Shown here: piece after piece, positions 1 through 64,000 of the stretch | Layout of the letters: each line of letters begins with the position of its first letter | Numbering within the stretch: position 1 is the stretch's first letter | NCBI GenBank assembly: GCA_044892525.1 | Contig: CM097885.1 | Location: 14,014,001 to 14,078,000, forward strand | DNA from: Schmidtea polychroa | Taxonomy: Eukaryota | Direction of reading: 5' to 3' | DNA length: 64,000 nt | The notes under the pieces: model-generated | Database searches by the model: none | Seen by the model: the letters and a program-made list of their open reading frames with translations, nothing else | Told to the model about the DNA's origin: nothing | Position numbers and translations under genes: made by a program

Positions 1-1975
1 TTAATTCAAAGAATCTTCATTATAAATTTTTGAATTTAAAAAATTAAATTAAGGATATATTAAATTTACAATACATAATATTATAATATTATAATATTAT
101 ATAAAATTATATAAAATTATACTATATAATAATATTAATGTTTAAATATGCTTAAATAACTAAAGTGTTTAAATATGTTTAAATAACTAAATTTAAATTA
201 TTTAAATATAATTCTGATTTAACGTTATTTCTTTCGTTTTAGTATCCATAAAGTAAGTAAATAAAGAATTTACTAAAATATTTTAATTATTTTACTTAGT
301 AATGAAGAAAATGAATTATATGATTATGAAGAAGATGAACCAGATAAAATGGTGAAACACTAAAAGACTTATGTTCTGGATTTAGAGATTTCTTATTAAA
401 ACATGAATTATTGGATTATGAAGAAGTTGAACCAGACAAAATGGTGAAACACTAAAGGAGTTATAGTTCCGGATTTCTTAAATGAATTAGCTGATTGGGG
501 GTGTCCTTCAACATGAATTATCAGACTTAAATTATGTAAACTTTCAACGAATGTCAAGAAAAAATGGGAAAAACCGATGTTTTATCAATTAAGTAAAGTA
601 CTCGTCATACCTGAAGAATATTATTATTAATGTAAGATATGAATTAATTCTTTAAAATATATATATTATATTTAGGTATCTGTGTTTTATGGTGGGAAAT
701 GACATTGAAAAAGTATACCACAAATAACAGTTGCCTAATTTATCAAGCCTGTGACGATAAAATGCTAGATAATGTAAGTTAATTGCTTTTAAATCAATAT
801 AAATTTTAGCAATGATAGTTGACACAGCATCAGAAACTAAGAAATATGTCCAATTTGCAAGATGTATTCCAAATGGCCCGATGGAGATGATAATTTTGAG
901 ATAGAATACCAGCAGAAGAGCGAGAAAAATTTGTAAATTAAATATAATAGGGTTGGGTGGGTCCTCTTTATCCCTTAATTAATATATATTTACAAGCTGA
1001 TCGTCGTGGTGGGCGGTTGTAATCCAACTAGTGGGAGGCCTCTGTAAATATATATTTGTGTTAGTGAAAACATTAATTAATTTGGTTATAGTGCCAATGA
1101 CGCATGTATTTTGAAATTATACGTTTCGAATGTGCTGGTAGTTGACTACCCATGCTAGGCGTAATGTTCCGTACGGAAAGCTATAATGCCCAGGTTCTTC
1201 TGACCCCACTTGGGGAGGCACAGACGACCCTTGTGGACGCGAACAAATATCCACCGTGTCTTTCAGGCACAGATATTTGGTCACTGCTCATTAGGCCTGG
1301 CAATACTAAACGCATAAACTTTGCCTTGTCTTCTCTTGTCTTGATTTTTTTTCGTTTAAATATTAAAGTATTATTTACTAACCTTAATTAATATACCCTT
1401 GCGATATGTTGAGTGTGGGTAGTACCTTTGTGACCATTACCCATAGGGGGACAGAATATTTGGTCGGATAGGCTAGGAGTATATTCACCCATGTTAAACA
1501 AGGTATGTGTATATAGAATGTATGTATAAAATTATCGCTCCTTATTGACAACTTCCTGTAAAGGCAAACACAGAATACTGCAAACATAATAATACTCTAC
1601 GCCATAACTTAGTATGTAAAAATTATTTAAGGTTTTTTCACTAATAATAATAATAATAATAATTGTTAATGGGTTGTGTGTGTGTGTAAAAAATATTTGA
1701 GGTTTTCACTAATATTGATAATAATAATGGTTTATGAGTGTTTTTATGTTTTTGACTAATATTTGCAATAATAATAATGGTTAATGGGTTGTGTGTGTGT
1801 GTGTGTAGAAAATATTTTAGGTTTTCACTAATATTGATAATAATAATTGTTAATGGGTTGTGCGTGTGTAAAAAAAAAATTTTAAGTTTTTGACTAGTAT
1901 TTGCAATAATAATAATATTGATAATAATAATTGTTAATTGGTTGTGTGTGTGTTTTTATGTTTTTGACTAATATT

Positions 1976-1978
1976 TGC

Positions 1979-2053
<75 letters not shown>
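1976..2053. repeat. (AAT)n microsatellite
   Basis: Direct. Confidence 0.95.
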
Positions 2054-2055
<2 letters not shown>

Positions 2056-2313
2056 TTAAAACTTTGAAAATAACATCTTTCGCGCGGACGTTAATATCAT
2101 TCCCAATAATAATGATGATAATAATATTTATATATCAGTAGATAGACCTCGCACTGGGCCTTAAAATGAGCTATAGATCAATAAAATCTGTTGGTGGGTA
2201 CATTAAGTTTTGAGCAAACGAAAACCAGGAGCCCGCCAGACCACTTAATAATATTTTTGAAAATAATAATAATTTATGAGTCATCGTATGAGTCATCGTT
2301 CTAAAAATACATG

Positions 2314-2349
<36 letters not shown>

Positions 2350-2744
2350 TTCTTGGGAGTTGTAATAATAATTCTTTGAAAATATCTTAGTCATTATTAA
2401 TAATACTAATAATACCTTAGCGAGTTGTTGATTGTGAGCAGTACCCTGGTGATCAGTACCCTTGTGAGCAGTACCCACAGGGGGACAGAATATTTTGTCG
2501 GATAGATTATATATAGTAATAACAACTTCCACGCGTGCGTTAATATTTTAAAAGAAAATATTGAAAATTAAAAAATAATAATATGTAATCAACGATTTAA
2601 ACAAATTATATTATTACGTATTCGATAATTAAAACAAAAAATTATATAATCAATGTTTTAAACAAAATCATATAATCAACGATTTAAACAAAATTAAATT
2701 ATTATGTAATCGATAATTAAAACAAAATTATTAGTTCTAAAAAT

Positions 2745-3460
2745 AAGAGGCATCGTTCTAAAAATATGACGTAATCATTCTAAAAATATTAGGCATCGTT
2801 CTAAAAGTATGAGGCATCGTTCTATAAATATGACGTAATCATTCTAAAATATTAGACATCGTTCTAAAATTATGACGTAATCATTCTAAAAATATTATGC
2901 ATCATTCTAAAAATATTAGGCATCGTTCTAAAATTATGACGTAATCATTCTAAAAATAAGAGGCACCATTCTAAAAATATTAGGCATCATTCTAAAATAT
3001 TAGACATCGTTCTAAAAATATTAGGCATCGTTCTAAAATTATGACGTAATCATTCTAAAAATATTAGGCATCGTTCTAAAAATATTAGGCATCGTTCTAA
3101 AAATATGATGAGTCATTGTCTTTGTTCTAAAAATGTGATGAGTCATCGTATGATAAAAATCTATATCTCATTAGAAAGTTCTTGCACAGAGCTTTAAAAT
3201 AAGCTATCGATCAATATAATATGTTGGCGGGAACATTAATCTTTGGGATGGAAAAAAAGTGTGAGCCCGCTGGGCCACTAATAATATGGCATCGTTCTAA
3301 AAATATTAGGCATTGATTACGAAATAGTTCTAAAAATATTAGACATCATTCTAAAAATATGTGGCATCGTTCTAAAATTATGACGTAATCATTCTAAAAA
3401 TATTAGGCATCGTTCTAAAATTATGACGTAATCATTCTAAAAATATTAGGCATCGTTGGG
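2745..3460. repeat. Minisatellite of ~21-22 bp units (TCTAAAAATATTAGGCATCGT / TCTAAAATTATGACGTAATCAT); also at 4081-4175
   Basis: Many tandem imperfect copies are directly visible. Confidence 0.9.
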
Positions 3461-4367
3461 TGAGTCATTGGGTGAGTCATTCTCTTTGTTCTAAAAATGT
3501 GATGAGTCATCGTATGATAAAAATCTATATCTCATTAGAAAGTTCTTGCACTGAGCTTTAAGATGAGGTATCGTCCAATAAATTCGGATAATGGGAACAT
3601 TAATTTTTGGGATGAAAAAAAGTAGGTCACCGCTGGACCAATTAATAATATTTTGGAAAATAATAATAATTTAACTTTGAAAAGATGGTGGTCATCAATT
3701 GTTAATAACATTAAAACTATTAAAGATATATAAAATACCTATAGCTCATTCGAAAGGTCTTGGACCGAGCTTTAAGATGAGGTATCGTTCAATAAATTCA
3801 GATGATAGAAACATTACTTTTGGGAAGAAAAAAAGTAGGTCACCGTTGGACCAATTAATAATATTTTGAATAATAATAATAATTTAACGTTGAAAAGATG
3901 GTGGTCATCAATTGTTAATAACATTAAAACTATTAAAGATATATAAAATACCTATAGCTCATTCGAAAGGTCTTGGACCGAACTTTAAGATGAAGTATCG
4001 GTCAATAAATTCAGATAATAGAAACATTACTTTTGGGAAGAAAAAAGTAGGTCACCGCTAGACCAATTAATTTAAAAAAAATTACGTAATAGTTCTAAAA
4101 ATATTAGGCATCGTTCTAAAAATATTAGGCATTGATTACGTAATAGTTCTAAAAATATTAGACATCGTTCTAAAAAAATTTTTCCGGGGGGGGAGGTGGG
4201 GGGTATATGTGGTCCAGCGGTGACCTGGTCTAGCTGTGACCAATCATACTACTATAACACTAAATAATTAATTATTTAAATAGTTAATTATAAATATAAA
4301 ATTTGCACACACCATTTACATTGTAATTAAATCCAATAATTTTAATAATAATAATAATAATAATAAT

Positions 4368-4997
4368 TAGGGTTGCCAACTTTTGATTCGACCAAAAGCG
4401 TTTTCAAATATTTTTACGGGTGTCCTGTTTTTCTCATACTCAAGCTCGCTGTTACTGTCACTACTACCTGAACCTGTTCCGGTTGATCTCAAAATCAAAT
4501 TGCAATTGGAAGTATCTTCTGTCGCATTTATTTCAAAGGCCTCTCTAAAAGACAAAATTTATAATTTCAAAACAAAATTACTTTTCGAAATTCGAATTAT
4601 AAATTTACTTACAGGTTATAGAGAGCAATAACAATCAACAATTAATAAAACTTAAACAAAATTATTAATTAATAAAATTATATATTTTACTTTTTAATTT
4701 CTGCATCTCAAAAATTAATTTTATAAAATACAGGAAATATCACATTGTAATTATGACAGATTTTCTGGAAATTTCAAGTAAATTGAAATATGAATTTGGA
4801 AAAATTTCTGCTGTTTCAATTCGGAAAGCAATTTTTTTTTACACCATCGAACCAAAAATTGACGATATTTTTATCCCAGCAAGCTAAAAGAGCATTTTTT
4901 CATATATCAATGAAAAGCGTGCGTATAACGTATACATGTTTGTTTTTTGCACGAAAAGCGTAGGTTATGCTTCAAAAGCGTACAGTTGGCAAACCTG
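4368..4997. mobile_element. Non-autonomous DNA transposon (hAT-like MITE) inserted in an AAT tract
   Basis: TAGGGTTGCCAACT ... AGTTGGCAAACCTG imperfect TIRs; absent from the paralogous AAT tract at 31248. Confidence 0.65.
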
Positions 4998-5329
<332 letters not shown>

Positions 5330-5533
5330 CGTTATCAATCTATTTTTTAAGTCTTTGATAGAATGGCATTAATTATTCTAAATGACCAATCAGAAAATAT
5401 TGAAATTTCTATTACTGTTTTTAGAAACGCGTTGTCATTCAATCCACGGTGGAGAATTTGATGCAATTCAGAATCACTATAAATATTCAATCTTTTCTAT
5501 TAATTTTATTGTTTGATTTCATTATTGTATTCA

Positions 5534-6162
5534 ATGGGAATACTTTTGAGTAGATTATACAAATTGCTAAACGAGTTGTCTCAATCTGATCCAAGGAGAA
5601 TCCTAATGTTGGGATTGGATGCTGCTGGTAAAACCACAATTCTATACAAATTGAAACTCAATGAAACTGTGACAACGATTCCAACAATCGCATTCAATGT
5701 GGAGGAAGTTTCAATTGGGAAAGGTTTGAAATTCACAATTTGGGATGTGGGAGGTCAAGAAAAGATTCGACAGTTATGGAGACATTACTATACGAATTGT
5801 CATGGATTGATTTATGTAGTGGACAGGAATGATGTGGAAAGGTTGAAGGAATCAAGAGATGAATTATTTACGATTGCTGAATGTGACGAGATGAGAAATG
5901 TAAATCTAGATTTGATAGGAAATTGAAATGTTTAACATTGATTCAGATTCCAATAGTGGTGATTGCAAACTAACAAGATTTACCAAATGCCATGTCACCA
6001 AGTAGAATTGTGGAAGGGTTAGAATTATCGAAACTGGAGCGCACTCACAAATGGCACCTGCAGGCATGTTGTGCAGTTTTTGGTGATGGACTGTACGAGG
6101 CATTGGAAGCAGCAGGGAAATTATCATCAGAATACTTGAAGAATTGTAAATCATTTCGGTAG
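5534..6162 (+). pseudogene. ARF/ARL-family small GTPase, copy 1 (nonsense mutation)
   Basis: MG N-terminus, [14 protein letters not shown]; 47-bp GT-AG intron 5900-5946; AAA>TAA stop at 5971-5973 inside the NKQD motif. Confidence 0.9.
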
Positions 6163-6327
6163 ATTGTTGGAAAGGTTTTCTGAATTGGAGATTGCGAGAA
6201 ATATTTTCAATAAAATTATTTTTCTGTTTTTTTATTTTGATTTTGTATTTTTGAATTATATTTGTAAAAATTTATTTAAATGAAATTCAGAACGATGCAA
6301 ATTTGTCAATTAATATTATCACAATTT

Positions 6328-7359
6328 TGTTGAGGTCCGTAAATTAAAATAAATTTAAATGAAATTTAGGGTAAGAAAAAAGACAAATAAAAGCGGGATC
6401 ATGCACAGAATTGATAGTAAAGGAAAGTGTGATGGAAGCAGTATTAGAAAATGCCAAAAGCAATTGCGAAAGGCTAGAATCCGGAAATCCGAGAAAAATC
6501 AATAAATTGTAAAATCATCGAAATCAAATTGGGAAAACGGGAGCGGTATAGATTAGCTAATGTTCAACAAGATGATGATTAGGGATTTATCATAAAATTG
6601 TTAGGAAAGGTCGAAAAGCATTCAAATGTGTACAAATAGAAAACGTATATTAATTAATTAATTGGCTAATAGAAAACCTGAGCTAATGGGAAACCCGAGC
6701 CAATGGAGAACCCGAGAGATGAAGGAAACCCGAGCTGGGTAAACAAGAAGAAAAGTAAACAGAAGGAAGATTTGGGCCCATTAGCTTGACACAATGATTA
6801 GTTGGAAAAGAGCAAGGAGAAGATAGTGCGTGTAGAAAGGCCGGACGGGCCATTAATTATCTTTGTTCGTTGGACCATTATGGGTGACAGCCAAAGCAGA
6901 TACGTGAAAGCAAATGTCAAGTGAAAGATTGGCTCGACAATAACTATTCGTCATCCCGATTTCGAAGAGTATATAAGGAAGGGGAAAATCAGAGCAAATC
7001 GGCCTTTTGCCTCAGCTAGGGTTAGAAGAAATCGAGCTTAGGAAAAGGTAAAAACGAATTTAGGAGATTAGGGAAAAAGAAGAGATAGAATAAGAATAAA
7101 AAGAGTGAGAAAGGATCAAATTAAAGGAAAAAAGGAAAACGTTGGTCAAGAGAACCTAAGGGAATAAAAGGTGAATATTATTTTTATCAAAGCATCAACA
7201 CCAAGCGGACAATCGGTCAAACGTAACTTTGACTATTATTGAGTGTTGAGAAAAGATTGTAAATTTTATTATTTCAATATACGTTGGGTCGTTATTGTTT
7301 TGATTTAAAGGACACGAGGAGTCAGAGGTAACCGACTTAAATTAACTAAAAACCCTACA
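6328..7359. mobile_element. Solo LTR (Gypsy-like)
   Basis: TGTTG...CTACA ends, 4-bp TSD ATTT; the empty site is present in ARF copy 3 (~62020-62040). Confidence 0.85.
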
Positions 7360-7580
7360 ATTTTATTCATCAAGCATAATTATTGTAATAAATTGGGTAT
7401 AAGGACAATATCCCCAAACAATATCATCCTGGACAATATCCCCATAACAATATCCCCCGGGTAATTAATTAATTTATATTTACTTGTTAATAAACTACAA
7501 TGTGTTTATTATTATATTCATACTAAAAATATGCATTACAAGAGTGGGGGTATTTGTCCAGGAGGATATTGTCCTAAACT

Positions 7581-7830
7581 CAGTGGCGGAACTTCAAATT
7601 TTGGACCCCCCGCGCAATGTAAAATATTTCCACTTACATTTTTCGGTTAAAGTTTAATACATAGTTATTCACAGCAGCCGCTATTCAATGATATTTTGTT
7701 TGTAGGCAAATATATCTGCGGGAAAAGGTTTCAGAAAATGATTGTAAATATTTTTTTAGTAATAATTTTAGTAATAATAGCTGATGGGCCCCCGCAACGC
7801 AGGGTCCTACGTCCACTAGTTACGCCACTG
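7581..7830. mobile_element. hAT-type MITE
   Basis: CAGTGGCGGAACT...AGTTACGCCACTG TIRs, 8-bp TSD CCTAAACT/CCTATACT; empty site at ~61790. Confidence 0.85.
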
Positions 7831-8863
7831 CCTATACTCAATAAATTGGCAATGCATTATTTTATAACATATTTTATTACAACATAATGTTTAAATAAGA
7901 AATCAAATATTTTATATAAAGGATAAAAATATATTCAATACACATTCTTAGGTAGGTCAGACTTTGTGTTAGATAATTATATGGGGAGAGGAGGCAAAGT
8001 TAAGGACCGTCCCAGGTAGCACAAACTCTAGCAAACTCTTGAATATATAATTAATTTTCATTCGAATTTTATGCACAGTATTGTTATGCGGAATCAGAAA
8101 ACTATACAAACTATTTTATTATTTTATTTGTAATTTTTATTTATAAATATATTGTGATAAAATGACATAATTCATCATTAATTAATAAAGTAAAAACTTA
8201 ATTTTATAGATAATTTAATTCTACTGATAAATTAATCAGTAGTTAATTCTTTTCACATTTTGATTTCGATATATAAATGAATTTTATCACTGAATAATTT
8301 ATATTTATATTTAATTTTCAAAATTTTATGACAGAAATAAAAGAATTGATTACCTAAAGCATATGATGATGAGATAAAGGGTGGCCCTTGCAAGTAAAAG
8401 CAATTGTAATTCAACTTCATGATAATCGCAGTTGAGATTATCAAAATTGGCCCGTAATCAGTAGGATTGATAATAATTATAATTATAATATTATATGAGA
8501 GAAATTATATTAATGGAATGCAAATATGTAAAATTGTGTAAAAAAGAAAATTTTCAGAACTCGTTAGAAAGGTGGAATCGAAACACTTCGGTGTAAACCG
8601 ACTACAAGCTTGAAGCCTGCAACCCAAGAACACCGATACTCATCCCAATGATTGTGATTTTCAAATTCTCTTATAAATACATTTTAAACACTTGACATTT
8701 TTTTAATAATTATTATTGCAACAAATTATTTATCGTAAATTAATTAAATTCCAGTACAAATTTGATGTTATCGATATCTCTAGCAAATATATTAATAATT
8801 TTATCTTCTTCTGAAAAATATCTCCATTAATGTCCAGCAGTATTTCTTACTATATATTGGTTC

Positions 8864-10630
8864 CATTGCAGCATTTGTATCTTATGCGCCCTTAGGCAAT
8901 ATATATTAACTCGCCCCATTATTCATATTAAAAATTAAAAAGTACAAATATACAATTAAAAATGTCAGTGGAGTACGCTTTAATTAAGTAAAATATTGCT
9001 TTTCTTACTTCGTTTTAACACATTAAAATTTTCGCCTTGATTTTTGGTCAGCAAAATCATTAATCATATCAGAATAATCTATATTTGATGTAAAATCTGT
9101 TTCTATTGATAATATAACTAAATCGTTTAAGCGTTGTTCCTTTATACTACATCTTAAATAGGTTTTCAATCTTTTCGATAACGAAAAACTGCGTTCCGCA
9201 GAACAGTTACTTAAATGCGTGCACAAAAATATTCATAAGATTATATTTATATTTGGAAAAACAGTTTACTATATAATAATTTACTGAGCTCTAATATAGA
9301 ATTTTCAGAAATTTCATTAGCTTTCAAATATGAACCCAAGTGCACACATTCTTCCATAAAACATTCATCTAAACCGTTCTTGTGTATCTGGTATAAATTT
9401 TCTGCATTTTCTAATATTAATTTAGATTGGTATTTCGTTCAATTGTTTAAAAATACAACATTTTTGTAAATTAATTCATATGCTTCAGCCTCTTTTTCAG
9501 TTCTTCACTAAGACATGAAATTAATACATGTAATGTTTTGGTTTTAAAATTCTGATTGCTATGTAATTCCGATTCTTCAATTTCATCATGAAACATTTTC
9601 CGTTTTCTTCCTCGTTTTCTTTCAAATCTTTTAACAAAAGATATTTCTTTGGCTTTAGATTCATAGTTTTCATATAAATTTGAAATTGAATTTACGAATT
9701 CAATCAAGGATTTGTATTGCTCAACAATAATTGATAAATCATTTTCAATGGATTGTAACTTTAAACTAGTAGCATTAAAACGTTCTAAAATAGATTTCCA
9801 AAATGTCATCGTAGAAGCACATTCGAGACGATTCATTTGTTTGTTAATATTTTGAGCTTGGCTTCTAACTTGAGAAGATACTATTTCATCTTGTGATATT
9901 TTTTTAAAGCTTCAGATATTCCCGCCCAGTTTTCATACAGAGCTTTGCATGCATCATACCGACAAGACCATCTTGTTTCATAAAGATATTTTATGGTTCG
10001 TCCTTTTAAAGTTGTAGTTAACACTAACCAACGACTTGTTGAAGAAGAAAAGAAATTAAAGAATTTTTGTAAAAAATTTAAAAAGGATGCTGCATCTCGG
10101 CAACAATCTGTCGCAAATTTTCCAACCAAGTTCATTGAGTGTGCTGCACAAGGTATAAAATGAGATAATTCATTGATTTTCTTAATTCGTACATGAAGTC
10201 CTGAATAAATTCCAGACATGTTTCGAGCATTATCATATGATTGTCCTCTCAATTTTTTAGTTAAATTTTATTTTTATTTAAAAATTGTATAATTTCTTTC
10301 TCCATTCTTCAGCTTTATGCGCTACATTTTCCAAAAACTTCAAAATATGTTCATCGGGGACTCCATTTTTTACATATCGAATAATAAAAGCAACTTGAGC
10401 AGTATGTGATATTTCAGGAGTGGAGTCAACACTAATTGAATAATATTTTGCTTCTCTTAATTCCTTAAATATTTGTTGTTTTACTATTACAATGTCTTCG
10501 AAAACAATTGACGATAAATATGATGTACCTACTTTTCCTGGATTTCCATATTTTTCCATATGCGCAGCTAAAAACGAGTCAAATTCGGCAACTAATTCCA
10601 TGGCCAATAATAAATTGCCATTATGAGGAA
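8864..10630 (-). pseudogene. Degraded hAT transposase (ZMYM1/DUF4371-like)
   Basis: Frameshifted fragments: YYSISVDSTP, RGQSYDNARNMSG, CAAHSMNL, ETRW, and dimerisation motif SAERSFS...LKTYLR. Confidence 0.88.
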
Positions 10631-10839
10631 GTTGATAGATTCTTAAAGATTTAATTAGAAATTTTGTTAAATTTAAAAAAAATATTTTTATCGAAAAATA
10701 TTTTAAAAGGAAAATTGAAATTTGTTTAATAATAAAACTAAGAAAGACAGGTTTTTGAGAGAAAAATTTATTGAATAAAATTTATGGAATTATTTAGTGA
10801 TTTGCAAAAAGATATTAATGTTGTAACGGATGAGAATCC

Positions 10840-12688
10840 TAATACTCCTAACTCAGGGATTCTTGATAATGCGTCCGCATTTCTGTTAATCCTTCCGGGT
10901 TTATATATAATTTTAATATGCATGTCTTGATTCTTCATTGTGCATTTCAATAATCTACTTGATGTATCCTTATGCTTCCATATCCCTTCTAATGGTGTAT
11001 GGTCTGTTTTAATAACTACCAATGTTGCATATATGTATGGCCTAAATTGTTTTAGCGCAAAAACTATGGCATAACATTCCTTTTCTATAGTTGAATATCT
11101 TAACTGTGCACCTTTTAATGTTTTACTTGCATAAGCTATTACATAATCTTTACCTTTTTCTTCTTCTTGTCCTAAACCTGCCCCTACGGCCTTCCCGTTG
11201 GCGTCCGTCATAACTATAAATTGTCTGGGTATCTTAATATTGGTGCAGTTACTAATTTTTCTTTTAGTTGATCAAAAGCTTCTTGATGTTTTGCTGTCCA
11301 TTTCTTTTGTGGTTTATTGATTTTATCGTTATTACTTTGTACTATTAATACATTTTTACTTTCTCCCTTGGTTTTTATTCCTTTTGTTAATTCTATCATC
11401 GGCGCTGCTAATTTCATAGTCTTGTAAAAATTTACGATAGTACCCTGTTAAACCTAAAAATCCTTGCACTTGTTGTAATGTTTTTGCGACTGGAAACTTT
11501 TTCACAGCTTTAATTTGATCTGGGTTTGGTGTTATGCCCTCCACACTAACAATATGTCCCAAAAATAACGCTGAGGGCTCGCCCATTTACATTTAGTTGA
11601 TTTAATTTTTACCTTTGCCTTTCCTTATTGCTGTAATACGTTTGTAATGTCTTTTAAATGTTCCTCAAATGTTTTTGATGATATTAGTATAACGTACATC
11701 TAAATTGCGCAATGTTGTACATCTACTAATATTGTTTTCAATAAACACTGGAAGGTTGCTGGTGAATTGGTTAACGCAAAAGGTAATCTTGTATACTCAA
11801 ATAGGTCGTCTTCAATGACAAAAGCTGTTTTTTCCGCATCCCCTTCCTCTATTTGGATTTGCATATAACCCTTATTTGCATCAATGACTGAAAAATATTT
11901 AGAGTCTCTTAATTTATCGTATTGTTCTTGTGCTTTTGGGAATGGGTATGAGTCTTTTACTGTTACGTCATTTAGTTTACAATAGTCAATGTACATTCTT
12001 ATTTCTCCATCTTTTTTTCTAACTGGTACTATTGGTGATGCCCACTGTGAAAACTTTGTTTAATTATGCCTGCATATTTAGTTCTTTAATTTTTCGTTTT
12101 ATTTCCTCCCTCAATTTATAAGGTACTCCATAGGGTCTTTGTTTTATAGATCTAGCATTACCTGTATCTATCATGTGTTTAATGATGTCGGTATCTCCTA
12201 AATCAAATTCATGTTTAGCGAAAACATCGTTATATTCATCAATTAAGGTTTGTAATTGTGATTGTTGATTTTCATTTAAATATTTATTATCAATTTTTAC
12301 TTTATCGTAGAAATTTATGTTATTTGGTTTACCCAGTTCGACAACGTTTTCACTCGTATTCTCTTTTATTAACATCTCACTTATTTCAATAATTTGTTCT
12401 GCTTTTCCTTCAAATAGCTTTCCTAGTTTAGTACCTTTATGTATTTTTATATTATTATTTTCATAATTTGCAATTCGTATCGGGATTATTCCGTTTTTTG
12501 GAGTTACATACTCGTCTATTAGCATTGCATTGTGATTTTTTGTGATTGCTGTATCTGGCTCAAAAATAAAAGTGTTCTCACTTTAGACATTAACTTTTAC
12601 AGGAACTATATGATCGCATTTGTATTCTAGCTCAAAAGCTTCCAAGAATTTTACCTCTGAAAATTTTGCATTACGGTGGTTTGCTTTA
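10840..12688 (-). pseudogene. Element A pol: reverse transcriptase and RNase H fragments
   Basis: IDYCKLN...DSYPFP, FEYTRLPFALTNSPATFQ, FLGLTGYYRKF, TDA...IAYASK...YSTIEKECYAI, KTDH, ADALSR. Confidence 0.9.
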
Positions 12689-15600
12689 TGTAATGTATTG
12701 TTATATTTTATTTTATTTGTTGGTTGTTTTGGTTCAATGTAAGTAACAATTCTGCACGTTGCACGCGGAGAAGACTTTTTTTATCTTTTTTTTAAAAAAA
12801 TAAACTATATAGCGATAATTTACTATGGTAATTTATCGCTATAGAAAATGGATCACCAGTAAAAAAATCAATAAAAAAATTTAAAAAAATATTGGAAGAT
12901 ATACCGATTTGAAATTATTCAAAGATATATTTGCGAAGATATACCCGGGAGGAAAATACTATTCACTACCATTATTCACTATTATTCACTATTCGAAGAT
13001 ATATCCGAAAAACAAAAGATCTAATTTCCCGTTTTCACTAAAACAAGTTTGACTAATTATTTTCTTTTTAATAAATGTTGGAGTTATTGTTCGCGTTTAT
13101 TTTCTTTTTATATTATAATTGATATCTAGCTGTATACTCTACTTATTCATAAGATACACGTACGCCAACTGTCCCAAACAGTTATTTTTGCGGAGATTCT
13201 GTTAGCCTCTACACTTTTCCTCTACTCAATATCCCCACGTCATTTTTCTTTTACTGCATAAGTAAACTAATAAAATTGGTGTCAGAAGATAAAAAAACAA
13301 TAACACACACGCATTCGGCATTTATTCTTTCAATCACGAAACCTTTTAGTATAGTTATTATAGAACTATAAAGGCTAGTGACTCTGTTGGCCGAACACAG
13401 TAGGCCATATCCTTCAGATAAACTATTCTAATTTTTTAACACACAAAACAATAAATGGCAACCAATCAAATAAACCCGACAAAACACCACACAGATACCT
13501 AACTCATACACCAGAAAACATAAACTATCATTACAACCCTAACACCCACACAGCAAACACACACACAACACAAGAAAGCAGTACTTATTACTACAACCCC
13601 GACAATTCATCTGCGGTAAACGCAATACTTAATCCTAAGGCCAACATCCCAAATTTCGTTACAGACAAAAATGGAACATCACCAAAATGGCAGAATTCGC
13701 CAAACTAACATTTAGTATATCAGACATCAAATCATCAAAAACAGTTTGCTCTCACATAATTGCCGCCTTTCCAAGCAGCATCCTCAACGAAATAGCCGAT
13801 AGAATAGAGGAAATATCAATGGATGACAACCCTTTCGAAAACTTATACAATGCCCTAATAAATAGGAACAAAATAAACAAACGAGAACTACTTGAATCAT
13901 GTTTGAAAGATATACAATTGGGTAACGTCAAACCGTCTGAATTCCTGCGAAATTTAAAAACAAAACTCGAATACTGACAAATTAAAATAACAAGCACCGG
14001 GTCAAAAGAGATTATCAAAGACCTACCTGAAATACGCCGGATTCTAGCTGTCAGCAACTGCACAGACCTCGAAACCCTGGCAAACATAGCAGACAAAATC
14101 AACGCCAAAATATACCCGACAATATGTAGAACATACCAAAACAAAAATTATTCCAAAAATAATGAACAAAACATCCCGGTACACAATAGCTCAGAAACTA
14201 CAGAAACGAACAAACTCCTCTCAACTTTGGTAACAAAATTTTGACGAAATAATTATCGAAAACAAAAGTCTAAGAAAAGACATTACCGAATTACAAAGAA
14301 GAGTATCCAGGAGAACACAATGTTATGAAAACAGGCAAAATTATCCAACACAAAATACAAGATCAGGCAGCCGCAACAGCTTGGACAGAAACAAAACATG
14401 GAACAACCCTAATAAATGCACAAACCAAAACTATTGTTACTACCACAATAAATTTGGGAATAAAGCATATAAATGCAACAAACCTTGCTCCTTCGACAAA
14501 GAAGAGTCGGGAAACATATAAAGTCACCAATGATAGCACCGACAATTGGTGACAGCCAAACTTTCACAGTGCATAGCAATGGCCTTAACTTTCTCGTTGA
14601 TTCAGGCTCAATAATTTCATTGTTCCGAATTACTTGTATAAAAATACAAAACAGAAACCTCGAATTTGTGTGCAGCAAACGCAGCCCAATCAAAACGTTC
14701 GGGAAACAAAACATTAAAATCATCATCAACAACACACAATACAACACTGATGTCCAACACAGTCGCCACTCGTCACATTTTTTTTTATGTTTTATTTAAT
14801 ACTTCAATTCTATCCATAATACAAAGTTGTAACCAAAACATAAACAACGACAAATTTTTATTTTGTAATCTTACATGCTAAGAAATGCTCATGGCAGATC
14901 CCGGTGTGTCAAATTTACGTACACATAGTGTCATGTGATTGTTTATTAAGAACTAAAATTTCGTTTTTAATTAATTTAGGTGTTTTCAAATAAACTAAAG
15001 TAATTTAAATGATTATTATTGTTATTTACCTGCATTGCTGTTGTTTACAATTGGGTTACAATGAAAAAAAAGGAGATAGCTCTACATTCTACAAAAAATA
15101 TATTAATCTACCTCTTTCCTCTCATTATATTATGTAGCAACTCAGTCAGTAACCGTATACCTGTCGTATACCGAAAAACACTATGTTAGCGTTATGAATG
15201 TAATAGATGTAGACAGCAGTACTTTTCTGTAAATTTATATATAGACTGCTTTTTCCAACCAATGCACTATGTTCCAACTAACATTACGTACGTACACATA
15301 GTGAGACAGTAGGATGTTTTAAGTATCTGCACTCTCATTCATATTTATTATTGTTTAAGTTAATTCCTAATTTATTATAATTTTGTTACAAGTAGTAAAC
15401 AGAAGAAAACAAAAAAAAATTTTTATGCCAAAATGTGCTTCTTATCTATTTGTGAAAACGCTTTTTTAAAATTTAAAAACAAATGACATTTTCATCAAAG
15501 TAGGCGTTTTTTTGGTTTATTTTCCCGTTGTATGAATCCCATGTATTAGTCTCATGTTTGTTTTTGTTAAATAAACAACTAACGTGCGACTTTAAATATT

Positions 15601-18600
15601 ACATATTATTCTTTTGAAATTATATTAAAATTATTTCACCGTAAAAAATGGATAAATATTTAAAACGACATTCCGATACTGATAGTTCAGCTAGGCAAGA
15701 AGAAGCAACTGGTTCAACTCAATTAGAACCCAAAAAAAGAGATTGGAAAAAGGTTTGCCGCAAATTTAATGGTAAATGGGAACTAGAATTTGCTGTAATG
15801 GAACAAAACCAAAAAACTGTATGTATATTGTGTAACAAAACTTTTAATGACAATAAAGTGGACAGCATAAAAAAGCATTATCAACAAATGCATAGTGAAT
15901 TTGATTGTAAGTTTCCTGTCGCAAGCAAGTTAGAACGAATGAAATAACTCGCTTAAAGTCAAAATTAGAAGGACAGCAATCTTTTTTTAAACGGTTTTTA
16001 ACTACATCCGAACTTATTACTTTGGCTAGCTACAAAACGGCTTGGATTTTAGCTCAAAAAAGAAAACCTTTTTCGGATGGAGAACTAATCAAAGAGATTG
16101 TCCTGTCTATTATGGAAATTTTACTTGAAAATTATGAAGAACCTTTGAAGAAAGATATAATGCAAAAAATAGAAAACATGCAATTGAGTCACCAAACTAT
16201 TGCTCGTAGAATGCAAGACTTGATGAAAAACATCAATAAGCAATTGCTCCAACATTTGAAAAGTTGTATATGTTTTTCTTTAGCATTAGACGAGTCATAT
16301 GACATCCGAGACACTGCTCAGTTAATTTTTTGGATACGCCTGGTTTCAAAAGACTTGGAAATATATGAAGAAATGTTGACAATCCGTGGAATGAAAGACC
16401 GTACTAGAGGCGTAGATATTTTTGAAATTTTCAAAAGTGTCGCTGAAGACTTTCAATTAGATATGACGAAATTAGTTTCTGTCACAACAGATGGTGCTCC
16501 AGCGATGCTTGGACAAAAATCTGGATTTGTCGGTATTTTGAAACAACAAACACACGTATGCTTGGTCGCTTCTTTCCACGCATGATACATGTGGAAAATA
16601 TATGTGCTCAATTATCTGGAACAGACATTTTGAAAAATATGATGGATTCGTAGTAAGTGCTACAAACCATCGTCAGTTTCTGGAGCTTTTAAAGGAAATT
16701 GAGGGCACTGAATTTAAAGATCTGCTATTTTTTACAAATGTTCGGTGGTTAAGTCGTGGTAAAGTTTTGGAACGATTTGTATCATTATTAAATCCCATCC
16801 GAAATTTCCTTCAAGAAAAAGAAATGCTTATCAATTTTTCTGAAATAGAAAATAAGGAATGGCAATGCGATTTAATTTTTCTCACTGATATAACGTTACA
16901 TATTAATGAATTAAATTTAAAACTTCAAGGAAAAGGAAAGCTAATATGTGATTTGGCACAGTATATACGAGAATTTGTCTCTAAATTAAAACTTTTTGTG
17001 ACACAGTTAAAAGATTATGATTTCACGCATTTCGATAATATGGAAAAAAATTGCCAAGCATCACATTAAATAATTTTTGAATTTTGTGTTTAATGTTATT
17101 AAAAAAACTTGTGTAATTCCTAAAATTGATTAAAATAAAAAACTATTATAAAACATTTTGTTTTAAATTTATTTTAATGTGGCGAATGAAAATTTCTAAA
17201 TTGACGATTGTGGCTACAATCAAATTTCTGTTGGACACCGCTGCAATACAATTTGCAATTCACTATCGCTGAAGTCAAACAATCCATTTTAAGAGCAGAT
17301 TTCCTCTCAAACTTCGATCTACTAGTCGACTGCAAGAATGGAAAAGTCTTTCCAAACAATTTAAGCAACATATACAACAAAAATAAACAATCCAAGAAAC
17401 AAATCAATTGTGACATCGGAGTAATAACAGCCCAACACGGTAAAACAAAAACAATTAAAACAGAAACAAACTGGCATATACCTAATGAAATCGCAAAACT
17501 AATACAAAATGTACCAAATATAACTAATAAACTAGAGGCAAACAATAACAAAAAATGCATAACCGAACACATAATAATTAGCAACGGAAACCCAGTCCAT
17601 GCAAAAGTCAGAAAATTAGACAAAAATAAACTCGAAATACCTAAGAAAATATTCGACGAACTACTAGAAAACCAAATCGTCAAACACTCAAACTCAAACT
17701 GGTCATCAGCTCTCATGCGCAAAGAAAAGGCAAACGGCGAATGGCGAGCCTGTGGAGACTACAGAGTATTAAAGAATATCACAACAACCGATAAATACCC
17801 AATTCCAATAATAAACGACATCATTAACAGATTAAACAAACCCAAAACTTTCAGCAAAATAGACTTAGAAAAAGCCTGTCATCAAATTCCTGTCAGAACG
17901 GAAGACACAAATAAAACTGCACATAACACCCATAGGACTTTTCGAATATAACAAAATGCCTTTTGGATTAAAAAACGCAGCAGCCCCTTTCCAACGCTTT
18001 ATGGACCAAATATTTCGAAATCAACAAAACACATTCGCACATCTAGACGACATCTTGATAGCATCAGCAAACAAAACAGAACATATACAAAACATTAAAA
18101 ATGTGTTCGAAATATTAAACAAATATAAACTAAAAATTAACATAAAAAAATGTGAATTTTTGAAAAGAGAAATAAATTTTTGGGAGATCTGTTAAACGAA
18201 AACGGAATAAAACCATTAGACGACAAAATCAAAGCAATCAAAAACTATCCGTTACCCAAACCAACAAAAGAGCTAAGACGTTTCCTTGGCATGATCAACT
18301 TCTATCACAAATACATACCAAAATGTAGCGAAATGCTAGCCCCTCTCAACAAATTGAACAAAATAAAGAGAATCATCAAAATAAATTGGAACGAAAAGCT
18401 AATAACAACTTTAAACAGGCAAAAGAAAATCTGAAAAAAAGGTTGAATTCACTCCAATTGGAAGAAATAGACGGCATATGGTACGACACTTCAAACGACA
18501 ACAACAAAAGAATTATAGTACCAGCAGAACTGCGTGATCAAGATTTAGTTGTACAATTTTTATAATTTTTTTAGTTGTAAAACACAAAACAAAAACACAA

Positions 18601-19248
18601 CTAAACCATCACAAATTCCAACAACATATTTTTAATTTTTTTGTATATATGTAAAGCCGTTTAAATGTTAACCTCCGGTTTTAAAGGGGGAAGTTCTGTA
18701 ATGTATTGTTATATTTTATTTTAATTGTTGGTTGTTCTGGTTCAATGTAAGTAACAATTCTGTGCGTTGCACGTGGAAAACTCTTTTTTTATCTTTTTTT
18801 AAAAAAAATAAACTATATAGCAATAGAAAATGGATAACAAATAAAAAGGTCAATAAAAAAACTATTCGAAGATATACCGAATTGAAATTATTCAAAGATA
18901 TATTTACGAAGATTTACTCGAAAGAAAAATACAATTATTCACTACCATTATTCACTATTATTCACTATTCGAAGATATATCCGAAAAGCAAAAGATTTAA
19001 TTTCCCGTTTTCACAAAAACAAGGTTGACTAATTATTTTCTTTTTAATAAAAGCTGGAGTTATTGTTCGCGTTTATTTTCTTTTTATATTATAATTGATA
19101 TCTAGCTGTATACTCTACTTATTCATAACATACACGCATGCCAACTGTCCCAAACAGGTATTTTTGCGGAGACTCTGTTGCCCTCTACAACTTTTATCTA
19201 CTCAATATCCCCATATCATTTTTCTTTAATTGCATAAGTAAACTAACA
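12689..19248 (+). mobile_element. Gypsy LTR retrotransposon B with both LTRs (12689-13272, 18697-19248), internally deleted
   Basis: Direct-repeat LTRs; PBS TGGTGTCAGAAG (Leu-like) at 13278; PPT AAAGGGGGAAG at ~18683; gag ~13454-14500; protease FLVDSGS; RT WRACGDYR, MPFGLKNA, HLDD; TSD CTTTA/CTTTC. Confidence 0.88.
14745..17243 (+). mobile_element. hAT (Buster/Spin, GTF2IRD2-like) transposon with frameshifted transposase at 15648-17069
   Basis: TIRs CACTGATGTCCAACA / TGTTGGACACCGCTG; exact 8-bp TSD CAATACAA; motifs CILC..H, LALDES, TTDGAPAM, VRWLSRG. Confidence 0.92.
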
Positions 19249-21131
19249 CTTTCCTTTTAACTGTACTATCTGTTAAATCTATCACAAACTTATCTAGTTT
19301 ATTAAGTAGATCCATTCCAAGAACACACATGCTTTTGCACTCCTCAGCGACTTTAAATATATGATTTATTGTTTGACTTGCCAAATGGACTGTCAGTTCA
19401 ATGTTTCCTTTTAATGGAATATCGTGTGCTGACAATGATACCACTCTTTCTCTTGTGGTTACAATATTTTTCTTTTGATTCTCTGTTAATTGATCCTCTC
19501 TTATCAATGATGCTGCTGCTCCTGTATCAACTAGAGCGTGTATGCTTATATTATTTATTGTTATTTGAAGTAATGGTCTTGCTTCATTTGCTGATCCCCA
19601 TATGTCATTCATGCAAAGTTCCAAACCATAGCACCCGTATATTTTTCTGGGTACACCATGACAACTTTTGCTTAGTTTTGGCATTATAATTTTCCATTTC
19701 TTTTCATAAATCTCTTTGATTATCGTATATGCCTCTGCTTGGCTGTTGTTCCGATTCTTCCGGGTTCTCTTCATCTTTTTCTATGATCATTATCTGCTGC
19801 TCGTCTTCTCTTCGTCTTTTTATTAATCGGATCTCTTTGTCATGTTTTGTTGTTATTAAATATTTGGCTATGAATGGGCAAAAACATGCTATTAGCTTGT
19901 ACGAATTTCCAAACACTTGTCTGAGCTGTTTTAATGACATTAATTACGAGCAAATCATTTTCAATACTCGGTATACCACATTTTTAAAATGTTCCTTTGA
20001 CAATAATACATCAAAATTGTAGCTTCCTCCATGACTACATTCAATTACTTAATTTACTATGATTGATTTTTTTTATTATTTTTTTCTTTTTCATAAGGAA
20101 TTAACATGTGTTTTCTGGCACTTTCTATGTCTTCTCTTGTATACATGCCATTATTGTCCATTTCGTTGACTTCCATAAATTCTAGTTTTTTTCCTAGTTC
20201 AATTAATTCTAGTTTATGCAACTTTGTTGCTTCTTTTCTGTCGGACATCGTAATCCACATATCATCACTGATTTTATATAATGGATCAAGCAGATTAGTG
20301 CATTTATCAAATTTTCTCGGAACATAGTCTTTATCTGTTATCCTTGTTAAAAATTTGTTATCGGCCTTTTGGGCTCTTCTAAATCCATCATCATCAATAT
20401 ATACTTCATTTGTAAAAATTTCTAATTCATTTAGTGATACCTCAAGTATTTTCTCAATAAGTCTACAACATAGAGTCTTGAACTCTTTTAACTCTTCTCT
20501 TAACATATTTATCTCATTATAATCTGCTACCAATTCAGCACTATTTACCTGTTTTTTATATAGTTCCTCTTTAATATTTACTCTGATTGGCGATTTTTCT
20601 CGCGGTTTATAACATGTTTTCGCTAAGTGGCCATATCTCTGGCAATTATAACATTTGATTTGTCCTTGTAAATATACTTTTTCTCTACTATCATTGTTAT
20701 ACGGGCTTAGTCGCCTCTCTCTATACTCATTTTGTCTATATGAGCTCATTCGCCTGTTTCTTAAATCCTTTCTGTTATATTCCGGATGGTTATATCTATT
20801 ATTTTCGAAACGACTGTTCCTATTATCTCGAGTATCGTATCTACCAAAACGACTATTTTGATTACAATATCTATTGTTGTATCGATTATCTCTAAAACAA
20901 TTATTTCCATTATCTCTATCATTATTTCGATTACTTCACATATAAGGGGATTCTTGTTTTCAATTCATCAAGTGTCCAACCACAAGCCTCTGCATACTCA
21001 GAAATCTCAGTGAAAAAATCGTCGAACTTTTCTGGCTCTCCCTTATATGACTCAATAGGTAAAATTTTAATGAAATTATTATTATTATTGTTATTATTAT
21101 TATTCATTTTATATATTATCCTATTTCTCAA
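19249..21131 (-). pseudogene. Element A gag and protease fragments
   Basis: CCHC knuckle CYNCQRYGHLAKTC; aspartic protease ALVDTGA...VLGMD. Confidence 0.85.
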
Positions 21132-24100
21132 TTTATAAATTATTTCACATGATTCTTCTATTTTTTAATTTTTCAAAGAATTTCTTTACCAAAAGCACTC
21201 ACTCTCTCAATTTTAAAAGATTTCAAAATGATAAATTATTTATATGGTCAATAATAATCTAATTTTATAAATAAAATTTCCCAATATATACTACACTATC
21301 CCTGTGATCGCAAATCCTGTATCCCAAATATAAAATATTCAATAATTGATTTTAAGGTCCGGGTTCGCGGCACCAAATGTTGAGGTCTCACTATTTGAGA
21401 TTCTCAACTTACCTTCCAAAGTTTACTGGTCCAGATAATACTTAATTTAAGGGCGTTTTAACTAAATTTGTGAATGTGATTTATATAAATTTTATATTAA
21501 ATTTATTTGTTTAGATTTTGTCTTTTTTCTTTTACATTTTGTTTATTCAAATAATTTCTGTTTATTTATTTAAGAATTTTTACTCTCTCCAAGGAAAATG
21601 CGTTTTTTTATTTTATTTAATGGAATTTCTCTATTTGTTTGTTTTTGATTTTATTTAATTTTTTATTTTGTATGACAGTAAATTCGTTTATTTCAGAAAT
21701 TATTTTGTTTTTTTAACCAATTGTTATTTTAAAATTTGTTACCTTCTACTCGAGTCGTCATTGTGTGAACATTTTCGGCGTGGTCGCCAGTTACAACAAT
21801 TGGTTCCATCTAAAGATTTATTAATATTAACACAGAGTGATCACTCTTAAATCGTAATGTATATTGCGTAATAACTAACACATTGTATTGAATTACGCAA
21901 TATACTCTGAACTGCTTCACATTTGGTCCTTGGCCTCTAATGTAATATCATTACTAAAGTAATTCCGTTCCTAAATTATGTAGTTAAGATTTTATGTTTA
22001 CGAAATAAAATGATATGACGTAAAAATAAAAGATGAACAATTATTTACACCATATAATATAAATCCATAAAATAAATAAAAAATAATTAAGTCACATATT
22101 TGATCACAAATTATCTAAAATTGAATTGTCACACTACCACCATATGAATGGAATAATACATTTTCGACACAGACAAATAAAATTGATTTGTCCTGATATA
22201 ATTAAATCACAAAAGATAATTAAGTCACATAGATTATCTCAAGATAATATATAAATCAGGAATTGTCTAATTTGAATTATCGATTGAATTAAGAGTTGTA
22301 ATGTTCCAGAATTTAACTGTCAATGTGGAATAAGTCTGATTTGAATTATCGAGTTCATCTGAATTGTTTGATCAATTTGTTTTGTTGGATCTACTGATTG
22401 GCTTTTCACTATACACATTCACCCTGAACTTGTTTGGCCCAGTCTTATAGTCAGTTGTTAGGACAAATGTGTTAATGGGCCTGCCCCTGTCATCTAACAT
22501 TTCTTTTCGCTATACTATCACTTTTCTTTCTTCGAACTACTGGTTATACTATTTACTTACCGGTGGCTTTTATGTCCGTCTCGTGATTATAAATTCTCCT
22601 TATCAAATTAATTTGGATACTTTTCCCCGCGCTTCATATTACCAACCTAATTGTTTTGGGCAATTTATACTTTTTGTGATAGTTTGCCCCATTTTAATTA
22701 CTTGTCGACTGCCTCTAATTAATTTGATTGACCACTCGAGTCCTCTGACACCTCACGAGTTTCGCATTTCCTCAATTTTTTGATTAGCTAATTAATTTTA
22801 GTTTTTGTAATTATTTCCTTAAAGGGACGCCCCTCACTGACTGAAGTTTTATTATATTTGAACTCGTCTCATTGTTCGGCATCTGCACATACCAGTTTCC
22901 CACGGAAAATATTCATTCTTAATTTTTATGATTTTTAATTATTATTGTGAATTTGATGTTTTCATTGATTTTCACATTGTTTTTGTGCCTTCCTCGTCGA
23001 ATCCCAACACAATTAATTTTATCAAATTGATTTGATTCAACTGATTTCTTTTGCGTTGGTTGGTTATTTTATATTCGGAACAACCAGATAGTTTAATTTT
23101 TATTTTCAAATAATCAAAATATTCTGGGCTTTCGATAGAAAATATTCACATAAGCTGTTGTATAGTTCAACTCCAAATTCAATTTATGCATCAAGTTTTG
23201 TGTTTTATTTACACCATAAAGCTTATCTAAAACATCGAACCTAATTGATATCATAATACCAGTTTCTAAATAATTAAATTGGTTTAATAATCCATGTGCC
23301 TCTTGTTTTATGACTGATTTTTGTGCCGCACATTAGAAAAAAGTTTAATACATTTTGGAATGATTCACAGCTTTTATATATGATTAAAAATACAGTTTAT
23401 GCGCAAGGGACCTGTTTGTAAAAGTATTAGTTCTTGGCTCCTAAATTCAGCTGTCGATTGTTTTTCATTACCAACAAAATTGTCAAGTGAGATAACCATA
23501 TAATTAGAAAATTTTGTTATTTATCAAAACTGAGTAGCGACAGAAACTAAGATAATCAAGCAGTATAATATAAAGTGTGAATTTTATGTAGTCAACATTT
23601 GTATTATAATTAAATAATATAATCAATCGCCATAATTGTATTTTTCTAAAATATTTCTAAAGCAAATATCAGAAATTCTAATGAATATTTAATTTAAACT
23701 CAAAAATAATTCTTACGATGAATTTCATGACAATTTAACGTAGCTTCTTTAAAAATATATTTTCTTCGATCCTTTTTCGCATTAAAATTGTCTCAAATAA
23801 AGTTATTATAGAAACGTATCTCAGTGGCGCATTTCTATATATCGAAAGTTTATATGTGTTTTATAGTATGTGTTGTGTTTGTGTGCAGTATTATCTTTTT
23901 CTAATACTTTTAAGATTTCTATAGTGCAAGATGTATTTCATTGCACTATTAACGAGAACATCAGTGTGAAAACAAAGACTGTATATTTCTATGTAAGTTA
24001 TTGATTTTTTTCATATATAATAGGAAACGTCGTTGAATGGTTTCTGGTGCAAAAATATAAAAATATATTATATAGAAACCTAAATTATAAATTGAAATTA

Positions 24101-25583
24101 TATTATAATTGATTATTTGATTATTGATTAATTAATTATCATAATTCATATTAAAATTAATATGACTGTCCTTTATGATTTAACGAATTGCTTGCAAATT
24201 TTTAGAATTTCATTTACCTTCATTTCAATTATAGATCAAATAACCTATAAAATAAAAACTGCTTGAACAATCGTGTAAATGAAGATACAATAAAAATTTG
24301 CGAGGTCATTTATATTTTCATATTTTATCATAATAATGATATTTTTAATATTGTTGAGTTATTAAACGATTGAGTTATTTAACGATCACCACAACCAAAA
24401 CCCTCAAAATAATCACCCAAAATACAAAACACAAGAACGAACAGAAACACAGACAAATCAGAAACAAATCAGATTCAGCGAAAAAGACTAAAAAAAATTT
24501 TGCATTTAAAATTGTTTTTTAAATATTGAATTTCAATTTTCACCACTGATTTCTTTTCCATTGACATTGTATTTATTAGAAAGCTTGACAATGAATCAGT
24601 AAATATATCGATGTTTTTTGATATTCACGAATTTTCGGTACTGCCTTTTTCAAGTGATTTTCAAAACGTTCAAAAAGCGGGAAAATATTTTGAGAGCTTT
24701 GAAATTAACGAAAAGAAATTAATTTATTTTAAAAAGAAATTAATCAACGAACAATATATGTTACAATTGAAAGTAATACAATCAACCAATGAAATTATCA
24801 TGATGACATCATGAATAATAATATTAATATCAACAAGATAATATCACTCCCTTTCTCACCAATGCACCTAAAACCATTATATATCTATGAAATGGAGTAA
24901 AATGGTTTCATGTGGAAGTAACAAAATATAATATTAATAATAATAATAATAATTTATAAAATAAATATCAAAATATTTTGCATGTGACAGTTTATTGATC
25001 AGATCAGTCAAATATGAATGTTCATGATTTATAATAAATTAATAATAGAAGACTAAATTTGAGCTGTTCAGGTATATTTGGAATTAGCCGCAATGTGTTC
25101 TGATGGTTTTGGCTCACCGAAAAATCTGAGCCAAACTTTAGCATAACCATATAGTTCTTGCTCATTGGCAACACCGGTACTCGGGGGAGAATTCTAAATG
25201 ATCTTCAAATGAGGATATTGGTGAAAGTAACTCACCAATGCAAATACACGCTCCCTAACCGATGGATTGGCAACCAACTCGCACATATTATGAGCCACTT
25301 AAAATATTTAGAAATGAAAAAAAATTTCAAATTAAAAACTATTTATATTAATATATTTTAAGTTTAGGTTAGCTCGTGACATACAAAATGATTATTAGCT
25401 TCCTAAGCGTCGCAAAGCAATAGAACATATTGTACATCACTTCGCGTGACGATTTCAACATGGTGGAGTAAAGGTTGATACAACGAGCTCTTCTGACATC
25501 ACTTAACGGATAGGAACACAGGCGGTAGATATATAAGGCACACCCATAGGAATTCACCATCATTTCTACATTGCGGACATGCT

Positions 25584-25586
<3 letters not shown>

Positions 25587-25643
<57 letters not shown>
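25587..25643. repeat. (TA)n microsatellite
   Basis: Direct. Confidence 0.95.
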
Positions 25644-25646
<3 letters not shown>

Positions 25647-25979
25647 CGCCATGTTTACAAGTCTACAGGTATTTTTTCTGTGAATTAGCTAATTTGCAAT
25701 TGATGTGATTCCCAGTGTCATAGCATGTTTATATACACTTGTAATGTTTAGTGCACTTTAAATTAATATATTTGCATTTCGTTAAATAAATTTCGTTTCA
25801 AAAGTATAGGACATTTTTGTAAATATATCATTATATTATATTAAGACTTCCCTCCATTATGTTTATATTGTTTTAATATCTACCGTATAATGATAGTGAA
25901 TACGAAAAAGGAAAGATTTATGCATATTCCATTATATATATTTGAATGTTTCATAAATGATTGCAATTATAATAAAATT

Positions 25980-26435
25980 GGTGACATTGAAGAATGAGAA
26001 TCGCTCATTGAGAATGGAGATGGAGACAAATATTGGGTCAATCAATCAAGTTTGATTATTGATTTGATTTATTATTAATGCAAAGCAGGTCAGGCAGCAA
26101 ATTGATGTGATTGAATCAAAATGTCAACAGCAAATTGATGAGATGAAAGAGAAATGCGAGCAGCGACTGCAACAGGGGAATGAAAAGGTGATTTATTGAT
26201 TTATTTAAATGTTTGAATTTGAGATTCAGCTGCAGCTTGAAATGGCGAAATGCGCCAATGAAATTCGGCACAATGAAACAAAATTAGGAAATGAAAAATA
26301 TATAAATTACGGATTTTTTGAATGGCAAATCGATAAATTATCACAACAATCAATAGAATTGGATGCGAAATGAATGAGGTGGTAAAGGATGAAATGAAAG
26401 TCCATCTCTATGAGAACACTGAAGGCCATAGCAAA
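25980..26435 (+). pseudogene. Rearranged fragment of a TRAF-like paralogue
   Basis: Matches exon 2, exon 3 and the start of the last exon (with introns) of the downstream gene, followed by a piece of exon 1. Confidence 0.85.
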
Positions 26436-26996
26436 ATCAAAGATTTCATAAAATCATACAAAAATTCGTTACAATTTAATTTTTATTGTGTTAAATCTAA
26501 TCCAATTTATCAGTATTGCTTTGTGCATTTGACAATTTATAAATGCACATTTGTCAAAATAAAATGTGAAAATATCAATATGGGGCTCAAAGGAACTTTG
26601 TACACATCAGAAAATGTAAGACAAATATTTGTAACCATAACGAGATCATTAGATCAATATTTTAATATTTTATGAAAAATATTTATTTTTATATTTTGAT
26701 ATATTTTTAATTTGTGTTTGCCGTTAAAAATGTTAAAATTTTACATTTCGTTATCAAATTGTAATTTAAATAATTTTATAAGATTTAAAATAAATGAGAA
26801 AAACACTGAAAATTAGCATTAACAATATTTCAAGCTAAAATACAATATTTATAAAATGTTTGTTTATCTACATCAAAATACAAATTATAAATATTGAAAT
26901 TTTAAACGCCAGAGGAAATAATTAATAAAATAAGTATGATTTATAAATGTTGTAAAATGTTGAAATATTTTGATAATTTTGTTAATTTTAGATAAA

Positions 26997-28575
26997 ATGT
27001 TTGCAAGCGTATGGGAAATGATGAAGAGGAATAAATTTGAATTTGATAATGAAATCAGCAATGAATTGATATGCAGAATTTGCAAATGTTTAATGATAAA
27101 AGCTTGCCAAGCTCCTTGTGGTTGTGGCTTTTGTTCTGATTGCATTGAACATTATTTGGATGGAAAAGATAAATTCTGTCCAGGAGCAGGAAAACATTGT
27201 GGAAAGAAAATGATCAATTTCAATAAGGATGTTTCTGAATATCATGCAGCGAATTTAAGGATTTCAGAAGTGATAGTGAGATGCCCAATGCAAAATTGTC
27301 AATTCAAAGATGAATTAGAGGTGATGGAGAGCCACATGAGAACATGCAACAAGCAACCAATAAAATGTCCATTCAATAGAATTGGATGCGAAATGAATGA
27401 GGTGGATAAGGGCGAAATGAAAGTCCATCTCAGAGAGAATAATGAAGGCCATAGCAAATTATTGATCGATCAGATCAGTAATCTATGCAATGAGATGCAA
27501 GCAATGAGACACGAGAATGTGACATTGCGTAATGAAATTATCAATATCAATGTAAAATTGTATTTGTAATTAATTTAATTGATATTTGTGATTGTAGGTG
27601 AAACTGGGCAATATAGAAAGGAAAGAGGCGGAGAACAGAGATGAAATAGAAGAATTGAATGAGGAAATGGTGGTATTGAAGAATGAGAATCGTTCATTGA
27701 GAATGGAGATGGAGACAAATATTGGATCAATCAATCAAGTTTGATTATTGATTTGATTTATTATTAATGCAAAGCAGGTCAGACAGCAAATTGATGTGAT
27801 TGAATCAAAATGTCAACAGCAAATTGATGAGATGAAAGAGAAATGCGAGCAGCGGCTGCAACAGGGGAATGAAAAGGTGATTTATTGATTTATTGACGTG
27901 TTTGAATTTGAGATTCAGCTGCAGCTTGAAATGGCGAAATGCGCCAATGAAATTCGGCAGATTGAATCAAAATGTCAACAGCAAATTGATGAGATGAAAG
28001 AGAAATGCGAGCAGCGGCTGCAACAGGGGAATGAAAAGGTGATTTATTGATTTATTGACGTGTTTGAATTTGAGATTCAGTTGCAGCTTGAAATGGCGAA
28101 ATGCGCCAATGAAATTCGCCAGATTGAAACAAAATTAGCAAATAAAAAATATATAAATGACGGATTTTTTGAATGGCAAATCGATAAATTTTCACAACAA
28201 AAGAGATATGAAGATATTTACAGCGAGGCATTTTATTCCGGGCCAATCGGTTACAAAATGTGCTTGTTGGTGTTTATTGGGGGTGATTATGTTTATGTTG
28301 GTTTCTGTTTGATGCGTGGGGCAAATGATGGGCAATTGGATTGGCCGTTCAATCAATCCGTGACAATCGATGTGATCGATCCAGCAAATGGCAGCATTTA
28401 TATGAGCAGGTCAAGGAAATATTCAGATCGCCCTGATGCAGCCGGATGGGGGAAACCGTCAGATGACAGAAATGATCCAATTGGCTTTTATTATAATCCT
28501 GATGCCATCTCAATCAATAAATTAGCAGCCAAAAGTGATAAATTGCTGCTCAGGTGCAGAATTGAAAAATTATGA
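26997..28575 (+). CDS. TRAF-like protein (RING, TRAF zinc fingers, coiled coil, MATH); exons 26997-27551, 27598-27738, 27778-27876, 27919-28038, 28081-28575
   Basis: CRIC...CGCGFCSDC...CP RING; CPFNRIGC...H finger; MATH motifs FEWQI, FYSGPIGYKMCL, MRGANDGQLDWPF; four phase-0 GT-AG introns of 39-46 bp give an open frame. Confidence 0.88.
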
Positions 28576-29920
28576 CAAATTAAAAAAGATTTCAATAAAA
28601 AATTGATTTTGGGTTTTGATTTGCCTTATTATTATTGATTTGATTTATTGAATTATTATGTGAGATAACTATTGTGATAATTCCTTTGATAGATTAATAA
28701 CTGATAGATTAGTTTGATTTGCATTTGTAACTGCTCTATGTGGCGGAGCGCTCACGGCAACTTGCCAATTGCAATATCAACAGCATAATAATATTAATTA
28801 TATAATTAAATCAAAAACATTTAATATAAATTAATTTGAATAATAATTATAATCAAAATAATCAAAATTTGAAATGAAATTAAAATTCACCCGAATATAA
28901 GCGCTGACAAATCGCCTCAACAAATCAAGCGCTCCTATGACGAGTGGAACTGACGGGAAAGCCGCCGCTGATGTTATATGAGTTGTGGAGAAATTATTGC
29001 TGTACTGAATGGCAGTAAAATGCAGCTAATTGCAATACTAAAATTGTGTTATATCAAATTGATTTGTGCCGTAAAATTTGATCTTCGGCAGCTATTTGTG
29101 AGTCATTTAAACGAAAATCCGCAACAACAATACTGATAAAATGTTCGAAAATTGCTTTCACATCTGTTTGGGTAAGTTTACCAAAATTAGAGCTGTCGAT
29201 TCGATGAGGGTAATCGGTGCTTTCTAGAAACTATAAAATTCTGTTACGAATTCTTTTAATAATGAAATGGATTACTTTAAATAATTTATGTTTTGCATCT
29301 TTCATGAAATTTGGATCTCTTAAAGGTCTCGGGTCTGATTTACTAATAATATTATTGTTAATATAATAATAATAATAATACTATAGTTACTCTGTATTGC
29401 TTCGCCCACCATTTGCAGTTGTATTGAGATCCTTTATAGGAACTAGTGACCTGATTTAATATTAAATAATGTAACATTTCATTAATTTATTCACTTTTTC
29501 ATTCGCAAAATTTTCAAATACAATATTATTTAAACAAAAAAGATTTCATGAAAATTTATATTTAAATTCACAAAATTGATAAATTTTATGAATGAATTTT
29601 ACTTTTTAACAAACAACGAAATTTATCTTGATATCCTGAAGATATGAAAAATATAAGATAATAAGACAACCATATGGGTCTTAACTCGAAAGAGTACTAG
29701 AAAATATTTTGGAACCTGAATTTCTTTAGGTACATCAGAATTAGAAGGTTGTTCAAGTCAAACTTACAGGTGTTTGGATAGTAATAGAGTTCCGTTTGGC
29801 AAACAACTCAGAATCTGGCTTGTGTGTTGTTTCTACGTCCTAATGTCACTGATATATTAGTATTCAATATTTATGAATATTTAGGTTAATTTTTTAAACA
29901 TCAATATACCCGTGCCAACC

Positions 29921-30648
29921 GGTGTCCCGTCAAAAGGGCCCAGGACAAAACGGCCCCGTCAAAATGACAAAGATATTACGGGTCTGACAAAACGGCCACC
30001 GACATCAAAGCCTCCGGCAAATTAGCTTCTGATATAAAGGCCCCGAAAAAACGACCCTTTTAAAAGGGTCCCAACAATAGAAGCGCTTAAACACTAAATA
30101 TACAAAAACACACTGTTTCCGGAAGTTTCATACACGATCAAGAACTATAAACTTATCCACACTCGCTCTGGAAAACCCTAAATTCTATTTTATCTCACCG
30201 ACACATATTCTCTTCCTGACCAGCCTGATACATCTACTCTTGCTAACGCATTCCGTGAATTCTTCACTAACAAGATTGATCAAATTCGTGCCAAATTTCT
30301 ATTCCGGCCTCTCCGGATCCATATGATAGTCAAACTACTCTCTTGCCAAAAACATTTACATGGTACTATATGCATGTATAATAACAAACATATAGAATCT
30401 ATTTTAAACAGTCTTAAAAAGTTACAGATGACGTCGTTTCAAAGTCAACATAAGTACAATTTTTCTTTTCTACATACAAATATTTCTATTTACGCGATTC
30501 TTTTGGCGTGAGCCCTTTTGACAGGGATCGTTTTTGCCAAAGACTCTTATATCAGAGGCCCTTTTTTCAGGGCCGTTTTGCCATGGGCCTTTATAATGTG
30601 GGCCGTAATATTGGGGTCATATTATCGAGGCCCATTTGACGGGTTACC
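29921..30648. mobile_element. Mutator-like foldback MITE with an internal foreign (LINE-like) fragment
   Basis: GGTGTCCCGTCAAAAGGGCC / GGCCCATTTGACGGGTTACC TIRs, repetitive subtermini, degenerate 9-bp TSD GTGCCAACC/TTGCCAATC. Confidence 0.65.
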
Positions 30649-31247
30649 TTGCCAATCACCAGGTTAGGAATGTACACAGTTGAAAATAAATAAGGAGGTG
30701 AGTTCTATTTCTAAAGGTAGATTACAAGTTGGGAGTAAAATCTATTTTTATCCATGAAAATGTCGGCCTCTTCCTGCTGTTGCTCACACTTTACAATATT
30801 TCTTTTCTTAACTACACATAACTATTGATTTTAATACTAAATGCCCATCGCAAGAGACGTTGGTGCTGCAATTTAGTTGGTGACTGTGCTGTACGTGATC
30901 CTTATGTTTATTGTCACACGTTTGTTGTTATTATTATCATAATTAAAATTAAATTTTAAATTTAAAAACAAAAAATCAATGGGAAAAATTGTCAAGGAAG
31001 AATTAAAAAATAAGGATCGCAGGATTAAATTTATTAAAATTTGAAATTTATAAACTTTATGAGAGTTAGAAAGATTTTATGATCTCTATCTAAAGATTTT
31101 TTTTTGTAAATTTTAATAAACGTTATAAGAATTAGTTTTTGTGTATTTTTATAATAAATAATTATTTATTTAAATAGTTAATTATAAACATAAAATTTGC
31201 ACTCACCACATATATTGTAATTAAATCCAATAATTTTCATCATCATC

Positions 31248-31844
<597 letters not shown>

Positions 31845-32030
31845 CGTTATCAATCTATTTTTTAAGTCTGTGATAGAATGGCATTAATTATTCTAAATGA
31901 CCAATCAGAAAATATTGAAATTTCTGTTACTGTTTTTAGAAACGCGTTGTCATTCAATCCACGGTGGAGAATTTGATGCAATTCAGAATCACTATAAATA
32001 TTCAATCTTTTCTATTAATTTTATTGTTCA

Positions 32031-32659
32031 ATGGGAATACTTTTGAGTAGATTATACAATTTGCTAAACGAGTTGTCTCAATCTGATCCAAGGAGAATCC
32101 TAATGTTGGGATTGGATGCTGCTGGTAAAACCACAATTCTATACAAATTGAAACTCAATGAAACTGTTTCAACGATTCCAACAATTGGATTCAATGTGGA
32201 AGAAGTTTCAATTGGGAAAGGTTTGAAATTCACAATTTGGGATGTGGGAGGTCAAGAGAAGATTCGACGGTTATGGAGACATTACTATACGAATTGCCAT
32301 TGATTGATTTATGTAGTGGACAGCAATGATGCGGAAAGGTTGAAGGAATCAAGAGATGAATTATTTACGATTGCTGAATGTGACGAGATGAGAAATGTAA
32401 ATCTAGATGTGATAGGAAATTGAAATGTTTAACATTGATTCAGATTCCAATAGTGGTGATTGCAAACAAACAAGATTTACCAAATGCCATGTCACCAAGT
32501 AGAATTGTGGAAGGGTTAGAACTATCTAAACTGGAGCGCACTCACAAATGGCATCTGCAGGCATGCTGTGCAGTTTCCGGTGATGGACAGTACGAGGCAT
32601 TGGAAGCAGCAGGGAAATTATCATCAGAATACTTGAAGAGTTGTAAATCATTTCGGTAG
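32031..32659 (+). pseudogene. ARF/ARL-family small GTPase, copy 2 (nonsense mutation)
   Basis: Same structure as copy 1, intron 32397-32443; GGA>TGA stop at 32301-32303. Confidence 0.9.
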
Positions 32660-32822
32660 ATTGTTGGAAAGGTTTTCTGAAGGAAGATTGCGAGACATAT
32701 TTTCAATAAAATTATTTTTCTGTTTTTTATTTTGATTTTGTATTTTTGAATTATATTTGTAAAAATTTATTTAAATGAAATTCAGAACGATGCAAATTTG
32801 TCAATTAATATTATCACAATTT

Positions 32823-33855
32823 TGTTGAGGTCCGTAAATTAAAATAAATTTAAATAAAATTTAGGGTAACAATTTAAATAAAAAGTAAGTGAAAAAAAAG
32901 ACAAATAAAAGCGGGTTCATGCACAAATTTGATAGTAAAGGAAAGTGTGATGGAAGCAGTATTAGAAAATGCCAAAAGCAACTGCGAAAGGCAAGAATCG
33001 GGAAAAAGAAAAATAAATAAATTGTAAAATCGTCGAAATCGAATTAAGAAAACAGGACAGGTATAGATTAGCTAATGGTCAACAAGATGATGATTAGGGA
33101 TTTATCATAAAATGGTTAGAAAGGGTCGAATAGCTTTCAAATGTGTAAAAACAGAAAACGTTAATTAATTAATTAATTGGCTAATAGAAAACCCGAGCTT
33201 ATGGGAAACTCGAGAGATGAAAGAAACCCGAGCTGGGTAAACAAGAAGAAAAGTAAACAGAAGGAAGATTTGGGCCCATTAGCTTATCACAATGATTTAT
33301 TGGAAAAGGCAAGGAGAAGATAGTGCGTGTAGAAAGGCCGGAAGGGCCATTAATTATCTTTGTTCGTTGGACCATTATGAGTGACAGCCGAAGCAGATAC
33401 GTGGAAGCAAATGTCGAGTGAAAGATTGGCTCGGCAATAACCATTTGTCATCCCGATTTCGAAGAGTCTATAAGGAAGGGGAAAATCAGAGCAAATCGGC
33501 ATTTTGCCTCAACTGGGGTTAGACGAAATCGAGATTAGGAAAAGGTAAAAACGAATTTAGGAGATTAGGGAAAAATAATAGATAGAATAAGAATAAAAAG
33601 AGTGAGAAAGGATCAAATTAAAAGAAACAAAAGGAAAACGTTGGTCAAGAAAACCTAAGGGAATAAAAGGTGAATATCATCTTTATCAAAGCATCAACAC
33701 CGAGCGGAGAATCGGTCAAACGTAACTTTGATTATTGAGTGTTGAGAAAAGATTGTGAATTTTATTATTTCAATATACGTTGGGTCGTTATTGTTTTGAT
33801 TTAAAGGACACGAGGAGTCAGAGGTAACCGACTTAAATTAACTAAACACCCAACA
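32823..33855. mobile_element. Solo LTR (duplicate of 6328-7359)
   Basis: TGTTG...CAACA, TSD ATTT, same insertion site as in copy 1. Confidence 0.85.
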
Positions 33856-34069
33856 ATTTTATTCATCAAGCATAACTATTGTAATAAATTGGGTATAAGG
33901 ACAATATCCCCCAAACAATATCATCTTGGACAATATCCCCCGGGCAATAAATTAATTTATATTTATTTGTTAATAAACTACAATGTCTTTATTATTATAT
34001 TCATACTAAAAAAATATGCATTATTAACAAGAGTGGGGGGTTTTGTCCAGGAGGATATTGTCCTATACT

Positions 34070-34324
34070 CAGTGGCGGAACTTCAAAATTTGGTCCCCCC
34101 GCGAAATGTAAAATATTTCTACTTAAATTTTTCGGTTAACGTTTAATACATAGTTATTCACAGCAGCCGCTATTCAACGATAGTTTTATGTTTGTAGGCA
34201 AATATAACTGCGGGAAAAAAGTTTCAGAAAATGATTGTAAATAGATTTTTAGTAATAATTTTGGGCCGCCTATAGCTGGTGGGCCCCACAACGCAGGGTC
34301 CTGCGTCCACTAGTTACGCCACTA
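34070..34324. mobile_element. hAT-type MITE (duplicate of 7581-7830)
   Basis: Same TIRs and same site. Confidence 0.8.
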
Positions 34325-35324
34325 CATATACTCAATAAATTGGCAATGCATTATTTTATAACATATTTTATTACAACATAATGTTTAAATAAGAAATCAA
34401 ATATTTTACATAAAGGATAAAAATATATTCATTACACATTCTTAGGTAGGTCAGACTTTGTGTTAGATAATTATATGGGGATAGGAGGCAAAGTTAAGGA
34501 CCGTCCCAGGTGGCACAAACTCTAGCAAACTCTTGAATATATAATTAATTTTCATTCGAATTTGATGCACAGTATTGTTATGCGGAATCAGAAAACTATA
34601 GAAACTATTTTATTATTTTATTAGTAATTTTTATTTATTTATTAATAAAGTAAAAACCTAATTTTATAGAATAATTCAATTCTACTGACAAATTAATCAG
34701 CAATTAATTCTTTTCACATTTTGATTTCGATATATAAATGAATTTTATCACTGAATAATTTATATTTATATTTAATTTTCAAAATTTTATGACAGAAATA
34801 AAAGAACTGATTACCTAAAGAATATGATGATGAGATAAAGGGTGGCCCTTGCAAGTAAAAGCAATTGTAATTCAACTCCATGATAATCGCAGTTGAGATT
34901 ATTAAAATTGGCCCCTAATCAGTAGGATTGATAATATTTATGATTATAATTTTATATTAAGACAGAAATTATAATTTTGGAATGCAATATGTAAAATTGT
35001 GTAAAAAAGAAAATTTTCAGAACGCGCTGGAAAGGTGGAATCGAACCACTTCGGTGTCAACCAACTACAGGTTTGAAGCCTGCACCCCGGACCGCCGACG
35101 CTCATCCCAGCAATTATTAATTTCTAATTCTCTTATAAATAGATTATATACACTTTACATTTTATTTATAATTATTATTGCAACAAATTATTTATCGCAT
35201 ATTAATTAAATTCCAGTACAAAGTTGATGTTATCGATATCTCTAGAAATATATTAATAATTTTATCTTCTTCTGGAAAATATCTCCATTAATGTCCAGCA
35301 GTATTTCTTACTATATATTGGCTC

Positions 35325-37278
35325 CATTGCCGCATTTGTATCTTATGCGCCCTTAGGCAATTATTCATATTAAAAATTAAAAAGTACAAATATACAATTA
35401 AAAATATCAGTGGAGTACGCTTTAATTAAATAAAATATTGCTTTTCTTACGTCCTTTTAACACATTAAATTTTCACCTTGATTTTTGGTCAGCAAAATCA
35501 ATCATATCAGAATAATCTATATTTGATGTAAAATTTGTTTATATTGATAATATAACTAAATCATTTAAGCGTTGTTCCTTTATAGTAGATCTTAAATAGG
35601 TTTTCAATCTTTTCGATAACGAAAAACTGCGTTCCACAGAGCAGTTACTTAAATGCGTGCACAAAAATATTCTTGAGATTATATTTATATTTGGAAAAAC
35701 AGTTTGCTATATATTAATTTACTGAGCTCTAATATCGAATTTCCAGAAATTACATTCTTTCATAAAACATTCATCTAAACCAGTGGTTCTCAAACTTTTT
35801 TGATCACGACCCAAATTTTTGACATTTCATGCCAAAAATTTTATTGCGACCCACATGACAAAGATTAAATAAATTTAAAAGGCTTAAACTTCCAAAATTT
35901 ATATTTGTAGATCTTTCCATAAGTCATCGCGACCCACCAAAAATTCTTTCGCGACCCATAGTTTGAGAAACACTGATCTAAACCGTTCTTGTGTATCTGG
36001 TATAAATTTTCTGCATTTTCTAATATTAATTTAGGTTGTTATTTCGTTCAATTGTTTAAAAATACAAAATTTTTGTAAATTAATTCATATGCTTCAGCCT
36101 CTTTTTCTGTTCTTCACTAAGATATGAAATTATAACATGTAATGTTTTGGTTTTAAAATTTTGATTGCTAAGTAATTCCGATTCTTCAATTTCATCATGA
36201 AACATTTTCCATTTTCTCCCACGTTTTCTTTCAAATCTTTTAACAAAAGATATTTCTTTGGCTTTAGATTCATAGTATTCATATAAATTTGACATTGAAT
36301 TTACGAATTCAATCAAGGATTTGTATTGCTCAACAATAATTGATAAATCATTTTCATTGGATTGTAACTTTAAACTAGTAGCATTAAAACGTTCTAAAAT
36401 AGAATTCTAAAATAGAATAGAGTCTTTTACTGTTACGTCATTAGTTTACGATAGTCAATGTACATTCTTATTTCTCCATCTTTTTTTCTAACTGGTAATA
36501 TTGGTGATGCCCACTGTGAAAAACTTTGTTTAATTAAGCTTGCCTGTTTAGTTCTTTAATTTGTCGTTTTATTTCCTCCCTCAATTTATAAAGTACACTA
36601 TAGGGTATTTGTTTTATAGGTCTAGCATTACCTGTATCTATCATGTGTTTCATGATGTCGGTATCTCCTAAATCAAATTCATGTTTAGCGAAAACATCGT
36701 TATATTCATCAATTAAGGTTTGTAATTGTGATTGTTGATTTTCATTTAAATATTTATTATCAATTTTTACTTTATCGTAGAATTTTATGCTATTTGGTTT
36801 ACCCAGTTCGACAATGTCTTCACTCGTATTCTCCGTTATTGATATCTCACTTATTTCAATAATTTGTTCTGCTTTTCCTTTTAATAGCTTTCCTAGTTTA
36901 GTACCTTTATGTATTTTTATATTATTATTTTCATAATTTGCAATTCGTATCGGGATTATTCCGTTTTTTGAAGTTAGATACTCGTCTATCAGCATTAAAT
37001 AGTGATTTCTTGTGATTGCTGTATCTGGCTCAAAAATAAAAGTGTCCTCACTTTTGACATTAACTTTTACAGGAACTATATGATCGCATTTGTATTCTAG
37101 CTCAAAAGCTTCCAAGAATTTTATCTCTGAAAATTTTGCATTACGGTGATTTGCTTTATGTAATGTATTGTTATATTTTATTTTATTTTATTTGTTGGTT
37201 GTTTTGGTTCAATGTAAGTAACAATTCTGCACGTTGCACGTGGAGAAGACTTTTTATCTTTTTTTAAAAAAAATAAAC
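35325..37278 (-). pseudogene. Duplicated and deleted copy of the hAT, Gypsy A pol and LTR-B start
   Basis: Closely similar to 8864-9795 and 11950-12805, joined by a deletion at ~36410. Confidence 0.85.
35781..35975. mobile_element. hAT (Buster/Charlie-type) MITE
   Basis: CAGTGGTTCTCAAACT...AGTTTGAGAAACACTG, exact 8-bp TSD ATCTAAAC; absent at the paralogous site ~9367. Confidence 0.92.
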
Positions 37279-37416
37279 AGTTAAATCCATCTTTAAATTT
37301 TTCAGCAAAAGTCTTGAAACCAACAATATATATTTAATCAAAAGGATTTATAAATAATAAGTTTTTAATTTTTCACAAAAACCGCCACTCCAATTATTAA
37401 AACAACAAGATATCTA

Positions 37417-37700
37417 ACTCTCCCCTTCTTATGACTTTTTCCACTTCTTCAGCCACTCGATTCTTCTTTCTATCGTTCCTTCTTGTGAATATAGTTCGAC
37501 TCGATGAGGTGATAGAAATCTGACGATTTTATACATGCCATCGTATTGCATACCATCCTTGTGCCTGTTCTGCGGCACTTTATGTACGATTACTTCCTCC
37601 CCCACTTCGAAAACACGAGTGCCCCTCTTTGTCTTATCCATAGCGCTCATAGTGTATGAGGCTTTACTCGAGTTAAATCTCGCGTCTTCGATTCTTTCGC
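37417..37700 (-). pseudogene. C-terminal fragment of a Gypsy integrase followed by a polypurine tract
   Basis: RVFEVGEEV...YDGMYKIV...IEWLKKW* followed by AAGGGGAGAG on the minus strand. Confidence 0.6.
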
Positions 37701-38661
37701 TTCTTGATATCTCAGCTTATCCCCAGGTTTTTTTTTAAATCTTAGCAACAATTTTCGTAATGTGTCTGCTCCATTTGATGGCTTAAACATTGAAATTAAA
37801 ATAAATTATTTAATTGTTTAAAATTTTAAAAAAGCCAGTTTTTTTTTATTTTTTTCATAATGTGCTTACGTTTAAAGAAGAAAAATTTTAGTACGATATT
37901 ATCGATTTATTGCTTTAATCTTACTTTTAAAAAAATTATTATTAGAAAATGTATTTCCTCTTTTTCAGTAGTTTAAAATTAATTTGATTTAAATTATCTT
38001 TTCTATCGAGAAATAAATTGAAATTCTCGAGAATTGAGAAATTGTAAATTGTTGAGAATTTTCGATCACAACCTCTAATTAGAAGGACATTTTCGTCATT
38101 AATAATTGTATCGTTTAAAATATTATGTAGTTTTTCTTTTAAAATATTAAAATTCAAATTCCTGAATGCAACATAGATGAAATTATTATTTTTTATTGCA
38201 TCGGTTGACAGTTTAATCATTCTGTTAGATACCAACTGCAAAATAAGATGCCAAAATATTTTTTTTCTATTATCGATTTTCTGGTGCACCGATTTCGATT
38301 TTTTCTCCATTCTATTTGACCATATTATGGGCACATCATATTGAGCTCATAGACTAAGGAAAGCCACCCTTCAACTGAGCTTCCCAGTTAATTGATATTT
38401 TGAATGTTTCTTTTCGGGCTGGTTCAGGAATTCTGTGAAAAATTCTAAATATGGAAATAAGAATAGAAGCCATATGAGCTGCATTATTGCATGACTGACC
38501 TCAGCCATTCACATTTTTTATATCATATGTTTTGAGAGTATAAATTACAGAATTGTTCATCTAATTATCTGAATATTCAGTATTAGGAAGAAAGTCAATA
38601 AAACATTCAATCCGGGTCTGTTATAAAAATATTATAAAATTATTGATTATTGATTTGTATA

Positions 38662-39093
38662 CAGAGCCGGATTTACTCTAGAGGGGCCCCAATTCTAAAA
38701 ATCTTATGGGGTCCTTTTATAATCTTTTTTTATAACTAAATATGGTTATTTTGTTTCCTATTTTTATTTAGTAAATATTAGTTTAATTTCGAAAATAATA
38801 TTACAGTTATTCATATATAAAAGATATTAACATGAAATACAATTCATAAATAAAAAAAACATTAATTTAGAAATATTTTCTTCTAGATTTTTTCTCTGCA
38901 AAATTTTCAACAGCAACTTTAGAAAGGTATTATATTAGATATAATATGTAATATAATTAAATACTTCTTTACTTATATTACTTAAATATAATAATCTGAA
39001 AATAATTAAAAGATTTAATAAGTTTTTATAATACTAATACATAATTTGGCGCTAGTTTTCAGCCTTGTCCGCATAAGGGTGAATCCAGGCCTG
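38662..39093. mobile_element. hAT-like MITE remnant
   Basis: CAGAGCCGGATTTA ... TGAATCCAGGCCTG degenerate TIRs. Confidence 0.5.
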
Positions 39094-39439
39094 TTTGTAT
39101 ATAAAATATCTGGGAATGGATTTACGATTATTCCAAGATAATTTTGATTTTTTAGTTCCTCAATTATTTCTATTGTTATTAATAGAATCAATTTGTCGCA
39201 AATAAAGTGTTTTTTCCCAGAATACTCAGGTTTCCTTATGTGCTCTTTTAGGAAAGAATTTAATTTGGTTAAGATTTGAAGAGAGGCATACTTCAGGAAG
39301 TCCTTACATTAATAAAAAATGTCATTTTTTTAAAGTAATAATGTCTGCTTCAAGTGTAAATTTATCCATATAAAAATATTTGAAAGATTTTATGCAATAA
39401 TTTCTGCCTTAATATCACTATCAAATGGAAAACTTGTGA

Positions 39440-40270
39440 ATAAAATTACACTAACAAGTTTTTTAAAATCTTGGAAACGGTTGTAAAATTCTTCAAAGAC
39501 GTTCTTAATTTCTTTGATATATTTATTTCATTCGTAGTTAGTTCAAGCAGAAGCCTTTAATTGGTCCAACATGTTTGGAAAATCAGATAAATTTTGATTT
39601 CCAAGCTTTGATACATGCAAATTTAGTTTCACTTTGTAAGCGTTTACAGCACTAATCATATAGAAACATCGGTTTGCCAGGACCTTGTCATTTTAAATTT
39701 AAATAATTTAATTTTGCAGTTATATCGGGAATAAATGCCAAATCTAATAACCAAATATCATCATTTGAATTCTTGTGTTCTTCACCCCTCTCGCCAAGAT
39801 AATGCTTAATTTCATTGAATATATCCATAAATCGCTGTAGACGGTTTTCCGATTTAACCGCCTAACATGAGTATGCATAAGTAGCTAGGATGGTCCAGCA
39901 TCATCAGTTCCTTACACTTGGAACTTAAAAAGGCGACTTTGGAGACTTGTTGCTAGAATCGAATTAGAAATTTTGAAAGTGATATTGATAATTTCGTGCA
40001 TATCTAAAACTCTAGCATACAGCACATGTGGATGGATAATACAATGATATTGTCAAATATCACAGAAACTTTCATAATTTTTACATAGAACGATGACATC
40101 ATTTCGACAATCTTTCATAGCTGATGCTTCACCCGTAGTGATTGAAACTATTTTATATAGGGGATATTGAGCAATCTTATTGAAGTTTTTAAAACTTGTA
40201 AACAGATCTTACTCTCACATTTTTCCTTTTATTGAAATGATTGTTAGTATTTCTTCTTTAGTAGATAAGT
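39440..40270 (-). pseudogene. Highly degraded GTF2IRD2/Buster-like hAT transposase
   Basis: Minus-strand remnants resembling SITTxxASAM, CIIH and WLLDLAFI motifs. Confidence 0.6.
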
Positions 40271-40860
40271 CTTTTAATAAAAATTATATTTTTATTTTAC
40301 ATATTACAATCATGTTTCAAATTGAGATTTCCTTTTACATTTACATTTTGTTTTATACTGTTTGATATATTGCATTTTATTCCAATTTTTACTATTAAAT
40401 TAATTATTGTAATAAAAAGTTAAGGATCGTCCCAAGTGGCACATAATTCTGTTGAGGTTTTAAAAGTAAATTATTAAATTATATTGTTCAGATTAAAAGG
40501 AAAAACCGAAATTGAATGGCGGTCAATCAGAGAAGCAATGGCAAAGAAAGATAAAAACAGAACTATAAAAGCGTACAATCCGACATGAAATGGGAAAATG
40601 CGCAAACCTGAGGAAGTGGAATAAATTGAAAAATTATCGAAATTGAAGCTGGAAAACGGGAGAGGGGTAGATTAGGGGATGGTGAAGAAGACAGTGAGCA
40701 AGAAATTGTTAGAAAATGTTTAGAAAGGGTCGTTAAACAGGCAAATAAAAAACAAAATATTAATTAATTAATTAATTGGCTAATGGGAAACCCGAGCTAA
40801 TAGGAAGCCCGAGCCAATGGAAACCCCGAGCGTGGCAATTTGGAAGGATAAACAAATGGG

Positions 40861-41194
40861 AGTAGTGAGGAATCTATGCACCCCAGCACCCCCACCCTCA
40901 AAAAAAAACAGCGCTATTGACCCATATTTTCCACATTTATATGCTTTTTTACCCCATATTCTTCACTTTTTTTAACTTTTAAACTTTGTCCCCTATTGCC
41001 ATTAACCCTTAATTTCTTCCCTTAAAAGTAAAAAAGTTCGGAATAGATGTATTTATAGATTAGTAATTCCGAGAAAAGGTAACGGGGTGCATAGATTCCT
41101 CACTACTTGGTCTTAAGGATTTAATGTTATAAGGATTTAATGTTATAAGAATATCAGATTACCTAATTCATAATGATCTAGGTCGCCTGATCAC
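40861..41194 (+). repeat. Polinton left TIR
   Basis: Reverse complement of 55379-55710 (2 substitutions and a 2-bp homopolymer indel by eye). Confidence 0.95.
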
Positions 41195-41267
41195 TTTTAG
41201 ATTTAAAAAAAATAAAAATTAATATCAAAACCAAAACATCGTATCCAACCAAAAAATTCTTTTAAAA

Positions 41268-41645
41268 ATGGAAGCTATTTTCAATTGTGAAATTTGTGAA
41301 AAAAATTTTAAAAATAAAACTGCTTTAACATCTCATAAAAAATCAAAAGACCATTTAATAAAAGCTAACACACTAGATGACACTAATTCCAAAATCTGTT
41401 CTAAATGTAAGGATAGATATTTATTTTCAGGTTATAAGAAGCATTTTAAAAATTGTATTGGAGTTCCTAAAAACAGAGAAATATTCGAATGTTCAGCATG
41501 TGGAAAAAAGATGAAGATAAAATCTTTTTACTTAAGACACATAGAAGATTGTGGTCTTGAAGCAAAAGATTCTGATTCAAACTCAATGACTGAAAAAGCT
41601 GAAAAACTAGAGTTTAATTGGGACAACTTCAATCACACGATGTAA
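41268..41645 (+). CDS. Zinc-finger protein, probably the frameshifted N-terminus of pPolB
   Basis: CEIC...H....H, CSKC...H...C and CSAC...H...C fingers; a short bridging open frame at ~41637-41767 leads towards the PolB frame. Confidence 0.7.
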   Translation: MEAIFNCEICEKNFKNKTALTSHKKSKDHLIKANTLDDTNSKICSKCKDRYLFSGYKKHFKNCIGVPKNREIFECSACGKKMKIKSFYLRHIEDCGLEAKDSDSNSMTEKAEKLEFNWDNFNHTM

Positions 41646-41820
41646 TTGTAGAAGTAAAACGAGGACCCAGATCAATCATGCAATATATAAGAGAAAATAA
41701 AAAAAAAATAATATCATCAATGGATGATGCTATAAAAAATTTGGTAGATCAAGATTTAATGTTATAAAAGTTAAATTTACAGGAAATGCAAAATACTGGA
41801 GAGGAGATGATTCAATCGCA

Positions 41821-44800
41821 ATGCCTCTAGATGTAAAAATTGAAACCTCATATAAATATTTATTTTCTACAAAAGCAGGAAATAAACTTGTTAATGATAT
41901 AGCTAAAGAATTGGAAGAAAAACAAGAACAGGTGGAACAAGAACTAGGAGAATCTAATTTAAGATTCCACTCTTTTCAAAATATAGAGATTGAATACTGG
42001 AGAGGCGCACCACCAAATCCTAAATCTTTTATTCACACACCATTCCCCTCCAACCATGTTATAAATGTACAGAATAAAGATAATAAATGTTTTCAATGGT
42101 CAATACTTGCACACTTACATCCTCAAGCAACTAACCCACAGAGAGTTCAAAAATATGAAGAATATGAATCTGAATTAATTTATCCAAAAGATTTTTCCCA
42201 CCCAATGAAAATTGAAGATGTTCCAGCATTTGAAAAATTAAATAATCTTAAAATTAATATTTATCAATTCATTCCAACCAAAATTACAAAAACTAGAAAA
42301 AATAAAAATTATAAACACATTATTCCTATTTACATTTCTAACATGGAAATCTCAGATGAAAAGAGAGAAGTAGATCTTTTAATATTAGAAGAAGGTAAAC
42401 CAGATGAAGACTTTGATGGAGAAGAATATGGTGAAGAGGTTCAAAGCGTTCACCCGAGGAGAGAAGCAGAAGAAGGCATTTCATTAGAACCAGAAGCAGA
42501 AAGCACTGCGTCTGGAGGCACTATGTTAGATAAAAAACTTCATTATATCTTAATAAAGAATTTTCAAAGTTTTATGAAAGGAAACACACTCATTCGTGGA
42601 GGCATATGTTGTAAAAGATGTTTATATCATTCAAGTTCAAAACTTGCTGCTATTAAACATGAGAGACTCTGTTGTAAGAATCAACCTGCTTTAATAAAAA
42701 TGCCACACAAGAAAAATGCTAATATGAGGTTTAAAAACTATTCCAATCTATTAGAAGCATTGGGAGTGGTTTATTGTGATTTTGAAGCTATAAATGTAAA
42801 ACTAAGACGAACAAAAACTAATACTGTAAAACTAACAAAACAATTACTCTCTGCTTATAAAATGTTTTTTAAAAGTAATTATCCAGAACTTGTAGAATCT
42901 AGAGAATATTCATTTAGAGGAACTTCTGACAAAGAGACTCTAGATCATTTTGTTAAAACTTTAAATAATCTAGAACATGAATTATATATAATATTAAAAT
43001 CCAACTTTCCTATGAATTTTTCAGAAGAACAAGAGGAAGAATATAAAAATGCAACACACTGCTGGATGTGTAAACAAGAGTTTGATATTCAGGAGGAGGA
43101 GGATGAGGAGCCAAAGGTTGCAGACCATGATCATTTTAAAAGAGAAAATAATTACAGAGGAGCAGCCCATAAAAAATGTAATCTCAATTGTAAAAAACCA
43201 ACACACATACCATTTATATTTCACAATCTTTTTGGCTATGATATTCACCTATTCATTAAGCATCTGGCCGCAAATGCTAAAAACTCTTTCAAGGTTATTG
43301 GACTTACAAAAGAAAAATATAAAAGCATTCAATATGGATGCTTTAAGTTTTTGGACTCGTTAAATTTCTTAGGGATGTCTTTGGATGGGATTGCTAAAAC
43401 TATGAACCCTGAGGATTTTAAATATACAAAAGAACATGTGTTATTAAAAAACAATATTCCATTAGAGGAATATAATACCTGTCTAGCAAAAGGAATCTAT
43501 CCATATGATTATATAGACTCCTTTGAAAAATATAATGAATTACTCCCACCCCAAGAAGATTTCTTTTCTGTTTTAACACAATCAGGGATTTCTGATCAGG
43601 AATATTCCCGTGCAGTTAAAATGTGGAATCTATTCAACTGTAGAAACCTTGGAGAATATACTGACATGTATCTTTCCTTGGATGTTTATATCTTAGCTGA
43701 TTGCTTCGAGACATTTTCAAAAGCTTTTGAATTAAAACCTTATAATTATATAACCGCTCCCTCTCTAGCTTGGGATATATTATTATATACCATATGGACT
43801 GATGAAGATGTAGCAGTAAGAAATAAAACTATTGAATTATTAGTTGAGCTTGATATGTTTAATGTATATAAACATAATATTAGAGGAGATATTTCTTCAG
43901 TACAAGGGAATAGAGAAATAAATGCTAATAATTTTACAACTCTTTATCCTAAATTTTTCAAAGATCCTGATGCTCTATATGTAGAAATAACAAACCCAGA
44001 AGATAGTAAGGAAATAATGGAAGGTCTTTCTAATCCTTCTGAAATAATGTATATAGATGCAACAGCTTTATATGCGGGAGTAATGACTCAATACCTTCCA
44101 ATTGGCAAGTTCACCTGGAAAGAACCCACTGAGGAATTAATACAAGAAATTCTAAAAACACCAAAAGATTCTCAATTTGGATATGTTGTAGAATGTGATC
44201 TTGAATATCCCAATGAAATAAAATCCAGAACTAGATATTTTCCATTTGCTCCTGTAAGAAGAAAGATCTCTCCTGAAGAACTATCAGATTGGCAGATTGC
44301 TCAGAATAGAACACCATGTATAAAACTTTTATGTGATCAAACAGATAAAACTGATTATCTTTGTCATTATAGACTCCTCCAGTTTTATCTCTCACATGGA
44401 ATGGTTTTAAAAAAAGTACATTCTATAATTAAATTCCGACAAGCTCCTTTTATGAAAAAAATTCATCGAGGGAAATATCTTAAAAAGAAATGCAGCAAAG
44501 AGAGCTGGAAATGCTTTTCTTGATATGATTTATAAACTTTTAAACAATGCAGTCTTTGGAAAGACAATGGAGAATATTGATAAATATACTCGTGTAGAGC
44601 TCTTAACCAATACAACAAAAGATATTAATAAATATAATCGAATAATTGGAAAGCCTACATTTAAAAATGCAGAGATATTCTCTAGTAACCTTATAGCTAT
44701 AGAGATTAAAAACTCTGTAAAAACTTATAATAAACCAATCTTTATAGGTTTTTCAATTTTAGAACTTTCAAAGCTTCAAATGTATGAGACCTACTATGAT

Positions 44801-45661
44801 GTTCTAGTACCCCATTTTGGAGATCGAATATCCATGCATGCTATGGACACTGATAGTATGTTTTTAAAAGGTCATAGTAAAGATTTAAAAAAGGAAATAA
44901 GTGAAAACGAAACCTTAAATAAATTAATAAACAACTCTGGAGAATTATTTACTTTTAAAGATGAAAAACCAAATACTCCAATAAGTGGAGGAGTGTTTAT
45001 TAGACCTAAACAATATTCTCTTGAAATGAAAGACAAACCAATTATGAAAGAGCATACAATAAAATTTATAATAGGGGAGGGAGAAGGATCTGTTGAAATA
45101 GATCACACATTTGAATATCCTTCATTCCCTGAAAACCCGAAAAGCTATAAAGAAAATAAAAGTAAAGGAATTCAAAAATCAGTGTCAAAAACCTTCACAC
45201 ATCAAGAGTATAAAGATTCATTAAATATAAATTATAAAAATAAAATTGCTAAAACGCATCATCTTAAATCAGAGAAACATAATATATATCTTGAAGAGTG
45301 TAACAAGATTGCTATAACAAATTATGATGATAAAAGATTTATACTTTCTGACTTGAAGACAACATTACCTATTGGAAATGATTTAATCCCTATAATAAAA
45401 AATCTTGATAAAATAAATGAAATTTATAACCTAGAGATTACAGACCTTCAACTTGCTAAAGTAGAAATCCAATATCCTGAAATATTAATTCCTAAACCTT
45501 TATATAATCAAGTTCAAAATATAAAACCTATAGAACTTAAATATTTTAATACTGATCCTGAATATATCCAAGGACTAACACCAGAAGACTTTAAATCACA
45601 TAAATTAATGTTAAAAAGCATTACTGCAGAAATAATTATAAATCAATTACGACTGGTCTAA
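41821..45661 (+). CDS. polB: Protein-primed family B DNA polymerase, split by one extra A in the A7 run at 44455-44461
   Basis: NKDNKCFQW, Exo YCDFE / HNLFGYD / FLDS, KGIYPYDY, YIDATALY, KLLNNAVFGKT, DTDS, KQY, DDKR. Removing one A gives ...MKKFIEGNILKR...MIYKLLNN. Confidence 0.93.
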
Positions 45662-45685
45662 GAATTAGAATTTTAACACTATAAA

Positions 45686-46240
45686 ATGATGGAAACTAAA
45701 AATCAAGAAAATAACATTTTTGAAATTATAAAAAATATTACTAATTTAAAGGATAACAGATGTAAAGGAATACAGAGAGTGGTTGCAAAGAATCTTTCTC
45801 ATCAAGATTATATAGATACATTGAATCCAAATCATAAAGATAAAATTGATGAAATACATCAACTTAAAAGTGAAAACCATGATATTCACTTGATAGAATC
45901 TCAAAAAATATCATTATCAAATTATGATGATAAGAGATTCATACTAAGTGATTTAAAGACAACTCTACCTATTGGAAATAATTTAATCCCTATAATAAAA
46001 AATCTAGAAAAGTTGAATAAGTTATATGATACAAAGATTACTGATCTTGATATTTATAATGTTGAAATTATTTATCCCGAGAGAGAAATCGAGAAACCTT
46101 TATATTCTCAAGTTTTTAATCCTATATGTTTAGAACTTAAATATTTTAATACTGATCCTGAATATATAAAAGGTCTAAGTGATAAAGAATTTAAAGATCA
46201 TAAATTAATGATTCATAGGTTGGCTTTCAACCATAACTGA
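45686..46240 (+). CDS. Stand-alone paralogue of the pPolB C-terminal ~160 aa
   Basis: Shares KGIQ, HxLKSE, NYDDKRFILSDLKTTLPIGNxLIPIIKNL and ELKYFNTDPEYI with the upstream polymerase end. Confidence 0.85.
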   Translation: MMETKNQENNIFEIIKNITNLKDNRCKGIQRVVAKNLSHQDYIDTLNPNHKDKIDEIHQLKSENHDIHLIESQKISLSNYDDKRFILSDLKTTLPIGNNLIPIIKNLEKLNKLYDTKITDLDIYNVEIIYPEREIEKPLYSQVFNPICLELKYFNTDPEYIKGLSDKEFKDHKLMIHRLAFNHN

Positions 46241-46334
46241 AACCAACGATATTTAATTTTTTAATAATAAAATGTCGACAATTAATTTAAGCAACTATAG
46301 CAACCTGATCTACTTTTTTAAAAATACACCCATT

Positions 46335-46931
46335 TTATAAGTAAGAATTCTTTAACCATTTTTCTCGAGATGTTTTTTTATTACTTATAACATTAGCCAC
46401 CATACCCTCCCTTTTTAATCTTATAACCTCATTCTTTATATCTTGTATTATTTGATTTGATTTCATTATTTCTTCGTCTGTCAGGATTCCATCTTCCAAA
46501 GCTTTTAATTGAAATAAAAATAATTTAGAGATTCCTAATTCTATTGATAAACAAACTTCTCTATATAAACTTTTCTTTTTAGAAGTATAAGATAATGAAA
46601 CTATTTCAGTTAAGAAACCATCAGCCACAGAAATACTTCCAAGTATTACAGGTGCAAGAGTAACAACTGGTAAAGTTATGGGTAAAATAACTGTTAATAT
46701 TGCAGATGCAAATCCTAAAGAATAACCTATAACTTTTAAAACTGTATTCCCTTTATTCCATCTATTTTTAATTTTTTTATAATGCTTTAATAAATCTTGT
46801 AAATGTAAGGTTTCTGATTTAAATTCTTTTACTCTCATAATTTCAAGTTCTGTGGGAGCCGAGGCCTTGGAAGAATAATATCCTGATGATCTCAATTCTG
46901 GGTAAATTTTTTCTTCTCTTACTTCTTCCAT
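46335..46931 (-). CDS. Polinton membrane protein (PW/GasderminX-like)
   Basis: N-terminal IYPEL...ASAP, central double hydrophobic segment, ALEDGILTDEE motif; the family assignment is from recall. Confidence 0.65.
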   Translation of the reverse strand: MEEVREEKIYPELRSSGYYSSKASAPTELEIMRVKEFKSETLHLQDLLKHYKKIKNRWNKGNTVLKVIGYSLGFASAILTVILPITLPVVTLAPVILGSISVADGFLTEIVSLSYTSKKKSLYREVCLSIELGISKLFLFQLKALEDGILTDEEIMKSNQIIQDIKNEVIRLKREGMVANVISNKKTSREKWLKNSYL

Positions 46932-46939
46932 TTTAATAA

Positions 46940-47587
46940 TTAAAAAAATAAGACTTTATTCTTCTGAGCACCATCTGGTACCAATACTCGGATATCAAAA
47001 GAAACTCTTGTTGAAAGGATGTCTTTATACAATTCTCTCAATGCTTTACGAACTTCATCAACATCAACCTTTTTTTCATAAAATATTAAATCTATATATT
47101 GTACAAGTGAACTAGAAAAATGAATATTCTTACTTTTAACTTTATGTAGTCCATGTGAATGAGTATTAACATACCAATCTTCGTGTGGTAAATCATAACT
47201 AGTCATTATAACATCACCCTTTTCAAGCTTACTATTATAATCACATTTCACAAACCATTTCATTCTTTCATTATCATCATCAAACAAAAAGAAATAAGGA
47301 TCAATAATTTTTACAACCATAAAAACACCCCATTCTTTACTGTTTGTTGTTATTAAACTTGGTTCTATAAAATGTTTATATGTATGGGGTAATAATGTTT
47401 TATTCTGTTCTAATTCAGCAGCTCTTTTTCTAATACTATGTGTGGTGTTAATGTGTGTTCCATGAGACTCTAAATTTGAAATTCTTTTATTAAATGATGT
47501 AATCATCTCATTTATTATATTATATATTGCATTAAATTTTATGGAATATAAGAACTCATTTATTAATAATTTAAAATGAATCTTCAA
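46940..47587 (-). CDS. Hypothetical protein (heptad coil, RKR site); candidate fibre/spike
   Basis: Intact 215-aa ORF overlapping the penton stop (ATGA). Confidence 0.6.
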   Translation of the reverse strand: MKIHFKLLINEFLYSIKFNAIYNIINEMITSFNKRISNLESHGTHINTTHSIRKRAAELEQNKTLLPHTYKHFIEPSLITTNSKEWGVFMVVKIIDPYFFLFDDDNERMKWFVKCDYNSKLEKGDVIMTSYDLPHEDWYVNTHSHGLHKVKSKNIHFSSSLVQYIDLIFYEKKVDVDEVRKALRELYKDILSTRVSFDIRVLVPDGAQKNKVLFF

Positions 47588-48348
47588 ACCTGTTTCAAAT
47601 GTAAATACATTGAAATCTCTTCTCCATTAAAATCAATCAATTCTCCTTCTTGATTAAGAATTTTAAAATTAATATCCATTATATATTTTCTACATAAAGG
47701 TAAATAATTTGGAGGATTCATTCTTTCAACTATTTTATATCCCATAGGAACTGTGTTTGAGGGAAAGGAATATAAAACATTTGTTTGTTTACCATTATTA
47801 TAAGAACCTGTTATACAATCGCAATGAATATTTATTGTGTTTGTATTTATTATTTTTATAATATGTTCTGATGTTATTATTTTATCTTCTTTTATTGTTA
47901 TATCCATAGGTTTAAATCCTAAAACTGTGTGAAAGAAACAATTATCTAAAAAACTAATTTTTATATTCTTCAAAGTCATTACACATTTTGAAGTTGGTAT
48001 ATCCATTTTAATTTTAATACCTTCATTTGTTTTTTTAGAAAGTATATCATTTAAATCTTTTATCTCATATGCCCCAGGTTCTATTGTTATAATTTCTGGT
48101 TTATGCCCATCACGAGTTTGAATAGTAAATTTATTATTATCTTTAGTTATATTAAAAATAGTATTATAAGCACAAAACCATAATAGCCCCAATTCATAAT
48201 TTAAATTTTGATCTAATTTAATTGAATCTTGAAAGTTTATAGTAAACTCTGATTCTTTTGAATTTATAGATAAAGTTCTTGAATATTTATCTGACATTAT
48301 GTTTACCATTTTTTTTAAATTATCTTCCGGAGGGTTGTGAAGCTTCAT
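47584..48348 (-). CDS. Minor capsid protein (penton, single jelly roll)
   Basis: YELGL, IEPGAYEI, INIHCDCI.GSY.NG, YLPL...I.FKILNQEGELIDFNGE...LHLK. Confidence 0.85.
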   Translation of the reverse strand: MKLHNPPEDNLKKMVNIMSDKYSRTLSINSKESEFTINFQDSIKLDQNLNYELGLLWFCAYNTIFNITKDNNKFTIQTRDGHKPEIITIEPGAYEIKDLNDILSKKTNEGIKIKMDIPTSKCVMTLKNIKISFLDNCFFHTVLGFKPMDITIKEDKIITSEHIIKIINTNTINIHCDCITGSYNNGKQTNVLYSFPSNTVPMGYKIVERMNPPNYLPLCRKYIMDINFKILNQEGELIDFNGEEISMYLHLKQV

Positions 48349-48396
48349 TTCTTTAGTAGTAAATTCATATAGTAAAAATCCTTATAGTAAAAATCC

Positions 48397-48861
48397 TTAT
48401 AGTAGAGATTCTAGATCATTATAAATTTCTTGAATTATAGATTCAAAATCCTGCGTATGCCCCTTTCCCTCTCCCTTATTCAATCTATACAAAACATATA
48501 AACTTAAAATACCACATATTTTAGTATTCAAAGGTTGAACTTGTAAAGAGTTAAAAGTATAACCATTTGGGGAATCAATCGGAGAACCCCTCAAGAGATA
48601 ATCTTCAACTTCTTTAGTAGGTTTAATCCCAAAAGAATCAAAGTAGATAGATTTCTTATATATACAAACCCAATGAGATCCTTTTTCATTTGAATTTTGA
48701 TAATTGATTATTATATTCAGGGGACTCTCCAGACTTGATAATTCATCATTCATTAATATTTTAATTTTTAAATTTAAATAATTTGCATAATCTTTTAAAT
48801 CAAAATTTGTTTTTGCATTTATTCCAAATGTTTTTAAAAAATCTAATATTGAAGGAGTCAT
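48397..48861 (-). CDS. Adenain-like cysteine protease
   Basis: GSHWV, YFDSFG, Q....ICG catalytic His-Asp-Gln-Cys pattern. Confidence 0.92.
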   Translation of the reverse strand: MTPSILDFLKTFGINAKTNFDLKDYANYLNLKIKILMNDELSSLESPLNIIINYQNSNEKGSHWVCIYKKSIYFDSFGIKPTKEVEDYLLRGSPIDSPNGYTFNSLQVQPLNTKICGILSLYVLYRLNKGEGKGHTQDFESIIQEIYNDLESLL

Positions 48862-48883
48862 TTTGTATTTTAAAACTTCGTAT

Positions 48884-49777
48884 TTATAACTTCGTATACT
48901 TATTAAATTTATCTTTTGAAATTATTCCTTGTTTTAACAAATCTTTAGAAATCTTTAAAATATCAGAATCTAAATTATTATGTCCTGCTTTCCTTGCAGC
49001 TAATAGTTTTCTTAATTCAATAAAAAGATTGATGGGATTTGGTTTACCACCTTCACTAATTAATCCCTCTCCCTCTGTAACAACATAACCCTTTTCATTT
49101 TTATTTAAATAATTCTTTAAATCTTGAATATATTTTGCTTTAGAACTAGCTCTTATTAATCTTATTAAATTTAAATATTTTTTAATTTCTTCAACATCAT
49201 CTGAAGAATATCCACAAAGTAATCTATAAAAATCATCTGTAAATTCAAAGTCTAAATATTCATTATTATAAACATTTTGTGAATGAATACGTGATTTATT
49301 TTCTGAATTTGAATATAAAGTAAAGTTTTGTTTATTAATTGTTATTATTTGATATCCTTCAGTATTAGTATTAAATGTGGGTCTAATTGAAGGAGGTAAA
49401 TCATCTCTAATTTTAGGATCAACTTTAAGAGCTTTTGTTTTTAAAAACATTTCTTCTTCTTCCACATTAGAAATTCTTCTGCGTTTTCTTTGATTTCTTT
49501 CAGAATGACTTTCAGAATGGTTTTCACTGGATTCTTTTTCTTTATCCTGCCACTCTAGTTCTTTTATTTTTTGTTTTTTATCTTCTAACTCTTTAAATTT
49601 TGCTTGCTCATTGAAATCTTCCAACTCTTTTATAGCTTTAATTGTTGGCCCCTGTTGTTGTGTTATTACCTCATTTAATATTATAGATTCAGCATGTTGA
49701 GTTGTATCTTTTTTATTATATTTATCTTGTTCTGATTGTAATTTTTTTAAAAGTGCTAATCTTTCTTCATATACCAT
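48884..49777 (-). CDS. Polinton protein of unknown function
   Basis: Intact 297-aa ORF with a basic NLS-like RKRRR, GEGL and a C-terminal LLAARKAGHN...LLKQGII helical motif. Confidence 0.7.
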   Translation of the reverse strand: MVYEERLALLKKLQSEQDKYNKKDTTQHAESIILNEVITQQQGPTIKAIKELEDFNEQAKFKELEDKKQKIKELEWQDKEKESSENHSESHSERNQRKRRRISNVEEEEMFLKTKALKVDPKIRDDLPPSIRPTFNTNTEGYQIITINKQNFTLYSNSENKSRIHSQNVYNNEYLDFEFTDDFYRLLCGYSSDDVEEIKKYLNLIRLIRASSKAKYIQDLKNYLNKNEKGYVVTEGEGLISEGGKPNPINLFIELRKLLAARKAGHNNLDSDILKISKDLLKQGIISKDKFNKYTKL

Positions 49778-49799
49778 TTTAATGGTATCAAAAATGGTA

Positions 49800-50378
49800 T
49801 CATAGTTCGAAGGGCTTCAAGTATAATCCTTTACCATTTTTAGTTTTACAAAGGCATCCATTCTTTAAAGATTTACATATTTTTTTTAAATCTTCTTTAT
49901 CTTTTGAAGATAAAGATTCAGATGTAGAAATTTGATTTTTTAAAAAATCATTTAAACCTCTACCTTTATAAGGATCAAGATAGAGACCTTTGCCCTGAGA
50001 CTTTTGCCGACTCCCCTCATATGGATTAAGATAGAGACCCTTTCCAACGGACACTCCCCCTTTAGCTTGCCCTACCTTCTTCATTGAATCGATTTCAGTT
50101 TGTAGTTTTTCTTTTTCTAGGTCTGTCTTTTGAGATTCTTTAGCTTTTTGAACTGTAGTTGCAATTCCTCCAGCTATTCCAGCAGCACCTGATAAACCAG
50201 CAATGATTGCAGGTATTAAAGCAGCTAATGGAAGAATGCCACCTTCTTTAGCTTCGTGGAGCTTCGCTCTAACTTGTTCTTTTACATGTTTTCCAATAAA
50301 ATATTTTTTACCATCAATTACTACTGATTTATTTTTATTTGAATTTATTAATTCTTGCAAAGATTCTTCAGTTGTCAT
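49800..50378 (-). CDS. Core/membrane-active virion protein (adenovirus pX/mu-like)
   Basis: EGGILPLAALIPAIIAGL resembles adenovirus pX GGILPLLIP; three GKGLYLxP repeats; likely start is MTTEE with AAAATG context. Confidence 0.7.
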   Translation of the reverse strand: MTTEESLQELINSNKNKSVVIDGKKYFIGKHVKEQVRAKLHEAKEGGILPLAALIPAIIAGLSGAAGIAGGIATTVQKAKESQKTDLEKEKLQTEIDSMKKVGQAKGGVSVGKGLYLNPYEGSRQKSQGKGLYLDPYKGRGLNDFLKNQISTSESLSSKDKEDLKKICKSLKNGCLCKTKNGKGLYLKPFEL

Positions 50379-50394
50379 TTTATAATAAATAAAA

Positions 50395-51186
50395 ATGGAT
50401 ACTTGGAAACCAATTTTAAATAGACATAAGAGTAAATTCAATAATAAATTATTTCCTGATAATTTTAGATTATTAATTGTTGGTTCTTCTGGATGTGGAA
50501 AGAATGTACTTGTTTTGAGAATGTTACTTGAAGATGATTTTTTAGATTATAATAATTTAATCTTTTATTCTACAACCATAAATCAACCAGAATTACAAAT
50601 TTTGAAATGTGGATTTGAAAATAAATTAACTAAAAAAGCAATAATTGATATTTTTAAAAATCAACATAGGTGTCCTGAAGAAGTTTTTCAACCTTGTGAT
50701 ATGGTTGATTGGTATAAGGAAAAGATTTTAGAATCAGATATTAGTAATAAAAATGATTATATTTGTGAAGAAGGGCAGGAGGCAATTCAAGTTTTATTCT
50801 CTAATAAACCTGAAGATGTTTTACATTGTGATTTACTTCCTAAAGATAAAAAGAATCTAGTTATATTTGATGATGTTGTTAATATGAAAAATCAAGAGAT
50901 TCAAAAGAGTTACTTTACACGAGGTCGACATAATAATTGTAATGTTATTTATATATCTCAAACATATTATGCTTTAGATAAAAATTCAATAAGAAATAAT
51001 TCCAATTGTTTTATATTTTTTAAATTAGATCGCCGTGATAAGAATATGATTTATAATGATTTATTTTCAAATGTTGAACCTGATAAGAATATGTTTGATA
51101 TGTTTGTTGATAATCATTGGAAAGAGAAATATAATTATATTTATTTGGATAGAGAAGAAGCTGAAATATGGAAAAGTTTGTTTTAG
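50395..51186 (+). CDS. A32/FtsK-like DNA packaging ATPase
   Basis: Walker A GSSGCGKN, Walker B LVIFDD, RGRHNN...ISQ, IRNN. Confidence 0.92.
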   Translation: MDTWKPILNRHKSKFNNKLFPDNFRLLIVGSSGCGKNVLVLRMLLEDDFLDYNNLIFYSTTINQPELQILKCGFENKLTKKAIIDIFKNQHRCPEEVFQPCDMVDWYKEKILESDISNKNDYICEEGQEAIQVLFSNKPEDVLHCDLLPKDKKNLVIFDDVVNMKNQEIQKSYFTRGRHNNCNVIYISQTYYALDKNSIRNNSNCFIFFKLDRRDKNMIYNDLFSNVEPDKNMFDMFVDNHWKEKYNYIYLDREEAEIWKSLF

Positions 51187-51197
51187 GGCTTGTCGAC

Positions 51198-52583
51198 TTA
51201 AAAATCTGTTTTCTGTAGTTCATTATTATAAAATCTACCTAATATTTTTTCATTATTTAAATCAAAGATGCTATATGTTATTGGAGTTGTATAATTTATT
51301 TTATTTATAATAAAAATTTCATTTGTCCATTTTGCTGTGAATCCTTTTTCAAATTTATTTTTATATTTAAATATTCTTACTCGGTCACCAATTTTAAACT
51401 TTGGTTTTTCAATAACATCATTTTCAATATTTACCACTTTAATGGTTTCAGGCTTCATGGAAGCATTTAAAGGTGTTAATTTTATAGAACTATGTACATC
51501 ATTATTATATTCATTTACAATCTTTTGTAACAATTCATTGTTCCATTTTTGTTTTCCAATAGCAGTAAAATATTTCCACATTTTATTTTTTAATGTTCTA
51601 TTTAATCTTTCAACTACGACTGCTTTTCCTTCGTTTTCTGTTGAATATAATTTAATATCATTTTCATTTAAAAACTTTGTAAAAACTTTGTTATAAAATT
51701 CTGTTCCTTTATCACACCATAAATATTTTGGGATTCTTTGATTTTCTTCAAATATATTTTCAAATGCTTCTGTAATAGAATATCCTGTTTTATTTTCTAA
51801 ACACCTTGCAAAAGCAAATCTTGTATATAAATCTATTACAGTTAAAATTATTTTATATTTTTCAGGGTCTGATGATTTGGGCATAAAGACTAAATCTGCA
51901 GACCATGTTTGATCTTTTTCATGTACTTGAACTTTTAAATATTTTTTATTTTTTCTAAATTCATGGTGTAATTCCTTTGCATATTTTATTTCTGATTCTG
52001 TTGGGGTTTGTAAACTAGTCTTGGATATATTCTCAAGGGATCTTTCAATGTCTGCTTGTTCGATAATCTTTTTATAAGCAACATCTTTTGCTATTCTAGG
52101 AAGTCTTGCACCCATGGTGATCGGACTGTGTCCTAAGCCTATGAAAATCTTACCTTTCATTGCTAATTTAACTAGAGCTCTTTGAATCTTTTCTTGGGTT
52201 GATGGATTTTGGATACTAATTAAATCATGTATTAAATTCACATCTGCAACATGTCTATCTCTAAGATTTGTTGAATTGTATGCAATGTCATGTTTTAAAG
52301 CTGCTTGATCAATTCTATTTATTGGTTCTTCTCCTTGTTTGGGATTATTATTTTCATCTAATCTAATATCTAATCTTGTTCCTGGTCCGGTGTAGTTGTG
52401 TTTAAATAAATGTCTTTCACCTGGATATTTTTCTGTAGTAAAAGGTTTTAATATTGAAGATGTTGTTTTTGAAGATTGTAGATCGCCTCCTGTATGTTTT
52501 TTAGTTTTTAAATGACTTGCTTTATGATGTCTTGTAACTTGACAATTACAAGTTTCACATCTCCAATATTTATTTAGAGACAT
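51198..52583 (-). CDS. Zinc finger - parvovirus-type PLA2 domain - retroviral-like (rve) integrase fusion
   Basis: CETC...H....H; YTGPG...DQAALKHDIAY...AD; DDE core WSADL / WCDKGTEF / VERLNRTLK; C-terminal FKIGDRVRI...W. Confidence 0.92.
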   Translation of the reverse strand: MSLNKYWRCETCNCQVTRHHKASHLKTKKHTGGDLQSSKTTSSILKPFTTEKYPGERHLFKHNYTGPGTRLDIRLDENNNPKQGEEPINRIDQAALKHDIAYNSTNLRDRHVADVNLIHDLISIQNPSTQEKIQRALVKLAMKGKIFIGLGHSPITMGARLPRIAKDVAYKKIIEQADIERSLENISKTSLQTPTESEIKYAKELHHEFRKNKKYLKVQVHEKDQTWSADLVFMPKSSDPEKYKIILTVIDLYTRFAFARCLENKTGYSITEAFENIFEENQRIPKYLWCDKGTEFYNKVFTKFLNENDIKLYSTENEGKAVVVERLNRTLKNKMWKYFTAIGKQKWNNELLQKIVNEYNNDVHSSIKLTPLNASMKPETIKVVNIENDVIEKPKFKIGDRVRIFKYKNKFEKGFTAKWTNEIFIINKINYTTPITYSIFDLNNEKILGRFYNNELQKTDF

Positions 52584-52612
52584 TTTAAAATGTTAAAATA
52601 TCAGGGATTATA

Positions 52613-53905
52613 TTAAGAATCTCCCCTAAAATTTTCGATTATTGAAATCTTTCCACCATATAATTTCATTTCTATTTTCTTTTCTTCTAATATTAATGTA
52701 TATACTTTAGCTTTAAAATTAGAATCCTTTGTTACATGAAGTGTAACATCAACATTATTTATGGCTAATCGATCATCTTGGTCTGATACATTTATACAAA
52801 ATATAGAATATAAATTTTTGAAATCTTCTAAACTTAATTGCGGTTCAACTTTGAAATCATAACATGTTTCAATATAATTTAGATATGGGAATATGTTTTC
52901 ATTATTTTCAATATTAAATTCCATTCTATTTATTGGATAATAAGAACTATTTAATTGAATTTGTATTGTTTTTAAATTATCATCTCCAATCTTTTGAATA
53001 AATAGATTGTTATTTTTTTGGAAAGATGAATCTGTTTCTTTGAATCCAATCAAGATATATCTTGGTCGGTATGCTAAATTTGCTACCTTTATAGAATATG
53101 TTGAACCCTCTGTCATACTAAATTCACTACAGATTCTATTTAAATAATTTACATTTATAGACTTGTTGGAATTTAATCTTTCAAGGAGTTTAATCTCAGA
53201 ATGTGGGTTTAATGTCCATTCAGGTATATGTAATTCAAGTGTTGATAATTTTAATTTAGCTTTTGTATCTACAGCTCCATAGAACAATCTTTTATCACCT
53301 TCTACTCTATTACAGATGAATTCTATAAAAACATTATGAAGTATACGATTATAGTTTTGAAGGAATCCAAACAAGTGTTTTAATTCAAAATAACCTTCAA
53401 AATTTTTAGATTTATAAAGTTCAGCTCTTTTATGGTAACCATGGTTTACATCTAAACCATCTTTATCTAAATCCCCTTTATTAACATCAGGAATCCAACC
53501 TGTTAATTCACCATATTCGTTTTTATAATCACAACCAGTCAAAATAAAATTTAACATTGTAGAATATACTCCCGGATGCAAAACAGTTTCAATTTCTGAT
53601 GATCCTAGTTTTAATCTCATGTTGGAGAATAAATTTGGAAAGAAATTATTTTCTAGGGTTATATCTTTGTTTGCTTCAATTTCTAATTCGATTTTATAAT
53701 ATAATTTGGCATTACAAATATCTATTGGGTTTGATGTTTGAAGAGATTGAAAAACTATATCACCCCTACGATTTAAGTTTGCAATAGATCCTGAAGTTGG
53801 AGAGATTTTTAAAATATCATTTTTTTTAATTTCATGAGTAAATTCTTTATTATAATCAAGATTTAATTTATTTTTTTCTTGAATTTTAAGATTTATATTA
53901 TTCAT
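52613..53905 (-). CDS. Major capsid protein (double jelly roll)
   Basis: 430 aa; NNFFPNLFS, LKHLFGF, PRYILIGF, LNSSYYP, IFCINVS motifs and gene context. Confidence 0.85.
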   Translation of the reverse strand: MNNINLKIQEKNKLNLDYNKEFTHEIKKNDILKISPTSGSIANLNRRGDIVFQSLQTSNPIDICNAKLYYKIELEIEANKDITLENNFFPNLFSNMRLKLGSSEIETVLHPGVYSTMLNFILTGCDYKNEYGELTGWIPDVNKGDLDKDGLDVNHGYHKRAELYKSKNFEGYFELKHLFGFLQNYNRILHNVFIEFICNRVEGDKRLFYGAVDTKAKLKLSTLELHIPEWTLNPHSEIKLLERLNSNKSINVNYLNRICSEFSMTEGSTYSIKVANLAYRPRYILIGFKETDSSFQKNNNLFIQKIGDDNLKTIQIQLNSSYYPINRMEFNIENNENIFPYLNYIETCYDFKVEPQLSLEDFKNLYSIFCINVSDQDDRLAINNVDVTLHVTKDSNFKAKVYTLILEEKKIEMKLYGGKISIIENFRGDS

Positions 53906-53961
53906 TTTTATATATTAAAATTTACACACACAAAATAGGATTAATTAAATATATTATGTAA

Positions 53962-54043
53962 GCCATTATAGCGGAGTGGGAATAGGCTTCAATTTTATCA
54001 CCGGGAGTACCGGGTTCAATTTTCGATTTTGGTCAATTTTTTT
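53962..54043 (+). ncRNA. tRNA-like Pol III unit 1
   Basis: A-box TAGCGGAGTGG (53969), partial B-box GGTTCAATT (54013), T7 terminator. Confidence 0.5.
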
Positions 54044-54205
54044 CGATATTTTTTTTTCAACGGAATCTGATTTAGCGTACTGATTTTAGTATATATTTAA
54101 ATTTTCAGATGGATCTGAGTGGTAGTTGTCGAGAAAATGAATAATTAATTATTAATTTCATCAATAAATAGTCACACATTAACAACTTATTTTGTATTGA
54201 GTATA

Positions 54206-54286
54206 GCTCTAATAGCTTAGTGGTAATAGCACTCGACTGCATTGCCAATACCAATGGGTTCAAATCCCATTTCGGTCATTTTTTTT
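54206..54286 (+). ncRNA. tRNA-like Pol III unit 2
   Basis: A-box TAGCTTAGTGG (54213), B-box GGTTCAAATCC (54257) in a perfect T-arm ATGGG-TTCAAAT-CCCAT, T8 terminator. Confidence 0.65.
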
Positions 54287-54443
54287 CAAATTTTTTTTTA
54301 ACGAAATATTGATCAGCATACTCGATTTAGTACTTGTACAAATTTTTAAGGAGATTGGTCAACGGCAACTCTTGGAAATTTAAGATCAAAAACGTTTTAA
54401 CTACCAAAAATTAATATATCCAATAAAAAAAATATTTATAAAA

Positions 54444-54740
54444 ATGGATGAGTTAAAAGAAAGAATGAGAAATGAATTGAATGAAGTTAAACATAAGAGA
54501 ATGAAAAGAAGAGAAGAAGAACCATTAGAATACATCAAAGAGTTGATGGTAGATAATGAAAAGTCTCGACATTTTTATATGAAGGCTGTAGATGTTGCTG
54601 ATATAAGATTGAAGAAAATGAAACAATTACAGGAAAGAGTTAAAGAACTTGAATCGATTATTTATAGTCTAAAAAATGACAAAAATTCAAACCTTGATGG
54701 CGCAGTGGGAATAGACTGGCACAGTGGTTCAAATGGATAG
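54444..54740 (+). CDS. Small coiled-coil protein
   Basis: 98-aa charged helical ORF with TATAAAAATG context. Confidence 0.6.
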   Translation: MDELKERMRNELNEVKHKRMKRREEEPLEYIKELMVDNEKSRHFYMKAVDVADIRLKKMKQLQERVKELESIIYSLKNDKNSNLDGAVGIDWHSGSNG

Positions 54741-54773
54741 TGGTTCAAATCACATCTGAGGTTAGTTTTTTTT
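54691..54773 (+). ncRNA. tRNA-like Pol III unit 3
   Basis: A-box TGGCGCAGTGG (54698), B-box GGTTCAAATC (54742), terminal stem AACCTTG/TGAGGTT, T8 terminator. Confidence 0.55.
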
Positions 54774-55378
54774 CAACATAAAATAATATTAAAAATTTGA
54801 AAATAATATTGAAAATAGTGTGGGTATCTTATATTTATAAAGTACTTGTATATTTTATTTTATTTTATTTTATTTATTTTATTTATTTTATTTATTTTAT
54901 TTATTTTATTTATTATTTTATTTTTTAAACATAAATATGAAAAAAAAAATATTGAAACGGGTGATGGCCCCGAACCGGTAATTATCGCCACCTTTCTTTC
55001 GAACACCCCCGGATCGATTCCGGTAATGTGCACATTTTTTTCTCAGTTGTTTTCGGACCTCTTTCGGATTCGCTTTCGAATTCATTTGTACTTTCGAGCA
55101 GCACACTTAAAACGCCGATGAAATCGTATTCGAGCGAGAAGCGAATAATAAGGTGTGCTGCTATTATCGAATTGATTCTGATGTATGAGTCTGGCCAGCT
55201 TGTATATTGGAAGAGATTTGATAAACGAAAGAGGTTGAATAAAAAAAAATGATCCGGATCAAAAAAAAACTGTTGAGAGGACAGTGAAAAAAAAAAAAAA
55301 AAAAAAAACCACTGTCCTCTCAGAGCAGTTTTACTATTTCATAAAATTTTTTATTTTTAAAACTTTCAAAACCTTAAG

Positions 55379-55710
55379 GTGATCAGGCGACCTAGATCAT
55401 TATGAATTAGGTAATCTGATATTCTTATAACATTAAATCCTTATAACATTAAATCCTTAAGACCAAGTAGTGAGGAATCTATGCACCCCGTTACCTTTTC
55501 TCGGAATTACTAATCTATAAATACAACTATTCCGAACTTTTTTACTTTTAAGGGAAGAAATTAAGGGTTAATGGCAATAGGGGACAAAGTTTAAAAGTTA
55601 AAAAAAGTGAAGAATATGGGGTTAAAAAGCATATAAATGTGGAAAATATGGGTCAATAGCGCTGTTTTTTTGAGGGTGGGGGTGCTGGGGTGCATAGATT
55701 CCTCACTACT
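55379..55710 (-). repeat. Polinton right TIR
   Basis: Inverted copy of 40861-41194. Confidence 0.95.
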
Positions 55711-56821
55711 AATGGGGAATTCAGAAAACAATTATCAAAACAGCCGGATAAACGAGGGTAAAAAAAGAAGGGGAATTAGGAAGAGGGTCAACAGAAATAG
55801 ATAATTAGGGAATGATAACTAAGGAAGTCAAAACCAATTAGGTCAAAAATAGGGCAATTACAACGATTATGGGAGTATATAAGGAAACTCCATATTCACA
55901 TAATCGGCGATAGCCTTAGGTAAGAAAGAAGAAAACGACATTAGGAGTTAGAAGAATAGAATAAAAGAAGAAAAAGAATTATAGGAAAACTGAAGAGTTA
56001 GACAAGGAGTGTCAAAAGAGATTGGATCAGACAACGGAACTAAATCAAAAGGTGAAACTTAATTTTTTAATCGTACAAGGTTGAGACCTTCCAGAGAGGA
56101 GTCCGATCTGAAATTGTGTGAGATTGCGGTTAACCAACAGTGTAAATAATTTTTGAGAGTTGTAAATTTTTATAAAACAAATATACGTTGGGAGTTTGTG
56201 TTTATTGATTTTGGAACACGTGGAGTCAGAGTAACCAACGGTTCATTTTGATATCATAAAACCCAACAATTCAATTCTACTGATAAATTAATCAGTAGAT
56301 AATTCTTTTCACATTTTGATTTCGATATATAAATGAATTTTATCACTGAATATTTTATATTTATATTTAATTTTCAAAATTTTATGACAGGATAAAAGAA
56401 TTGATTACCTCAAGAATATGATGATGAGATGGAGGGTGGCCCTTGCTAGTAAAATCAAATATAATTCAACTTCATGATAATCGCAGTTGAGATTATCAAA
56501 ATTGTCCCCTAATCAGTAGGATTGATAATATTTATGATTATAATTTTATATGTTATGAGAGAAATTATATTAATGAATGCAAATATGTAAAATTATGTAA
56601 GAAAGAAAATTTTCAAAAATCGCTGGAAAGTTGGAATCGAAACACTTCGGTGTCAACAACCTACAGGTTTGAAGCCTGCACCCCGGACCGCCGAGGCTCA
56701 TCCCAGCAATTATACATTTCTAATTTTCTTATAAATAGATTATATACACTTTACATTTTATTTATAATTATTATTGCAGCAAATTATTTATCGTAAATTA
56801 ATTAAATTCCAGTACAAAGTT

Positions 56822-57247
56822 CAGTGCTCGAAGTGAGGCGGGAAAGTCGGGATATTATCCCGGCATTGATTATGTAGGCGGAATTGCATCCCGGCACTTC
56901 ATTTCATATAATCTATAGGTTTATCCCGGTACTTATTTCATTTTATAGGCACACAGATACTGCAATTAAGGTCACACATAGTACATCCATATATGTATGT
57001 ATGTATATATTCTTTATTCTCTATTCTCTATTCAATTAAGAATTTCCCAAGCAGCAGTAATGGATAGGTAGGTATATTCTGAAACTTATGATTAAATGGG
57101 TGGACACCCCCCCCCCAAAAAAAATTTGTTGGACACCCCCAAATGTTTTGCAACACCCCCAACTGAAAATTTCTGCATAAAAGCCTGGAATCCCGGGTGC
57201 CACAGCATGCCTATCCCGGCACATATTTTGTTCCACTTCGAGCACTG
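56822..57247. mobile_element. hAT-type MITE
   Basis: Perfect 14-bp TIR CAGTGCTCGAAGTG, exact 8-bp TSD ACAAAGTT; absent in the paralogous segments. Confidence 0.92.
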
Positions 57248-57499
57248 ACAAAGTTGATGTTATCGATATCTCTAGCAAATATATTAATAATTTTATCTTC
57301 TTCTTCTGAAAAATATCTCCATTAATATCAAGGAGTATTTCTTACTATATATTATCTTGTTCCAGGATATGTTTGAAATGGAGGAATGCTATAAACAATT
57401 TAATTTAATTTAAAATAAAACGACTAAATCAAGAAGTACTCGAGTATGTGGCGCTTCCAGTTCAGGAGTATTTCTTACTATATATAAGCTCTTAACTAT

Positions 57500-60400
57500 T
57501 GTTGAAGTTGGTAAGGAAACCAAAAAGAATGTATATATAAAAGAAAGGCATAACAAATATTAGTAAAATCAATAAAAGTGCAAATTATTTAAAACTTACT
57601 AAAAATCAAAAATAAATATTGAATGGGAGTATCGTATATTTTTGAACGCCAAATTGATAGACGAGTTCAGAAATTATAATGAAAATTTAATGAGGGATTC
57701 ACAGAGAAAGTTAATGTGAAAAAACAAATTAATTAAAATTAATTAATCTGTAATGGGAAGCCCGAGCCAATGGGAAGCCCGAGCCAATGGGAAGCCCGAG
57801 CCAATGGGAAGCCCGAGCCATTTGGAATCCAGAGCTCGTGGGAAACCCGGAGCGCAGTGAAATCCGATCGATAAGATATGAGAGCGAACATTCCGAATGC
57901 CAATTTAGAACAAATAAATTAAAATAATTTGGAAACCTTCAAATTTTTACTTAGGATTCATGGGAGATAATTAATTGCAATTCTGTAGATAATTGCCCTC
58001 TCAGAAACAATATAAAAAGATAGCTCAGAAACAGACAAGCTGCCAGTTGGTCGAAGAAACAAATTGAAGCTCAGTGAATCAGGCGATCAGAGATCAGAGA
58101 ACGAAATATCGTAATTGGAAAAAAAAGTTTAATCCTCGAACTAGAAAAGAGGATTGCCCCTCTGGTTATCTACCCTAACGAGTAATATTTATATTGAGCG
58201 AAAGGTGCAAATATAGTAACAAATTGTAATTTGATTGAAATTGAATAAATTTATTCTGTGCTGGGTTTCGATTTTTTTATTTAAATAAGAACACGAAAAG
58301 TCAGAGGGAACCTACATGAAAAATAAAATCCAACATTTTGGTGAGGGTGACGTGATGCAAGTCGGCTGTGAATATTGCGGGAAAAAATAAAAAGAGAAAA
58401 GTAAAATCGATTGAGAGTTGAATATTATTGACGTGAAGAAGGTCGGAGAGGGAAAACTAAAATTAATTGAAAGTTGAAAATTATTGTCGAGGTACAAAGT
58501 TGGAGATAAAGTTGTTAAAAAGAAATTAAATTGAAAAAGTAGAAAAGAAATAAATTGTTGTGGTTCAAATAAAAGAGAAGTAAAAAAATAAAAATTTAAA
58601 TAGTACTAATTGAATAAAAATATTTTTGTCAAATATTTGGAATATTGAAATAAGGGAAAGTGAAAATAAATTGTTGTAGTTAAAAGATAAGAAAGTGAAT
58701 AAATTGTGCATTTGAAATAAAAGCGTAAATTTACTGAGATTTAGAAGCTATTGAAATAAAGTTGTGAGAAATTACGAGAGAATTTATAAAGACAATTATT
58801 GAAGATCAATTCAAAATTCAAACAAAAGGTAAAGTTAAAAATTGTAAAGTTTTAAAATTATACAATCTGAGAAGTAAAAACAATTGGAAAGTATGGTGTC
58901 GAGTAACTCAAATGTCAAAGAGCAAAATTCAGTGTCTACTACTCCAGCGAACAATGGAAACGACTATGCCAGTTGTTAAAAATTACCCATCGATCAGTAC
59001 GGAGGAGATCCAGTCGAATATTTTGATTTCATGATAGATTATTACATGTATGTTACAGCCTATGGATGTAGCCAAGCAACTATGGTTCAACGGCTATCAT
59101 TAGATCTAAAAAGAGCAGCACAAGAGGTCTGGAAACAGATTGATAAACGACCCATAGCAAATGATTGGACAAGATTAAAATATGCGCTTGCAGCCAAGTT
59201 GATCGGAGAAGATATAAAGAGAATGATGCGTCAGAAGGTTTACAGTCCAGTGCAAAAGCCAGATGAATCGATAAGTAAGTTTGCATGTCATTTAACTACT
59301 CTTGCAGAGAAAGCATTTGAACTGAAACCAGATCACGAAGAAGTGGCAAAGCAAGTTAAAGAATTATTGCAGGATCAATTTTTGACAGGAGTCAAAAAAG
59401 AAATAAAAAGGGCTTTATGTTTTGATAACTTTACAAGTTTTTATGACTTAATTAAAAAGGCCATGAGAATCGAAATGAACCTCAAAACGACTCAGTCAAA
59501 AGCAGAATCCTTTGCGACTATCAGTGAGCCAAGAGATAGATCAATAGCCCTAGTCAGTGATAACTTACTCTAAAGGCCAACCAGCCCATTTCCCAAGTTC
59601 AGAGTGAAATTTGAACCAAGAAAGCCAACAGCCCGTCCAAATGAGGAAAGACAAAGACCACTTCGATGTAGTCATTGCTAGAAAATGGTCTATAATGTAA
59701 ATCAATACTGGTTTAAAATAATATTCGAATGAGCCCTAGCCAAGTTCAGTGTGATTATTGTCGAAGAAAAGGATATAACAATAATCAATGTTGGTTCAAA
59801 AATAACGAGCAGCGTAGTCCAAAAGGAATGTTTCCAGAATGGGTGAAATGTAATGGAGAGAAAAGTGTTAACAGAACGAATATCCGTAACCAAAGAACCA
59901 ATGATAATATACAATGCAATAATTGTGGAAGGAAAGGTCATGTCTCTCGAAATTGTTTTGCAAGATTCAGATCTCAGTCAACATCACTATCACCACAGAG
60001 AGATAGACTAATTTACAAGGCCAAATTCATTGTAACTTCAATGTAGTCATTGGCAAAAATTGTCCATTAGGTAGTGTGTCGGTTCTAGGAATTTTCTGTG
60101 TGTAGGCGAGTTGCAAATTTGCCGCCGCAAAAATAAAAAATGTTGTAATTTTTAAATTGAAAAAAATAGAAAAACACTGAATATCTGAACTTAATACATA
60201 TATTTGTATTTTAATACGAAAAATTAAACAAAATCCAGTTTATAAAAAATAACAAATAACAAAACAAATAATAATTAAAAGTGAATTTTTCTCGCTTTTA
60301 ATTCTCCAAAATCCTTAACCAAATCTTCTATGTCTAATTGATCAGCAATTTCTTTTTCTATGGAAATCGTGGCTAGACCAACTAAACGATCTTTACACAA

Positions 60401-60890
60401 TAGTGATCTCAGATAAGATTTTATTATTTTCTGCTTTGTAAAATTTCTTTCAGCAAATTATATTTTTCTTGTTGGAATTGACAAAAAAAATTAGAAAATG
60501 CCGCATTCGAAAAGTGCGCCGTCGGCGGTCGCCGATGTTGCCAACGCTTAAAACCGGGCCTGATCATGTAAACCAATACTGGTTTAAAAATAATATTTGA
60601 AGGAGTCCTAGCCCAGTTCAGTGTGATTATTGTCAAAGAGAAGGATATATCAATAGTCAATGTTGGTTCAAAAATAACGAGTGGCGTAGTCTAAAAGGAA
60701 TGAGTGAAAAGTAATGGCGAGAAAAGTTTTAACAGAACGAATATCAGTAACCAGAGAACCAATGATAATATACAATCACCGCAGAGAGACAGTGTTAATT
60801 TACAAGGCCAAATTCAATATCACTCCTGTAGAGACTATGAAGATATGGATAAATCATGCCAAAGAAGTAGTAATAAATTTCAAAGGCCGA
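57500..60890 (+). mobile_element. Truncated Gypsy element C: 5' LTR 57500-58335, PBS and gag
   Basis: TGTTG...CAACA, PBS TGGTGAGGGTGACGTG, gag ~58967-59573 and several CCHC knuckles (CNNCGRKGHVSRNC). Confidence 0.8.
60073..60562 (-). mobile_element. Deleted hAT element inserted in gag
   Basis: The minus strand encodes a hAT dimerisation tail YLRSLLCKDRLVGLATISIEKE; ends in ACCGGGCCTG. Confidence 0.65.
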
Positions 60891-62188
60891 TTAAAATAAT
60901 TTGCAGCAATAATAATTATAAATAAAATGTAAATATATATAATATATTTAAAAGAGAATTAGAAATTTATAATTGCTGGGATGAGCCTCGGCGGTCCGGG
61001 GTGCAGGCTTCAAACCTGTAGTCGGTTGACACCGAAGTGGTTCGATTCCACCTTTCCAGCGATTTTTGAAAATTTTCTCTTTTACTCAATTTTACATATT
61101 TGCATTCCATTAATATAATTTCTCTCATAATATAAAATTATAATCATAAATATTATCAATCCTACTGATTAGGGGATAATTTTGATAATCTACACTCCAA
61201 TTATCATGAAGTTGAATTACTATTGCTTTTACTTGCAAGGGCCACCCTTTATCTCATCATCATATTCTTTAGGTAATCAACTCTTTTATTTCTGTCATAA
61301 AATTTTGAAAATTAAATATAAATATAAATTATTCAGTGATAAAATTCATTTATATATCGAAATCAAAATGTGAAAATAATTAACTACTGATTAATTTATT
61401 AGTAGAATTGAATTATTCAATAAAATTAAGTTTTTACTTTATTAATTAATAATGAATTATGTCATTTTATCACAATATTATAAAAAGTTATAAATAAAAT
61501 AATAAATTAGTTTGTATAGTTTTCTGATTCCGCATAACAATACTGTGCATAAAATTCTAATGCAAATTAATTATACAAAAATGCAGTGGCGTAGCTAGAA
61601 TATGTGCCACCTGGGGCGATCCTTAACTTTGCCTCCTGTCCCCATATAATTATCTAACACAAGTCTGATCTAACTAAGAATGTGTAATAAATATATTTTT
61701 ATCCTTTATGTAAAATATTTATTTTCTCATTTAAACATTATGTTGTAATAAAATATGTTATAAAATAATGCATGGTCAATTTATTGAGTATAGGACAATA
61801 TCCCCTCGGACAATATCCTCCTAGACAAATACCCCCCACTCTTGTTAATAATGCATATAATTTAGTATGAATATAATAATAAAGACATTGCAGTTTATTA
61901 ACTAGTAATTATAAATTAATTAATTGCCCGGGGATATTGTCCGAGGGTATATTATCCAGGATGATATTGTTATGGGGATATTGTCCTTATACCCAATTTA
62001 TTACAATAATTATGCTTGATGAATAAAATTGTGATAATATTAATTGACAAATTCGCATCGTTCTGAATTTTATTTAAATAATCTTTACAAATATAATTCT
62101 AAAATACAAAATCAAAATAAAAAAACAGAAAAATAATTTTATTGAAAATATGTCTCGCAATCTCCCTTCAGAAAACCTTTCCAACAAT

Positions 62189-62817
62189 CTACTGAAATGA
62201 TTTACAACTCTTCAAGTATTCTGATGATAATTTCCCTGCTGTTTCCAATGCCTCGTACAGTCCATCACCGGAAACTGCACAACATGCCTGCAGGTGCCAT
62301 TTGTGAGTGCGCTCCAGTTTCGATAATTCTAACCCTTCCACAATTCTACTTGGTGACATGGCATTTGGTAAATCTTGTTTGTTTGCAATCACCACTATTG
62401 GAATCTGAATCAATGTTAAACATTTCAATTTCCTATGAAATCTAGATTTACATTTCTCATCTCGTCACATTCAGCAATCGTAAATAATTCATCTCTTGAT
62501 TCCTTCAACCTTTCCACATCATTGCTGTCCACTACATAAATCAATCCATGACAATTCGTATAGTAATGTCTCCATAACTGTCGAATCTTTTCTTGACCTC
62601 CCACATCCCAAATTGTGAATTTCAAACCTTTCCCAATTGAAACTTCCTCCACATTGAATCCGATTGTTGGAATCGTTGTCACAGTTTCATTGAGTTTCAA
62701 TTTGTACAGAATTGTGGTTTTACCAGCAGCATCCAGTCCCAACATTAGGATTCTCCGAGGATCAGATTGAGACAACTCGTTTAGCAATTTGTATAATCTA
62801 CTCAAAAGTATTCCCAT
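62189..62817 (-). CDS. ARF/ARL-family small GTPase, intact copy 3 (193 aa; exons 62817-62452 and 62404-62189)
   Basis: MG myristoylation start, [28 protein letters not shown]; 47-bp GT-AG intron; no premature stop. Confidence 0.93.
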
Positions 62818-63021
62818 TTAATATAATATTGAAATCGAATAATAAAAATCATAGAAAACATTGAGTATTTATAGTGATTCTGAATTGCATCAAATTCTCC
62901 ACCGTAGATTGAATGACAACGCGTTTCTAAAAATAGTAACAGAAATTTCAACATTTTCTCATTGGTCATTTAGAATAATTAATGCCAATCTATCACAGAC
63001 TTAAACAATAAATTGATGACG

Positions 63022-63023
<2 letters not shown>

Positions 63024-63090
<67 letters not shown>

Positions 63091-63097
63091 TATTACT
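63024..63097. repeat. (ATT)n microsatellite upstream of ARF copy 3
   Basis: Direct. Confidence 0.9.
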
Positions 63098-64000
63098 AGA
63101 ATTCTCGGTCGACCTCTGTAACTGCAATCTGTCGAAAAAGAAAGATTGTAATGGGTTTTTGTAAGCCTAGTAATATTTAACATAGAAAATGTAGCTTGAA
63201 TTAATTCAACATTTTATAGATTTGCCTGTTTTTGCAACTGAATTATAAATAACAATAAGCCAAGAAATTTGCTTCTATTATTGGCCTGATGATGTTTGCT
63301 ACTGAAATATTCATTTGAATGATTTTTGAAAATCTTAAAATTTTTTTAATATTTGCCGGTAGGTTAATAGTTTGATAGCATTTCTAACTTCATCATATCT
63401 TCAACTGACACTATTGTCAAGACATTTAAAATTATTCAAATTGTCGTATAAAATAAAATTTGTTTTTAAGTTTAAATTAAATTTGGAAATAATTAACGAC
63501 ATCGGTTAATTTTGTAATTAAATCCAATAATTTTAATAATTTTTAAAATTACAAATTTTATTACATAAAGGTTCTACATTATTAAATTTAATCCTGCTAT
63601 CATTATTTTTTAATTCTTCCTTGACAATATTTTGTTTTTAAAATTAAATTAATTATGATAATAATAACAACAAACGTGTGATAATAAGCATAAGGATCGC
63701 GAACAGCACAGTCACCAACTAAATTGGAGCACCAATGTCTCTAGCGACAGGCATTTAGCGGTAAAATCAATAGTTAAGTGTAATTACGAAAAGAAATATG
63801 GTTAAGTGTGAGCAACAGCAGGAAAAGGCCAAAATTTGCAAGGATAAACATAGATTGTTCTCCCAACTCGTAATCTACCTTTAGAAATAGAGCTCACTTT
63901 CTTATTTATTTTCAACAACTATGTACATTCCCAACATGGTGGTTGGCATGGAAACCCGTCAAAAGGGCCGCAATAATATGGCCCCAATATTACGACCCAC

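Follow-up and report, generated by a model that had tools for sequence, protein, structure and literature searches.

This locus raises the question of whether it holds a recent insertion of a virus family that is possibly still active in its host. The window is the whole 64,000-nucleotide stretch of DNA analysed, of which the element occupies positions 40861..55710 (14.85 kb). The element is best explained, with good confidence, as a full-length Polinton/Maverick (adintovirus) provirus with a 6-bp duplication. Its family is taken to be multi-copy and probably young, with other members that differ from it at three breaks in the PolB gene. Such an element is of a known type and intact Mavericks are well documented; its PLA2-integrase gene fusion looks undescribed. 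The original prediction overlooked this fusion, as well as a separate ORF duplicating the C-terminus of PolB and three tRNA-like Pol III units.

Boundaries and age of the element

Both predicted boundaries, 40861 and 55710, were confirmed, with an exact 6-bp target-site duplication (TSD), AATGGG, at 40855..40860 and 55711..55716 on the + strand; a chance match of this kind has a probability of ~6e-4 given the local base composition. The termini read AGTAGT...ACTACT, i.e. (AGT)2 ends, and the element thereby has the AG/AGT end motif and 6-bp TSD used to recognise Maverick/Polintons in the excerpted text of PMC8097293. The left terminal inverted repeat (TIR; 40861..41194, + strand) spans 334 bp from its (AGT)2 start and the right TIR (55379..55710, - strand) spans 332 bp. 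Two substitutions (40950 and 41047) and a 2-base difference in the length of an A run separate the two, an identity of 99.4% over aligned bases that bears out the ~99% first estimated, and weaker similarity continues for ~35 bp beyond this core. The terminal 24 bp recur in inverted orientation inside each TIR (41084..41107, - strand, on the left; 55466-55489 on the right), so the first 247 bases of either TIR would be able to self-close. The left TIR also contains a 16-bp tandem repeat (41114-41149). A motif common to the TIR and the pre-penton region, TATAAGGATTT, occurs no more often than chance would give (7 occurrences against 7.4 expected).

The claim of a recent insertion holds in relative terms: the TSD is exact and TIR divergence is 0.6% (95% interval 0.07-2.2%), whereas the host repeats surrounding the element are 89-96% similar to one another. 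The flanks contain RING/zf-TRAF and MATH pieces, Arf pieces and the remains of a Ty3-like retroelement. No full empty-site paralogue of these flanks occurs within the window, and among the contig matches listed none reads across the left junction or represents an unoccupied site. The element is a clean insertion and likely a recent one.

Virion and accessory genes

The open MCP, ATPase and integrase genes of the original prediction were each recovered with Pfam matches, while penton, protease and core protein are open and owe their names to relatives and motifs. The double jelly-roll major capsid protein (MCP; 430 aa, 52613..53905, - strand) matches PF21738 (E 1e-26) and has 40 homologues, with no relative in IMG/VR and no PDB sequence match. 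Together with the A32/FtsK packaging ATPase (263 aa, 50395..51186, + strand; PF04665, E 3e-9) it supplies the MCP and ATPase pair that marks Maverick/Polintons. The ATPase is uninterrupted, as predicted, but its Walker A motif has become non-canonical by substitution, whereas the motif is canonical in 4/4 relatives.

Three further virion proteins, none with a significant Pfam or PDB sequence match, were named from conserved relatives and motifs. Two of them would correspond to the single jelly-roll penton and adenain-type protease expected of Maverick/Polintons. A 254-aa ORF (47584..48348, - strand) adjoining the protease and MCP is the likely penton (minor capsid protein), with 27-49% identity to seven relatives. 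The 154-aa ORF at 48397..48861 (- strand) is likely an adenain/Ulp1-type maturation cysteine protease; H63, D75, Q109 and C116 are invariant in 4/4 aligned sequences, in the motif order of that family. Likewise, the 192-aa ORF at 49800..50378 (- strand) is a likely pX-like core protein with GG and repeated GxG motifs, conserved in 8/37 metagenome loci; its Adeno_PX match (E 0.04) is not significant.

Accessory genes include a conserved 297-aa Polinton ORF (48884..49777, - strand) in a PZ/Adintoc-like position, with matches in loci L001, L004, L038 and others. A predicted 198-aa membrane protein (46335..46931, - strand; KD19 2.36), with a hydrophobic hairpin between coiled coils, belongs to a conserved Polinton family with 177 relatives and is also present in loci L023 and L039. 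This family has no common Pfam family and no gasdermin match, and identification of the ORF as GasderminX was unsupported (best PDB profile E 0.11; SmhB E 0.37). Its Atlas score for DUF4231, presumably a SLATT-clan family, is 0.84, and a SLATT-like nature is a lead only. The 188-aa ORF at 46940..47506 (- strand), where relatives have a fibre-like gene, has no Pfam match and no match in 48 loci, and a basic, coiled-coil-like 98-aa ORF (54444..54740, + strand) also belongs to no family. No TBP gene was found in the element, and 0/10 window proteins are identical over their full length to an entry of the protein collection.

A phospholipase fused to the integrase

The 461-aa ORF at 51198..52583 (- strand) joins a zinc finger, a parvovirus-type PLA2 domain (residues 58-139; PF08398, E 8e-9) and an rve integrase (PF00665, E 8e-12). 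The integrase has the DDE triad expected of a Maverick/Polinton, and D230, D291 and E325 are invariant in 20/20 sequences (alignment A2). The PLA2 domain is a predicted phospholipase: among homologues with the GP[GL][TS] motif, 76/77 also have the HDxxY motif. Conserved Gly motifs flank the domain on both sides and may be protease sites; K..GxG/GG follows the PLA2 in 69/77 of the GP[GL][TS] homologues, compared with 7/1540 control windows.

PLA2 and integrase are fused in 109/120 homologues among the matches listed, and no published description of the fusion was found in the literature searched; the arrangement is widespread in databases yet apparently undescribed. In more distant relatives (11 viral loci) PLA2 is a separate gene in eight and an adjacent ORF in two, so the fusion would be dispensable for the life cycle.

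A polymerase gene broken three times

The original prediction had placed the only frameshifted region in PolB. All frame changes do lie there, but there are three of them, near 41.64, 41.73 and 44.45 kb, and they cut off the N-terminal zinc finger. The first piece (41268..41645, + strand) is this C2H2 zinc-finger N-terminus (PF12171, E 6e-7), severed by the first frame change and matching residues 7-83 of the full-length PolBs P0161 and P0162. The main piece (41728..44523, + strand), which has frame changes close to 41.73 and 44.45 kb, likely comprises a terminal-protein and vOTU region, an HNH/endonuclease-VII-like zinc domain inserted in the exonuclease, and polymerase motif A, names that follow from motifs and from the excerpted text of PMC11161782. 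Candidate OTU Cys (DNKCFQW) and His (HYILIK) motifs are conserved at the expected place (alignment A8), and a 907-aa PolB piece has no PF03175 match. Motifs B (KLLNNAVFGK) and C (DTDS) lie in the C-terminal piece (44456..45661, + strand; PF03175, E 4e-7). Alignment of P0161 and P0162 with the window (~50% identity) runs through three frames and covers the zinc finger as well, and no phage match to PolB was found. The element therefore encodes the protein-primed family B polymerase of Maverick/Polintons, though the gene is broken in the assembled copy, which as it stands would be unable to make a whole polymerase. Splicing or programmed frameshifting was rejected as the cause, because the gene is a single ORF in relatives and varies in length between sister copies at the breaks. 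Downstream, a separate 184-aa ORF (45686..46240, + strand) duplicates the C-terminal region of PolB, with 60% identity over 165 aa (dS 0.81, dN/dS 0.34).

Sister copies were compared as assembled contigs of other sequencing runs (X1, X2, X5 and X11). Length variants at the three breaks account for all depth at 3/3 places in X2; in X1 their shares of the summed depth are 33, 49 and 49%, and at the third break they also make up 63% in X5 and all depth in X11. Since contigs of other runs differ from the window at every break, the lesions are not family-wide, and the outcome that would have spoken against an active family, lesions shared by all copies, was not observed. The window differs from the eight longest X2 pieces listed by 31 substitutions in 5601 bases (0.55%), and the nearest MCP cluster of nine members includes seven full-length open variants at 95.6-97.7%. 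By these comparisons the family is multi-copy, close and young-looking. In X11, PolB pieces differ by ~9% and three virion-gene pieces by 0-2%. Left TIR depth is 2249 in X5 and 0.5 in X11, compared with ~350000 and 295 for MCP, which is a hint only because parts cannot be ranked by the depth summed over contigs. No run listed is on record as RNA; that X11 represents RNA is a guess, and it was excluded as evidence of expression.

The copy departs from its family outside PolB too, in the ATPase Walker A motif and in substitutions seemingly private to the window (e.g. 44624, 50599, 53402 and 54565).

There is a serious, if less than even, chance that the breaks are assembly errors and the copy is really intact. 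Two of the three fall in runs of 6 and 7 A, most other listed length differences from the contigs are also in A/T runs (40900, 54049, 54425, 55021 and 55261), and window base 54565 is backed by no covering depth in X1, X2, X5 or X11. However, the first break lies outside any base run, the remaining 11 ORFs are all without frame errors, and ~0.3-0.5% divergence would bring a few true indels; the altered Walker A motif, moreover, stems from a substitution. It is much more doubtful that the copy represents a polymerase-defective subfamily spread in trans by intact helpers. All three frame changes fall within PolB, which makes up 35% of coding length (p ~0.04), TIRs and virion genes are intact, and at least half of X1 summed depth at the breaks shows no length variant, although this share is not a count of broken copies because a gap would go unseen in short contigs that stop close to a base run. 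Against such a subfamily, a long X2 contig crosses the sites with none of the depth in the window's form, and the window-private substitutions make up 0.1-1.4% of X1 depth. The preferred reading is that of one copy of a family in which other members vary at the breaks.

tRNA-like units at the right end

Three + strand units, each with an A box, a B box and a T run, lie at 53958..54056, 54206..54286 and 54688..54772, the third overlapping the end of the 98-aa ORF; they contain the internal boxes and terminator that characterise VA-RNA-like Pol III genes. The second, with a broken acceptor stem, scores 32.4 bits against Rfam RF00005 (gathering 29) and was not called as a tRNA by ARAGORN. Using a search pattern composed after the units had been seen, three matches were found in the window, all inside the element, and 0/300 Markov nulls reached three (mean 0.003). 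No unit matched the Rfam VA family, and none was found in 48 distant, mostly partial loci. The units are likely small-RNA genes. The alternative that they serve as boundary elements bound by TFIIIC, or are what is left of decayed tRNA or SINE sequences, is given close to an even chance: boxes and T runs are preserved while stems are not (folding z 0.5, -1.8 and -0.4), and the block is missing from some family members, as contig joints at 53916-54407 and 54740-55125 show. On the other hand, the terminator stands at an equal distance in 3/3 and is preceded by a common GGT(C/T)A end, and the units share a strand, with no tail, flanking duplication or further copy in the window. Beyond the units, at 55030..55340 (+ strand), lies non-coding sequence that folds strongly, together with a hairpin built around a run of 22 A; folding z is -4.9 for 55030-55240 (-1.7 on the other strand) and -8.4 for 55240-55340.

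Proposed life cycle

A life cycle can be proposed from the known biology of the Polinton/Maverick family. The rve integrase would insert a linear genome, protein-primed PolB would replicate it from the TIR ends, and the A32 ATPase would pack the DNA into a shell built from MCP and penton. Maturation would follow, with the cysteine protease cleaving at Gly motifs in the core protein, at the tail of MCP and on either side of PLA2. The fusion would be loaded into the particle as one polyprotein; its cleavage would free a phospholipase that serves membrane escape and an integrase that can insert the genome immediately on entry. TFIIIC and Pol III would likely be recruited by the tRNA-like units, producing small RNAs of ~75-80 nt rather than working tRNAs. 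The assembled copy would be unable to replicate unaided and would depend on proteins supplied by sister copies; with both ends intact, it could still be mobilised in trans.

A fuller reading adds that the family still makes particles in an animal host, that the maturation protease splits the polyprotein into entry enzyme and integrase, that the Pol III RNAs are VA-RNA-like, that the PolB C-terminal duplicate is a replication cofactor, and that strains swap a TIR/polymerase module under a common capsid module; this combination is improbable as a whole. Somewhat likelier, though still doubtful, is a family that exists purely as an intracellular self-synthesising transposon, its capsid module a recent inheritance unused in the host. 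The very high summed depth is consistent with intragenomic spread; no particles have been seen for any animal Maverick and virions are known for no Maverick-Polinton, according to the excerpted text of 10.64898/2026.06.19.733378. Nevertheless, a particle stage would fit MCP variants that are open and 95.6-97.7% identical, a PLA2 that retains its catalytic motif along with conserved Gly linkers, and the finding of near-identical sequence under two different organism labels (shares 0.93 and 0.83); excerpted literature also reports purifying selection on capsid genes in fish Mavericks. An active virus family in this host is a possibility we infer from the element and its relatives. Being young-looking and multi-copy, with lesions that are not shared, the family is a candidate for the question of whether animal Polintons form virions and a good place to seek such particles. 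The fusion predicts an integrase carried inside the particle, which would be a simple account of how an incoming genome integrates before gene expression.

Comparison with known systems

Adintoviruses, the animal Maverick-Polintons of the Polintoviricetes (Starrett et al. 2021, PMC8502044), are likewise TIR-bounded elements of 15 kb and share with this element PolB, rve integrase, FtsK/A32 ATPase, hexon and PLA2, and likely also an adenain-like protease, a penton and a pX-like core protein. Their PolB has an N-terminal OTU domain and their hosts are animals. By published description, the Alpha virion module typically encodes PLA2X, a PLA2 with a pX-like domain, whereas in this element the PLA2 domain shares an ORF with the integrase, the pX-like protein has an ORF of its own and a PLA2X gene is lacking. 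Beta adintoviruses are marked by a PolB <30% identical to the PF03175 archetype and by GasderminX and Cupiennin genes (PMC8502044); the element's PolB matches PF03175 weakly and appears Beta-like on that measure.

Intact vertebrate Mavericks share the (AGT)2 end motif and perfect 6-bp TSD, and occur beside broken copies as in this family (Barreat and Katzourakis 2021, excerpted text of PMC8097293). They measure 12.7-24.6 kb with a mean TIR of 402 bp, compared with 14.85 kb and 334 bp here. As 134 are intact, near-intact Mavericks are common and one more such copy is unsurprising. As assembled, with three PolB frame changes, the element falls outside the "intact" class, in which all core ORFs are unbroken; its gene order also differs, and the excerpted description mentions no PLA2 fusion, duplicated PolB C-terminus or tRNA-like units. 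Nematode Polintons with pPolB1/pPolB2 (Jeong et al. 2023, PMC10748475) also have an HNH-like domain inside pPolB and a polymerase region that varies while virion genes are common to members. Unlike them, this family has no fusogen, and its swap is between close variants rather than 16%-identical classes.

Adenovirus VA RNA, MHV68 TMERs and the tRNA genes of PLV/MELD viruses (excerpts of PMC12220804 and the Fig. 6 legend of PMC8502044) likewise combine a type-2 internal promoter with a T-run terminator in a virus genome. The units described here, predicted from sequence, differ in being tRNA-sized with a poor acceptor stem and in not being called by ARAGORN. They suggest a parallel to adenovirus VA RNAs. 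Adenoviruses are themselves thought to derive from the Polinton group.

Results

The PLA2 domain of the element is joined to its integrase. The fusion is a 461-aa ORF combining a zinc finger, a parvovirus-type PLA2 domain (PF08398, E 8e-9, exceeding the curated cut-off) and the integrase. Both Pfam domains are found together in 109 of the best 120 of 778 homologues, indicating that the fusion is a lineage trait and no accident. Among the 77 of these 120 that have a GP[GL][TS] motif, HDxxY is kept in 76, GG, GA or GS lies upstream of the PLA2 domain in 63, and K..GxG or K..GG lies downstream in 69, against 7/1540 control windows. These Gly motifs, which we take to be reminiscent of adenovirus-protease sites, are likewise seen in the core protein and at the tail of the MCP. 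PLA2-integrase may be a packaged polyprotein whose maturation would yield an entry enzyme plus the integrase, although in 11 more distant viral loci the PLA2 is separate (8), in an adjacent ORF (2) or absent (1). A complete TIR-bounded relative in IMG/VR (L039:1-15597, TIR 123 bp), whose contig ends at its TIRs, carries PLA2 and integrase in adjacent ORFs.

The original prediction held that the virion-module ORFs are open. Of 14 ORFs or pieces scanned, the MCP (PF21738, E 1e-26), packaging ATPase (PF04665, E 3e-9) and integrase (PF00665, E 8e-12) have clear Pfam matches, while penton, protease and core protein are likely assignments only, and the ATPase, albeit open, has a non-canonical Walker A that is canonical in 4/4 relatives. 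Neither Pfam nor PDB gave a sequence match for the 254-aa and 154-aa ORFs, which are nevertheless recurrent neighbours of MCP and ATPase in related loci; in the 154-aa ORF, His, Asp, Gln and Cys are conserved in 4/4 aligned sequences, presumably in the order of adenain/Ulp1 proteases. Given this recurrence and these residues, they are likely penton (a concept taken from passages of PMC4028283) and protease, respectively. The core protein is likely the 192-aa ORF, which contains GG and GxG motifs, the latter repeated, and matches Adeno_PX faintly (E 0.04). A hydrophobic hairpin is present in the 198-aa ORF, a member of a conserved family with 177 relatives, and PDB and Pfam profile comparison found no gasdermin similarity.

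Damage had been predicted in PolB only, which was the right location but understated the extent, as there are three frame changes in addition to the altered Walker A. Two full-length PolB relatives, P0161 (1341 aa) and P0162 (1441 aa), align in three frames, with a 125-aa zinc-finger ORF as their N-terminus; the frame changes lie near 41.64, 41.73 and 44.45 kb, two of them within A runs (6 and 7 bases). The pieces carry exonuclease and polymerase motifs (domain names after parts of PMC11161782). As assembled, this copy falls outside the 'intact' class as described in sections of PMC8097293, and real decay and assembly error are about evenly balanced as the cause of its PolB breaks. Downstream of PolB, a 184-aa ORF duplicates the last 165 PolB residues (60% identical); dS 0.81 and dN/dS 0.34 mark it as an old duplication retained by selection. 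A tandem second C-terminus was seen in 0/11 related loci reaching the PolB end (two end too near to judge), and a role as replication cofactor or inhibitor would be a guess.

Assembled contigs of four sequencing runs (X1, X2, X5, X11) were compared over 39861-55330, and the figures refer to the rows listed, which leave out 756 substitution and 54 indel rows. A one-base length difference occurs at each PolB break: in all depth at all three in X2, and in 33, 49 and 49% of summed depth in X1, percentages that are no count of broken copies because short contigs ending near the base run cannot show the gap. At the third break the variant also makes up 63% in X5 and all of X11. Lesions common to all copies, which would speak against a recent insertion from a possibly active family, were therefore not found. 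Over the 5601 bases of the eight longest X2 pieces listed, 31 positions (0.55%) are substituted relative to the window. The nearest MCP cluster has 9 members, of which 7 are full-length (95.6-97.7% identical). Single-contig depth in X1 is ~10,000 on the element versus 165 on a flank contig, which is not a copy number but is consistent with a large family. The X5 and X11 PolB regions have fixed differences absent from X2, and X11 pieces differ by ~9% in PolB (51/554), compared with 0-2% across three pieces of virion genes (0/311, 13/674, 4/308): family members have the capsid module in common while the polymerase varies. Part of 44001-53900 is present in 20/24 listed runs, these four among them; 6 contain at least half of its words, and two or more organism labels are represented. 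Among the contigs listed for the four runs, none bridges a junction or shows an empty site.

The element (40861 to 55710, 14,850 bp) lies in AT-rich DNA (~30% GC), begins with AGTAGT, ends with ACTACT and is flanked on both sides by AATGGG, the exact 6-bp TSD that had been predicted (chance of a match ~6e-4 at local composition). The TIR cores (left 334 bp, right 332 bp) differ by 2 substitutions and a 2-base length difference in an A run, a divergence of 0.6% (95% interval 0.07-2.2%) that agrees with the ~99% identity first noted. Since host repeats in the window are 89-96% alike, the insertion is younger than these, and its predicted recency stands as a relative age only. An inverted copy of the first 24 bases lies ~220 bp inside each TIR; the first 247 bases (40861-41107; 55466-55710), themselves bounded by these 24-bp inverted termini, resemble a miniature element nested within the TIR, or a panhandle origin able to close on itself. 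Next to the right TIR, on its inner side, a perfect hairpin (55266-55332, z -8.4) surrounds a 22-A run, its length varying among copies.

The stretch from the MCP start to the right TIR contains three tRNA-like units on the plus strand (53958-54056, 54206-54286 and 54688-54772), each made up of A box, B box and T run. This pattern, written after the units were seen, has no other match in the window, and none of 300 Markov nulls built on the element gives as many as 3. Unit 2 exceeds the Rfam tRNA gathering score (32.4 vs 29) but has a broken acceptor stem and no ARAGORN call. The units fold weakly, while 55030-55240 on the same strand folds strongly (z -4.9), and some family members skip the unit blocks. 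None were found in 48 distant, mostly partial loci, beyond one loose match inside an L039 ORF.

Directly left of the insertion (40779-40831) is a 17-bp tandem repeat of the AATGGGAAACCCGAGC type, which recurs at 6651-6735, 33149-33231 and 57735-57870. AATGGG is the start of its unit, and a target preference of the element is possible. TRAF-type, Arf and retroelement pieces lie on either side of the element and would fit an animal host. TRAF-like pieces (RING, zf-TRAF, MATH; 26964-28575, plus strand) include an internal 300-bp duplication (25976 and 27665). Arf-family GTPase fragments (5504-5926 and about 32000-32400, plus; 62425-62817, minus, PF00025 E 3e-46) adjoin long AAT microsatellites and share a repeated 1-4 kb host segment with tRNA-Sec, usually single-copy, here in four copies (35025-35111 and 56621-56707, minus; 60975-61061, plus; degenerate 8567-8647, minus), 3 above the Rfam gathering score and 2 called by ARAGORN (anticodon TCA).

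Discussion

By its ends, TSD, PolB, integrase, MCP and ATPase, the element belongs to the Maverick/Polinton group. The signals for Alpha or Beta placement conflict, a weak PF03175 match pointing to Beta and PLA2 to an Alpha-type virion module. The predicted picture of a near-intact, possibly active virus holds more for the family than for this copy. That the family forms particles that package a PLA2-integrase polyprotein, and makes VA-like RNAs, is, taken together, unlikely. PLVs and MELD viruses are known to carry tRNA genes (portions of PMC12220804 and PMC8502044), and the literature searched yielded no account of degenerate Pol III units for animal Mavericks. Nor was a description of the PLA2-integrase fusion found there, with few subscription papers covered; related terms are absent from PMC11131425, and the sequence supplements of Starrett et al. 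may show the fusion.

Nematode Polintons have a like pattern of shared capsid and variable polymerase, on a larger scale (excerpts of PMC10748475). PLA2 in Polintons has also been noted elsewhere (in parts of PMC3671162, PMC5803895 and 10.64898/2026.06.19.733378), and in the adintoviruses of Starrett et al. it is joined to a pX-like domain, according to the sections of PMC8502044 concerned, whereas here it is joined to the integrase.

Follow-up and report, generated by a model that had tools for sequence, protein, structure and literature searches.

The question raised by this locus is why a phospholipase and an integrase should be encoded as one protein. In Schmidtea polychroa, a single open reading frame (ORF) of a Polinton/Maverick element joins a parvovirus-type phospholipase A2 (PLA2) domain to a DDE integrase. 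A preliminary description, made from the letters of the DNA, took the gene for a new fusion and for a polyprotein that is packaged and possibly cut. We followed it up in the whole stretch of 64,000 nucleotides that was analyzed (positions 14,014,001 to 14,078,000 of contig CM097885.1, assembly GCA_044892525.1; here referred to as "the window", with positions counted from its first letter).

The gene occupies positions 51198–52583 of the minus strand, and one stop-free frame of 461 aa spans this entire interval, as the preliminary description had it. The domain scan that it had proposed found Phospholip_A2_4 (aa 58–139, E 7.7e-9) and rve (aa 221–313, E 8e-12) in this same ORF, both above the Pfam cut-offs. 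The PLA2 domain (aa 55–151; 52131–52421, minus strand), delimited by Pfam and alignment, shows all the features of PF08398 that were looked for, namely the profile match, the YxGPG calcium loop (Y64-T-G-P-G68), the HD pair (H98-D99, with Y102) and the downstream Asp (D114), so that the calcium loop and the catalytic residues described earlier are intact. Against AAV VP1 and secreted PLA2 the domain gives weak profile matches, with E values of 0.0035 and above. The integrase core (aa 200–380; 51444–51986, minus strand), recognized by Pfam, alignment and structure match, carries the triad D230/D291/E325 and is followed by a C-terminal beta domain (aa 394–461; 51201–51404, minus strand) seen in the alignment and the AlphaFold model. 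The Pfam scan found no chromodomain in the ORF, including after the C-terminal beta domain, and the integrase is thus of the intact DDE type without a chromodomain that had been claimed. The zinc finger fared less evenly. A C2H2-type pattern (C9-x2-C12-x11-H24-x5-H30) is present at aa 9–30 (52494–52559, minus strand) and the model predicts a beta-beta-alpha fold there, but the Pfam scan gave no match for it at E 0.05.

The AlphaFold model of the ORF has a mean pLDDT of 84, and its modules are separate: the small beta-beta-alpha unit, the PLA2, the integrase core and the C-terminal beta domain; the linkers at aa 31–43 and 151–162 have low confidence. Its best PDB matches are foamy-virus integrases. 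In an alignment of 50 sequences, H98, Y102, D114, D230, D291 and E325 are invariant and D99 is nearly so.

The ORF lies within an element of 14,850 bp (40861–55710) whose ends read AGTAGT...ACTACT. Its terminal inverted repeats (left 40861–41225, plus strand; right 55346–55710, minus strand) are identical at 351 of 363 aligned bases, and a 6-bp target-site duplication flanks it on the plus strand (left copy AATGGG at 40855–40860, right copy at 55711–55716). The end motif (AGT)2...(ACT)2 and the 6-bp duplication are those given for Polintons in the portion of PMC8097293 available to us. The other Polinton/Maverick features found are the terminal inverted repeats, the DDE rve integrase, the double jelly-roll capsid protein, the A32-like ATPase and the protein-primed family B polymerase. 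Capsid, ATPase and protease-like genes adjoin the PLA2-integrase ORF. The double jelly-roll major capsid protein (52613–53905, minus strand; Pfam E 1.4e-26) has one GG at aa 417–418 near its C-terminus, and the A32-like packaging ATPase lies at 50395–51186 (plus strand; Pfam E 2.7e-9). A 192-aa ORF at 49800–50378 (minus strand) is homologous, as a gene of its own, to the X half of PLA2X, the pX-like core protein; it matches the PLA2X tails of six loci in BLAST (E 8e-10 to 1e-6), matches Adeno_PX weakly (E 0.04) and has seven GG/GxG motifs. A predicted adenain-like cysteine protease of 154 aa (48397–48861, minus strand) has tblastn matches in 14 of 25 loci and no Pfam match, and it contains a His/Asp/Gln/Cys pattern which we take to be the adenain-like protease motifs. 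A predicted penton, or minor capsid protein (47584–48348, minus strand), is conserved in relatives, has no Pfam match and resembles published "Penton" entries when compared by eye. The polymerase (41821–45661, plus strand) consists of two ORFs with a break near 44.5 kb; the Pfam scan gave no match for this region, which matches an intact 1320-aa ORF of a relative (L003) at E 4e-87. Since its polymerase is broken, this copy cannot replicate alone. The PLA2 domain is the only one in the window.

Several other observations were made in the window. A 184-aa ORF (45686–46240, plus strand) repeats the C-terminal part of the polymerase, with 73% over 300 nt, 600 nt downstream. Inside the element, positions 54206–54278 (plus strand) are tRNA-like (32.4 bits against the Rfam tRNA cut-off of 29; not called by ARAGORN), and similar stretches were seen by eye near 53965–54035 and 54955–55030; these may be either SINE remnants or RNAs transcribed by Pol III from the element. 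The flanks contain two near-identical intronless Arf ORFs (5534–5926 and 62425–62817), tRNA-SeC calls at 35024–35111 and 60975–61061, and TRAF-type zinc finger and MATH ORFs (26997–28575), the last of which suggest that the host is an animal. The Arf ORF at 62.4 kb and both tRNA-SeC calls sit in large inverted repeats of the flanks.

The preliminary description had asked whether the fusion is conserved in sibling copies, and contigs of four sequencing runs, aligned to the gene, indicate that it is. The indels inside the ORF measure 15, 3, 6 (net), 24 and 3 nt, their sums being multiples of three, and none of those listed falls between 52030 and 52478. Contigs from two runs span the GLG junction without gaps. 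The 40 listed of the 112 differences include 26 substitutions in the ORF (12 synonymous, 14 non-synonymous and no stop), so the frame is kept without a stop among the listed differences. Joints of low depth in one run leave out 157 or 208 nt around the junction and probably represent deleted copies. In run X2, an in-frame insertion of 24 nt at 52478 in one sibling copy duplicates GG-D-L upstream of the PLA2.

We then compared the gene with its homologues. The search gave 778 matches, and the counts rest on the best 120 of them. PLA2 followed by integrase in one chain was found in 116 of these best 120, a proportion which is no family-wide frequency, as the match ranking favours fusions. HDxxY is kept in 113 of the 116 fused homologues, whose linkers have a median length of 18 aa and a minimum of 4. 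The finger is optional: its pattern occurs in 12 of the 116, and some relatives have DUF5679 at that N-terminal position. In a quick tree, from which no ancestral state is claimed, the integrase of the window belongs to a group of 14 rows, all in frame (SH-aLRT 99). The closest short homologues (P0121 and P0122), which have 72–73% identity to the PLA2 part and end exactly at the GxG position, sit on contigs of 5.5–6.5 kb. Thirteen viral contigs of 3.3–3.5 kb (L111–L123) match the Polinton-type PLA2 profile, and the ORFs of four of them, examined by eye, show no sign of the Polinton gene set; a single-protein scan of viral contigs gave no match.

The arrangement has also been annotated before. 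In their supplement, Buck et al. 2024 (PMC11071296) label a gene "PLA2-Integrase" in two genomes, Adinto6405 and Adinto15303, in the first of which the X half is a gene of its own, "Macc". PLA2 is absent from the main text of that paper in the portion available to us, and the available portion of Starrett et al. 2021 (PMC8502044) describes only PLA2X. A literature search outside subscription journals and Repbase returned no main-text account of a PLA2-integrase fusion. Because fusion is usual among the close homologues (116 of the best 120) and two published genomes are already labelled "PLA2-Integrase", the circumstance that the preliminary description had itself named as removing the novelty is what we found. 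The PLA2-integrase fusion is not new, and the gene in the window adds a member to a labelled class.

The two labelled genomes, Adintovirus nemertoderma6405 (BK066529) and sediment15303 (BK066759), are close parallels to the gene in the window in the available records (PMC11071296). Compared by eye, both have in one frame GG-D, PLA2, K..G.G and an ELHH-type integrase that ends without a chromodomain, as in the ORF of the window. They differ from it in lacking the N-terminal C2H2 finger. Their fusion appears there as a supplement label only, and the available text proposes no mechanism for it. Adintoviruses are defined in the same paper by an integrase with a C-terminal chromodomain, an OTU-like domain on PolB and a Hexon reciprocally recognisable by BLASTp; Pfam and the alignment found no C-terminal chromodomain in the integrase of the window. 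The PLA2X of Alpha adintoviruses, as given in the available parts of PMC8502044 (and named "CAP" in PMC5803895), has a PLA2 of the same family with the same GxG end. In those viruses the partner of the PLA2 is the pX-like core protein, and the integrase has its own gene with a chromodomain, whereas in the window the PLA2 is joined to the integrase and the X half, homologous to the 192-aa ORF, is a separate gene.

What the joined chain might be for is suggested by two glycine sites that bracket the PLA2 and lie at the borders of the linkers to which the model gives low confidence. One is GG/D (aa 32–34; 52482–52490, minus strand), a predicted protease site upstream of the PLA2, and the GG/GS-D site at this place is kept in 61 of 82 homologues. 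The other is GL/G (aa 149–151; 52131–52139, minus strand), at once the conserved end of the PLA2 and a predicted protease site; GxG or GG stands at the PLA2 end in 101 of the 116 fused homologues, and the motif is missing, by the pattern used, in the remaining 15. The sequence MKGKIFIGLG, previously described as part of a linker, proved in the alignments to belong to the PLA2 domain, as its conserved final helix and terminus, and an end of this type closes the PLA2 in fused, stand-alone and PLA2X proteins alike. The variable linker itself covers aa 152–199 (51987–52130, minus strand). The adenovirus protease rule includes a hydrophobic P4 residue, and such a residue is not conserved at the candidate sites. 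Both sites fit the rule of the mavirus protease, which cuts after GG (GG-X) and within GY-G (PMC6048507). According to the available part of that study, mavirus virions hold the integrase MV02 and also the predicted hydrolase MV13, the latter in two fragments around GK-G. Against cleavage, the counts of GG and GxG in the other proteins of the element are near expectation, with no enrichment.

We consider it reasonably probable that the finger-PLA2-integrase chain is a precursor packaged in the capsid and predicted to be cut by the element's protease at both glycine sites. The observations behind this model are the single frame, the intact catalytic motifs, the two conserved glycine sites around the PLA2 and the adjoining genes for capsid, ATPase and a protease-like protein. 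The chain would enter the Polinton capsid uncut, and the element's own protease would cleave it at GG-D and GL-G; the freed phospholipase, if active as a lipase, would then serve membrane entry and the freed integrase would insert the DNA on arrival. The PLA2 would thus be a virion-bound partner that is carried on the core protein in PLA2X and on the integrase in the element of the window. The polyprotein reading of the preliminary description is therefore plausible in its substance, being supported by the bracketing glycine sites, mavirus packaging and the frameshift coupling in relatives described below, and it does not hold as a novelty.

Mavirus is a close system as well. In the available part of PMC6048507, the integrase (MV02) and a lipase-like protein (MV13) are packaged and a cysteine protease (MVP) cuts at GG-X/GX-G. 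It differs in that the two proteins come from separate genes, MV13 is an alpha/beta hydrolase and not a PLA2, and the host is a protist.

The protein might instead work uncut, the attached PLA2 serving the integrase as a handle for packaging or for targeting to membranes, with glycine motifs that merely cap helices. All architectures have GxG, even stand-alone PLA2 proteins with their end at this motif, and it may for this reason be structural; moreover, the linkers are often short and our pattern does not find the motif in 15 of the 116 fused homologues. Against this stand the second conserved GG site at the other edge of the PLA2, the in-frame duplication of the GG-D-L stretch in one sibling copy, and the agreement of both sites with the demonstrated specificity of the mavirus protease, which apparently cuts a packaged hydrolase (PMC6048507, available part). 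We regard an uncut protein as unlikely.

The joining of PLA2 to integrase extends to relatives in which the two are not in one frame. We examined 127 sequences (128 loci, less the two duplicates L109 and L098, plus the element of the window), and 42 of them have a PLA2 directly upstream of the integrase start. With decayed loci included, 15 of these 42 are in frame (two with a stop), 20 have the integrase at -1 and seven at +1. Where both halves are otherwise intact (25 loci), the corresponding numbers are 10, 13 and 2. An A-run of at least six at the junction is present in all 15 shifted and none of the 10 in-frame intact loci, whose longest run is four; the Fisher p value is 3e-7, or 2e-5 with L002 and L071 counted as in frame, and both values are optimistic since the loci are related and not independent. 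These two loci, whose breaks lie away from the junction, were left out of a clean set of 11 loci at -1. In this set, a canonical slippery heptamer stands in phase in nine loci (A_AAA_AAC in six of the nine), the background being 12 in 2640 codons, and among the six loci with a run of six A, five have it exactly in the A_AAA_AAC phase; the other two of the 11 have no canonical heptamer. The signal lies after the GxG end of the PLA2. No Met precedes the first catalytic Asp in nine of the 11 loci, and two have a Met upstream of the integrase core. Only hairpins were searched as downstream structures: strong ones occur in three of the 11 (z -3.0 to -4.3, 5–7 nt downstream) and in none of the 10 in-frame controls, the other eight loci being without strong structure.

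In the relatives, the neighbouring core genes are in one frame and stop-free in 20 of 21 matches, the exception being a polymerase split over two contig ends. One element of 15.6 kb (L003) has all core genes whole. In the quick tree, the -1 loci fall into at least three separate supported groups; one of them (L076) has a different integrase N-terminus. A PLA2/integrase-protease-ATPase unit occurs three times in tandem in one locus (L077), and its -1 junction is the same each time. As predicted from these sequences, the relatives likely join PLA2 and integrase by a programmed -1 frameshift, although the data do not separate polymerase slippage from ribosomal shifting. PLA2 and integrase are given as two separate genes in a published entry, AdiRDEB01002094; judged from the protein text, their ends look like the same overlap. 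Short PLA2 proteins, mostly without context and including fragments, were not taken as frameshift cases, and only 19 of 150 representative ones end in a short K[KN] tail. In three loci (L055, L081 and L127) the integrase is in the +1 frame, and the junctions of the first two each contain a pair of consecutive A-runs, at which one -1 shift could be followed by a second.

The linker of the gene in the window contains no hidden frameshift signal, with neither an A-run of six or more nor a slippery heptamer, and its integrase is in frame; heptamers that happen to be in phase are frequent in other parts of this AT-rich ORF and were given no weight. Any analogy to gag-pol thus rests on the relatives. 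In retroviral Gag/Gag-Pol, -1 frameshifting places an abundant virion protein upstream and the integrase-containing frame downstream. The relatives share with this system an A_AAA_AAC-type heptamer and sometimes a hairpin. They differ from it in that the element is a dsDNA one and the upstream partner is a phospholipase, and the gene in the window itself is in frame. A -1 shift at the A-run just after GxG, if ribosomal, would give much free PLA2 and little PLA2-integrase, like Gag and Gag-Pol, whereas the clade of the window reads through in frame and its ratio of PLA2 to integrase would be 1:1. The same kind of recoding is predicted for other genes of this virus group, since Buck et al. (PMC11071296, section 16) give -1 shifts for Penton and Hexon-Adenain only and, in the part available, not for PLA2-integrase. 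Our literature search, outside subscription journals and Repbase, found no report of a PLA2-integrase frameshift, and the supplements media-2, -4 and -7 of that paper may annotate it.

The shifted junctions could also be assembly errors or homopolymer decay, with an in-frame fusion or separate translation as the only working state and no recoding, which would leave the in-frame gene of the window unaffected. Seven of the 42 loci are indeed at +1, L002 and L071 break at other places, and nine in-frame homologues from long contigs carry a lysine run in the linker at the protein level; in addition, the published set, as far as available, lists such PLA2 and integrase ORFs as two genes, and frames are mixed at the long A-runs of the PLA2X-protease junction. 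However, rare errors would leave most loci in frame, and at most two of the 15 intact A-run loci (L002 and L071) could be so. The exact A_AAA_AAC phase in five of the six clean six-A loci, the hairpins 5–7 nt downstream in three loci, the 20 unbroken genes among 21 neighbours and the identical junction in the three tandem L077 copies also speak against error or decay, which we find rather improbable.

The PLA2X-protease junctions were seen in five loci (L005, L006, L008, L009 and L010), where the two frames meet across long A-runs, in frame in two, at -1 in two and at +1 in one. As the protease there has its own ATG, either homopolymer noise or a further site of recoding may lie behind this.

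Finally, the fusion might act inside the producing cell, its PLA2 helping the integrase-DNA complex through internal membranes, for example the nuclear envelope, or remodelling them while the element transposes, a reading that we find very unlikely. In its favour, the literature searched records no particle for elements of this kind (Maverick particles are unobserved according to the available part of PMC8097293) and the copy number is high in some sequencing runs, but the PLA2 belongs to the parvovirus type, which is carried by virions, and is elsewhere joined to a pX-like core protein or stand-alone, the capsid module is kept in all long loci, and mavirus packages its integrase (PMC6048507, PMC6428243, available parts).

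Returning to the packaged precursor, we lean somewhat towards a wider reading, in which the integrase of several animal Polinton lineages is never made apart from a PLA2, the two being joined in frame, as in the window, or through a conserved -1 frameshift behind the PLA2 domain. This would be a gag-pol-like arrangement in a dsDNA virus: the PLA2 would be the loading handle, the shift would set the ratio of entry enzyme to integrase, and the maturation protease would free both. This pattern of coupling matters more than one extra member of the fusion class, and the frameshift coupling in relatives is the part that we did not find in print within the literature searched. For annotation, it means that many Polinton integrases probably have wrong starts and that PLA2-integrase frameshifts are currently scored as decay. 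For the biology of these elements, a conserved coupling of PLA2 to integrase with recoding signals is evidence that the integrase is made for a particle, and it bears on the question of whether Polintons of animals give rise to infectious particles with the integrase inside.

Follow-up and report, generated by a model that had tools for sequence, protein, structure and literature searches.

Three short tRNA-like units near the right end of a Maverick/Polinton, found in a 64-kb window (the whole stretch of DNA that was analysed), are tentatively interpreted from their sequence as box-preserving predicted Pol III/TFIIIC modules that would derive from one captured tRNA gene and travel as accessory cargo of the element. 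This is the best explanation of the data, and its probability is judged to be somewhat short of even.

All three units lie on the + strand, and the purine start, A box, 44-nt spacing, GGTTCAA and run of seven or eight Ts reported in the first-pass annotation were confirmed at their positions (Table 1). The A boxes (TAGCGGAGTGG at 53969, TAGCTTAGTGG at 54213 and TGGCGCAGTGG at 54698) all conform to the type-2 consensus TRGCNNAGTGG, which was taken from that annotation and general knowledge, and begin about 8 nt after the purine start, with the purine at -7 from the A box (G 53962, G 54206 and A 54691). The box is directly followed on its 3' side by GAATAG in units 1 and 3 and by TAATAG in unit 2. 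From the start of the A box to GGTTCAA the distance is exactly 44 nt in 3/3 units, which places the type-2 B box (GGTTCGANNCC) within the usual 30–60 nt downstream; the full 11-mer is matched at 9/9 specified positions in unit 2, 8/9 in unit 3 and 7/9 in unit 1. Unit 3 contains a 16-nt internal duplication (AGTGGTTCAAATNNNN) that yields a second GGTTCAA at 54726, and because two copies of the motif are present its 44-nt spacing hinges on picking the second box. An oligo-T terminator (T7, T8 and T8) closes each unit, beginning 1–3 nt after the acceptor 3' strand. As pointed out earlier, unit 1 has internal T4 runs, of which three were found (53993–96, 54020–23 and 54027–30); its T7 reads TTTTTAT in 12/30 copies. 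An A box, a B box and oligo-T are what TFIIIC and Pol III need on tRNA-type genes, and 44 nt is the canonical tRNA distance between the boxes (position 8 to 52). The pattern TRGCNNAGTGG-N33-GGTTCRA has three matches in the window when both strands are scanned, whereas 100 dinucleotide-preserving shuffles gave a mean of 0.00, with 0/100 containing any match. The proposed type-2 Pol III promoter geometry thus holds in 3/3 units.

Table 1. Coordinates of the tRNA-like units, the associated block and ORF, and the main features of the carrier element (window positions).
Feature	Position	Strand	Details
Left TIR	40861..41222		TSD AATGGG at 40855–40860
Probable protein-primed DNA polymerase	41821..45661	+	Two ORFs in different frames: 41821–44523, 44525–45661
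A32-like packaging ATPase	50395..51186	+	PF04665, E 2.7e-09
rve integrase, N-terminal PLA2-like domain	51198..52583	-	PF00665, E 8e-12; PF08398, E 7.7e-09
Double jelly-roll MCP gene	52613..53905	-	PF21738, E 1.4e-26
Two-module block (units 1 and 2), ~489 bp	53917..54407	+	AAAATT on both sides
Unit 1	53962–54043	+	A box 53969; GGTTCAA 54013; T7 54037–54043
Unit 2	54206–54286	+	A box 54213; B box GGTTCAAATCC 54257; T8 54279–54286
Coiled-coil ORF, 98 aa (ORF98)	54444..54740	+	Non-conserved C-terminus enters unit 3
Unit 3	54691–54773	+	A box 54698; GGTTCAA 54726 and 54742; T8 54766–54773
Right TIR	55351..55710		TSD AATGGG at 55711–55716

The units had been placed inside a Polinton, between the MCP gene and the right TIR, and the TIRs, the flanking AATGGG and the PF21738 match bear this out. 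The host element is a 14.85-kb Maverick/Polinton with a 6-bp target-site duplication. Its TIRs are ~360 nt long, 95–100% complementary and bordered by AATGGG at both ends; they comprise a 332-nt pairing at 95% (40891–41222 with 55351–55682) and a 46-nt pairing at 100% (40861–40906 with 55665–55710). The element carries the Maverick/Polinton genes for a double jelly-roll MCP, an A32-type ATPase and an rve integrase, and 57 nt separate the MCP start codon from unit 1. The segment from 41821 to 45661 probably codes for a protein-primed DNA polymerase: DNA polymerase clusters make up 27 of the 30 named Atlas clusters nearest to it (score 0.97), which is taken as a lead only, PF03175 occurs on 34–40% of members in these clusters, and the second ORF has, from its residue 4, a KLLNNAVFG that resembles the motif-B consensus. 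Searches of Pfam, PHROGs and PDB sequences gave no match for this candidate. The Maverick family is young and high-copy, with thousands of copies in the genome. Relatives in other organisms were sought by MCP in viral_contigs (1 pattern stretch, 0 confirmed) and in metagenome_contigs (98 stretches, 0 confirmed). A 7SL-like piece (RF00017, 30.4 bits, under the 70-bit cut-off) belongs to another element, a 90% copy of which fills positions 1–1999 of the window; no match between this element and the Maverick arm was present among the matches listed.

Judged by sequence comparison, the units are tRNA-derived yet are not tRNAs. Low tRNA scores had been expected from tRNAscan-SE/Infernal; against Rfam, units 1 and 3 indeed have no tRNA or other match at E up to 10, but unit 2 reaches 32.4 bits against RF00005, above the cut-off of 29. 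No Rfam family besides tRNA matches any of the three units, and no VA family does so at E up to 10. Unit 2 is the best-kept unit, with a perfect T arm; in the Rfam tRNA alignment its anticodon stem has 0/5 standard pairs, and its acceptor has 5/7 with 2 mismatches. All units contain (G/T)AATAG, but pairing between it and the D-stem 5' strands (GCGG, GCTT and GCGC) has been lost, and in units 1 and 3 the two strands of the D stem are not complementary. The units do not form a cloverleaf and ARAGORN called 0/3 of them a tRNA, consistent with the earlier description of units that lack a proper anticodon arm and are not ordinary tRNAs. Compared with shuffles, the 78–80-nt units have fold z values of 0.07 (unit 1), -2.80 (unit 2) and 0.15 (unit 3), so that the folds of units 1 and 3 are no better than those of shuffled sequence. 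Covariation among genomic copies, suggested earlier as a check, is not seen: no compensatory changes keeping any stem were found across copies, and the acceptor and T stems of unit 3 have variable positions without compensation between the strands. A strict genome search for a host tRNA donor (the unit-2 D arm, then four different bases, then GGTTC) gave 0 forward and 0 reverse matches.

The ~75-nt heads described in the first-pass annotation stand, but the repeat is a ~244-bp module rather than a 75-nt unit, because units 1 and 2 share flanking homology, and the second GGTTCAA of unit 3 had been overlooked. Modules 1 and 2 are homologous over ~170 nt, flanks included. Each module consists of ~45 nt upstream, the tRNA-like head, the oligo-T and ~115 nt downstream, and a near-palindrome (AGTACTTGTA) is kept in the module flanks. 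A related single module lies within a ~1.25-kb tandem array (G000:C1:145883-167106); unit 2 and this relative are identical at 47/62 positions in the unit and at 82.7% across the 283-bp module. Rfam returned nothing at E up to 1 on the tandem array or on an old rearranged copy. The array is also Maverick-derived sequence, since its right flank is shared with a type-E Maverick variant.

It is quite possible that these modules are neutral relics, in which a tRNA gene or short cluster was captured once, duplicated by slippage and left to decay as a functionless hitchhiker, and in which the boxes seem kept only because they served for recognition and the family is young. The broken stems without compensatory change and the shuffle-like folds of units 1 and 3 agree with such decay, and a 44-nt spacing is what an ordinary tRNA gene would leave behind. 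The boxes themselves point in the other direction. In a fixed register of units 1–3, 16/18 consensus-specified box positions are invariant compared with 11/44 others (Fisher p 4e-6), in line with the claim that the boxes are kept and the intervening sequence has diverged, in a test that is biased in favour of the boxes, since it was through them that the units and the additional array copy were picked out. The duplication is old, as the flanks of modules 1 and 2 outside the T runs are ~68–73% identical (hand count on the alignment) and the 27-nt middles between the boxes match at a near-random 6–11/27 positions among units, yet the box positions stayed the same. Likewise, each unit has its own pair of bases at the N positions of the A box while the neighbouring positions are unchanged, and the T runs are retained in 3/3 units. 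Among the 30 best genomic copies, the unit-1 and unit-2 boxes and both GGTTCAA motifs of unit 3 are intact in 30/30, and the unit-3 A box in 29/30. The flanks are conserved as well as the units, however: when 33 unique unit-3 variants are compared, the boxes are no more invariant than the T run or either flank. In the older type-E copy L037, as would be expected of relics, a box scan detected no unit-2 A box and measured 47 nt between the boxes of unit 1. Less easily reconciled with neutrality is the unusual uniformity of the block of units 1 and 2 across diverged backgrounds; in variant L035 it is near-identical (unit 1 100%, unit 2 97.6%) where MCP (95.3%, protein) and unit 3 (86.6%) differ by 5–13%; ORF98 is 98.8% identical in the same variant.

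The distribution of the modules also bears on this alternative. The expectation that sibling copies would preserve the units is not supported, and absence from siblings, named beforehand as a refuting outcome, is seen in part: among 30 capsid loci, only 9 have units 1 and 2, 18 have unit 3, the most widespread of the three, 11 have none (no unit within ~1.25 kb) and 1 is masked. Module number varies from 0 to at least 3 between subfamilies, and the modules are accessory cargo, dispensable for transposition. Such patchiness is again what neutral hitchhikers would show. The units are abundant. Unit 2 has 2583 genome matches, the 5' 31-mer of unit 1 has 2108 at ≤2 mismatches, the 40-mer at the junction of MCP start and block has 1429 copies (compared with the 2108 of unit 1), and the family pattern TRGCNNAGTGGKAATAG-N27-GGTTCAA has 4239 exact genome matches, with 0 for the reversed control.

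The preferred reading, that of box-preserving modules, would proceed as follows. A single tRNA gene would have entered the variable right arm (capsid-gene start to right TIR) of a Maverick sub-lineage and undergone local tandem duplication into ~244-bp modules. Its tRNA fold would then have decayed, with the anticodon, D and acceptor stems broken, leaving the internal type-2 promoter (A and B boxes 44 nt apart) and the oligo-T terminator. TFIIIC would bind the boxes and Pol III would make ~75–80-nt, mostly unstructured RNAs from units 2 and 3, while transcription of unit 1 would probably end early at the T4 runs. The integrated element may be served by the RNA or by the bound TFIIIC/Pol III complex itself; a chromatin boundary next to the divergent promoter of the capsid gene is favoured over a double-stranded-RNA decoy. 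A stronger proposal, and a rather unlikely one, is that the modules are live and have been used and spread by the Maverick lineage, either as tRNA-like RNAs with freely diversifying 27-nt cores, decoys or guides that would act against host small-RNA or innate sensing, or, likelier, as TFIIIC-bound boundaries that would hold the provirus open on its capsid-gene side. The ~489-bp cassette would in that case have recombined into several diverged subfamilies because of an amplification benefit, with >4,000 extra Pol III promoter sites seeded in the host genome as a side effect.

A role in Pol II transcription is improbable. Under this proposal the T runs and AT-rich flanks would help to form 3' ends or to promote transcription of the small ORF and the capsid gene, the tRNA-likeness would be incidental, and unit 3 would form the 3' UTR of the 98-aa ORF mRNA. 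The ORF runs into unit 3, and its final 21 nt accompany unit 3 in variants without the ORF; the conserved near-palindrome in the module flanks could be a signal of this kind. The ORF98 start has the same context as that of the MCP gene (TATAAAAATG) and is shared by 65–89-aa ORFs with different stops in the 5 variants checked (L047, L038, L058, L042 and L035). Among sequencing runs recorded as RNA, none contains 53900–54900. Contigs from runs X1 and X2 span 54407–54839, and one X2 contig continues past 54783, 10 nt beyond the T8, with 18 untemplated A's, which a polyadenylated read-through transcript over unit 3 could yield, the RNA nature of X2 being a guess. X1 and X2 are guessed to be RNA and the kind of X3 and X4 is undeclared; contigs make depth and RNA ends unreadable, so these runs are a poor guide to where transcripts stop. 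Units 1 and 2 are thinly covered in the X1/X2 contigs, an observation that carries no weight as evidence. Pol II signals would leave the full A/B-box consensus in three paralogues unexplained. Moreover, no ORF precedes units 1 and 2, and in type C and D variants a gap of 42 nt separates unit 3 from the MCP start, and no + strand gene lies upstream of it.

The ~489-bp AAAATT-flanked block could be taken for an inserted tRNA-derived host SINE or other small mobile element, which is very unlikely. Discrete ends and a 6-bp direct repeat mark the block, which is present or absent as one piece, with empty sites in L047, L038, L058 and L059; it occurs in a second context in L037, L039 and L054, after region e2 (window 55151–55350), with the same right end (54402). 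The single module in the tandem array might suggest independent movement, but that array is itself Maverick-derived, and AAAATT is equally explained by microhomology-mediated deletion or recombination. Inspection by eye showed no TIRs or A-tail at the block ends, and an oligo-T right after the head would halt Pol III ahead of any SINE body. The self-dispersal, varied flanks and target duplications of a tRNA-derived SINE are not seen in the units: only 3/2583 unit-2 copies have a different 5' flank, and 10/10 blocks of units 1 and 2, sampled from the best-scoring genome matches only, lie within Maverick sequence beside the MCP N-terminus. The 1429 copies of the MCP-start/block junction, set against 2108 of unit 1, point the same way. 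A host SINE identity was rejected on these counts, as the first-pass annotation had anticipated. Finally, working tRNA genes that supplement translation of element genes, a role proposed for those of Polinton-like viruses and phages, are scarcely conceivable, as the broken stems effectively refute them (0/5 anticodon-stem pairs and 2 acceptor mismatches in unit 2, no ARAGORN call, and no tRNA match for units 1 and 3 at E up to 10), even though unit 2 scores above the Rfam tRNA cut-off and Polinton-like viruses and virophages are reported to carry tRNA genes (PMC12220804).

If the boxes are active, an animal virus-like DNA transposon carries its own Pol III units. With >2,000 copies each of units 1 and 2 and 4,239 family-pattern sites, the element could load the host genome with TFIIIC sites, which might in turn affect chromatin boundaries and the supply of Pol III factors. 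If they are inactive, the modules represent an ordinary captured, decaying tRNA gene riding a successful transposon and would still be a useful marker of subfamily history and recombination. Pol III units are already known in herpesviruses, adenoviruses and retroviruses, and protist Polinton-like viruses are on record with plain tRNA genes. The first-pass annotation knew of no description of such units for Polintons, and a literature search likewise found no account of them in Polintons, Mavericks or adintoviruses; tRNA genes in Polinton-like viruses and in virophages are already published (PMC12220804).

Polinton-like viruses, virophages and other mid-size linear dsDNA viruses carry tRNA genes, called by ARAGORN or Rfam, for which a codon-supply role was proposed (PMC12220804; PMC8502044). 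These genes resemble the present units in being tRNA-type accessory cargo that is patchy between related elements. They differ in that the fold of the units is broken, ARAGORN calls none, only boxes and terminators are left, and the units reside in an animal host on an integrated Maverick with thousands of copies.

The TMERs of MHV-68 form a non-chargeable tRNA-like A/B-box cluster near one genome end, among small ORFs, in which pre-miRNA hairpins follow the tRNA-like head and precede the terminator. The Maverick units are similarly several tRNA-like A/B-box units clustered near an element end. Unlike TMERs, they have no space for hairpins, because the oligo-T lies 1–3 nt after the head, and the TMER hairpin is absent. 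The miRNA cluster of bovine leukemia virus has type-2 Pol III promoters and pre-miRNA hairpins (PMC12498455). Its tandem short type-2 units in an integrated virus recall the modules, which differ in having no predicted hairpin products.

Adenoviruses are held to be related to Polintons, and their VA RNAs are ~160 nt long. The units share with VA genes an internal A/B-box Pol III promoter geometry. VA RNAs are described as abundant mimics of double-stranded RNA (PMC6599070). The long, stable double-stranded-RNA-like fold of a VA RNA is not found in the units, which are ~75–80 nt long, have z values of 0.07 and 0.15 in the two of three that fold no better than shuffles, and match only tRNA in Rfam; the VA-RNA analogy drawn at first is therefore not upheld. 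If the modules were live, they would be a possible parallel to VA genes in the Polinton-adenovirus lineage.

The units can also be compared with tRNA-derived SINEs, extra-TFIIIC (ETC) sites and tRNA-gene boundary elements. Like these, the units are thousands of dispersed tRNA-derived A/B-box sites borne by a mobile element, with a possible TFIIIC insulator role. Unlike SINEs, they have the terminator straight after the head, are not found independent of their carrier, and owe their spread to a virus-like transposon that moves as DNA, where a SINE retrotransposes its own Pol III transcript. If the modules are indeed live, a DNA transposon would here be achieving by its own route what SINEs do in mammals.

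The A boxes, GGTTCAA B boxes, spacings, leading purines, (G/T)AATAG motifs and T runs described in the first-pass annotation were all confirmed in place. The window contains three matches to the combined box pattern and 100 shuffles contained none; the 44-nt A-to-B spacing equals the canonical distance between tRNA positions 8 and 52. Two features had been overlooked: unit 3 carries GGTTCAA twice, 16 nt apart, through an internal duplication, and units 1 and 2 belong to a ~244-bp tandemly duplicated module that includes upstream and downstream sequence.

The carrier is a Maverick/Polinton of 14.85 kb, with A32-like ATPase and rve integrase genes, in an AT-rich window (G+C 22–34%) of a 781-Mb assembly (four largest contigs, 93–272 Mb). 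The region 41821–45661 probably encodes a protein-primed polymerase, an assignment drawn solely from protein-atlas features (of its 30 nearest clusters, 27 are clusters of DNA polymerases); no match came from sequence searches against Pfam, PHROGs or PDB. Its second ORF begins with KLLNNAVFG, which we take to resemble motif B, and the frame change may reflect either an intron or a frameshift within this copy.

Features of the Maverick and its surroundings (window coordinates)
Feature	Coordinates	Strand	Remarks
Terminal inverted repeats	40861-41222 and 55351-55710		complementarity 95-100%
Target duplication			AATGGG, 6 bp, on both sides of the Maverick
ORFs of the probable polymerase	41821-44523 and 44525-45661	+	two frames, meeting at 44523/44525
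Direct repeat	45149-45448 and 45749-46048		300 nt, 73% identity, 600 nt apart; covers polymerase-region end and next ORF
Integrase	51198-52583	-	
Double jelly-roll capsid gene	52613-53905	-	
Units 1, 2 and 3	53962-54043, 54206-54286, 54691-54773	+	
Small coiled-coil ORF	54444-54740		98 aa
17-nt repeat arrays	40765-40849 and 57735-57870		either side of the Maverick
Selenocysteine-tRNA genes	35026-35111, 56622-56707, 60975-61060	-, -, +	RF01852: 72.7, 56.4, 79.2 bits

Several other observations concern the element and its neighbourhood. The integrase has a phospholipase A2-like domain (PF08398, E 7.7e-09) N-terminal to the rve core, an unusual fusion among Maverick integrases. TAAAATG or TAAAAATG lies at the start codon of 7 of the 11 ATG-start ORFs (starts 45686–54444) and, abutting the ATG, looks like a common promoter or initiator motif. 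The target duplication is identical to the first six bases of the flanking 17-nt repeat, AATGGGAAGCCCGAGCC, so the Maverick may have inserted within or beside this satellite. The selenocysteine-tRNA gene is usually single-copy; here three lie within 26 kb, two of them bracketing the Maverick, with ~60 nt kept on each side, including a TATA-rich stretch upstream (ARAGORN calls two of the three). Window positions 1–1999 are a 90% copy of an element holding a 7SL-like piece, which in the element copy L073 (G000:C1:133300–135800) is a partial RF00017 match of 30.4 bits, under the 70-bit cut-off.

Compared pairwise in fixed register, the units agree at 8–9 of 11 A-box, 5–6 of 6 (G/T)AATAG and 8–10 of 11 B-box positions, and at only 6–11 of the 27 positions between the boxes. 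As the first pass had proposed, the boxes were kept while the intervening sequence diverged: 16 of 18 consensus-specified box positions are invariant versus 11 of 44 others (p 4e-6), in a test biased in its own favour, since the boxes served to find the units in the first place. At the two free N positions of the A box every unit differs. The D-stem 3′ strand, TAG, is identical in all three and the 5′ strands beside it no longer pair, which argues that the units share a single ancestral gene and do not come from three different tRNAs.

Genomic copies are abundant. The exact family pattern has 4239 matches (reversed control, 0), the 5′ halves of units 1 and 2 have 2108 and 2583 at up to two mismatches, and for the 851-bp region there are 1986 first-look candidates, of which the 40 scored are 98–100% identical. 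In the best 30 copies, a sample that leans towards conservation through its choice as best matches, the unit-1 and unit-2 boxes are intact in 30/30 and the unit-3 A box in 29/30. Across 33 unique unit-3 variants the boxes stayed invariant, as the first pass would have it, but so did the T run and both flanks, so the conservation is not specific to the boxes; the covariation it had proposed to check for failed to appear, variation clustering in the acceptor and T-stem strands with no compensatory changes there among the 33. That the units are plain decaying relics is quite possible.

Unit 3 also encodes the C-terminal residues of the small ORF, which starts in the context TATAAAAATG, as does the capsid gene. 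In all five variants checked (L047, L038, L058, L042 and L035) an ORF of 65–89 aa is open from the same start; the unit-3-encoded residues are not conserved and the stop position shifts. None of the sequencing runs registered as RNA contains this stretch, and the runs compared with it are sets of contigs. One contig from run X2, whose kind we guess to be RNA, runs on beyond 54783, 10 nt downstream of the unit-3 T8, into 18 untemplated A's. This position may be a poly(A) site, and if X2 is RNA, a polyadenylated transcript passes through unit 3. That the units are Pol II 3′-end or promoter signals is improbable.

The arm beyond the capsid start is optional and modular. We compared 30 capsid loci (the best HMM scores of the 126 evaluated from 2527 candidates; 86–97.7% protein identity to the window capsid protein, MCP). 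The window arrangement of unit 1, unit 2, ORF and unit 3 was present in six, ORF and unit 3 in two, unit 3 by itself in four, two unit-3 modules in three, and unit 3, e1 (54951–55150), e2 (55151–55350) followed by a differently flanked unit-1+2 block in three; 11 had no unit within ~1.25 kb and one was masked and not judgeable. Among the 12 loci at ≤91% MCP identity, nine were without modules and one was masked; modules are borne by the other two, L039 (type E) and L047 (with ORF and unit 3). The unit-1+2 block (~53917–54407) is an all-or-none piece with AAAATT at each edge, empty sites in four loci and an identical right end in every context, a pattern compatible with insertion as well as with recombination between microhomologies. 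It is near-identical across backgrounds that diverge by several percent to 13% in capsid gene and unit 3, which suggests recent recombinational spread. Directly before the block in the type E loci L037 and L039 stands AACCACTTCGGATGGTCA, which resembles the units' 3′ acceptor end (…TTCGGTCA), is also the loose end of one contig from run X1, and may be what is left of another unit.

The units are tied to the Maverick, and a host SINE origin, which the first pass had named as something that would refute its reading, was rejected: only 3 of 2583 unit-2 copies have a differing 4-nt 5′ flank, 10/10 sampled unit-1+2 blocks adjoin an MCP N-terminus, and a 40-mer across the MCP start/block junction occurs 1429 times. 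Outside full elements a single site came to light, a tandem array with a ~1.25-kb period (G000:C1:145883–167106; sampled as L071, G000:C1:145400–148000) with at least 17 exact family-pattern matches. Each repeat comprises, in order, a unit-2-like module (82.7% identical to window 54122–54402), a right flank identical to that of one Maverick variant, and ~700 bp of short repeats (17–20 bp, e.g. GAGTAAATGGCTACCTC); by that flank the array is Maverick-derived too. An independent small mobile element is very unlikely.

The units are tRNA-derived without being tRNAs, and the first pass had likewise held them not to be ordinary tRNAs. Unit 2 exceeds the Rfam tRNA cut-off (32.4 versus 29 bits) with all five anticodon-stem pairs non-standard; units 1 and 3 had no match to any Rfam family up to E 10, and ARAGORN called none of the three. 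Working tRNAs are scarcely credible. The suggested VA-RNA likeness also fell away, the units not being VA-like structured RNAs: shuffled sequences fold as well as units 1 and 3 do (z 0.07 and 0.15), and unit 2 folds better than its shuffles (z −2.80) through a perfect T arm together with an alternative hairpin. The best-supported account, which we favour tentatively, is that one Maverick sub-lineage captured a tRNA gene, that this gene multiplied into modules within the accessory arm, and that these would have lost the tRNA fold and kept a Pol III promoter and terminator. Units 2 and 3 could then still recruit TFIIIC and Pol III, forming a bound boundary beside the divergent capsid promoter, a role that seems likelier than decoy RNA because the units are without structure.

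A record-level literature search found no paper on Pol III units in Polintons, Mavericks or adintoviruses, and the available part of a giant-transposon review mentions planarians for LTR elements only. tRNA genes are known in Polinton-like viruses and virophages, where 558 tRNA matches are reported from a scan of 8300 genomes and a codon-supply role is proposed (PMC12220804, sections 16 and 29); according to one figure legend, maps of related mid-size dsDNA viruses bear tRNA flags (PMC8502044, Fig. 6). The MHV-68 TMERs are the nearest functional analogue of units 1–3 by layout and the adenovirus VA RNAs the nearest by lineage; the units show the defining features of neither.
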